Of a stretch of DNA of 40,826 nt, positions 1 through 40,826 are shown one piece after another. This DNA is from Candidatus Thorarchaeota archaeon (GTDB taxonomy: Archaea > Asgardarchaeota > Thorarchaeia > Thorarchaeales > Thorarchaeaceae), in NCBI GenBank assembly GCA_048882485.1, contig JBHLRP010000028.1, positions 1 to 40,826 of the forward strand. Direction: 5' to 3'. The notes beneath the pieces were generated by a model, which saw only the letters and a list, made by a program, of their open reading frames with translations, ran no database searches and had not been told where the DNA came from. Positions within the stretch are counted from its first letter, which is position 1. Each line of letters starts with the position of its first letter. The position numbers were made by a program, and so were the translations under genes.

Positions 1-134
1 GCGATCTTGCTTTCGGGTCTTCGTGTTTTCTCTGGAAATTCTGATTCATCCTTAACTAGCTTGACAGCTAATGGATAAGTAGAGGGTCGAAGAATTTCCT
101 CAATGGCTTTTCCGATATCTCTCCATGAATCCAT
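1..134 (-). CDS. DUF169-like protein, N-terminal part (runs off window edge)
   Basis: Manual translation from ATG at 134 gives MDSWRDIGKAIEEILRPSTYPLAVKLVKDESEFPEKTRRPESKI..., open to the edge. The 'T.P.AVKL...E.E.PE...RP' pattern resembles DUF169 N-termini. Not in the ORF track because it is truncated. Confidence 0.65.
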   Translation of the reverse strand, partial: MDSWRDIGKAIEEILRPSTYPLAVKLVKDESEFPEKTRRPESKI

Positions 135-565
135 TTCAACTAACCACATCTGAATTGCTTAATCTGCCGAAATATTTCTTTCGAGTTGTTTGGCATGAAA
201 ATGCTATGCTGGATAGGCTTGTTGATCTTCGAACTAGACAAACTGCAATGGATGAGTTCGACGACTCCTGAGCTATAGAGAATACCAAGAACATTCTCTC
301 TCCTTAATGCAACTGCAATAATACACTTCAATTTGTTGGAAAATTACTCTCAGGAGTTAATATTCCGCAGAAGACATGGCGAAATAATGCTATATTATGC
401 TAATTTCTGCAATTTCTGTCGCGTATCATCTCCCAATGGTTGATATTCAGGGAGAAAGCAGCATTGATTGCAATATGCTGTTCGCGCAATCAGCCATATG
501 CATTGTGTTGCATATACATTGCTTCTGAGAAAACTCTGAGAAGTCTGAGTTAGGAGGAGAAAGTA

Positions 566-3500
566 GTGTACGGAAGACAGGCGGTTCTTCTTATATCATT
601 GTTTGTCATGTCTATGTTCGTAATTGGAATTGCGTCTATGGAATGCGAACAAGACGACATTCTAGCCGAGAGTCCTCGGACTCCTGCAGACCCGGTCTTC
701 GAAGAAGCGCAAGAGCCACTTGAGAATATCTTCATTGATGACAATCTCGACTTTGAAACTCTAGGGTTCCCTGGAAATGGCAAGGAGCAGGATCCTTATA
801 TCATTGAGGGCTACGTCCTCGCCAATTCTGATTCGCATCTTATTCATGTTCAGGATACAACAGTCTACTTTGAGATTCGCAACTGCCAGCTCGATGGTCT
901 AACTCAGGACTATTATGGGATCTACCTACTTAATGTTCAGCACGCCAATGTATCCAGCAATGTGATACAGAACTGCAATGAAGGAATCTATCTCAATACG
1001 GTTGTTGACAGTTTGGTACAGGAGAACACTGTAGCCAATTGTCTGAACGGCGGGATTGTCCTCTTGCACTCGCATAGTATTGACATAAAGAACGATGTAT
1101 GCTCAGGAAACAGTTTCACAGGAATCTTCCTAGGCAGCTCAGATCAAATCACACTAATCAATAATCTCTGTTGGTGGAATGGCTACTCGGGGATATACCT
1201 GCATGCTTCTAGTTGGAACACACTAATTCAAAACACTTGCAACCATAATGCCATCGAGGGCATCTCCGTAACCGAGGGAAGCAACCACAACATCCTCGAG
1301 GGGAACATCGGCTCTGACAATCGCTATTATGGGATCTCTGTGGATGATAGTGCGTTCAATCAGCTTACTGGCAACCAAGTTGCAGGTTGTCCAACAGGCT
1401 TTCTTCTATATAATGTGGTGAACAACTCTCTGTCTGGGAACACTTTCGAATTTCCTAACCATGATGCTAGTCTTAATCAGATCTTTGGTTTCCACCTATC
1501 TTGGTGCTCCAATACCACTCTGTCGGGAAACACTATCAACATCCCCATCAGTGTTTCTGTCTTCGAGTCGATGGACGTCCATATCGCTGGTTTCTATCTC
1601 CAATGGTGTTCTAATGCCACCATAGCAGCAAACATCATTGACATATCGGTGAGCTTCTTCGGAGAGGGCTCATCCCACGTCTACGGCGTCATCATGCTTG
1701 AGTGTCACGACAGCAAGTTGACCGGGAACAGCGTCACGCTGGGATTCCAAGGCGATGTCTTTGGATATTACATGGGCATGCATTTGGAGTGGTCTAATCG
1801 CAACACGCTATCCGGAAACGATGTTGTCATATCAGCTGATAATCCGCCCAACGACTTTGAGGCGTTCTGTATTCGGCTAATCGAGTGCGCGGGAAATACT
1901 GTATCTGGAAACGTTGTCCTCTATAATGCCTCTGGACAGGTGGCAGGAATTTATCTGGGATGGAGTGATTATAACGAAGTGCATGGCAATACTGCTACTG
2001 GATGTGAAATTGGATTAGCATTACTGGGATGCGAAGACAACATCCTGTCAGGGAACTCGGTCGAATACTGCTACGCAAAAGGCATCAACCTCGTCGATTG
2101 TACACGCATCACCCTCTCTGACAACACAGCTCTAAATAGCCCCATTGGTTTCTGGCTCTTGAATAGCCATAATTCTACTCTCACAAGCAACACCGTAATG
2201 CCTGCAGCTCAAATTGACTCAGTCTATGGATTCTTCTTGATAGAAGCCTCCAACAACACAATGTCGGGGAACACCGTCAACATCGTAATGCCGAATATTC
2301 AAATTAACCCAGTCTATGGATTCATCTTGACAGAAGCCTGTAACAACACCCTATCGAGGAACATCGTCACTATCGCCATCCCCGGTGTCATCAGTGGTCA
2401 ATTCTGGATTAAGGGGTTCATTCTGACTGGGTGTCATAGCAATACTCTGTTGGGCAACCACATCCTCTTCCCCATGATTTCCGATACCATTTACGTTGAC
2501 GGCGAATTCTGGATTGAGGGGTTCGTTCTGTCTGGGTGTCATAACAATACTCTGTCGGACAACGGCATCGGCATCCAACCCGCGTTTTGGTCAACCATCT
2601 GCGTTCAATTTCTCGGTAGATTCTGGGTTGAGGGGTTCGTTCTGACTGGGTGTCATAATAATACTTTGTTGAACAACTACTTCGATATATACTGCTTCGT
2701 TAAAGTCATGGGCGACTTCTGGGTTGAGGGGTTCGTCCTGTCTGGGTGTCATAACAATACTCTGCTAGGCAACTACATCACAATCACTGCCATCGATATC
2801 CTCACTAACAACGGCTACCAATTCTTGGTTAAGGGGTTCGTTCTGTCTGGGTGTCATAATAACACTCTTTCAGGGAACGCCGTCTTCACCGACGTCTCCT
2901 TGAATGAACTCTGGTTCTTCCTGCTTGAGGGGTTCGTTCTGTCTGGGTGCCATAATAACACTCTATCAGGGAACGCCGTCTATATCGACGCCTATGGCGA
3001 CGTCAATATCGAGAGCTATGGCTTCTATCTCTCTGGGAGCCATAACACTACACTCACAGGAAATGAGGTTTCCATTTACATTGAAAATCCGAGTGGTGCC
3101 TTCGAAGGTTGTGGATACTGCTTATTCGAGTGCCAAAGCAATACATTGCTGAACAACTCAGTAGACCTTCAAGGCATCATCGATAATGGCGTTTTTAACG
3201 GATTTTCTTTGGAGTATTGCAATGCTAATATTATGACCAACAATATGGCCACGGGCAATAGCCATGGGTTTTATTTAGCTAGTTCTAGTAGTAATACCCT
3301 GATCAACAATAGCGCCACTAGTAATAGTATTGGATTCTATCTGGAATATACCCATGATAATATCCTGACCAATAATACAGCAGCCTGTAATTATCATGGG
3401 TGTTATTTGACGTTTTCCAGTGCTAATACCTTGATCAGTAATACGGTTACCAGTAGTAGTGCTTATGGGTTTAATTTGGATGATTCAGATGATAACATCC

Positions 3501-5647
3501 TAGACAATAATACGGCGGCTGTTAATCTTCTTGGGTTCCGATTGTCTGGTTCCAATGCTAATACCTTGACAAATAATACGGCCATCGATAACACTCAAGA
3601 TGGATTCTTTTTGTATGATTCCGGTGCTAATATTCTAGTCAATAATACTGCCACCAGTAATGGTCATATTATTGGTGAGCGTCATGGGTTCTATTTGTCG
3701 GAGTCCAGTGCCAATACCTTGACCAGCAATACCGCCACCAGTAATGATGGTGCTGGGTTTTATTTGTGGCGTTCCAGTGCTAATACCTTGACCAGCAATA
3801 CCGCCACCAGTAATGCTCAACATGGGTTTTATTTGTGGCGTTCCAGTGCTAATACCTTGACCAGCAATACCGCCACCAGTAATGACGATGCTGGATTTTA
3901 TTCGGAATCCTCCAATTTTAATACCTTGACTAGCAATACGGTCATCAGTAATCGTATGGGTTTCTTTTTGGAATCTTCCAATGCTACTACCTTTACCAGC
4001 AATACGGTCACCAGTAATTATTTGGGGTTTCTTTCGGTAGATTCCAGTGCTAATATATTAGCTAACAATACAGCCACCAGTAATTCTAATGCTGGGTATA
4101 TGATGACGCGTTGCAGTGCTAATTCTTTGACTAATAATACGGCCACATGTAATGGTATGGGGTTTATTTTATATTTGTCCCGTGATAATACCCTAGTTAA
4201 CAATACGGCCGCCAGCAATTTTTATGGGTTTCAATTGTCTGGTTCCGATGCTAATAGCTTGACCAGCAATACCGCCACAGGCAATTATTATGGGTTTTAT
4301 TTGGATCATTGCAGGAATGTAACAATTGATGGATTTGAGGGCGCTAGTAAGATTGAGGGACACAGTGGTGAGTTGGCAGGTATCTGGCTCCACAATTGTG
4401 ACAATGTTACAGTTCGGAATTACTGGATTATGGGCTTTGAAATTGGAATAGACATTCATAGATGCAGCAACGGCACAATTTGCGTCAACCACATAAGAAG
4501 CAATGGCATTGCGGTTTCTCTAGCCAGCACAACACTGATGACGATTGAGAGAAACATATTCACTGAGAACAACATTGCCCTTCAGGCTGACTTCTCATCT
4601 ATTGACAATAGCATCTATCTCAATCTCTTCATGAGCAACGTCCAGCAGATTTCAATTGCCCGTGCGAACACTTGGTTCTTCATCGACCCGTACTCCAACA
4701 AGCGTTTAGGCAATTATTGGAACAACTACTGGGGTATAGATGACGGAAGTGACGGGAGAGTTGAGGGCGATGGCATCGGAGACACCAATCTCCCGCATGA
4801 GGGAGTGGATGAGTATCCCCTTGTTGACCCATCGATTCCAATGGGACACGGAGGGCTGCCAGTGGGTGACGACTGGTGGATAGCTGCCTTATGTCTGGTC
4901 TGGAGTGGGGGATGGTCGCCTGTCGAGATCCAAGTCACTGATCCCCTCGGCAATGTCCTCAGCAGCACTACAAATGAGATTGGACTGAACGCATGGTACT
5001 TCGAGGAGACCCGACCTGACGGCACCATGAACGTCCTTGTCATGATTGTCGTCCCAGTCCCTCTGAACCCATATCCCCAGGAAGTCTTCTCCCTTGAGAT
5101 GGTAGCTCTGGAAGACTCCACCTACTCCATGGAGTGGTTTGTCAGCTATGGGGACTCGATCAGCGGGATTGGCGGTGAGGTCCTCTTCGAACGAAATGTG
5201 GAGGAAGCTCCGCTCACAGCCAGCCAAACACGACTAGTCGAAACGGAGATCAAGATGACTCCAGACGGTGTCGTCGTCGAGGCTGTGGCGGAGTACGACT
5301 TCAGTGGATTCCTAAAACCCATCAAGGAGGGTGGCACAAACAGGTTTCCGTATGGAATGTCGATCCCCATCAAGTTTGCGCTCTCTGACGACGAGGGTGA
5401 ACCTGTCAGTACCGCTCATGCCGTGCTCGAGTTGGCACTAGTGATAGATGGCGAGGTGGATGAGGATGACTACATGCCTGCGAATTCAACAGCGGCATCT
5501 AATGACGGCAATGTGTTCAGATATGACCCATTGAAGGAGCAGTACGTCTTCAACCTCGACACGATGGAGGTGGCTCCGGAGACCTACAGGCTGAGGATAA
5601 CGCTGGATGATGGACAGGTCTTCGAGGTCGACATCACGATAGTGTGA
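566..5647 (+). CDS. Large secreted right-handed parallel beta-helix (NosD/CASH-type repeat) protein with C-terminal PxKF-like Ig domain
   Basis: Hydrophobic N-terminal signal segment; AGGAGG upstream; 'G.G...DPYIIE' motif; dozens of GFxLxxSxxNTLxxN repeats; 'GNYWNNY...DG...GDGIGDT' NosD-type cap; C-terminal 'YDFSGFLKPI...SIPIKFAL'. Confidence 0.85.
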   Translation: MYGRQAVLLISLFVMSMFVIGIASMECEQDDILAESPRTPADPVFEEAQEPLENIFIDDNLDFETLGFPGNGKEQDPYIIEGYVLANSDSHLIHVQDTTVYFEIRNCQLDGLTQDYYGIYLLNVQHANVSSNVIQNCNEGIYLNTVVDSLVQENTVANCLNGGIVLLHSHSIDIKNDVCSGNSFTGIFLGSSDQITLINNLCWWNGYSGIYLHASSWNTLIQNTCNHNAIEGISVTEGSNHNILEGNIGSDNRYYGISVDDSAFNQLTGNQVAGCPTGFLLYNVVNNSLSGNTFEFPNHDASLNQIFGFHLSWCSNTTLSGNTINIPISVSVFESMDVHIAGFYLQWCSNATIAANIIDISVSFFGEGSSHVYGVIMLECHDSKLTGNSVTLGFQGDVFGYYMGMHLEWSNRNTLSGNDVVISADNPPNDFEAFCIRLIECAGNTVSGNVVLYNASGQVAGIYLGWSDYNEVHGNTATGCEIGLALLGCEDNILSGNSVEYCYAKGINLVDCTRITLSDNTALNSPIGFWLLNSHNSTLTSNTVMPAAQIDSVYGFFLIEASNNTMSGNTVNIVMPNIQINPVYGFILTEACNNTLSRNIVTIAIPGVISGQFWIKGFILTGCHSNTLLGNHILFPMISDTIYVDGEFWIEGFVLSGCHNNTLSDNGIGIQPAFWSTICVQFLGRFWVEGFVLTGCHNNTLLNNYFDIYCFVKVMGDFWVEGFVLSGCHNNTLLGNYITITAIDILTNNGYQFLVKGFVLSGCHNNTLSGNAVFTDVSLNELWFFLLEGFVLSGCHNNTLSGNAVYIDAYGDVNIESYGFYLSGSHNTTLTGNEVSIYIENPSGAFEGCGYCLFECQSNTLLNNSVDLQGIIDNGVFNGFSLEYCNANIMTNNMATGNSHGFYLASSSSNTLINNSATSNSIGFYLEYTHDNILTNNTAACNYHGCYLTFSSANTLISNTVTSSSAYGFNLDDSDDNILDNNTAAVNLLGFRLSGSNANTLTNNTAIDNTQDGFFLYDSGANILVNNTATSNGHIIGERHGFYLSESSANTLTSNTATSNDGAGFYLWRSSANTLTSNTATSNAQHGFYLWRSSANTLTSNTATSNDDAGFYSESSNFNTLTSNTVISNRMGFFLESSNATTFTSNTVTSNYLGFLSVDSSANILANNTATSNSNAGYMMTRCSANSLTNNTATCNGMGFILYLSRDNTLVNNTAASNFYGFQLSGSDANSLTSNTATGNYYGFYLDHCRNVTIDGFEGASKIEGHSGELAGIWLHNCDNVTVRNYWIMGFEIGIDIHRCSNGTICVNHIRSNGIAVSLASTTLMTIERNIFTENNIALQADFSSIDNSIYLNLFMSNVQQISIARANTWFFIDPYSNKRLGNYWNNYWGIDDGSDGRVEGDGIGDTNLPHEGVDEYPLVDPSIPMGHGGLPVGDDWWIAALCLVWSGGWSPVEIQVTDPLGNVLSSTTNEIGLNAWYFEETRPDGTMNVLVMIVVPVPLNPYPQEVFSLEMVALEDSTYSMEWFVSYGDSISGIGGEVLFERNVEEAPLTASQTRLVETEIKMTPDGVVVEAVAEYDFSGFLKPIKEGGTNRFPYGMSIPIKFALSDDEGEPVSTAHAVLELALVIDGEVDEDDYMPANSTAASNDGNVFRYDPLKEQYVFNLDTMEVAPETYRLRITLDDGQVFEVDITIV
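2192..2371 (+). repeat. Two tandem 90-bp (30-aa) intragenic repeats
   Basis: TVMPAAQIDSVYGFFLIEASNNTMSGNTVN / IVMPNIQINPVYGFILTEACNNTLSRNIVT; DNA similarity is visible (cgtaatgcc...tcaaatt...cagtctatggattc). Confidence 0.8.
2402..2974 (+). repeat. Six conserved 57-bp in-frame repeats separated by unique 39-57-bp spacers
   Basis: Units start at 2402, 2507, 2621, 2717, 2822 and 2918; consensus ttctgggttgaggggttcgttctgtctgggtgtcataacaatactctg... (FWVEGFVLSGCHNNTLxGN). Confidence 0.9.
3686..3892 (+). repeat. Three near-identical 69-bp (23-aa) tandem repeats within a longer 66-69-bp repeat tract
   Basis: GFYLWRSSANTLTSNTATSN repeated; 3754-3815 is identical to 3823-3884. Confidence 0.9.
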
Positions 5648-5802
5648 ATAGGTTGTTCTACACCTTGATATAGCCCACAACCTCTCCAAGCTATAGAGAA
5701 TACCTGTGTCTATCTAGAAAGTCCTGTTTCTTGGCAGGATTCCAGCTCGACCAAGATTGCAAATAGATATGGTGAATACCGAAGAATCACACCAATTGGA
5801 TT

Positions 5803-7284
5803 CTAGGAAACTATCACATCTGGAAACGTGGACACAACTATGTCATTGAGATACCTCATGCTCGGTGACTCTGCTGCCTTCAGGACCTCCTTCAACAACT
5901 TCCTGACCTCATCATATCGCCCTTGTTTCTGACTAAGCTTCGCCTTGAGAATCATTGCCCGAGCAGCGATTCCTGGATAATCATTCTTGCCAATGTGTTC
6001 GTTCAGCTTATCCATCCAAGGTCCTGAAGAGTCAATGTTCGCCTGCAATGACTCTTTTGGGAGCATCTCGATTTCAATTTCTGTAAGATTGAGAAGACAG
6101 ACGCTACGCCGAAGAGGATCGACAGTGGTATTGAGGACACGCACAAAGGTTTGAACTGCATTATCGTACCTCTTCTCAGATTTGTCAAGAATGCCCTCAA
6201 TCAAATCTAAGAGGACAAGCATTGCAGTATCTCCAGCTAATGGAGCCAATTTTCTAGCTTTACTAATTTCAGCTTCTGCCTCTTCATTCCGACCAAGATT
6301 AATTAAAGCCCATGCTTTTTGTGCATGTGCATATGAAACCCATCTTCTACGAGAATCAATAGTTCCGATCGCGGTTTCAACGAATTCCAATGCTTTCTCG
6401 CCGTTTCCACTAACATTGAAAAAATAGGCGATTACGGAGTTCACTCCAGTTGTCGGATAAGAGATTGACTCCCAAACTGTTCGGCCTTGAAGATTGTGTT
6501 CGATTGCGGCATCCAATTCTCCTCTTACTCCCATGATTCCTCCCAATTGATGCTGAACTGAAGCAAGACCCTCTTTGTAATCAAGTTGCTCGCTCAACGA
6601 TTTTGCCGAGTACAAGATATCGGTTCCGCGCTTCATATCTGTAATCTTGGTTCTGAAGGCCAAGAGAGGAAGCAAATCAGCAACCATAATCTGATCGTCA
6701 TACTTTCTCGCTAACACAAGTGCTTGGTTGCAAGTGTCAATAAACACCTGGTCATTGCCTTCTCGACGGAGTTTCGGGAGTTGGATTCTAAGAAGATACG
6801 CTTTGAGGTACTCCAAATCCTTATCCTCTCTCACACCTTCAATGAGTGTTTCAATAGGGCTCACATCAGTGTCACATTCAGGAAAATCCTCTTCAGCACT
6901 TGTTCTCCACAACAGGTAGAGATGGCCTGCAATCCAATCGTTAGGGGCTGCCTTGATTGCTTTTTGAATGGATTGCTTCATCTCATCCCAAGTGACCCTC
7001 TGCCCCCGCCGGTTCTTGCTTTGTAGCAAGAAAGGGTCTGACATTTCAGATATCTTTCCCGCCCTCTCTAGAGTGTTAAGTATATTGTACTCGCAAATCA
7101 TGTAAGCAAAAAAGGATGCTAGATATTCTGCCAATGGAGTTGTAGATTCAGAACATACTCTGCTGGAGAGGCGTCTTGCGAAATCACCAAAGTCCTCTGC
7201 CTCTTCCATCACTGATTGTAGGACGGCTCGTGTTTCGTCATCGACATGTGGAAGACAGATTGTTATTGTCCCGAGCGGTTTCAC
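5803..7284 (-). CDS. TPR-like alpha-helical repeat protein
   Basis: Long ORF with TPR-like helices (LGGIMGVRGELDAAIEHNLQG; AWALINLGRNEEAEAEISKARKL). Likely start is GTG at 7284 (MKPLGTITI...) after GAGG, rather than the ORF-track start at 7335. Confidence 0.75.
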   Translation of the reverse strand: MKPLGTITICLPHVDDETRAVLQSVMEEAEDFGDFARRLSSRVCSESTTPLAEYLASFFAYMICEYNILNTLERAGKISEMSDPFLLQSKNRRGQRVTWDEMKQSIQKAIKAAPNDWIAGHLYLLWRTSAEEDFPECDTDVSPIETLIEGVREDKDLEYLKAYLLRIQLPKLRREGNDQVFIDTCNQALVLARKYDDQIMVADLLPLLAFRTKITDMKRGTDILYSAKSLSEQLDYKEGLASVQHQLGGIMGVRGELDAAIEHNLQGRTVWESISYPTTGVNSVIAYFFNVSGNGEKALEFVETAIGTIDSRRRWVSYAHAQKAWALINLGRNEEAEAEISKARKLAPLAGDTAMLVLLDLIEGILDKSEKRYDNAVQTFVRVLNTTVDPLRRSVCLLNLTEIEIEMLPKESLQANIDSSGPWMDKLNEHIGKNDYPGIAARAMILKAKLSQKQGRYDEVRKLLKEVLKAAESPSMRYLNDIVVSTFPDVIVS

Positions 7285-7336
7285 TCTTGGAGGCCTCAGA
7301 CTTTCAAAAACAGAATCATACTGTTGACCTTTCAAA

Positions 7337-7495
7337 TCAGTCTTTTGGCATTCTGTTAGTAAGGTGACAAATCAAGTCAATATCCAGTAATAATGTGTAT
7401 CTATGCCTGTCCAGAAACTCCTGCTTCTTAGCGGGATTCCAAGAACTCCAGCTCTGGAGATACCCGCACCCAAAATAGTCTGATGACTCTTCCAT
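7337..7495 (-). pseudogene. 52-aa ORF carrying the NrdD glycyl-radical tail (gene remnant or stand-alone peptide)
   Basis: ATG at 7495 gives MEESSDYFGCGYLQSWSSWNPAKKQEFLDRHRYTLLLDID...; homology to NrdD starts at the GYL motif. Expression unknown. Confidence 0.5.
7394..7465 (-). repeat. Diverged second copy of the nrdD 3' end (direct repeat of 8160-8231)
   Basis: 7394-7441 vs 8160-8207 match at 45/48 nt and all three differences are synonymous. Encodes GYLQSWSSWNPAKKQEFLDRHRYT versus GYLQAYASWNPAKKQEFLDRHRYT. Confidence 0.92.
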
Positions 7496-7541
7496 TTTCC
7501 GCGGAAGCTGGCACAAATCGGTCGAGTATCTATTGGATCTT

Positions 7542-8084
7542 TCAATCTCCAGTTCTAATAATCTCAATTGGACCTCTCGCATTACAGTACTCACAGAAGT
7601 AGGTCATGTCTTCTTGTACAGCAGTCAGATCAATGCTACCCTGTTCGCAATTGGGACACTGTACATGTTCAGAGACTCTTCGAAGGAGAGAAAGTTCAAC
7701 TGACCCTTCATTGAGTCTTGAGTCCTTTGGCGTTCTTTGTCTGGCAGCTAGACCCTCTCTCACCTCATAGAACATGTAGCAAAGAAAAGGGATTAAGGCA
7801 ACAAACACTGCAATCAGTAATGGTCGCTGAGCTTCCAAGGAGGGGGTAGCGCCCGGCGTGGCAACTAAGAGGACTAAAATTACTGGCCAGATGACAATAA
7901 TCCAATAAGCACAACTCATTGCTTGAGCTGATTTCGCCCTAGCACATTCCTTGGAGCAAAAATCACCAGTTTGCGATTGCACCCACTCATTGCTCTCCAA
8001 TGTGCCACACCAGCTGCATCGGATGGCCAGAGAGGTATCTACTGCCACATATAGCTTTGGCGAGCGTGTTTCTTCGTTCAACAC
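7542..8084 (-). CDS. Two-TM membrane protein with N- and C-terminal Zn-ribbon motifs
   Basis: CSWC...FCSKEC, two hydrophobic helices, CPNC...CEYC; strong GAGGAG RBS. Confidence 0.75.
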   Translation of the reverse strand: MLNEETRSPKLYVAVDTSLAIRCSWCGTLESNEWVQSQTGDFCSKECARAKSAQAMSCAYWIIVIWPVILVLLVATPGATPSLEAQRPLLIAVFVALIPFLCYMFYEVREGLAARQRTPKDSRLNEGSVELSLLRRVSEHVQCPNCEQGSIDLTAVQEDMTYFCEYCNARGPIEIIRTGD

Positions 8085-8153
8085 TCCTCCTCATTCAACT
8101 CGGGGTTTTTTGGCGTTAAAAGGATTGATCAAATTCGCCTAGTTCGCTAGTGA

Positions 8154-10295
8154 TCAGAGTGTGTACCTATGCCTGTCCAGAAACTCTTGCTTCTTTGCGG
8201 GATTCCAGCTTGCGTATGCCTGAAGATATCCAGTTATTCTACTAATTATCTCAACACCAACATAGCCGCACTTGGGACAGGGAATTTTCTCTAGGTCCTT
8301 AATCGATGCAAATCTAGCATTGCGCCAGTCTATACCAGTCTGATAGCCGCATGAGGTGCAGTTTAGAACATCCTTCGTGAATGCAAAGTAGCTGTTCAAT
8401 GTGTCCTTCGCAATCTTCTTGGTTAGCTCCCATAATGCGTCAGGATCTGGATTTGCTTCTCCCAGATAGATATGGGTCAGAGCTCCGCCGTCCATATAGG
8501 GATGGAACATTCCTTCCTTCCTGATACGGTCACTGAGAGCGAGGTTGGCTCCTACGTACAGAGTTGTGCTGTTTGTGTAATAGGGGTTGATATCAGTGCC
8601 CTTCAAGTACTTGCGAATTCCCTTGTAGGCCTTGTAGTCTTTCCTGGCCAATCGACCAGCTGCGCTTTCAGCAGGGGTTCGTGTGACACCGAAGTGCAAG
8701 CCTGTTTCCTTTTCGAACTCTTGTGACTTCCTCTTCAGATGTTTTAGCACCTTTATTCCGAACTTTGTACCCTCTCGCTCATGAAGATGGAAACCTGTGG
8801 CGATCTTTGCCATCTCCTCAAAGCCAACTGTTCCAAGCAAGAATTGTCTCCGACTCATGTCAATGAGCGGATCTCCATTGGGTTTCGGTTGAGTGTAGAA
8901 AGGCACACTGCCACTAGCCATCAGTCGATCCATGACGGCTTTCTTCTCGAGAATGACTTCCTTTGATAGTTCGATGTATTCATCCAACTTAGCAAAGAAA
9001 TGCTCCTCGTCACTGCGGCCCAACCATGCAGCACGACCAAAGTTTGGAGTCACCATTTGGGAGGCCCCAAAGACCATATTTCCAGACAAGAATTCCTCCA
9101 GCTCCTCGTCACTGCTAGCTGTCCAGAGATGTGAACAGCAGCTACTGCATCCAGCCTCGATCTTCGATCTCCAGTTGAGATAGTTCTCATAGTAGGGAGA
9201 TCCAAACTTGGCGGTGAGCTCAGCGACAAGTCGCCATGATTCATCATATTCTGGCTTCATGAACTCCTTGCGCAGGACAACATTTGGCTTTGGAAAGTTG
9301 AAGCCCTTACCCTTTTTGTCACCCTTTAGCATAATCCGCATAAAGGCGTTGAAGAACTTGTTCGCCTCTTCCTCGTAGTCGCCATAAGTTGAACCATCGG
9401 TCTTTCCACCAGGAAGAGTTGCAGGCACATCTTTCATAATATTGGGAATGCCCGGCGTAAGGTCGACACTTGAGAAGATGACCTGTCCACCTCTGGCTAC
9501 ATACTGCTGGGTTAGTGTAAATATAAGCTGCTGAGCTGCCTGCTTTATCTTTCTGTCAGATTGTCCTCTCATGTATGGAGCAAGGAAAGTATTGTAGAAG
9601 AAATATCCTTGACCACCAGCAAATGAGCTTTGAGCTGCCGCAAGCCAGATTGCTGAGTGGTTCACTGCAACATTGAGATGCTGAGCGGGTCCAGCCGCGG
9701 AAGAATGAATCCCACCAAGCCCATCAGGAGCAATGCCGGGGATAAGCACCTGACGAAGGTCCCAAGTTGCACAATAGTCGCGTGTGGAGAAGTATTCGCG
9801 GTCTTTGATATAGATTTCACCGCGCATATGAGCATCTGCGAGGTGAGTCGGAATTGTAAGATAGGTGTGCTGCTCCATCACTTGGTCGTGCACCAGTTTG
9901 GCAATGGTCTCAGGATTTCTCATCATGTTTGCATTGTTGGTGTGTTGAGCTGGATTGAGTATCAACTGATTAAGGTCGTACATAGGCACTCCTACACGAG
10001 TATAGAGGATGCGTTCTTTCTCGAATCCCAGCTCAGCAAGAATCGAGTTGCACATCTCTCGAATCAGCGGACCAGACAGAAACTTGATCCCAGAAGCGGC
10101 AATCCGATCCATCACCTTGAGGCCCACAAGCTCTGCATCCCCTCGAGAGAGCTTTGCCTCAATGATGAGACTCTCGATGATACGGTCTACATCAAATGGT
10201 TCCAGAGTACTACTGGTAGTTCTTACCTTTGGTAGCTTCTTCTCTCTCACCTTCAGATCCTCATAGGATACTGCAGAACTATGGACATCCGTCAT
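8154..10295 (-). CDS. nrdD: Class III (anaerobic) ribonucleoside-triphosphate reductase with N-terminal ATP cone
   Basis: ATP cone (EPFDVDRIIESL...LIRE), AHMRGEIYIKD, YC, GGQG, SSCC finger loop, TPAES, YTNS, CTSC/CPKC Zn site, SRITGYL glycyl-radical motif. Confidence 0.96.
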   Translation of the reverse strand: MTDVHSSAVSYEDLKVREKKLPKVRTTSSTLEPFDVDRIIESLIIEAKLSRGDAELVGLKVMDRIAASGIKFLSGPLIREMCNSILAELGFEKERILYTRVGVPMYDLNQLILNPAQHTNNANMMRNPETIAKLVHDQVMEQHTYLTIPTHLADAHMRGEIYIKDREYFSTRDYCATWDLRQVLIPGIAPDGLGGIHSSAAGPAQHLNVAVNHSAIWLAAAQSSFAGGQGYFFYNTFLAPYMRGQSDRKIKQAAQQLIFTLTQQYVARGGQVIFSSVDLTPGIPNIMKDVPATLPGGKTDGSTYGDYEEEANKFFNAFMRIMLKGDKKGKGFNFPKPNVVLRKEFMKPEYDESWRLVAELTAKFGSPYYENYLNWRSKIEAGCSSCCSHLWTASSDEELEEFLSGNMVFGASQMVTPNFGRAAWLGRSDEEHFFAKLDEYIELSKEVILEKKAVMDRLMASGSVPFYTQPKPNGDPLIDMSRRQFLLGTVGFEEMAKIATGFHLHEREGTKFGIKVLKHLKRKSQEFEKETGLHFGVTRTPAESAAGRLARKDYKAYKGIRKYLKGTDINPYYTNSTTLYVGANLALSDRIRKEGMFHPYMDGGALTHIYLGEANPDPDALWELTKKIAKDTLNSYFAFTKDVLNCTSCGYQTGIDWRNARFASIKDLEKIPCPKCGYVGVEIISRITGYLQAYASWNPAKKQEFLDRHRYTL

Positions 10296-10298
10296 TAA

Positions 10299-10598
10299 TC
10301 AATTCACTCCAAGCGACTTGCGTACTTCTTCAACAGTGGGAACTTCACCACTATACAATAGTTTTAGCGACCCCTGGTTCTCAAGGACAATGCTAGGAGT
10401 GGAAGCAATGAAGATTTGGTTCTCAAGCATTCTGAAATCCAAGTCTTCATCGACCTCTTTCAAATCAACAACGCGCATAGGATACCCGGTCCCCGCAAGG
10501 GCCTCCTCTACGACTAACTTGGCTGCTGGACAGTTCGCACAGTCTTCTTGCGTGAAGATATATAGCGTGCTATCTGTTGTCTTGTCCTCTCCCGGCAT
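10299..10598 (-). CDS. Thioredoxin/NrdH-like redoxin
   Basis: FTQEDCANCP CxxC motif and STPSIV cis-Pro motif; ends 3 bp upstream of nrdD. Confidence 0.85.
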   Translation of the reverse strand: MPGEDKTTDSTLYIFTQEDCANCPAAKLVVEEALAGTGYPMRVVDLKEVDEDLDFRMLENQIFIASTPSIVLENQGSLKLLYSGEVPTVEEVRKSLGVN

Positions 10599-10993
10599 TA
10601 ATCAACACTCCCTCCACGGAGTGAAGTCTTCTTGTCATTCAGCCAATTTATAATAAAAGACTTGTTGCGCTCCAAAATGGCTTCTAGCATAGGAAGAAGG
10701 CACTCTGGGCTGGCTGGGTAATTCCGGGAGGACCTCACACTCCATAGTGATAGAGTTTCTACTTAAACTCCTACAGAAAGTAAACCAAAGCTATCCCAGA
10801 GATTGCAGATTTTTCAGGTCTCGCACCCTGATAGATGACAGATTTTAACCTCAGATGATGACCCACACAAAATTGTCGGAATCTCGAGTGGCGCCAAACA
10901 AGCGTGTACTGAGCATGCGATCTGGGAAAGCGGATTCTCGCGGTAGCCCTAAATAGGATGTTTGGCCACAGTCCGAATGTCGGTGGTTCATAA

Positions 10994-11617
10994 ATGGCAG
11001 TCTATCTTAAGGCCAAGACTCCAGTAGATGCGTGGACTCGCGCTGTACGTAAGATAATGGAGAGTGGAATGCTCAGGGTTGATGAGAGAGGCAGCGAAAC
11101 CCGATGGCATTCCAATTTGATGATTCATGTTGAAGACCCCTACAGTAACAGAGTTAGTAGGGAATACCCCTTCAGCGAAAAGGTTCTACGAGAGAAGTAT
11201 GCTACTCAACTATTAGATCCAGACCGGATGGATTTCGATTACACCTACGGCGAGCGGCTCAATGCATGGGGTTCGGAAGTCCTGAACCAAATCGAGTTCG
11301 TGATCACCAAACTCAGGGAGAGTCCCAACAGTAGGAGAGCTGTTGCGACCACTTGGGACCCACGAAAGGACACTGTACATGATGAGGTCCCATGCCTCAA
11401 TCACTTCGTGTTCATGAAGAGGAACGAGTTTCTTGACCTCTCTGTCATGATTCGCTCCAATGACATGTATGGAGCTTGGCCTGCTAACATCTATGCCCTG
11501 GGTGAACTCCTAACACATGTATCAGAGAGGGTGAACCTCAAGCCAGGGACAATTACAACACTCTCCGTGAATGCCCACGTGTATAGCCATGATTGGGACC
11601 GAGCTAATACATTATAG
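10994..11617 (+). CDS. thyA: Thymidylate synthase, archaeal ThyA type
   Basis: YTYGERL, NSRRA, VPCL (catalytic Cys), RSND, PAN, AHVY motifs. Confidence 0.92.
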   Translation: MAVYLKAKTPVDAWTRAVRKIMESGMLRVDERGSETRWHSNLMIHVEDPYSNRVSREYPFSEKVLREKYATQLLDPDRMDFDYTYGERLNAWGSEVLNQIEFVITKLRESPNSRRAVATTWDPRKDTVHDEVPCLNHFVFMKRNEFLDLSVMIRSNDMYGAWPANIYALGELLTHVSERVNLKPGTITTLSVNAHVYSHDWDRANTL

Positions 11618-11693
11618 TTTCTAGGTTTGTATGCAGAACGTCAAGAATAGGCATTATTATTAACTGGATTGTAGGCGTAAGTTACATGTGTTA

Positions 11694-11713
11694 ACTAGAG
11701 AATATACTCTAGT
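11694..11713. promoter_or_regulatory. Inverted repeat upstream of the Lrp-family gene (candidate operator)
   Basis: ACTAGAG-aatata-CTCTAGT, 21 bp before the start codon, in an AT-rich intergenic region. Confidence 0.4.
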
Positions 11714-11734
11714 AACAATCGGAGCGTAGAATCA

Positions 11735-12358
11735 TTGGATAACGTAGACAAGCAGTTGGTCACACTTCTTCAGAAAGACGGGAGAAAGAGCCTTTCTGAG
11801 ATAGGCAAGAAACTAGAAATGTCACATGTTGCGGTGAGCAAGCGATTAGACAAACTTGTCAAGACCGAGAAGACAGTCCATGTGACAGCTGGCGTGAATG
11901 CGGAGAAGCTCGATGTGAAGCTTCTGTTCATGGGGTTAGAGGTTGACAATATCGAAGTGGCCGACCGAATCAGGGAAAAGTACGAGCATTGCCCTAGACT
12001 ACTCATGCTTGCACCAGTGACTGGAAGCTATAACCTGATGGCAGTCATGGCGGCACAGGACACCTGGAGCCTCCAGTCGATTGTTGGGACATGTAGCATG
12101 AGGACTGAACCGGGTGTAAGAAGATCAGAGAGCTGGTTCGGGAATGCACCTATTGTGCCAACATTCCTTCAATTGAATCTCGCACCTAAATCAACAGATG
12201 GCACAAAAGCACCCTGCAAGGCAGACTGCGGGTCATGCAAGAGATACCTTGATGACAAGTGCGTAGCATGTCCGCCCACATCCGTCTATAAGGGAAAGCT
12301 CTGGTCCTCACCTCTCACCAAAAGAAAACGTCGAGGCAAAAGTAAGGGGAAGAGTTAA
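11735..12358 (+). CDS. Lrp/AsnC family transcriptional regulator with Cys-rich C-terminal extension
   Basis: MDNVDKQLVTLLQKDGRKSLSEIGKKLEMSHVAVSKRLDKL HTH; VTGSYNL RAM-like motif; CKADCGSC...CVAC tail. Confidence 0.88.
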   Translation: MDNVDKQLVTLLQKDGRKSLSEIGKKLEMSHVAVSKRLDKLVKTEKTVHVTAGVNAEKLDVKLLFMGLEVDNIEVADRIREKYEHCPRLLMLAPVTGSYNLMAVMAAQDTWSLQSIVGTCSMRTEPGVRRSESWFGNAPIVPTFLQLNLAPKSTDGTKAPCKADCGSCKRYLDDKCVACPPTSVYKGKLWSSPLTKRKRRGKSKGKS

Positions 12359-12392
12359 CACCATCAGAGGTTTCTTGAGTCCTGTGAGTTCA

Positions 12393-12983
12393 ATGGTAGA
12401 CGTCTTCATCCATCCCCTAGCTGTTGTTGATGAAGGGGCACATATCGGTGAAGGCACCAAGGTCTGGCACTTCGCACATGTCAGGGGATCTGCCAAGATA
12501 GGCAAGAACTGCACTATTGCTAGAGATGTTTACATTGACGCGAACGTCACAATTGGGGATAATGTCAAAATCCAGAATGGCGTATCAGTCTATCAAGGAG
12601 TGACACTTGAAGACGAGGTATTCTGTGGTCCACATATGACCTTCACAAATGACCTACACCCAAGAGCTCATGGTGAGTTTTGGGAGATTACTGAAACACT
12701 TGTCAAGCGGGGAGCTTCAATCGGTGGTAATGCCACGATTATCTGCGGCATCACGTTGGGAAGCTACTGTATGATTGGAGGGGGTGCCGTAGTCACAAAA
12801 GATGTGCCAGCTCACGCACTGATTGTTGGCAATCCAGGCAGAATAACCGGTTTTGTGTGCAGATGTGGTCGACCGCTTAAGAATGAGGTAAAACGGCAGA
12901 AAGTCAGTGTGACATTTGAATGTGGAAAATGTAAAGAGGAAACTACAATCTCAATGTCTGATTACAGGAAAATGGTCAGGTAG
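12393..12983 (+). CDS. Hexapeptide-repeat N-acetyltransferase (WbpD/WlbB-like) with C-terminal Zn ribbon
   Basis: IHPLAVVDEGAHIGEGTKVWHF, NVKIQN, FTNDLHPR, VGNP, CRCG...CGKC; ATG at 12393. Confidence 0.88.
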   Translation: MVDVFIHPLAVVDEGAHIGEGTKVWHFAHVRGSAKIGKNCTIARDVYIDANVTIGDNVKIQNGVSVYQGVTLEDEVFCGPHMTFTNDLHPRAHGEFWEITETLVKRGASIGGNATIICGITLGSYCMIGGGAVVTKDVPAHALIVGNPGRITGFVCRCGRPLKNEVKRQKVSVTFECGKCKEETTISMSDYRKMVR

Positions 12984-12990
12984 AGAGCTC

Positions 12991-15090
12991 GTGTCACACA
13001 TCTACAAGAAATTCGTCAATGACCGCGCAGCTGGGCTCATAGACAAGACGGCTCAGATTCGGAATTGCACCGTGATAGCACATATTGACCATGGGAAGAC
13101 TACACTCACCGATTCACTCATTGCATCATCTGGACTCCTCTCGAAGGAAGTAGCTGCTACTGCTCGACTCTTGGACTATGATATGATTGAACAAGAACGA
13201 GGAATCACGATAAAGGCGTCAGGCATTTCTCTTATTCACCATATGGATGGACTGGACTACCTCATTCATCTTATTGACACACCCGGCCATATCGACTTTT
13301 CAAGCCACGTAACAAGAGGGCTTCGACTCACTGACGGAGCTATTATTGTTGTTGATGCTATCGAGGGGATCATGGTCCAAACTGAAACTGTTACAAGACA
13401 AGCAATGAACGAGCTTGTGCGTCCAGTGTTGTTTGTCAATAAGGTTGATCGGCTCATCAAAGAGAAACGGTTGGATGCTAATCGTGTAGCAGAAGAGATC
13501 AACGGGACGGTTCGTGAATTCAACGCTATGCTGGGCAAGTATCTCGATGATGATACTCTAGAGAAGTGGGAGGTTTCTTTTAGCAAGTCATCACTGTGTA
13601 TCGGCTCGGCATTGGACAAATGGGGACTCGATGTGTCGGTCCTCAAGAATGCATCTGGTGGAAGTGATGTTACAGGAGACCTAGCTAGTGCGTTCATGGC
13701 GATACTCGAAGAAATAGTGTTAGCGTACTCCAAGGAGGAGCAAGGCATCCTGGCAGAGAAATATCCTGTTGCCGAAGTCCTGTTGGATTCGGTGGTTAAG
13801 ACCTGTCCGGATCCAACTACAGCTCAATCCTATCGACTTCCAGCATTCTGGACACCACAGGGCAACAAGCATGATAAGAGACTTCTTGAATCGAGAAGCA
13901 GTGGTCCAGCTGTTCTGCTGGTAGGAAACGTGCAGCCTGACAGACACGCCGGCCTTGTTGCGGCAGTCCGGGTGTTCGCAGGGACACTCAAGCGAGCCGA
14001 GCCTTTGACAAATCTCAGGACAGGAAAGGAAGGAAAGCCTCTCCAGGTTGGAATCTTCATGTCGAAATCGAGAGTCGCACTTCCCCAGGTCCCTGCTGGA
14101 AATCTTGCGTTCATCACAGGAGTCAAGGATATTGCTGTAGGTGACACTCTTGTAGCAAAGGGCACTGAAGGAGTATCTCCCATGATGGAGCTCGAATACC
14201 CCACAGAACCTGTTGTCACATATACAATTGAACCAAAGAAGCTGTCGCAGCTCAGTGAGATTCAGGAACCCATTGCACAGTATGCGATGACGGATCCTGC
14301 ATTAGATTTTGAAGTGAATCCGGAAACTGGGGAGATGCTTCTTTCGGGTGCGGGCGAGTTACACATCGAAGTGAGTATTGAAAAGCTAGCTCGACAGGGA
14401 ATCGAAGTCCTACTTGGAAAGCCAATGGTTCTACTAAAGGAGCAGATGACAAAAGATGGGACATCGTGCGCAGGAGGAAACGAATCGACTAGCATCTTTA
14501 CTGTCCAAGCAATCCTCATTGAAGAAGGAGTCAATGTCGAGGAGTACGGCACACTCCTAGACTCAGAGCCAATGGGGGGGTGCTATCTCATAGATTCCAC
14601 TGGGCAAATCAATCCCTATGGCGAAGAGCTGGAATGGATCAGAGAGGCATTCAGGACATTAATAGGAAGCGGGCCAGCTAGCGGCGAAAGACTACGACAC
14701 CTTGCAATTATTCTGGAGAAGGTGCAGCTACGATATGAGGCTCAAGAAACTTCTTGGAGAGATGTGACCATTCCGCTGATACAAGCCATGAGATGCAGCG
14801 TGGAATCTGGAGACCCTCAGGCCCTAGAACCATGGGTTAGACTTGAGATTAGCGCACCTGAAGAGCATGTTGGAGGACTTGCTGCAATTTTGGCAAGAAG
14901 AAAGGGGAGAGTCCATGAAATAAACTCTGATAGAACTCTATACCGGATAGATGCTGAGATTCCAGTACGCGAGTCATTCGGCCTTGCAAGGGAGATTAGA
15001 ACATCTACATCAGGTTGGGCATCATGGGGAGCAAAGGCTGGAGGATATAGAAGAGTCGGAGCGGACGATGAAGAGGAGCCAGTCTATTAG
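12991..15090 (+). CDS. Elongation factor 2 paralog (aEF-2p-like) lacking the diphthamide motif
   Basis: AHIDHGKTT, ERGITI, DTPGH, NKVD, GSAL, GELHIE, LEP...PEE, ESFG...IR..TSG. The domain IV tip reads LRYEAQETSWRDV instead of LHEDAIHRGPAQ. Likely start is GTG at 12991, after the preceding stop. Confidence 0.88.
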   Translation: MSHIYKKFVNDRAAGLIDKTAQIRNCTVIAHIDHGKTTLTDSLIASSGLLSKEVAATARLLDYDMIEQERGITIKASGISLIHHMDGLDYLIHLIDTPGHIDFSSHVTRGLRLTDGAIIVVDAIEGIMVQTETVTRQAMNELVRPVLFVNKVDRLIKEKRLDANRVAEEINGTVREFNAMLGKYLDDDTLEKWEVSFSKSSLCIGSALDKWGLDVSVLKNASGGSDVTGDLASAFMAILEEIVLAYSKEEQGILAEKYPVAEVLLDSVVKTCPDPTTAQSYRLPAFWTPQGNKHDKRLLESRSSGPAVLLVGNVQPDRHAGLVAAVRVFAGTLKRAEPLTNLRTGKEGKPLQVGIFMSKSRVALPQVPAGNLAFITGVKDIAVGDTLVAKGTEGVSPMMELEYPTEPVVTYTIEPKKLSQLSEIQEPIAQYAMTDPALDFEVNPETGEMLLSGAGELHIEVSIEKLARQGIEVLLGKPMVLLKEQMTKDGTSCAGGNESTSIFTVQAILIEEGVNVEEYGTLLDSEPMGGCYLIDSTGQINPYGEELEWIREAFRTLIGSGPASGERLRHLAIILEKVQLRYEAQETSWRDVTIPLIQAMRCSVESGDPQALEPWVRLEISAPEEHVGGLAAILARRKGRVHEINSDRTLYRIDAEIPVRESFGLAREIRTSTSGWASWGAKAGGYRRVGADDEEEPVY

Positions 15091-17384
15091 CTCCGAAGGT
15101 AGTATCTACGATTCATTACTTCGCCGAGCATGGAGAGGAGTCTTCTGTCAACCATTGAAATATCATCCATCATCCTCAGAGCACGGGAAATATTCGAGAA
15201 GACCGCATTGAGATAGGGCTTGGCTTCTACCATCTCAGACTGTTCTACCATCTGAAGATAAGCATCTGCGATTTTCATTAGGCCCAGCCAGTCATCAGCA
15301 AGAATGAACTGATACTGACCTCTATCGGCGCTTTCGGGGAATGTTTCGAATCTATCTCTGTCGATCACCGCATCATATTGATTCTCTAGAGCAAGAGCAA
15401 ATCGAAGTAGAACATCAGAAAGCGACACGCATGTTGCTTGAATGAACTCAGCGGATTCTGGAAATGCGGGTTCAACTACTCCTGCAGTTCGAAGTGCAAG
15501 AGCTGCGCTATATAGGCCAGTTGCAAGGTTGCTATAATCCCGATTCTCAAAGAAGGACTTCACTGTCTGCGCCAGAGCCGTCTGCCCCCTCCAGTACATG
15601 GCTAGAAGAGCATCAATCTCTTCGACTCTGGGAGTAACAGGGTTTTCAATCCTAGCTGAGGGTCCCAAGCTAATTGATTCCTGATTGAACTTTGCAGTTG
15701 ACAGAGCCTCCATCAGAATCCCAACCCTTGATAGATCGGACCTATGTGTGGTAAGGCTACTTGCACGGCTTTTCAGGACTGACCAAGACTCATTAAGAAA
15801 TGGAAGAACCAGGGATACCCCCTGAACGAAAATTGAATCATCCTGAACTCTGGCATCCGCTAGGAGTCTGTCAATATCATCTAGGAGACGCACGACCCTA
15901 GAAGGGAGCGTTTCCCCGTGGCGGAAAGCAATCCATACTACGTTATAGGTTGCAATCGCAACCTCAACAAACGCCCGGGAATCTGTAGGAAATAGGGGTA
16001 CGAACTGAACCAACACCTCACGTAGCGATCCTTGGGCTTCTTCTGAGTATTCAGCAGACCGCATCATGGATAGTGAAAGACCCAGCTTACTGCCCAGTAG
16101 CTCCAACTCAGAAACCCGACCCTTCTGATGAAGTTCTTCACGTATCTGAATAGCCCGCTGAAAGGCGGCTACTCCTGTGTCCCAAAACTCATCTGATTCA
16201 GTGCTCAGACAAACCCAGCCTAAGGTGTTCTCAGCTCTCGCCAAGTCTGCTGCCATATCATGACCTGATGATTCCATCTGTTCAAGAATGGTTTTGGCAC
16301 GTTCTAGATACTCAATACTCTTCGTTGTATTGTCATGGTCTGATAGAAGTCCATGTGCAAATCCAAGTCCAGCTAGAATTCTGAACAGGTTAAGTGATTG
16401 ATGAAAATCAGGCGCCTCAATCCGCTCATAGACTGCAAGCCCCTTTTCCAGGCGGTCTATTGCCTCTGGTACACCCTCTCTCCAACCATTCGCAAGTATA
16501 CTTGACCCGACAATGAGATGTGCTAGACCAAGATCGTCTTTTGTATCTGGAAAACGAATCCCTCTTTCCTCATACAGCTGCGCCGCTCTATCGCTGATAG
16601 CGCGCGCTTCTTCATGATGTACAGTATCATCGCGAGTTTCGTTTACTCCCAATTGAAGAACGACAGCTGCAAGCTTCTCTTTGTCTTCTTCGGCCTCAAC
16701 AGATTTCTCTAGGTCCAGAAGGATGTTCCTAGATTCCTGAAACATTCCTAGCTCTGTAAGTACACATGAATAGTTGAACATCGTTTCAAATAGCAGGTCC
16801 TGGTTGCCCATTCTGGCGGCAATCTTGGAGAGTCGGTTAAGCAGCAGCTCAGCACCAGCGAAGAATCCCTCTTTTATCAAGATGCTTGTGAGATAGTGAA
16901 CTTCATGAATCGCAAGAGCAGTGGAGGCTTCATGTCCGCGTGAGTGAATGGCATCAAGTGTCATTGATATCTCGTCAATAATGAAAGGCAAGAGAGGTCT
17001 CAGATTGAGATTCAAAGCAGATGTGACAGATTGAGATAGTTGGCCCAATATATCCAGCAATTGGGGAATTGCTTCAATATCAGGCAGTAGTTCCGTTTCA
17101 CTTCGACGGAAGCTGTTTGTGTATCGAACATCCAAGAGGGCTAGCATCTCTGGGAGGATACGATTCTCTTTGAATGACAAACGGACAGTCAATTCGGTGA
17201 GCTTAGCACTAGCCAAGCCAGGCCTTCGGAGGATAATCTCCTCAAAAACGCGCGCAATCTCAAATAATAGCTCGTTTTCAGTGGTGTTGCCTATTGCCAA
17301 ATTCTGAATCGCTGAGAGCCCATCATCAAGGGATAGCGATGCACATAGCACATCTCTCAGTGTCACAATCAGCAATGACTCCAC
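15087..17384 (-). CDS. Large alpha-helical (TPR-like) hypothetical protein
   Basis: 765-aa ORF, helical, with TPR-like segments (LARAENTLGWV...AAFQRAIQIREEL); GGAG RBS. Confidence 0.7.
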   Translation of the reverse strand: MESLLIVTLRDVLCASLSLDDGLSAIQNLAIGNTTENELLFEIARVFEEIILRRPGLASAKLTELTVRLSFKENRILPEMLALLDVRYTNSFRRSETELLPDIEAIPQLLDILGQLSQSVTSALNLNLRPLLPFIIDEISMTLDAIHSRGHEASTALAIHEVHYLTSILIKEGFFAGAELLLNRLSKIAARMGNQDLLFETMFNYSCVLTELGMFQESRNILLDLEKSVEAEEDKEKLAAVVLQLGVNETRDDTVHHEEARAISDRAAQLYEERGIRFPDTKDDLGLAHLIVGSSILANGWREGVPEAIDRLEKGLAVYERIEAPDFHQSLNLFRILAGLGFAHGLLSDHDNTTKSIEYLERAKTILEQMESSGHDMAADLARAENTLGWVCLSTESDEFWDTGVAAFQRAIQIREELHQKGRVSELELLGSKLGLSLSMMRSAEYSEEAQGSLREVLVQFVPLFPTDSRAFVEVAIATYNVVWIAFRHGETLPSRVVRLLDDIDRLLADARVQDDSIFVQGVSLVLPFLNESWSVLKSRASSLTTHRSDLSRVGILMEALSTAKFNQESISLGPSARIENPVTPRVEEIDALLAMYWRGQTALAQTVKSFFENRDYSNLATGLYSAALALRTAGVVEPAFPESAEFIQATCVSLSDVLLRFALALENQYDAVIDRDRFETFPESADRGQYQFILADDWLGLMKIADAYLQMVEQSEMVEAKPYLNAVFSNISRALRMMDDISMVDRRLLSMLGEVMNRRYYLRS

Positions 17385-17457
17385 GTTGGACTCTCCTATT
17401 CCAAACTCATCTCTTCGAGGAGTTTCATCGCTTTAAAGTCTTCACGGAAAGGGGTTG

Positions 17458-18168
17458 TCATTCTAGAACGAAGTCATTCCAGACTCTAGATGTGTCTGTG
17501 CCTCGCATTCGTTCCATTCTGACCTTGTAATTGGGTTGTTCACCTTCATCATCAATCTTGAACCGGAGGACTGCATCCGCCATGTAGGAAAATGTTGCAT
17601 AGGTCTTCTCTTCATGGACACCTTCCTCAAGAATAAACATGATACTATGAGAACTCTCTGTGACTCGGCCACTGAGCCTTTGGACTGCTCTTGGCATGGT
17701 AGCTGGATTAGAGTGAAGAATGAGCGTTGACAGACTATCAACAACAACACGAGCAACAACAAGCTCATCTAAGACCTCAGAAAGCACAATTCCTAGCTCA
17801 CTGATATCGTCAACCTTGGCGAGAGAATGAACAGTGCTAGACTTGGGAGCACCCATACGTTCGGAGTAGCCATCGATGAACACAAACTGACTAGAATGCT
17901 CAAAGTCATCAATGGACCATCCATGGCGGCTCATATCATTCCTAATAACTCTTGGTGAGACATCAGTTGTCACAAAGACTGCGGGGAATCCAAGCCTGAG
18001 TCCATCATAGAGAAAGGCTTCAGCGTAGGTTGTCTTCCCAGATCCCAAAGGACCAAGGAGAATGTATGAAACTTGAGTAAGCTGACCAAACTTGACAAGG
18101 TCCCCGATCATAGGCCGTGCAGTGGCCGGCGGGGGTTCAGTGCTTTTCGATTTCGTTTCTTCTCCCAA
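17458..18168 (-). CDS. Single-domain KaiC/RAD55-family ATPase with degenerate catalytic glutamates
   Basis: GPLGSGKT, VTTDVSP (EE absent), RVVVDSLS, FSYMADAV, ERMRGT. Confidence 0.85.
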   Translation of the reverse strand: MGEETKSKSTEPPPATARPMIGDLVKFGQLTQVSYILLGPLGSGKTTYAEAFLYDGLRLGFPAVFVTTDVSPRVIRNDMSRHGWSIDDFEHSSQFVFIDGYSERMGAPKSSTVHSLAKVDDISELGIVLSEVLDELVVARVVVDSLSTLILHSNPATMPRAVQRLSGRVTESSHSIMFILEEGVHEEKTYATFSYMADAVLRFKIDDEGEQPNYKVRMERMRGTDTSRVWNDFVLE

Positions 18169-18194
18169 TAGTCACGCCTCAAGTTCTATAGATT

Positions 18195-18941
18195 CTATAC
18201 TCCAGTACTGATTTCTGCTGGCCATACTCTAATGCCTTCATCCGTTATCCTCATTGAGTGGATTCGCGAGCTGTGTTTTGAACCTCTGAGTTTCAGTATC
18301 TCTATCGACCGCGACCTAGATGTTTCGCTAATCATCTCATTGTAGAGTACAATAACACCACTGGCCAAGAATGCTTCGATATCAAACACACCCAGACCAT
18401 CATGTTGTGCCGGAATCTCACTTGTCAGGATTAGTGTTGTACCTGCACGCGTTATATTGGCGGCGAGCTTGAAGAACTCTTCGCGGAGGATGTCACGACT
18501 CCGAAACTTGTAAGCCAGAATGGTAAGGGTATCAATCACTACCCTCTTGGCACCAAGCTTCTTCACATGATTGAGAATGATGGCTTCCAAGCCTGAGAGG
18601 TCGAAGCTTGGATACTCACCGATTTTCATCGGAGTGACCTCCTTCGAAGGAGACAGATCTACGATGGCCAGTTTCTTCTTCTTCACCAGTGCATCGAGGT
18701 CCATTCCAAATCGCATCATGTTTCTCTTGATTGAGATCGGAGATTCTTCTAGAGTCACAAGAACTCCTGCTTCATCATACTGGGTTGCACCATTATACAG
18801 GAACTGATTTGCCATGATACTCTTTCCTGTTCCTGCTCGACCTGCGATGAGGATTGTGTCGCCTTGTGGGAATCCTCCCTCAATTAGCTCATCCAATCCT
18901 GGAATCCCAGTCTTTACTCTCTCTATAGCGAATTCGCTCAC
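18195..18941 (-). CDS. kaiC: Single-domain KaiC-like ATPase resembling the CI domain
   Basis: RVKTGIPGLDELIEGGFP, GRAGTGKS, VTLEESP, DLSP...FDLSGL, RVVIDTL, IEILKLRGS.H, ITDEGIRVWP. Confidence 0.9.
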   Translation of the reverse strand: MSEFAIERVKTGIPGLDELIEGGFPQGDTILIAGRAGTGKSIMANQFLYNGATQYDEAGVLVTLEESPISIKRNMMRFGMDLDALVKKKKLAIVDLSPSKEVTPMKIGEYPSFDLSGLEAIILNHVKKLGAKRVVIDTLTILAYKFRSRDILREEFFKLAANITRAGTTLILTSEIPAQHDGLGVFDIEAFLASGVIVLYNEMISETSRSRSIEILKLRGSKHSSRIHSMRITDEGIRVWPAEISTGV

Positions 18942-19276
18942 TTTGATTCACCTCTCTTGGTTGCCACTTTCGCTCCCAGAATCATCTTCATTATCATATC
19001 AGGCTCTGGAATTCCCGTGACTGAAACACCACCAATCATTGTAGTTGGTAGTGCGAAGATTCCAAACTCTTCCGCAGCTTCGGGATTCTTACTCACATTA
19101 ATGACCTTCAGAGCGAAAATTCCTCCTCCGAAATCCGTTAGGGTTTCTCTCAGAACCTCTTCAGCTCTAGGGCAGAACGCACATGTGTCGGACTTGAATA
19201 AGACTACCTCGATCGGCTCGTCATCTTCTTCATCCTCCCCATTCTGGGAGTCCGTTGGTTCTATATCATTAGCCAA
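18938..19276 (-). CDS. Thioredoxin-fold protein with CxxC and KaiB-like sequence
   Basis: CAFCP motif; GIFALKVINVSKNPEAAEEFGIFALPT resembles KaiB [27 protein letters not shown] (recalled); 4-nt GTGA overlap with the kaiC-like gene. Confidence 0.8.
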   Translation of the reverse strand: MANDIEPTDSQNGEDEEDDEPIEVVLFKSDTCAFCPRAEEVLRETLTDFGGGIFALKVINVSKNPEAAEEFGIFALPTTMIGGVSVTGIPEPDMIMKMILGAKVATKRGESK

Positions 19277-19369
19277 ACAATGGCACTCCTAGTCCTAGAG
19301 ATATCAGGGTGAAGCATTAGAACTAACTTAACAGTTTTGACGACCTAGTCAGGCAATTACAGTCAATAG

Positions 19370-19759
19370 TCATCGATACTTCAGTATCTTACGAATCTTG
19401 GTTGCCGCCTTGCCAACGGCTCTTGAATGATAGCGCACATTCCTAGGCATTATTGTCCCGAGTATCAATGCCTGAGTGCCCTGAGAAGAAATTCTTCTAA
19501 ACACCGCCTTGCCTTCTGAACATCGAACAGATATGTCCTTAGTCTCTCCAAGGGAGAGCTCATTTCTCACCCGTTCTACTGTGTCTGCAATATGGCCAGC
19601 CATCGCAGCTACCACATCAATATTGGTTGTGGGTGACACCGCATAGGCCATGACCAATCCATCATCTCTTGCAAGGACTGATGTTGTAAATCCGCCCTCC
19701 CTGTTCATCTCCTCTAACGTTTCGGTCAATGCTCGATAATCCGGACGCTCCGAGGTCAT
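19370..19759 (-). CDS. Roadblock/LC7 (MglB-like) domain protein
   Basis: SVLARDDGLVMA...DVVAAMAG...L.LGETKDISV; size and pattern typical of Roadblock. Confidence 0.88.
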   Translation of the reverse strand: MTSERPDYRALTETLEEMNREGGFTTSVLARDDGLVMAYAVSPTTNIDVVAAMAGHIADTVERVRNELSLGETKDISVRCSEGKAVFRRISSQGTQALILGTIMPRNVRYHSRAVGKAATKIRKILKYR

Positions 19760-19945
19760 AACATCATCCCTTGGATGGAAACGTTTTGCGCATTTCCCTA
19801 TTAAACGTGCTGGGCATAATGTATCGTTAAGGTCCTTTCTGTGAAACCGGCCGCAGTCAGAAGAAGATAGAGGCTATTGTAGCATGTGGCCGCATTACAA
19901 TTAAAAGCAGGATTCAGCAGTCCTCAAGGGCTAGGAGACCAATGA

Positions 19946-20494
19946 ATGCCGAGTGAGTATCGCCTCAAGATCGTCATGTTGGGTGATGGTGCAGTAGGGA
20001 AGACAGCACTGACAATTAGATTCACCGAAGGAGGATTTGAGGCTGACTACAAGAGGACCATTGGCGCCGATTTCGCCCTCAAGGAGATTGAGCTAAAGGA
20101 CCTGGATGCCAATGTGACTTGCATTGTGTGGGATCTGGCCGGGCAGCCGCGTTTTGAATCAGTCCGCCAGGGTTTCTATCGAGGAGCTCGGGGAGGGCTT
20201 TTGGTATATGATGTGACTCGCCGTCGTACGTTTCTCAATATTGACAATTGGAAGAATGAATGCTTCGCAAATCTTGGAAATCCAATTCCACTCATAGTTG
20301 TGGCTAATAAGGTGGACCTTGAAGAGAGCCGCGTAGTTTCTAGAGAGGAAGGAGAGGAGTACGCCAAGAAGCACAACTTCCTGTATGTTGAGTCTAGTGC
20401 ACTCACGGGTGAGAATGTACAGGAAACGTACGCTACTCTTTGCAGAAACATTCTAGCTGAGGGAAAGGCAAAGGCGAAAAATAGCAAAGGGTAA
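19946..20494 (+). CDS. Rab-like small GTPase
   Basis: GDGAVGKT, TIGADF, WDLAGQ, FYRGA, NKVD, ESSAL; no C-terminal prenylation Cys. Confidence 0.95.
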   Translation: MPSEYRLKIVMLGDGAVGKTALTIRFTEGGFEADYKRTIGADFALKEIELKDLDANVTCIVWDLAGQPRFESVRQGFYRGARGGLLVYDVTRRRTFLNIDNWKNECFANLGNPIPLIVVANKVDLEESRVVSREEGEEYAKKHNFLYVESSALTGENVQETYATLCRNILAEGKAKAKNSKG

Positions 20495-20499
20495 TGCTG

Positions 20500-21627
20500 C
20501 TATGTGCGTCTAGGTGTTCCTTTCAAAAGCCCCAGCGCTCGCTTGCATTGCCACAGGATGTAGAACACTCGCTTATCTCTCAGAACTTCATCTTCATATT
20601 GACTTGAGATGTCATTGAGCTTCTTTTCAAGCTCCGCTTGGCGGCTCTTTTCAGTGTCAGCTTCAATCTCAGATAGTAGGCTCTTGAATGGAGCGAGCAT
20701 GGCTTCCATCTCTTTAACCTCCCATCGTGTGATTGCACCTGAACCATCTGCCGTAAGAAATGCATCTGTATCAGGATACCACTCGATTCCATCGATCTCA
20801 GTGACTGTCCTACCCTCGCCCTCTATAGTATATGAGTCAGTAATCCAAACGAAAAGCTCCTTTTCACTTGACCCTGATGCCAAATACTTGCCATCCCAGC
20901 TGAAGGATAAAGCTCGAACCTCACCCTCATGCCCTATCAAGGTTCGCTCTGGTTTGAATGAGTCACCTTCTGTCTTCCAAATGATGATACTGTGGTCAGA
21001 GGATCCTGAAGCCATACCTTGTCCATCTCGTGTGAATTTCACAACATGCACTGCTGTCCGATGATCCTTGAGGCGGCCCAGCAGCTGCCCTCTATCGGCA
21101 TCCCAAACGGCTATTGTGCCATCAACTTCCCCTGAGATAATTCGCTTCCCATCAGGCGACCAGTCACATGTCACTACGTAAAGGGAATGCCCCTTGAGTT
21201 GATTGATCTCAGTGCTATTCGAAACATCCCAAATGCGTAGAGTCGTGTCACCACTCCCTGAAACAAGTCGGGTACCATCAGGAGAGAATGCAAGTGCCAA
21301 GACGGGATAACTATGACCTTCTAATTTCCCGATTAGATCTCCTGTTCGGATATCCCATAGCTTGACGACTCTATCAACACCGCCAGTAGCAACAACATCA
21401 CCCTGAGGACTGAAAGCGATAGATGTGCACAGGAATTCATCCTGTATTCGTTGCATCTCTTCGCAGCTCTGTGCGTCATAAAGTCTGATACTTCGGTCCT
21501 GCATGGCTGCAGCGAGCATCCTTCCAACCTTATTCATCGCAAATCGACGCGTGATCTCTGAACCACGTTCAGCCTGAGGTTTCATTACCCTTGGTTGAAG
21601 GAAAAGGGAAAGCTCTCTCTGCTCCAT
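20500..21627 (-). CDS. WD40-repeat (7-blade beta-propeller) protein with helical C-terminal tail
   Basis: Seven repeats, e.g. GHSYPVLALAFSPDGTRLVSGSGDTTLRIWD; ATG at 21627 after GGTG (alternative GTG at 21636). Confidence 0.93.
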   Translation of the reverse strand: MEQRELSLFLQPRVMKPQAERGSEITRRFAMNKVGRMLAAAMQDRSIRLYDAQSCEEMQRIQDEFLCTSIAFSPQGDVVATGGVDRVVKLWDIRTGDLIGKLEGHSYPVLALAFSPDGTRLVSGSGDTTLRIWDVSNSTEINQLKGHSLYVVTCDWSPDGKRIISGEVDGTIAVWDADRGQLLGRLKDHRTAVHVVKFTRDGQGMASGSSDHSIIIWKTEGDSFKPERTLIGHEGEVRALSFSWDGKYLASGSSEKELFVWITDSYTIEGEGRTVTEIDGIEWYPDTDAFLTADGSGAITRWEVKEMEAMLAPFKSLLSEIEADTEKSRQAELEKKLNDISSQYEDEVLRDKRVFYILWQCKRALGLLKGTPRRT

Positions 21628-21748
21628 GTAGCGCACCTTTCAAGCGGGTTCTAGCCACGCCGACCTGAGGCAGTGCTAAAAATGTTATGAAAGGCTCACT
21701 TAGCTAAGTCATCACAATAAGTATTAAGACAGGCGCAAACGAGCACGA

Positions 21749-22966
21749 ATGGCGAGGCCTAGAATGTCAGACAAAGATGACAAGACATCTACTCCACAAA
21801 CCGATAGCGATCCAGTGCGTGGCTTGAAGAGAGCCGTGGGACGACTGTTCAAACCAAAAGAGGACAAACTCAATAAGGCGCTATCAACTATTTCATCGAT
21901 TCAAGCCTGCAAAGACGCAGCTATAACTGGGGAGGAAGAAGTCAGACTTCTTGCAGTCTGCAGACTAGGAGACTATGGCTCGAAGTCATTTGACACTCTT
22001 GATATAACCCTGAATGATGAGAGTAGAGTCATTCGAGCTATGACGGCAGGAGTGTTCGCTTCTATAAAAGATAATAGAGCGATACCCATCCTTAAGGCTC
22101 ATGCATCTGACGATGATGAGATGGTGAGAGAGGCAATTGGTTTTGCTTTGGGATGGTTAGGAAATCGCGGTCATGATGTTGATGATGAACCCCTAATACC
22201 TGACGAGATACCTGAGAAAGAGCAGATAGTTGAGTCTACACCAATTAGAACAAGTGATGATATTCTAGTGACAAATGGGTACCAAGTATCTGACACCAAG
22301 TTGCTATTCAGGAGCACCATTGCCAACAAATCTACTGAAAGAATCTCGAACGTGACCATCAGAATTATGTCATTCCCGGCTGACAGCCTTCTAGCACCGT
22401 ATGGAAGTACGCAGATTATCCCTTCAATTGGACCAGGAGAATCCGATTCAGTCGAGTTCGAATTCTTTGTTAATGCAGAAGCAATTGAGGGAGAAATCGT
22501 ATCATCTGTGATTTTCCTGAATGGTGATGATGAAAAAATCGCAGCCAAATCAGGAATTTGCTTCATCAGGTCAATCTATTCGCAGATTGAACCGTTTGAA
22601 ATGACAGCAGATGAGTTTCAAGCAATGAAAAAGGGGAAAAGCACTTGGAATCGGGAACATGTCATCGAGGTCGAGGCGAAGACGCTCTATAAACTAGTGA
22701 AAAAACTGGCCAATCGATGTAATCTCCATTCTTTCAGAGCAGAATCGACAACGAAAGAAGGAATGCTAATGGGACTTGTCGCTGGTGCGGGGATAGGCAA
22801 GTTCAGCGACACCCGGTTGGCCGTCACAATAACACTCGTTGGGAAGGTCGGTGAAGGAATCTCAAAGGTCAGAATTGATGTGATGTCAGATGACTCGGAA
22901 TTGATTCAGATAGCTGCAAGCGAGTTCTTTGAACGACTGCAAATTGAGATCCAAGCTATTGAATGA
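21749..22966 (+). CDS. HEAT-repeat protein with Ig-like beta-sandwich and platform-like C-terminal domain
   Basis: PBS-type HEAT repeats (VRLLAVCRLG, DDDEMVREAIGFALG); Ig-like segment (FRSTIANKSTERISNVTI...SIGPGESDSVEFEF); alpha/beta tail starting IEPFEMTADEFQAM. Confidence 0.75.
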   Translation: MARPRMSDKDDKTSTPQTDSDPVRGLKRAVGRLFKPKEDKLNKALSTISSIQACKDAAITGEEEVRLLAVCRLGDYGSKSFDTLDITLNDESRVIRAMTAGVFASIKDNRAIPILKAHASDDDEMVREAIGFALGWLGNRGHDVDDEPLIPDEIPEKEQIVESTPIRTSDDILVTNGYQVSDTKLLFRSTIANKSTERISNVTIRIMSFPADSLLAPYGSTQIIPSIGPGESDSVEFEFFVNAEAIEGEIVSSVIFLNGDDEKIAAKSGICFIRSIYSQIEPFEMTADEFQAMKKGKSTWNREHVIEVEAKTLYKLVKKLANRCNLHSFRAESTTKEGMLMGLVAGAGIGKFSDTRLAVTITLVGKVGEGISKVRIDVMSDDSELIQIAASEFFERLQIEIQAIE

Positions 22967-22972
22967 CATAAC

Positions 22973-23776
22973 TTACTGACCTAGAAGCTTCAATAGGGTC
23001 ACTTCGCTGAGAAGACCTAGCTTTTCTGCAATGCCTTCAACGGCAAGGAGCGCAGGCGAATTGTTGGGCAGGTCAAAAACAGGCTTGCCCAAATAATTCA
23101 GTTCTGCTACTTTATCATCGTTTGGAATCATGCCCGCAAGAAAGAGATCATTCTCCTCAAGTCCATTTGAAACAGCTTCAACAAGATTGGATGGAATCCG
23201 ATTGCCGATCACTACCAGCTTCTTGAAGTCAATATGCACTTCTTTCGCGAGGTCTCTTATTCGCAAGGCTGCTTCAAAGGCAGCTCGGGAGGAGTCAATG
23301 ACTATAATGAGAATGTCGACATTTCGATTAGTGCGACGACTGAAATGCTCGAGACCTGCACTCATATCAAGTAGAGTAATCTCATAATTCAATGTCAGAG
23401 TGTCGAGAATCTGGGTGAGGATTCTGTTGACATAGCAATAGCATCCTTCACCTTCTGTGCGACCCATTGCCAAGAAATCGTATCGATCGCCTTCAATGAG
23501 AGCCTCGAAGATTTCCCCTTCAAGAATGTCTTGTTTCGCTGCAGAGGCAGGTAGAGTTCCATCATCAATGTTCTTCCGCATCCTGGTGGCAATTTCTCCA
23601 ACTGATGCCGGAACATCAACTCCCAAGGCTCGAGGGAGATTCATCACAGGATCTGCATCGACTAGAAGCAATGACCGTTGGGTCTTCTCTACAATAATTC
23701 TGGATAGGAGTCCGGCGGTAGTGGTCTTTCCAACGCCACCCTTTCCGGATACTGATATCACTAGACGCTCTTTCAT
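22973..23776 (-). CDS. cooC: CO dehydrogenase/ACS nickel-insertion ATPase (CooC/AcsF)
   Basis: SGKGGVGKT, VDADP, EGEGCYC, DMSAGLEHFSR; ATG at 23776. Confidence 0.92.
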   Translation of the reverse strand: MKERLVISVSGKGGVGKTTTAGLLSRIIVEKTQRSLLLVDADPVMNLPRALGVDVPASVGEIATRMRKNIDDGTLPASAAKQDILEGEIFEALIEGDRYDFLAMGRTEGEGCYCYVNRILTQILDTLTLNYEITLLDMSAGLEHFSRRTNRNVDILIIVIDSSRAAFEAALRIRDLAKEVHIDFKKLVVIGNRIPSNLVEAVSNGLEENDLFLAGMIPNDDKVAELNYLGKPVFDLPNNSPALLAVEGIAEKLGLLSEVTLLKLLGQ

Positions 23777-23838
23777 TCTTCTTACTCCCAATAGGAAAGA
23801 GGGGCATTTTGCCCCTATGACCATTTAGGTATGGTCTC

Positions 23839-25254
23839 TCACTCTTCTTTCCATTTGCCTGCTTGGAGATACTTTGGTATTCCACTGGAGTCTTGTGGAC
23901 CGACCTTAACAGTCCAACCAGATGCCTCTTCGGTTTCACCACTAATTCTAGCAGCCATTCCTGGACTAATGAGAATCTTGTGCTTGACCTTATCAGCAAT
24001 CTTGGTTTCTTCAAGGGTTTCCGCCACCCTCTCTGCCGTCAGCTTTCTACCAGCCACAGCGGATTGGACACTCATTCCTTCTGTATCTACAACCACCAGA
24101 TAGGCATTCACTCCTGCCTGTTTGATATCACTCTCAACTGTGAAGTAAGTGAGTGCAAAGTTGGTTGTATACATCACAGGAGAATCTGGCCCCACATCAC
24201 CAAATTCCTGAAGACCAGCCTCTACCGCAACAGGCTTCACAGGGTCTGTGTAAAGGTTGCTCCTGAGGAATGTAAGTGGCAGGTTTGTCCACATGTCCAA
24301 GCTATGGACGATAATTGCATCAGAGTACCTGACAATCATTGCCGCGGATGTAAGAACTTCATCCCATTTGGTTAGCTCTGGTGCTGCTCCCTCCTTATGG
24401 TCAGCCCAGACTGAAATAGGTGTGGCAAGCAATGGATAGCCCACGAGCTCGTTCTCCTCAATAGTCGCAGCCCTTCTGAGCTGTGTAAAATTGTCAACGG
24501 TAGTACCTAGACCAGCTCTTGAAGCTGTGCCTGGATCGAGTACAAGCTCTTCTACCCCCATAGCCCTCAGTGTATTAACAAGAGTAGCTAAGTCGTCAAG
24601 GCCGCTTGGTGCATATGCCACCAAAGGGAGATTGTGCTTCACAGCAATATCACCCACTTGAGACCAGGTGTCCAATGTCGCTGCATAAAGCAGCGGTCGC
24701 TTGTCAGCAATTGCACTTGCTGCTGCAGCCAGCATCTCAGGATTAAGCGAGCACAAGATAATGGGCCAGTCGGTTAGCTCAGCCACCTTCTTTGCAGTTT
24801 TGGCGAATATCTGCGGATCTTGTGAGACCCCTCGAAGGGCAATTCCATCTAATTGGAGATTCTGGCCAATATACACGTACGTCCAGTCCTCAATCGCCTT
24901 TACCCTATGAGCAAGTTTCTCGCCCTCGAGTGTATCATCCACATCAACAAAGAATGATATTGGATTGGAGTATCTGAGATCATGCCTATACAAGACCAGC
25001 TTTCCACCAATAGATGCTGCTTTTTCGCCGGCTCCAATCACAACTTCTCTGACTGGGGGACGAATGAGGTCTTCTAGCTTGGTCAGCTTCTTGGCATACT
25101 GAGCCTCTTTATAGAGAGGAGTGCATGCTGCAAGCTTCACCGTGTATTCGGCAAGCTTTGTGGCAAAGGCCATGCAGTTGGCTTCTCCGCACTCCTGGCA
25201 GTTGGTACCGGGTAATAGGGGGTAAATGTCCAATGGACCTGGAAGCTTTGCCAT
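23839..25254 (-). CDS. cdhE: ACDS complex gamma subunit (corrinoid FeS protein, large)
   Basis: LPGTNCQECGEANCMAFA...C FeS motif; YTDP.KP..V; TTNFALTYFTVESD; VGPQDSSGIP. Confidence 0.97.
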   Translation of the reverse strand: MAKLPGPLDIYPLLPGTNCQECGEANCMAFATKLAEYTVKLAACTPLYKEAQYAKKLTKLEDLIRPPVREVVIGAGEKAASIGGKLVLYRHDLRYSNPISFFVDVDDTLEGEKLAHRVKAIEDWTYVYIGQNLQLDGIALRGVSQDPQIFAKTAKKVAELTDWPIILCSLNPEMLAAAASAIADKRPLLYAATLDTWSQVGDIAVKHNLPLVAYAPSGLDDLATLVNTLRAMGVEELVLDPGTASRAGLGTTVDNFTQLRRAATIEENELVGYPLLATPISVWADHKEGAAPELTKWDEVLTSAAMIVRYSDAIIVHSLDMWTNLPLTFLRSNLYTDPVKPVAVEAGLQEFGDVGPDSPVMYTTNFALTYFTVESDIKQAGVNAYLVVVDTEGMSVQSAVAGRKLTAERVAETLEETKIADKVKHKILISPGMAARISGETEEASGWTVKVGPQDSSGIPKYLQAGKWKEE

Positions 25255-26448
25255 CTAGGTCCCCTCCGGTATTTCGATTGTGGTCCAGTCTGCATATTCT
25301 GCAATCGTTATCGTTCGCCTCTCTTGTAGCCAATCAATAAGGTCATGGACTGTCTTCATTGCTGCAGGATGCATCATCATGAAGAGGTCATTGCCAGCTA
25401 ACAGGAGTGATAGTGCAGTCACACTCTCCCATATTGGGCCACGAAGTTCCCTCGGTCCGAGTTCTGGTGCCTTGAGCCAAGCTTCTCTAGCAGCCCAAGC
25501 ATTTGTTGTGCCTGAACTGATGGGATATTGCAATTCATTATCACCCAATAGCCCCGCCAGACGCATCCTTTGCATCATAGTGAACGCATATTCAAGACCG
25601 TACCCAAGTGCAGCAGTAGTGGGATCGATTACTATCTGATCTGGTGTAAGCCACTCAATCAGCCTCCGATTCAATTCCTTCTGTTCGTTGATGTCGAGCG
25701 AAGTCCATGACAAGACAATCTGTTCATGCTCCTTCGCAGCCACAGCCACAGGTTCATAGACATCGATTGTTGCAGAGCAGAGCAGGGTTCGTTCACCTTC
25801 ACATACCTCTGCAGCTTTAGCAAGAACGGGTCCATCCTTCTCAGGGTCGCCTGCAGAACCAATGAGCACGGGAACCTTGACTGCCTGTAGAACCTCTTCA
25901 ACAGTCTTTGCGGCCTTTTGAGGTGAAGTGTTTCCCAGTTGTCTGTCTGTACTGATGAGGTGTATTGTTATCACGTCAGCTCCGAACTTATTCACGCAAA
26001 GCTTTGCCCATTCCGCGGGATCATCCAGTACCTCCCTGTAGTGAGTCTTGACTGCTTTCGCCAGCGGAATTGGCATGTCAAAGACGTCAGCAGCAATAAT
26101 GGGCGGGTTCTTTGGTGGTGCTTGAAACAAATCCCATGCAGGTGCAGTATGACCGCCAATGGTCACTGTATTGCTCCTTGATCCGCCCTCCTTCTTGGTA
26201 GCCCCAATTGTAATCTCCCGAATCACACCAGGATACTCACCAAGGGGCGGCTTGAACTGGGCAGGAATAAGTGACTTTGGCATCTCAATTGCAGCCTTGG
26301 CTGCAGCCTGCGCTAGTCGTTGGACCATGGGACGAAGAGCGAGCTTCAGTTCGTCTACCTCAATTGTGACGTGCTCCAGCTCCAACTCGGCGAAATCACC
26401 AAAGATGTCGTCTAGCGACTGTCCTCTTCCTTCCTCATGGGACGTCAT
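25255..26448 (-). CDS. cdhD: ACDS complex delta subunit (corrinoid FeS protein, small)
   Basis: TIGAT..EGGSR, DPAEWAK, DPTTAALGYGLEY, TNAWAAREAW, MMMHP. Confidence 0.97.
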   Translation of the reverse strand: MTSHEEGRGQSLDDIFGDFAELELEHVTIEVDELKLALRPMVQRLAQAAAKAAIEMPKSLIPAQFKPPLGEYPGVIREITIGATKKEGGSRSNTVTIGGHTAPAWDLFQAPPKNPPIIAADVFDMPIPLAKAVKTHYREVLDDPAEWAKLCVNKFGADVITIHLISTDRQLGNTSPQKAAKTVEEVLQAVKVPVLIGSAGDPEKDGPVLAKAAEVCEGERTLLCSATIDVYEPVAVAAKEHEQIVLSWTSLDINEQKELNRRLIEWLTPDQIVIDPTTAALGYGLEYAFTMMQRMRLAGLLGDNELQYPISSGTTNAWAAREAWLKAPELGPRELRGPIWESVTALSLLLAGNDLFMMMHPAAMKTVHDLIDWLQERRTITIAEYADWTTIEIPEGT

Positions 26449-27851
26449 TTCTTCTTTCCACCCTTCCCTGTTCCGGTCTTTCTGATGATTACTTTCTCGG
26501 CGTAGATCTTGGCATTCTTGAAGATAATCTCAAGCCCTCCGCCAACTCCACCCACCATAGCGGTCAGTTCGCCAGGCACTGCAACGTAGTCATCCGAAAC
26601 CTCAGCCAGAGCAGTTTCCTCTTCTTCCGCAATCTCCACCCATCGCTCCACAATAGGATGACTTTTTTCCTTGAGGAAGGTCTTCAAATCCGATATGGTC
26701 ATGACTTCATTCTCTGTTGGAATCTTGTCTCTGATGTCCTCAGGCATGAACTCATAGACTCGTTGCTTGATTGAATCAGGCATCCATACTACTCTATTGT
26801 AGCCACCATCAACCTGCAAGAACCTTGGTGAACGCATATACTCTATGGACAATCCATGGAATCCTGGTACCTGTCGGCCGCCCGCAGTTGAGTCCGCCAT
26901 ACTAGAGAAAGGCAGTCCGTTCACAGTTTCTCCTTTGAAGTCTCTATGAACCACCCCTAGGCCATCCACTTCAGGAATCACGAAAGCGATTGCTTCGAAG
27001 CAGCCGCAGCTCGTGTGAGGTTTGTCAAAGGCGCTGTACAAAGCCACTGAGGTGACTTTGCCGAGTGACTTCTCTGCATAAAGCTGATTCACTCCTGTAT
27101 ATTCGCCTGTGTACTCGTCTAATGTGTCGCCTTTGGGGATTGCATAGAGTGGGCCCTTAGGATCCACCCGCGCAGCTGCTCGACCATCAAACCAGCTAAT
27201 GGCTCCGCAGTTTGCGTACCTCTGTGGAGTAATGGTGCACACATGAGTCGGAGCAAACGACTGACACAATGAACATCCGTAGAAAGTGTCAACGTCTGCG
27301 TCACTCAAGCCTCTAGCACGCGCATCCCTCTCATTGTATCTGTTTATGGCCTCATCATATCGTTCAGCAATCTTCTCAGAATCAGTGAAGAATGTCACCT
27401 GTATCTTCTCGATGATGTTCATCTCACTCTTGAAAAGCCGAATCAGGACCTTACCCAGATGTTCTAGGGCGTTGAATCCCTTCTCGAAAGACTTCTTGCT
27501 GAGCCGAATCCAGATGTCGTATCGCTGGTTTAGATGCATCATGCCTTCTACAAAGTTCACGTACTCGTGAATTCGTCGTTCAATGACGCCCTCAAGGTCA
27601 GGTTCGATCTCCTTCCCCGCAACCTCCACTAGAATGCCAAAAGGATGATAGCTCCCTTCCTCCATGTCCTTGAGATCCGGGCCGATGATTGTGACCTTCT
27701 CATCCTCAATCTCGCCCATCTCTCTTGCCAAAGCCAGCTCGAACTTCTGTTCCATCTTCGGACCGCCGAGCTCAACAAACATGTCTTTTCCTCGGACTCG
27801 TTCGCCTTCGTATACTACGCCTACATCTACTGGTATATCTTCAAATGACAT
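26445..27851 (-). CDS. cdhC: ACDS complex beta subunit (acetyl-CoA synthase)
   Basis: YEGERVR, MHLNQR, FYGCSLCQSFAPTHVC, HTSCGCFE A-cluster ligands. Confidence 0.97.
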   Translation of the reverse strand: MSFEDIPVDVGVVYEGERVRGKDMFVELGGPKMEQKFELALAREMGEIEDEKVTIIGPDLKDMEEGSYHPFGILVEVAGKEIEPDLEGVIERRIHEYVNFVEGMMHLNQRYDIWIRLSKKSFEKGFNALEHLGKVLIRLFKSEMNIIEKIQVTFFTDSEKIAERYDEAINRYNERDARARGLSDADVDTFYGCSLCQSFAPTHVCTITPQRYANCGAISWFDGRAAARVDPKGPLYAIPKGDTLDEYTGEYTGVNQLYAEKSLGKVTSVALYSAFDKPHTSCGCFEAIAFVIPEVDGLGVVHRDFKGETVNGLPFSSMADSTAGGRQVPGFHGLSIEYMRSPRFLQVDGGYNRVVWMPDSIKQRVYEFMPEDIRDKIPTENEVMTISDLKTFLKEKSHPIVERWVEIAEEEETALAEVSDDYVAVPGELTAMVGGVGGGLEIIFKNAKIYAEKVIIRKTGTGKGGKKK

Positions 27852-27852
27852 C

Positions 27853-28401
27853 TCATTTTCCTCCTCCTACGAATTCTACGATTTCATCTAACACTGTGTG
27901 CCACTGCTTCTCCTTCATATTAGGAAAGGACCAATCTGCATGCGGTTGATAGTAGCGCCCCAGGGAAATTGTAGTCAGATGGGTCCCAAAATTCATTGTC
28001 GCAGATAGCAGTGTCCATTGCATGTAGTATGGGATTCCAAAGACCATGAGGAGATCGTGGGGACCCTTGCCAGTTGGGCCAGTCCACGTCTCATCCTGAA
28101 GATAGAATGCGACTTCCATAGCACCCATAGACTTGGCACCAGTAAAGCCCTTCTCAATGAAGGCCTTGATGGCTCCACCAGTGGCAATGACAGGCATCTT
28201 GCCTGCCTCTGCCAGAGCAATTGCGTAATCTATCATGTCGCCCTTTCCATGCTTCTCGTCCACAGCATCTGATCCCACCACAAGGAGTGGCTTCTTGGTC
28301 ATCTTGAAAGACCTTTTCAGTTGATCCACTTTTGTGAGTGACTTGGCACTATCAGGTCCGCAAATCTCACCAGTCTGCCATGGTACGGGTCTCATAACCA
28401 T
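27853..28401 (-). CDS. cdhB: ACDS complex epsilon subunit
   Basis: KKPLLVVG, W.G..GKG.HDL, YYQPHADWSFPN; lies between cdhA and cdhC. Confidence 0.93.
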   Translation of the reverse strand: MVMRPVPWQTGEICGPDSAKSLTKVDQLKRSFKMTKKPLLVVGSDAVDEKHGKGDMIDYAIALAEAGKMPVIATGGAIKAFIEKGFTGAKSMGAMEVAFYLQDETWTGPTGKGPHDLLMVFGIPYYMQWTLLSATMNFGTHLTTISLGRYYQPHADWSFPNMKEKQWHTVLDEIVEFVGGGK

Positions 28402-30743
28402 CAGGTACCACCCCCGATCACTTGCTCCTTCAAGAGCGTTGGGTCAGGAATCTTCCTTTCCTTCCATTTGTTCTCCTTCATCTGAGCCAGAATCTTATCC
28501 TTCAGAGTAATCGGAATGTCCGAATCGCGTCTGATGTATGTCCAGACATCATCTGGGAAGTACCCATATGCATTCTCATGGATGTCGATGTAATGGCTCA
28601 GTTTGATTGATCGTCCCTTGCTTGTATCGTTGGGTCGCAGGCAGAGTTTCGCAGTGAGAACGTTGGCCTCGTCCACGGTTTCAGCAGAATAGAAGAGATG
28701 CTCAGGACCAGGCGCTGTTTGGACTCGGTCACCTGTACGGGCGTCCCAAACGACCCAGTCACGATCCCTATCGGCTCTACCCAGCAACATCCTTCGATAC
28801 TTGGATCCATGAGGCCCAACAATCACAGGAACACCCAGTCTCCAGAATCCTGAAGCGATGGCTGCAGCCTTCTGTGACATTGCACCCCAAGAAATACCAA
28901 CTGCGCCGACACGGTTGTGAATGTAGTCTGCAATCTCTGCATAGTTGCCCCTCAGGTTCCTTTTGGCAAAGATAGCTGCTATCTTGATCGCCGCTCCAGC
29001 AATGTGGGAGTTTGCGACGCAAGAACCTACATTGACAACTCCACCGGCATCAAACTCACCATGACGTCTCTCGTAGATGGATTGCCCATTCTCATCCTTG
29101 ACCTGACCAGCTGACATTGCTGCACATCCTGAGGTGACAATGATGTATCTGCGCTTGGCGAACTCCTCCGCCATGTCATGAACATCTTGACCTCCACTGG
29201 GATAGTTGGCACAACCGACATGGGCAATGACACCGGGAATCTCGCCGAAGACAATAGGCTGTCCTACACGGCGAATCTCAGTATCTTGGATTGCTCCTCT
29301 GCCAGTTCGAACTACACTAGTTTCATTCTTGCAGTCTTCATCGGCGGCAGCGACCATCCAGCTATGAAGATCATATTCGTTTGGACAAGCTGATTCACAA
29401 CGAGCGCATCCAATGCAGTTGTGGTATACATCACGTAGTGGTTGCATGTTGCCTGTTTGGGCTGCCAAGACAGCCTCCATTACATTCTGATCATTTGGAC
29501 ATGCTCTAATGCATTCACTACATTTCGTGCAGTCCTCGGCCATCTTCTGGATCTGTTTTGCAGTGGGGAAGAACTTCATCTTCCTTCTCTTCGGCTTCAG
29601 AGCGATTGCCACCTTTGTGGCTATCTCTCCAACCTTTGTGTGATCCTCAATGTGTGCACCTGGTATCTTGCCTGACACCAGTTCTTCAACGATCGAATCA
29701 ACTGGGTCATCAGACCTGTCAGGAAGCCCCATCACAGCCTTATCGCTGGTTGAGATTACAGGTGCCTTTACCTTCTTTGCTTCGTCCACAACATTGGTCC
29801 TGACGCACTGCTCGTCTACAACTACAACATCAGCTCGGCCACTCCTAATGAACCGAAGCTGCCAAGAGATAGGTCCTATCACCTTAGCCTTCTGATCTCG
29901 TCTCGTAATGTCCCATGCAGTGCAACAGATTCCGCCCACTTCCACTTGGTCACCAATTCGCTTCTCGGTGATGTAATCAGTGACTGCAGCTGCAGGCACA
30001 ATATTGTGTCCTATTGTCAAAATGATAGCCTTGTTCATGTCCATCTGTCCGATTCCAGCTTCAACCAATGGTGCATCAGGATCAGCCTGAGGCATACCAA
30101 GTGTTGAAACCTGAGCTAGGTCGGCTATCTCAAGGGCTACGTGGTCAATCATGCCAACATGAAAGACCTTGCTCTCAAAGTCCATCCAGCTACCTTCTTG
30201 GCCAGTTGCGGTGGCTGAGAGAGTGTGAGCCATTTGGGACTCGCAGTAATCAAGAATCAAGCTCGCGTCCTCTAAGGTTCTTGGACGCATTCCCGTTACA
30301 AGACGAGAAACTGGAGCATGTATCTCGGTTCCTGGTCCCTGTATAAGATTGGTTCGCGGACCAAACTCATCAATTAGGTGGTCTATCAGATGTCTTGAGT
30401 GAGCAAGATGAGCTGCTGTGCCTATATTTGCTGCAGTAAGCACAATCCTGCCCTGCTGGTCCTTGATGCCCAACCCGCATGCACCTCGCTTGTCGCCTGA
30501 CAGGTCACACTTGCCCATTGTGCATAGGCAGCATACCTGACAGTATGGCATGTATGAGGGTTGATACTTTGTCAGAAGTTTATGGTCCCAAGAGCGGAGA
30601 GTCGTTGGACCAGGCATTGGGGTTGGACCCATCGGCTCGTCCCACTCATCATCCACAATCTGACCAATTCTGACCTCAAGGCCTTTGAAGACGCCGAGAC
30701 CGGTTGTAGCTTCATCAGCTTTGAAGTGTGCTTTCTTCTTCAT
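28401..30743 (-). CDS. cdhA: ACDS complex alpha subunit (Ni-CO dehydrogenase)
   Basis: PMGPTPMP, CQVCCLCTMGKC, IGHN, GICCTA, DEQC, two ferredoxin motifs, GCANY, GSCVAN, GAMSQKA. Confidence 0.97.
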   Translation of the reverse strand: MKKKAHFKADEATTGLGVFKGLEVRIGQIVDDEWDEPMGPTPMPGPTTLRSWDHKLLTKYQPSYMPYCQVCCLCTMGKCDLSGDKRGACGLGIKDQQGRIVLTAANIGTAAHLAHSRHLIDHLIDEFGPRTNLIQGPGTEIHAPVSRLVTGMRPRTLEDASLILDYCESQMAHTLSATATGQEGSWMDFESKVFHVGMIDHVALEIADLAQVSTLGMPQADPDAPLVEAGIGQMDMNKAIILTIGHNIVPAAAVTDYITEKRIGDQVEVGGICCTAWDITRRDQKAKVIGPISWQLRFIRSGRADVVVVDEQCVRTNVVDEAKKVKAPVISTSDKAVMGLPDRSDDPVDSIVEELVSGKIPGAHIEDHTKVGEIATKVAIALKPKRRKMKFFPTAKQIQKMAEDCTKCSECIRACPNDQNVMEAVLAAQTGNMQPLRDVYHNCIGCARCESACPNEYDLHSWMVAAADEDCKNETSVVRTGRGAIQDTEIRRVGQPIVFGEIPGVIAHVGCANYPSGGQDVHDMAEEFAKRRYIIVTSGCAAMSAGQVKDENGQSIYERRHGEFDAGGVVNVGSCVANSHIAGAAIKIAAIFAKRNLRGNYAEIADYIHNRVGAVGISWGAMSQKAAAIASGFWRLGVPVIVGPHGSKYRRMLLGRADRDRDWVVWDARTGDRVQTAPGPEHLFYSAETVDEANVLTAKLCLRPNDTSKGRSIKLSHYIDIHENAYGYFPDDVWTYIRRDSDIPITLKDKILAQMKENKWKERKIPDPTLLKEQVIGGGT

Positions 30744-30929
30744 GGTTCATACAAACCCTGTGGCTAATATGCTGCCCTGCAAGAAAGGAGCATAATAAGC
30801 TTATGAATAGGCAACGGATTTTGCCATTCGGTATCGGAATCAATCGTTAACCATACACGCGCTGATTGTTTCAGTAGATTGTATGACGTTGGTTTGAACA
30901 TTCAGAGTGTAACCTAATTGAACGTGTGT

Positions 30930-31727
30930 TCAATCTCGAAACTCTTCTACCAGACGCGATTTTATGGCTCTGATTGCGTTCATTCCTGGAGAATTTTGAT
31001 CCAAGTCAATGGGAGCCATCCCCTTTCGATCAGCGGCTTTGATTGATTCATCTAATGGAACTATCCCAAGTAGAGGTATGCCTTCAGCTTCAACTCTTTC
31101 TCTAATCATTGCCTCATCCTCGGGGCCAGCGACTTTGTTGCCTACTGCCAAAATGCGTCCAACATTTATGTCTAATGCGAGTTGCTTAATCTTGGATAGA
31201 ATGTTCAGAGACCTCCGGCCAGGTTCTGCAACCACGATAAGAGCATCCATGCCGGTTGTAGTACCTCTACCTAAGTTCTCCACACCTGCATCCATGTCCA
31301 TCACAAAGGCCTCATCCGAGCCCAAAACCAGAAAGCGCATCAATGCCTTGAGCAACGTTGCTGACGGGCACATGCATCCGGATCCTCCCATTTCAACAGT
31401 TCCAGCGACCAGCAAGCTGACATTGTCGGGACCTTCCACTGCAAAAAGCTCACTCAGGTCATCCACCTGCGGATTCAATTTGAAGACCTCTTTATATGAA
31501 CCTGCACCAGAAATCTCCATTCGCTCCTTCAATAGCTCCTCATTCTCTGTCAAAGGAACTATCTTTTGGGCTTCTTCGGCTGGAATGCCAATCGCAGACC
31601 ATAGAGTATAGCTTGGATCCGCATCCACTGCAAGAATGCTCAGGCCATCTTGTCCCAAGAGTCTAGCAATGGTACCAGCTACTGTTGTCTTCCCGACTCC
31701 TCCCTTTCCTGCCACAGCTATTTTCAT
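30930..31727 (-). CDS. cooC: CO dehydrogenase maturation ATPase, second copy
   Basis: MKIAVAGKGGVGKT, DADP, GGSGCMCP, DMDAGVENLGRG. Confidence 0.92.
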   Translation of the reverse strand: MKIAVAGKGGVGKTTVAGTIARLLGQDGLSILAVDADPSYTLWSAIGIPAEEAQKIVPLTENEELLKERMEISGAGSYKEVFKLNPQVDDLSELFAVEGPDNVSLLVAGTVEMGGSGCMCPSATLLKALMRFLVLGSDEAFVMDMDAGVENLGRGTTTGMDALIVVAEPGRRSLNILSKIKQLALDINVGRILAVGNKVAGPEDEAMIRERVEAEGIPLLGIVPLDESIKAADRKGMAPIDLDQNSPGMNAIRAIKSRLVEEFRD

Positions 31728-31730
31728 TGT

Positions 31731-32966
31731 CTAGTCCTTCCCTGTTGCCATTAAATCATGCAGTCTAGTTAGCACATCTGATTCGTCAACGGCTTCCTTT
31801 GGCCGTCCAATCCATTGCTTGAATGATACTTCCACGTAGTCCAATCTTTGCATTCCACCAGAACCAAGAAGCATGCAATCAGTCGTATGGATAGAAACCG
31901 ATGCTTTGCCATCTGTTATTCTACCGGGTGGGCCAACATAGATTATTGGTATGCGTGCGAGTGCTTTAGCTGCAGGACCTGGAAGGCTAACTAACAGGTC
32001 ATCACCCACCACAAGTGCCGCATCGAATTCGCCACCGACCAATTTGGAAAGTGTATTGTCAGCATCCGAATCAACGTTTTTCCGAGCGACTCCCATGATA
32101 TTCGGTTCTGTTGCCATAGGCAAGGCGAATGCCTGTTTACCAGTCCCCCTTACCGCTTCAACGAGCATCTGAAGTCCGGTAAGATTCTCCTCTGCTGCTC
32201 CTGAATTAATCAGCCCACTCCCGTAGAATATCACTGTACAATCTGACTTCTTTATATTGCGAACAAGTCCCAAAATCTCCTGAGCAGAAATCCCAACTAC
32301 ATCTCCTGTGATAGGTCGTTTCCCTGCAATATCAGATGACAACGCATCAAGCAGTTCTGCGTCAGTTCCAGGCGGGATGATAAGCCGGTGATTAGCCATT
32401 TTCATAGTTTCAGTATTTCGCACATCCACGACGCCAATTGTCCTGCTCTCAATCCCTTCCGGAATATTCTCACCGCGAGGCAAAACTGCAAATTTGCTTG
32501 GATGTCGATGACTGCTCTCTGTTGGATCAGATCCCCAATATAGAATGAGTTCGCCATTGTTTCTTGCATAGTCTAGATCGATTTCAAGTTGCATAGAATG
32601 AAGTTCATGACTCAATGCCTTAGTCATTCCAAGACTGGCAAGTGTGTCAAAGGTAGCACCTATCGAGCTCGCTAACTCAAAGCCTTTTGTAATCGCTTCG
32701 TCTGCTGAATGAGACCATCCAAAAAGCAGAGGGCTCTTTGCAGCATGTAGAATCTCTACTGCCTTCTTTAGAGCCGCATCGAAAGAAACCGTCTTTTCTG
32801 TTCCATTATAACGTATGATGGATTTCGCGTCGAAATGCTCAATTGTGGACACCAGATGCTGATGACCAAGCCTGCAAAGTCCTAGAGAGTTGATTTCGCC
32901 GCCTTTCACTTCTGCGGAAACATCATCACAGAGCAATGAGCATCCACTGCAGACAATATCTTCCAT
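31731..32966 (-). CDS. fwdB: Formylmethanofuran dehydrogenase subunit B homolog, apparently lacking the Mo/W-ligand Cys
   Basis: CSGCSLLCDD...C FeS motif, KSPLLFGWS, YWGSDP..SHRH, VVDVRNTET, MQRLD. The SVCHGP motif is replaced by LASLGM. ATG at 32966. Confidence 0.82.
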   Translation of the reverse strand: MEDIVCSGCSLLCDDVSAEVKGGEINSLGLCRLGHQHLVSTIEHFDAKSIIRYNGTEKTVSFDAALKKAVEILHAAKSPLLFGWSHSADEAITKGFELASSIGATFDTLASLGMTKALSHELHSMQLEIDLDYARNNGELILYWGSDPTESSHRHPSKFAVLPRGENIPEGIESRTIGVVDVRNTETMKMANHRLIIPPGTDAELLDALSSDIAGKRPITGDVVGISAQEILGLVRNIKKSDCTVIFYGSGLINSGAAEENLTGLQMLVEAVRGTGKQAFALPMATEPNIMGVARKNVDSDADNTLSKLVGGEFDAALVVGDDLLVSLPGPAAKALARIPIIYVGPPGRITDGKASVSIHTTDCMLLGSGGMQRLDYVEVSFKQWIGRPKEAVDESDVLTRLHDLMATGKD

Positions 32967-32974
32967 ACTATCAC

Positions 32975-33433
32975 CTACCAAATCTCTATGGCATCTGTAC
33001 AGCAGTACTGCTCACAGACCCTGCAATTGAGACGATCAGGGGGAAATCGTCTGCACTTCTCTAGATTGATTATCTTTGAGATTCCATTCTCAACAATGAA
33101 TACGGTGTCACGGCTTTTCCCTGCTTTTCCATGACTTGTTTCAGGCTCAACCGCAACATCAACGGGGCAGACCACAACGCAGTTGCCACAACCGGTGCAT
33201 TTTGTTTCATCGAGTTTTATTCCCGTCTCCTCAGCAGACTGCATTGGCGCAACAAGGTTTCTTAGCTTCTCAAGGTTCTTCTCAAATCCCTCCTCTAGAA
33301 GGGGAGGGCAGTCATCCGGAAGGATGTCTCCTAGCGCCATCTTTGTGGCAAAAGCCATACAGGTCTTGGGTTCACATAGACGGCAGTTCGTCTTAGGTAA
33401 TAGATTGTAAAGCTCCATGGGATTCAGTTTCAA
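32975..33433 (-). CDS. FeS-domain plus 2[4Fe-4S] ferredoxin (FwdG-like)
   Basis: LYNLLPKTNCRLCEPKTCMAFA...CP domain followed by CTGCGNCVVVCP and C...CRVCEQYC; TTG at 33433 after GGGAG (alternative ATG at 33418). Confidence 0.8.
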   Translation of the reverse strand: MKLNPMELYNLLPKTNCRLCEPKTCMAFATKMALGDILPDDCPPLLEEGFEKNLEKLRNLVAPMQSAEETGIKLDETKCTGCGNCVVVCPVDVAVEPETSHGKAGKSRDTVFIVENGISKIINLEKCRRFPPDRLNCRVCEQYCCTDAIEIW

Positions 33434-33710
33434 GTCTACGGGTCTCCCTTGACTGGTGCATAAACACCAACCATTGCCTGTTGGAACCCAGATTTCTCCC
33501 AAAAAGAATGATGCGGTATGGCACAGAGCTTATTGAGATGACCATTTCCCAAGATATCAGAGTCTTCTTATCATGGAATGTTTGCTCTGAATCCTAAATG
33601 CTCACACTTATACTGGATAGTAAGAAGCTCATCAAGTTGAAAGACGAAAGTAACACAAACAATCAGATAACACTCAGCCGTAGTGTCTTTGACATACCTA
33701 GGTGGACATT

Positions 33711-36146
33711 GTGAGTCGCAAAAAGAAAGCCAAAAAGAAGAAGGAGGAGAAGACTGACAAGACTGCAGTCTATCTCTGCCGATGCGGCTCAAATATAGCA
33801 GCCACAATTGATATCGACTCATTGAAACACAGGTATGAATCCAAGGGCATTACGCTTGTCGAAGTCAACGACCATTTCTGTTCAGAACAAGGTGTTGTCG
33901 ACCTGATTCAGTCCATCAAAAAAAGCAAGGTGGACAGAGCTGTCATAGCCGCATGTTCACCTTTACTCCATAGGGAATTATTCTCTGATGCAGTAAAAGA
34001 GGCAGGACTTAATCCAGGACACCTCCATATGGCAAACATCAGAGAACAATGCAGTTGGGTTCATTATGACGATTTGGAAGTAGCCACTGCCAAGGCTGCA
34101 GCGATTATTGACACCGGACTTGCCAAAGTGCGCGACTCATATCCGATTACCACACATGATGTCCCTATCACTCAGAAGGCACTTGTTATTGGTGGCGGTG
34201 TGGCGGGTTTAACAACTGCACTGGAACTCGCTGATTCCGGCATAAGCACGGTCGTGGTAGAGAGAGAGGGATTTCTTGGAGGCCATATGGCAAAGTGGGA
34301 CAAGTTGTTCCCAACCTTCGACTGTGGAATCTGTATTCTTGGACCCATGATGGCACGAGTTGCAAGACACGAGAATATCCAGATTTCGACCCTAACTGAC
34401 ATCATAGATGTGAGAGGGGCAGTAGGTCACTATAAAGTGACTCTGAGAAAGCGGGCCAGATATGTTGACATCGAGTCTTGCACTGGCTGTAACAAGTGTA
34501 TCGAGGTTTGTCCGGTAGAAATTGCAGACGAGTACAACTACGGCCTCGGCAAGAGGAAGGCTATGGTGCGGCCTTTGATTGACTCTGTCCCCCTTGCACC
34601 TTTCATTGACACTCAGAACTGTATCGGATGTCAGTCTTGTGCAGGAGTCTGCGAGCCAAAATCGCTTAGATATGATGAAGAAGAGTCCACTGAAACTGTC
34701 ACTGTGGGAGCCATTGTTGCAGCAACAGGTTTCATGCCTTTCGACCCCCGAATTGTGGGGGAGTTTGGATATGGAGAGAATCCCGATGTCATAACATCGC
34801 TCGAACTCGAGAGGCTGTTGAATCCAGGCGGACCAAGCGGGGGCAAGCTCATCAGACCATCAAACGGTAAGGCTCCCGAGAGGGTGGTATTCATCCCATG
34901 TGTAGGTAGTCGTTCCGAACGCTTTGGGCGACCATACTGTAGCAGAGCCTGCTGTACTGCCTCTGTGAAAGAGGTGGTCCAGATCAAACAGCAGATTCCT
35001 GATGCAGAGGCCTATGTATTCCACTCTGACATGAGAACATTTGGGAAAGGTCATGAAGAGCTGCAGGTCCGTGCAGCGAAGGAATACAAGGTCAATTTCA
35101 TTCGAGGTGCAGTGGGCGAGGTAGTTCTAGACCCAGTTACGGGGCAAACAAGTATTCGCGCAGAAGACATTACACTTAGACGACACCTCGAGATGGATGT
35201 AGATCTGGTTGTTCTTATGGTTGGAATGGACGCTGAACCAAGCAACATCGCGCTTTCAAGACTGCTCAAAGTCCCGCTGGATGAGAACGGCTTCTTCCTT
35301 GAACAACATCCCAAGCTAGGACCTAGTACCACCGCAACAAAGGGCGTCTTTCTCTCAGGAGTGGCTCAAGGGCCAAAAGACATCTCAGACACTGTAGCTC
35401 ATGCAGGACTCGCAGCATCAAAGGTCAAGACACTGCTCACTAGTGGAAGGGTGATTACAGAGGCATGTGTTCCATCATTTGACCCATCATTGTGCATCAG
35501 CTGCCGTCTTTGTGAACAGACCTGTACGCCCGATGCAATCTCGTTCAATGATGAAAAACATCCAATCATCAATATGGCTGCCTGTAGAGGGTGTGGCTCG
35601 TGCGCGGCTGCGTGTCCATCAGGGGCTCTTGATCTTCCTTGCCTCACAAATGAACAGTTATTGAGCGCAACAAAGGCGGCTATAGAAAACAATCCTCTGA
35701 AACCGGCTATTGTCGGTTATCTTTGTAGATGGTGTGCCTATGGAGCTGCGGATAGAGCAGGAACTGCAAGAATCACTTACCCGCCAAACATGATTCCGAT
35801 ACAGGTGCCATGTACGGGACGCCTGAATGTAGAAACTGTGATGACTGCATTTGCGGAGGGTGCTGATGGAGTGGCAGTCATGGGATGCCACATTCAAGAT
35901 TGCCACTATCGATCAGGGGCCAGATATGCTCAAGACAGAATGGGGAAAGTGAGAGAGCTACTCAGAGCTGCAGGAATCGATGGAAGTCGCCTATACTTTG
36001 GCAGTGCCTCAGCCTCTGAGGCGGATAGCTTCGCAGAACAAGTGACGAGATTCGTAAACAGAATCACACGGCTCGGACCATTGGGTAGAGAGATTGTGGA
36101 AAAGCCCTCCGTCAAACCACCTCTTAAGGAAGCTGTTGGAGGCTAG
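33711..36146 (+). CDS. hdrA: Heterodisulfide reductase subunit A fused to an MvhD domain
   Basis: VYLCRCG.NI, NIREQCSWVH, IGGGVAG, FPT.DC.IC, CVGSR...YCSRACC, GPKDI, ferredoxin motifs; C-terminal CRWCAYGAAD...PCTGR...GADGV...GCHIQDCHY (MvhD). Start GTG at 33711 or 33702. Confidence 0.95.
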   Translation: MSRKKKAKKKKEEKTDKTAVYLCRCGSNIAATIDIDSLKHRYESKGITLVEVNDHFCSEQGVVDLIQSIKKSKVDRAVIAACSPLLHRELFSDAVKEAGLNPGHLHMANIREQCSWVHYDDLEVATAKAAAIIDTGLAKVRDSYPITTHDVPITQKALVIGGGVAGLTTALELADSGISTVVVEREGFLGGHMAKWDKLFPTFDCGICILGPMMARVARHENIQISTLTDIIDVRGAVGHYKVTLRKRARYVDIESCTGCNKCIEVCPVEIADEYNYGLGKRKAMVRPLIDSVPLAPFIDTQNCIGCQSCAGVCEPKSLRYDEEESTETVTVGAIVAATGFMPFDPRIVGEFGYGENPDVITSLELERLLNPGGPSGGKLIRPSNGKAPERVVFIPCVGSRSERFGRPYCSRACCTASVKEVVQIKQQIPDAEAYVFHSDMRTFGKGHEELQVRAAKEYKVNFIRGAVGEVVLDPVTGQTSIRAEDITLRRHLEMDVDLVVLMVGMDAEPSNIALSRLLKVPLDENGFFLEQHPKLGPSTTATKGVFLSGVAQGPKDISDTVAHAGLAASKVKTLLTSGRVITEACVPSFDPSLCISCRLCEQTCTPDAISFNDEKHPIINMAACRGCGSCAAACPSGALDLPCLTNEQLLSATKAAIENNPLKPAIVGYLCRWCAYGAADRAGTARITYPPNMIPIQVPCTGRLNVETVMTAFAEGADGVAVMGCHIQDCHYRSGARYAQDRMGKVRELLRAAGIDGSRLYFGSASASEADSFAEQVTRFVNRITRLGPLGREIVEKPSVKPPLKEAVGG

Positions 36147-36150
36147 CAAC

Positions 36151-37503
36151 ATGGAACGACGAAACGTCATTGTTGGCGAGAAGCCGGTTGTGTCCATGGA
36201 CATCGAGGAAGGAAAAGTCAAACTCGAATGGAAAACTTCTCTTCTGAAGAAAACACTCGACCATGCAATTGACAAGTGCGTGGGCTGTAGTCTATGTCTC
36301 CCCTGCCCTTGGGAGGCAATTACGCTCGGACCAGTTCAAGAAACTGCAGCAGGAAGAATCGAAGGAGCTCCATTGGTGAATGTTGATCCTGATCTCTGCA
36401 CGTTTTGCGGACTTTGCGACTCTTCTTGCATCTTCAAGGCTTTTGAGGCCAAGTATGAAGGCGAGGGAGCAGTCAACGACTTTGTTGACATCGACGGTGT
36501 TCATACCATAGATGATGAGAAATGCGCCCCATGTCTTCTCTGTGAAAAAGTCTGCCCAACTGGTTCCCTACAAGCTGAAGTCAAGGTCGACTGGAAGAAG
36601 GACCTAGTCAAGTACGAAGGCGAGGAGTCAGCTGAGGGTACGATAAAGATAGACGAGGACAAGTGTTCCCTATGTGGTCTTTGTGAACTCCTATGCCCTG
36701 AAGCCATCAAAATCTACTGGTCAGAGTCAGCTGAGCCGCCGGACTTCAGACCAGCAGTGAGTATCAGAGCCATCGATGAAGAATGCGACTACTGTGGATT
36801 GTGTGCAAAGATATGCCCAGATGAGGCGATTAATGTCGAATGCACTAAATCCAGCCCCAGAACCATCAAAGACCCAACCATATCAGGCGAACTACGGCAT
36901 AATGATGAAACCTGTGTCAAATGCGGACTCTGTGCTCAGGTCTGCCCGTATGATGCTCTTGAAGTCACAAAACCGTTCTCTGGAGAGGTTGTCGTCGCAA
37001 GGCGTGACAAGTGCGACCCTGTCGGCTGCCATAATTGCTTCAACATTTGCCCAGTCAAAGCCATCTATCCCACAGGAACCGATGAGAAGATTGACATAAC
37101 TGACAATTGCGTTTACTGTGGTGCATGTGAGCACTCCTGCCCATACGACGTGCTAGAAACTAAACGCGAGGGTTACAATGTTCAGCAACTCGAGAAAGTG
37201 CGCGAATGGGAGAAGGCAAGGAGGCTGTTCTTCGAAGCGGTCATTGGCAAAGATCCGCCCAAGAGTGGGCTCTTCGAGAGAGAGATAACTGTTCTCGCGG
37301 CTGAGAGGGCACGAGTCAATATACGAGAGGGGCAGGGATGGGAAGAGGATGATGCCATTCGTGAGAAGGCAATTAAAATCGCAAGGCACACACTGAACCT
37401 CCTGAAGTCAAGTCCTAGGTTAACCTTGCAAGTGGAAAGGGGTCAACTGGACAAGGTTGTTGAGAAGATCAAGGGGCCTCCAGCAGCGAGTCAAGAGAAG
37501 TGA
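36151..37503 (+). CDS. fwdF: Polyferredoxin, FwdF-like
   Basis: Eight CxxCxxC(xxx)CP-type motifs with FwdF-like spacing (CVGCSLC..CPWEAI.LGP; CDPVGCHNCFNICP); ATG 4 bp after the hdrA stop. Confidence 0.85.
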   Translation: MERRNVIVGEKPVVSMDIEEGKVKLEWKTSLLKKTLDHAIDKCVGCSLCLPCPWEAITLGPVQETAAGRIEGAPLVNVDPDLCTFCGLCDSSCIFKAFEAKYEGEGAVNDFVDIDGVHTIDDEKCAPCLLCEKVCPTGSLQAEVKVDWKKDLVKYEGEESAEGTIKIDEDKCSLCGLCELLCPEAIKIYWSESAEPPDFRPAVSIRAIDEECDYCGLCAKICPDEAINVECTKSSPRTIKDPTISGELRHNDETCVKCGLCAQVCPYDALEVTKPFSGEVVVARRDKCDPVGCHNCFNICPVKAIYPTGTDEKIDITDNCVYCGACEHSCPYDVLETKREGYNVQQLEKVREWEKARRLFFEAVIGKDPPKSGLFEREITVLAAERARVNIREGQGWEEDDAIREKAIKIARHTLNLLKSSPRLTLQVERGQLDKVVEKIKGPPAASQEK

Positions 37504-37867
37504 CTTTATCATCTGTCTTTGTAGCTGTAATCTTGATGCCATGCATCTTCGGGGGTGAACTATCTGCAGGTACTGCTACAAGAGAAAAGGCCCAAGGACC
37601 ACGAGGCATTGATGCCACACCATTCTCAAGTCGTTCATCAACATAACCACTCACAACGACTTGTGCAGTGTCCGATTTGATGGTGACAGAGCCACTCTCC
37701 TTGATGCCCAGTTTCTGGAAGTCACTCTTGCTGAAAGAAGCTCGAGCAGCGAGGTCTTGATACTCCTTTGACTTCTTGTCTTTTTCAGCTTCAATATCAA
37801 CCTCGAAGGAATGGGCTATCACTAATTTCAGTTCAAGATGTGGAAAGAGAAAATCGCCTAATGCCAT
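37469..37867 (-). CDS. fwdD: Formylmethanofuran dehydrogenase subunit D homolog (divergent)
   Basis: K.SKEY...AA......D.QKLGIK.G..V.IKS....VVV...MPRGPWA; N-terminal TGRT..QG motif absent. Confidence 0.8.
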   Translation of the reverse strand: MALGDFLFPHLELKLVIAHSFEVDIEAEKDKKSKEYQDLAARASFSKSDFQKLGIKESGSVTIKSDTAQVVVSGYVDERLENGVASMPRGPWAFSLVAVPADSSPPKMHGIKITATKTDDKVTSLDSLLEAP

Positions 37868-37893
37868 GACTGCTTCGCCTAGAGTGTAATCGG

Positions 37894-38460
37894 TTAGGTC
37901 AGACCACCTGCTTCTAGGATTTTAATAGCTAGTTCGAGGAAAGAAGCCTCAACATTATGGCCGGTCTTTGCCGAGGTTTCTAAAAAGCTCGTATGAACAC
38001 CGCGATCTCTAATCCGACCTGCCATAGCTTCGCCCTCCGCTGTGGTGACAATGGTCTGCTGCATCACTGGGTTGTCCTTGAACTGGTTTCTGAGGTCAAT
38101 CTTATTGCCTATCAGAACGATTGGTATCTTCTTACCTGCATTGTTCCAGCACTCGTCAAGCCAGTTTTCGATGTTGTCAAATGATGTACGTTCAACAGTG
38201 GAATAGACAGCCAATGCACCTTGTGCACCCCTATAGAATGTAGAACGTACATTCTTGAAGTGCTCTTGCCCGGCAAGATCCCAAATTTGAATGCTGACGT
38301 CATGTCCGCCCTCAAGGCTCATCTTCTTGACAGCGAAGTCAGCTCCAATGGTGATCATATAATTGGCTTTGAAGCCCTCACCCATATACTGTCGTCTAAG
38401 ACTTGTCTTCCCTACCGAGCCGTCGCCCATTAGGATCACTTTGAAGAGTGCTGTGACCAT
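37894..38460 (-). CDS. Rab-like small GTPase
   Basis: GDGSVGKT, TIGADF, WDLAGQE, FYRGA, GNKID, ETSAK; no prenylation motif. Confidence 0.95.
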   Translation of the reverse strand: MVTALFKVILMGDGSVGKTSLRRQYMGEGFKANYMITIGADFAVKKMSLEGGHDVSIQIWDLAGQEHFKNVRSTFYRGAQGALAVYSTVERTSFDNIENWLDECWNNAGKKIPIVLIGNKIDLRNQFKDNPVMQQTIVTTAEGEAMAGRIRDRGVHTSFLETSAKTGHNVEASFLELAIKILEAGGLT

Positions 38461-38605
38461 CTAAAGACCTCCTCGTGCCCATGTTCGGGGACTTAGGCGG
38501 TATTTTACGTTTGTGCTATTTGAGTCTATGCCGATTGAATGAACTGACAATTTTGACATAACCAAAGATACAAAGATGATTGCCGCATAGGTCTGATGAC
38601 CTGCA

Positions 38606-39250
38606 ATGGCGGACGATATTCTAGAGTATTGGATGGCTGAAGCGCGCGAACTTGCCTCAAGGTTCAATGTTGAGGAATTCGATAAGAGCTCGGCGTTCTG
38701 GAACTGGGACAATTTTGGGGAGGAGATTGTCAAGTTGAAGAAGGTGCTGGACCTGAAAGAAGGATATCTAGACATTCTTGGGCTTAGGGTCAATTTCGAA
38801 ACAGGCAAGACTGAGGACTTGTTGACCGGCAAGGAAATACATACCAGTCGCGTGATACCTCACCTATACTACTATACTAAAGCGAAAGACAAGGGCGTTG
38901 CCGGTGAGTGGTCGAAGTACAATGCACTTCAGGGGTCCTGGGCGTGTAGATTCTCCTTTGATGAGGAGGATGTCAAGTCACTGACCTCGGTTTTTGTAGA
39001 GAAGAAGGAGCAACTCTTCGAAACCTTGGAACGTCTTGGAGCAAAGAGGGTTGACCATGGAGATGCTGGTTTTGAGTTGGAATTCCTACCGAAAGTGAAA
39101 GTCCTACTCATATTCGAAGAGGCAGACGAGGAGTTTCCAGCCAGCGTTCGACTGCTGTACGACAAGAACTCGATATACTACCAACCCCATGAGATGCTCG
39201 GTAACATAAGTTGGTTCCTAGCTTCTCGAGTGTTCAAGGCTTTGGCGTAG
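38606..39250 (+). CDS. DUF3786-like protein
   Basis: LGA......GDA.F....LPKV.V..IF.EADEEFPAS.RLLYD pattern typical of DUF3786. Confidence 0.75.
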   Translation: MADDILEYWMAEARELASRFNVEEFDKSSAFWNWDNFGEEIVKLKKVLDLKEGYLDILGLRVNFETGKTEDLLTGKEIHTSRVIPHLYYYTKAKDKGVAGEWSKYNALQGSWACRFSFDEEDVKSLTSVFVEKKEQLFETLERLGAKRVDHGDAGFELEFLPKVKVLLIFEEADEEFPASVRLLYDKNSIYYQPHEMLGNISWFLASRVFKALA

Positions 39251-39344
39251 TAGCGATTAGGCGTAATTTATTGTTTTCTCATCAAATGATAGAGTCAGAT
39301 TCTCCTAAGAGCAAAGACATGGAGAGAGCAGCTTTCTCGACAAG

Positions 39345-40274
39345 TCATTTGCGAATCTTGGAATAGACTGCAATTCCTAATGCTAGGCAGAGTACGGAAA
39401 CGAGAGCAGTCACAAGTAGCAAGCCATCTCCATTTTCAATTGGGACTGTTGTTACTGATCCGCCGAGCTTATACAGAGTTGCAGCACCTGAACCTACGCA
39501 TGTCCAAAATGCACCGTCAAACCAGGTTAGACCGCTACTAGCACCATCCGTCTCCATAACGCCAATTGATCGTAGAGAGTTCCCGTAGGAATCAGCTGCT
39601 TCCCAAACATGAATTGCATCCAAGGAGGCTCCAGGCTTTGAGCAATAAATGACTCCATTCACCTCAACGTAGTCCTGGATGTTTTCCGAAGGTGGAGGTC
39701 TAATATCATTCAAGCGATTCTTGTCAAGGTCATAAACATAGAGATTACTGGTCCCGTAGTTTCCGATATAGACTCTCTCTAGTAGAGGAAGGATGCATAT
39801 TCCTCCCCAATTCACATTGCCAATGGAGCTGCTGTTAATCCACTCATCAATGAAAAGAAGGTCAGTATCATATCTGACAATCTTGGAGGGATTATTGGGA
39901 ACAAACCCTCTTTCTGAAAGAGGAATCCAAAGAAGTCCATCATAGAAGACCATCCCTCCACAATGATTGAGCGTGCCGTCGCGCACAAGCACTTCATCAA
40001 TGTAGGTTCCATTGGGGTATAGCTTGTATAGCCAAGCATCACCGTTGCCGAACACAGTTTCTGCAGTGCTGATGTAGAAATACTCTCCATCGGTAGCGAG
40101 CCCCTCCACTTCACTATCGGTGAACCATGTGAGTTCAATTGAGAGCTCGACCTCAGCTATGTTATGCACCACAGTTTGTGACTGCATCAAATGAATCGGA
40201 GAATTGCCAGCCTGCAAAATCAGCAGCAATCCGAGGACCAATGGTAATGCTGAATAGCGATGCACTTCTTGCAA
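39345..40274 (-). CDS. Secreted beta-propeller-like protein with C-terminal membrane anchor
   Basis: N-terminal hydrophobic signal; repeated blades (EGLATDGEYFYIS, GGMVFYDGLLWIP, SGLTWFDGAFW); C-terminal TM followed by KIRK. Confidence 0.7.
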   Translation of the reverse strand: MQEVHRYSALPLVLGLLLILQAGNSPIHLMQSQTVVHNIAEVELSIELTWFTDSEVEGLATDGEYFYISTAETVFGNGDAWLYKLYPNGTYIDEVLVRDGTLNHCGGMVFYDGLLWIPLSERGFVPNNPSKIVRYDTDLLFIDEWINSSSIGNVNWGGICILPLLERVYIGNYGTSNLYVYDLDKNRLNDIRPPPSENIQDYVEVNGVIYCSKPGASLDAIHVWEAADSYGNSLRSIGVMETDGASSGLTWFDGAFWTCVGSGAATLYKLGGSVTTVPIENGDGLLLVTALVSVLCLALGIAVYSKIRK

Positions 40275-40509
40275 CCAAGTAGAGCTCTTGGATTGATGCT
40301 CATAAGCTTTGCCGCGTGCACATATGCGTTAGCCAAGCCATTGTAGGTCAATTTACTTTCGGAAATCACTCCCCCTCGGCAGAGTCTCTCTGAGAGGACT
40401 TGGACTACCCGTAAAGACCACAACGAGTGGGGTTCCAATAATCTGGCCTGACTAACCAAGACACCGCTCATCACAACGCCGAACAATACGCCATTGATAG
40501 GGATGAAGC

Positions 40510-40770
40510 ATGGGAAGAACTGCACGAACGTTTAGAGAGCAGATTAGGATAGAAGAGTCCAGGTGGAAGGGATTCCGAAGGGTGCTAACGCCACAGGAAC
40601 GAGAAGCACTTGATCACATCTTTGACAGTGCCCGAGAGTATGCCGACGCTGGAACCATGATAGTGACACCACGCGTACTAGAGGTCGCCTTTGTGTCCAT
40701 GTTTCTCAATATGCGAAGCGAGATTGATGACCTACGTCAGAAGGTCGCTGAGTTAGAGAAGGATGTATGA
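40510..40770 (+). CDS. Small helical protein of the type encoded in PolB2 operons (arCOG07300-like)
   Basis: MGRT..TFR.....E..RW..FRR.L...ER...D.IF..AR.YA.AG pattern recalled for this family; ATGA overlap with the next ORF. Confidence 0.65.
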   Translation: MGRTARTFREQIRIEESRWKGFRRVLTPQEREALDHIFDSAREYADAGTMIVTPRVLEVAFVSMFLNMRSEIDDLRQKVAELEKDV

Positions 40771-40826
40771 TGAAGCAAGTCGGATGGCTCCTTGATGCCA
40801 CCGTCGACTACGAGAATCAGGCACTG
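40767..40826 (+). CDS. N-terminus of a probable B-family DNA polymerase (PolB2 type), truncated by the window
   Basis: MMKQVGWLLDATVDYENQAL; 'GWLLD' start and translational coupling to the preceding gene. Only 20 codons are visible. Confidence 0.5.
   Translation, partial: MMKQVGWLLDATVDYENQAL

Follow-up and report, generated by a model that had tools for sequence, protein, structure and literature searches.

A conserved thioredoxin–KaiC operon beside a Thor-Rab orthologue in Thorarchaeota: a candidate signalling switch

Three tightly linked genes of a Candidatus Thorarchaeota archaeon, coding for a small thioredoxin-fold protein and two single-domain KaiC-family proteins (hereafter Trx, KaiC1 and KaiC2), raise the question of whether they constitute a split, redox-coupled Kai timer, as a sequence-only reading of this DNA had proposed, or a device of another kind. 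The window, i.e., the whole stretch of 40,826 nucleotides that was analysed, corresponds to contig C28, from a genome whose completeness is 90.5%. The coordinates of the open reading frames bear out three linked minus-strand genes, with a 4-nt overlap (GTGA) between the Trx stop and the KaiC1 start and a gap of 26 bp between KaiC1 and KaiC2, and that reading proved accurate for the Trx segment that it quoted, for the C32-x-x-C35 dithiol and for the KaiC1 loop. Whereas the three genes are thus real, the unit to which they belong is larger than had been perceived. It is a co-oriented run in the order roadblock-Trx-KaiC1-KaiC2-TPR, which opens with a roadblock gene 93 bp ahead of Trx and continues with a TPR-like gene 73 bp downstream of KaiC2; a Rab-like GTPase gene, also missed, diverges from its roadblock end, with 186 bp between the two genes (Table 1).

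Table 1. Features of the thioredoxin–KaiC locus and its flanks in the window
Feature	Coordinates	Strand	Description
TPR-like helical solenoid	15087..17384	(-)	765 aa; weak TPR_12; Atlas TPR-cluster matches
KaiC2	17458..18168	(-)	degenerate single-domain KaiC-family protein (iKaiC), 236 aa
KaiC1	18195..18941	(-)	intact single-domain KaiC-family ATPase, 248 aa
Trx	18938..19276	(-)	small thioredoxin-fold protein, 112 aa, TTG start, MJ0307/MTH807 type
Roadblock/LC7 protein	19370..19759	(-)	129 aa; PF03259 28 bits; LAMTOR2-like
Rab-like small GTPase	19946..20494	(+)	182 aa; Thor-Rab (PDB 7EZB) orthologue

The genome has no full KaiC-family gene besides KaiC1 and KaiC2. The reported absence of kaiA from the window was confirmed and extends to the 90.5% complete genome, which also has no fused CI-CII KaiC; no fused KaiC1-KaiC2 of the Thorarchaeota type was found among longer proteins, which is weak evidence. 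A scan of the stretch for sigma-70 promoters and terminators gave no information, the sigma-70 model not being suited to an archaeon, and no RNA holder is on record for this DNA.

Conservation of the gene order was examined in a set of 56 Thorarchaeota loci (L031-L086). The succession roadblock-Trx-KaiC1 is found in all 54 loci whose contig reaches upstream and KaiC2 follows KaiC1 in all 54 whose contig reaches downstream, so that the three-gene order, on which the sequence-only reading depended, holds in every informative locus. The same order is seen in 30/30 loci of relatives, as far as their contigs extend, and in a locus from a sister-order genome (L095), from which the TPR-like gene, kept downstream in the Thorarchaeota loci, is missing at that place. 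All KaiC1 orthologues found are from Candidatus Thorarchaeota. Thermoproteota loci served as controls: in 30 thioredoxin loci no KaiC lies within 1.5 kb of the thioredoxin gene, and in 30 KaiC loci no thioredoxin gene neighbours the KaiC.

Judged by its sequence, Trx is a related subfamily of the MJ0307-type small archaeal thioredoxins that lies below the equivalog cut-off. It scores 48.9 bits against TIGR00411 (cut-off 92.75) versus 27.9 bits against the KaiB model TIGR02654 (cut-off 145.3), and 26.8-27.1 bits against the KaiB family PF07689 (cut-off 27) in a match covering residues 39-78 only. Its best PDB match is 1FO5 (E 3e-10), with KaiB at E 6e-5. In hhalign comparisons the Trx profile reaches 153.9 against the MJ0307-type alignment, a value inflated by the gathering of that alignment (A6) with the Trx profile, for which TIGR00411 is the independent support, and 56.6 against KaiB. 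Since generic small thioredoxins score 54.1 against KaiB, the Trx profile is no nearer to KaiB than they are, which argues that Trx is not a KaiB. The protein is typified by an acidic, disordered N-terminal stretch of 18 aa, the C32-x-x-C35 dithiol and a cis-Pro-type P77; C32, C35, P77, G88 and P90 are invariant in 57 orthologues. Among the KaiB signature residues, P70, P72 and Gly-Asp (G78-D79) were not found in Trx, which has only the equivalents of P63 (P77) and G78 (G88). In trees, KaiB forms one clade without Trx (100/99), the Thorarchaeota Trx form their own clade (96/96), and Trx is nested inside KaiB in neither of the two trees; joining Trx and KaiB as sisters is not rejected (p-AU 0.53), with 90 columns being too few to settle the deep order. 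One other sequence, P0331, adjoins KaiB in both trees with weak support; its gene lies beside cheR on a short contig on which no KaiC was seen.

Family scores, signature residues and trees all speak against taking Trx for a KaiB, and we rejected membership in that family on the scores below cut-off, the CxxC retained in 57/57 orthologues, the lack of P70/P72 and the position outside the KaiB clade. The claimed likeness in fold fared better: an AF2 model has the canonical thioredoxin topology (pLDDT 82-89 over residues 21-100), and a fold search matches it to fold-switched KaiB (5jwo_B) with a Z score of 12.7 and an rmsd of 1.7 over 83 residues, a tie with ordinary thioredoxins (Z up to 13.1). 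The 27-residue segment singled out as very close to KaiB is indeed identical at 16/27 positions to a real cyanobacterial KaiB in this genome's copy; however, that copy is the most KaiB-like of 58, and the orthologue median is only 11/27, as compared to 6/27 for MJ0307-type thioredoxins. The striking match therefore appears partly peculiar to this genome. The segment, which makes up the predicted interface described below, leans towards KaiB to a modest degree. In sum, Trx falls outside the KaiB family but may act in the manner of a KaiB.

KaiC1 (PF06745, 237 bits) has intact catalytic motifs, namely the Walker A motif at 34-41, the catalytic E65-E66 and the arginine finger R219. It scores 190 bits against CI and 69 against CII (PDB 8zn5), and 160 against PH0186, and falls below the cut-offs of all NCBIfam archaeal KaiC models. 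At residues 109-118 it carries a CI-type docking motif, in which F113 and D114 align with F122 and D123 of T. elongatus; mutation of F122/D123 in the CI domain of KaiC weakens the binding of both KaiB and SasA (10.1101/2020.06.17.158394). The Phe-Asp pair is kept in 57/57 KaiC1 orthologues, and residues 109-116 hardly vary at all, in contrast to the drifting remainder of the loop. The positions of S431/T432 are occupied by A190 and F191, leaving no phospho-acceptors. The view of KaiC1 as a free-standing CI domain accordingly stands in part: it has the ATPase motifs and the docking residues, but the canonical CI clade (100/99, with the loop omitted from the alignment) leaves it out, and a wider clade of Trx-adjacent KaiCs and CI is not rejected (p-AU 0.25). 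Likewise, the end of its supposed B-loop-like insert is CI-like, but only in the C-terminal Phe-Asp-Leu motif; most single-domain KaiCs of archaea, KaiC2 among them, have a long loop here (18-27 residues), and loop length was hence ruled out as a marker of CI.

A complex model of KaiC1 (with ADP) and Trx predicts binding at this loop, in line with the sequence-only reading. The model scored 0.82 against 0.01 for the best control, a mark that 58 of 80 solved complexes attain, as do 2 of 110 mismatched pairs, and its runs share at least 98% of their contacts, with a partner pLDDT of 88. The modelled interface joins KaiC1 residues 94-124 to Trx residues 27-38 and 61-91, the closest contacts being those of F113/D114/L115 with A75-L76-P77. 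This is the KaiB-CI mode and at the same time the substrate groove of thioredoxins, inclusive of Trx residues 31-34; docked there, KaiC1 would cover the Trx active site. As the KaiB-CI and SasA-CI complexes are solved structures (5JWO, 6X61), the result may reflect this likeness, as a memory of the solved complexes, rather than binding by this particular Trx.

The docking motif also appears to track a Trx or KaiB neighbour across archaeal KaiCs, over few independent lineages. The archaeal discovery set comprises 19 KaiCs with both motif and neighbour, 1 with the motif only, none with the neighbour only and 68 with neither. When the motif, fixed beforehand, was applied to new loci, the corresponding counts in this held-out set were 26, 3, 10 and 54; its positives are mostly canonical KaiBC pairs, adding no new single-domain lineage, and of its 10 misses most are likewise canonical KaiBC pairs, in which the motif differs by one letter. 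A looser motif, chosen after the data were seen, fits better, with 33, 0, 3 and 57 in the held-out set. On the tree each trait changes 4 times, and only 2 independent pairs fall on supported branches, which is not significant.

KaiC2 (PF06745, 101 bits, plus DUF7504) retains Walker A, Walker B and the arginine finger R222, and in 59/59 sequences the catalytic Glu-Glu is replaced by D69-V70. Its loop at the B-loop position has 21 residues versus 6 in CII, and its best PDB match by both sequence and structure is PH0284 (Z 27.0 versus at most 24.3 for clock KaiC). Placing KaiC2 as the sister of CII is rejected (AU p=0.007), with the caveat of long branches. The candidacy of KaiC2 as a CII half was dismissed on these four counts, and the proposed unfused CI-CII double ring of KaiC1 and KaiC2, as the clock has it, is not sustained. 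On sequence grounds, KaiC2 is instead an inactivated archaeal KaiC, for which we use the term iKaiC in the sense of PMC5847659. S194 (56/58) and Y195 (57/58), which occupy the S431/T432-equivalent positions of KaiC2, would be the sole remaining point for the timer idea.

Related modules were found in other Asgard lineages. Those of Atabeyarchaeia (L096, L098) combine a longin-like gene, a CxxC Trx, a KaiC and a small GTPase, and that of family f18 (L097) has two Trx, one of them without CxxC, a KaiC and a dead KaiC. Freyarchaeum and family f7 (L165, L166, L178) combine a cysteine-less Trx and a KaiC with a dead-KaiC::GTPase fusion, to which Freyarchaeum adds a roadblock and a further dead KaiC. 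In Heimdallarchaeum (L167, L143) a KaiC fused to a dead KaiC is followed by a CxxC Trx, and L185 has an HTH::Trx without CxxC ahead of a double-domain KaiC. The metagenome locus L329, in which the neighbouring KaiC has no docking motif, carries a Trx::iKaiC fusion behind it; its Trx too is devoid of CxxC, as are those of L165, L166 and L178. Two Lokiarchaeota genomes have a true kaiB-kaiC. Similar Trx domains also occur inside Asgard PAS histidine kinases (L121, L122). The recurring parts are a Trx, an active KaiC, a dead KaiC and often a small GTPase, with a variable dithiol; the dead KaiCs and GTPases of different lineages are grouped here by type, orthology to KaiC2 or to each other not being implied given the long branches.

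The Rab-like GTPase matches 7ezb with a phmmer E-value of 1e-84. Thor-Rab was cloned from contig LRSL01000056.1, is described as hydrolysing slowly on its own and is not known to have a regulator (PMC10933270); that contig is our locus L052, which itself carries this module. The roadblock protein, present in 54/54 loci, has LAMTOR2 as its best PDB match (E 1e-4) and an invariant cysteine, C80 (53/53). The TPR-like protein, with Atlas feature matches to TPR clusters of 0.92-0.94, is a candidate scaffold or output. Against a link to the GTPase, its gene is divergently transcribed and is one of about 41 for small GTPases in a genome that also has 16 roadblock genes; moreover, the GTPases that are fused to KaiCs elsewhere are Arf/MglA-like rather than Rab-like.

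Alongside the observed sequences, conservation, gene order and fusions in relatives stands the predicted Trx–KaiC1 interface, and the reading that we consider reasonably probable, if some way from assured, is a dedicated archaeal signalling switch in which a KaiB-like Trx adaptor and a pair of active and inactive KaiCs are wired to a small GTPase. KaiC1 would be the ATP-hydrolysing ring subunit, with the CI-type docking motif borne on an exposed loop. The co-translated Trx would act on this loop as a constitutively folded adaptor comparable to KaiB or SasA, binding it through the substrate groove by means of the cis-Pro strand, the G88 loop and residues 31-34 of the active site, probably with KaiC1 in its ADP state. 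KaiC2 would bind nucleotide and hydrolyse it poorly, and could join KaiC1 either in a mixed ring, to which it supplies an arginine finger, or as a stacked ring. It would then pass the ATPase state on to an output, most likely the pair of roadblock and Rab-like GTPase with the TPR protein as a scaffold. The dithiol probably has redox activity and may modulate docking, for which it would not be required.

In a sub-case of this adaptor switch, the oxidation state of C32/C35 would set the hold of Trx on the KaiC1 loop and thereby convey thiol redox into the ATPase and GTPase state. The dithiol is kept in 57/57 Thorarchaeota, in Atabeyarchaeia, in Heimdallarchaeum and in L097, residues 31-34 lie within the predicted interface, the genome has thioredoxin-reductase-like genes (335 and 306 bits, just below cut-off), and the roadblock offers its invariant cysteine; yet CxxC has been lost from several sister modules in which the KaiC motif persists, and neither KaiC1 nor KaiC2 has an invariant cysteine for exchange. 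Oxidation of thioredoxin alters its surface little, and some of its partnerships, such as that with T7 DNA polymerase, are independent of redox state, both of which count against such gating. We know of no redox-active thioredoxin that binds a KaiC. As the sister modules fuse parts or lose CxxC, redox gating would be optional, and we treat it as possible without expecting it to be the case. Rather unlikely, in our estimate, is an ordinary co-regulated neighbourhood in which a housekeeping MJ0307-type Trx reduces another protein, for example the roadblock at C80, and binds neither KaiC. Such a Trx would be in keeping with a profile score far higher against MJ0307-type thioredoxins than against KaiB, with the tie in the fold search and with the 14 Trx-like genes of this genome, but would give no account of the translational coupling, of a docking motif that is nearly invariant and co-occurs with Trx neighbours in several Asgard lineages, of the cysteine-less Trx or of the Trx::iKaiC fusion. 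A split Kai timer, with KaiC1 and KaiC2 stacked as CI and CII, KaiC2 phosphorylated at S194/Y195 and Trx closing a KaiBC-type hourglass, is very improbable, as the kaiB-CI-CII-like order, the two candidate phospho-sites (some KaiC3 have a tyrosine at the second of them; PMC5520375) and the two-domain Heimdallarchaeum KaiC with its dead second domain are set against a KaiC2 that has neither the catalytic glutamates for a CII autokinase nor the short loop of CII and whose placement as a CII sister is rejected, the absence of KaiA, a Trx without the extra prolines P70/P72 tied to slow KaiB fold switching (PMC11551320), and hosts that are sediment archaea. We see no evidence for the timer function proposed earlier, and the operon is no evidence for an archaeal clock.

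Under the adaptor-switch reading, the operon would be a tangible example for the proposal that KaiCs act as signalling hubs in archaea. The operon offers a small, expressible candidate pair in Trx and KaiC1, for which the cysteine-less variants provide natural controls, and it suggests candidates for the regulation of Thor-Rab, an Asgard GTPase whose crystal structure is solved. No description of the Thorarchaeota operon was found in the literature searched, the 2017 mBio paper on KaiC hubs lying outside the search.

Among known systems, the arCOG01174 KaiCs have been noted to go with a KaiB-like thioredoxin, perhaps as an archaeal system for oscillation or signalling (Makarova, Koonin, Albers 2016, PMC4858521). 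The likeness lies in a single-domain KaiC with a thioredoxin-family neighbour and an inactivated KaiC partner, whereas that account is a one-sentence bioinformatic remark, in which neither an operon of Thorarchaeota nor a docking motif, a link to a GTPase or an experiment is described. MJ0307 and MTH807 (TIGR00411; PDB 1FO5, 1NHO) provide the best family and PDB matches of Trx and share its length, topology and CxxC followed by Pro; unlike them, Trx scores below the family cut-off, forms its own clade, and has an acidic N-terminal extension and a fixed KaiC context. On the output side, the divergent GTPase is the orthologue of Thor-Rab (PDB 7EZB). This locus resembles the GTPase-roadblock pairs MglA/MglB and Rag/Ragulator in its roadblock, which is LAMTOR2-like. 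To our knowledge, neither a KaiC nor a thioredoxin takes part in the Thor-Rab, MglA/MglB or Rag/Ragulator systems.

The closest parallels to the adaptor are KaiB and SasA. Fold-switched KaiB on the CI B-loop (PDB 5JWO, 5JWR, 8FWJ) shares with Trx the thioredoxin fold and the cis-proline (P77, corresponding to KaiB P63); the Trx gene likewise lies just ahead of a CI-like ATPase, the Phe-Asp pair is kept and the predicted binding is at the same loop. In contrast to KaiB, Trx retains CxxC, has neither P70/P72 nor the Gly-Asp signature, shows no sign of a second fold and falls outside the KaiB clade, and KaiC1 is a single domain with no CII phospho-ring. An origin of KaiB from a thioredoxin has been postulated (PMC11551320). 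It is conceivable, though we think it unlikely, that the Asgard Trx-KaiC1 pairs are relatives of a proto-KaiBC, in which a redox-active, non-switching Trx sat, by way of this Phe-Asp loop, on a single-domain CI-type ring and from which KaiB, by loss of CxxC and gain of the prolines, and CI descended; in Thorarchaeota such a pair would feed thiol redox and ATP state into Thor-Rab. SasA's N-terminal domain on CI (PDB 6X61, 1T4Y) differs from Trx, which stands alone, has a dithiol and would probably have the GTPase/roadblock pair or the TPR protein rather than a kinase as its output; the two would be alike as thioredoxin-like modules of permanent fold, each reading the B-loop and relaying its state to an output.

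The cysteine at position 80 of the window's roadblock protein is invariant (53/53) and aligns with a cysteine of LAMTOR2, its best match in the PDB; it is possibly a thiol target or a structural residue. As for the neighbours of the module, a WD40 gene is also found beside the Rab-like GTPase gene in locus L040 and in most other Thorarchaeota loci, and on its far side, in genera other than the window's, there is a second Ras-like gene close by, giving a GTPase-WD40-GTPase-roadblock block. The EF-2-like GTPase neighbour recurs in L095 (a sister-order genome), L252 and L253.

Thioredoxin-like paralogues are expanded in the genome carrying the window (14 hits), with several being cysteine-rich or fused to proteins of ~590 aa. 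Thioredoxins are also linked to Ras-like GTPases, both by fusion and in tandem arrays (two or three small genes each, some missing the CxxC dithiol) that directly adjoin a Ras-like GTPase gene and have no KaiC with them. With respect to other Asgard KaiC arrangements, we observed genuine kaiB with a double-domain kaiC, probably acquired horizontally, in two Lokiarchaeota genomes whose family is otherwise mostly devoid of KaiC. In the lrp-kaiC pair, an Lrp/AsnC regulator is directly followed by a single-domain KaiC without the CI-type docking motif.

Features of the window and of other loci
Feature	Location	Strand	Remarks
Roadblock	window 19370-19759		
WD40 propeller	window 20500-21636		convergent with Rab gene
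Divergent EF-2-like GTPase	window 12916-15090		convergent with TPR gene, 4-nt overlap
Anaerobic ribonucleotide reductase region	window 8154-10598		10302-10598: small glutaredoxin-like gene
CODH/acetyl-CoA synthase and heterodisulfide-reductase-like clusters	window 22973-37503		
Trx-like paralogues	C10:15424; C49:21572; C62:10882; C43:20310; C1:295093; C8:46609		other contigs of the window's genome
P0357	L407:5001-5849		CxxC Trx domain at C-terminus of Ras-like GTPase
Small Trx array	L169:4320-5653		family f16
Small Trx array	L175:3500-5183		family f16
kaiB, double-domain kaiC	L135/L181; L136/L182		Lokiarchaeota
lrp-kaiC pair	L099-L114; L329		common in Asgard
Trx-V4R proteins	L115; L116; L117; L119; L120; L129; L130		
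PAS-Trx-PAS-like histidine kinase	L121:3736-5736	-	Asgard; CxxC Trx domain
PAS-Trx-PAS-like histidine kinase	L122:3465-5444	+	Asgard; CxxC Trx domain

Thioredoxin domains further occur inside larger Asgard proteins. A widespread family of ~500 aa combines an N-terminal CxxC thioredoxin with two V4R domains, and some of its members adjoin a Ras-like GTPase gene. The thioredoxin domain of the two histidine kinases is of the same type as the module's CxxC thioredoxin; these kinases are candidates for a SasA-like architecture, comparable to the clock kinase whose N-terminal thioredoxin-like domain binds KaiC CI, or else for redox-sensing kinases.
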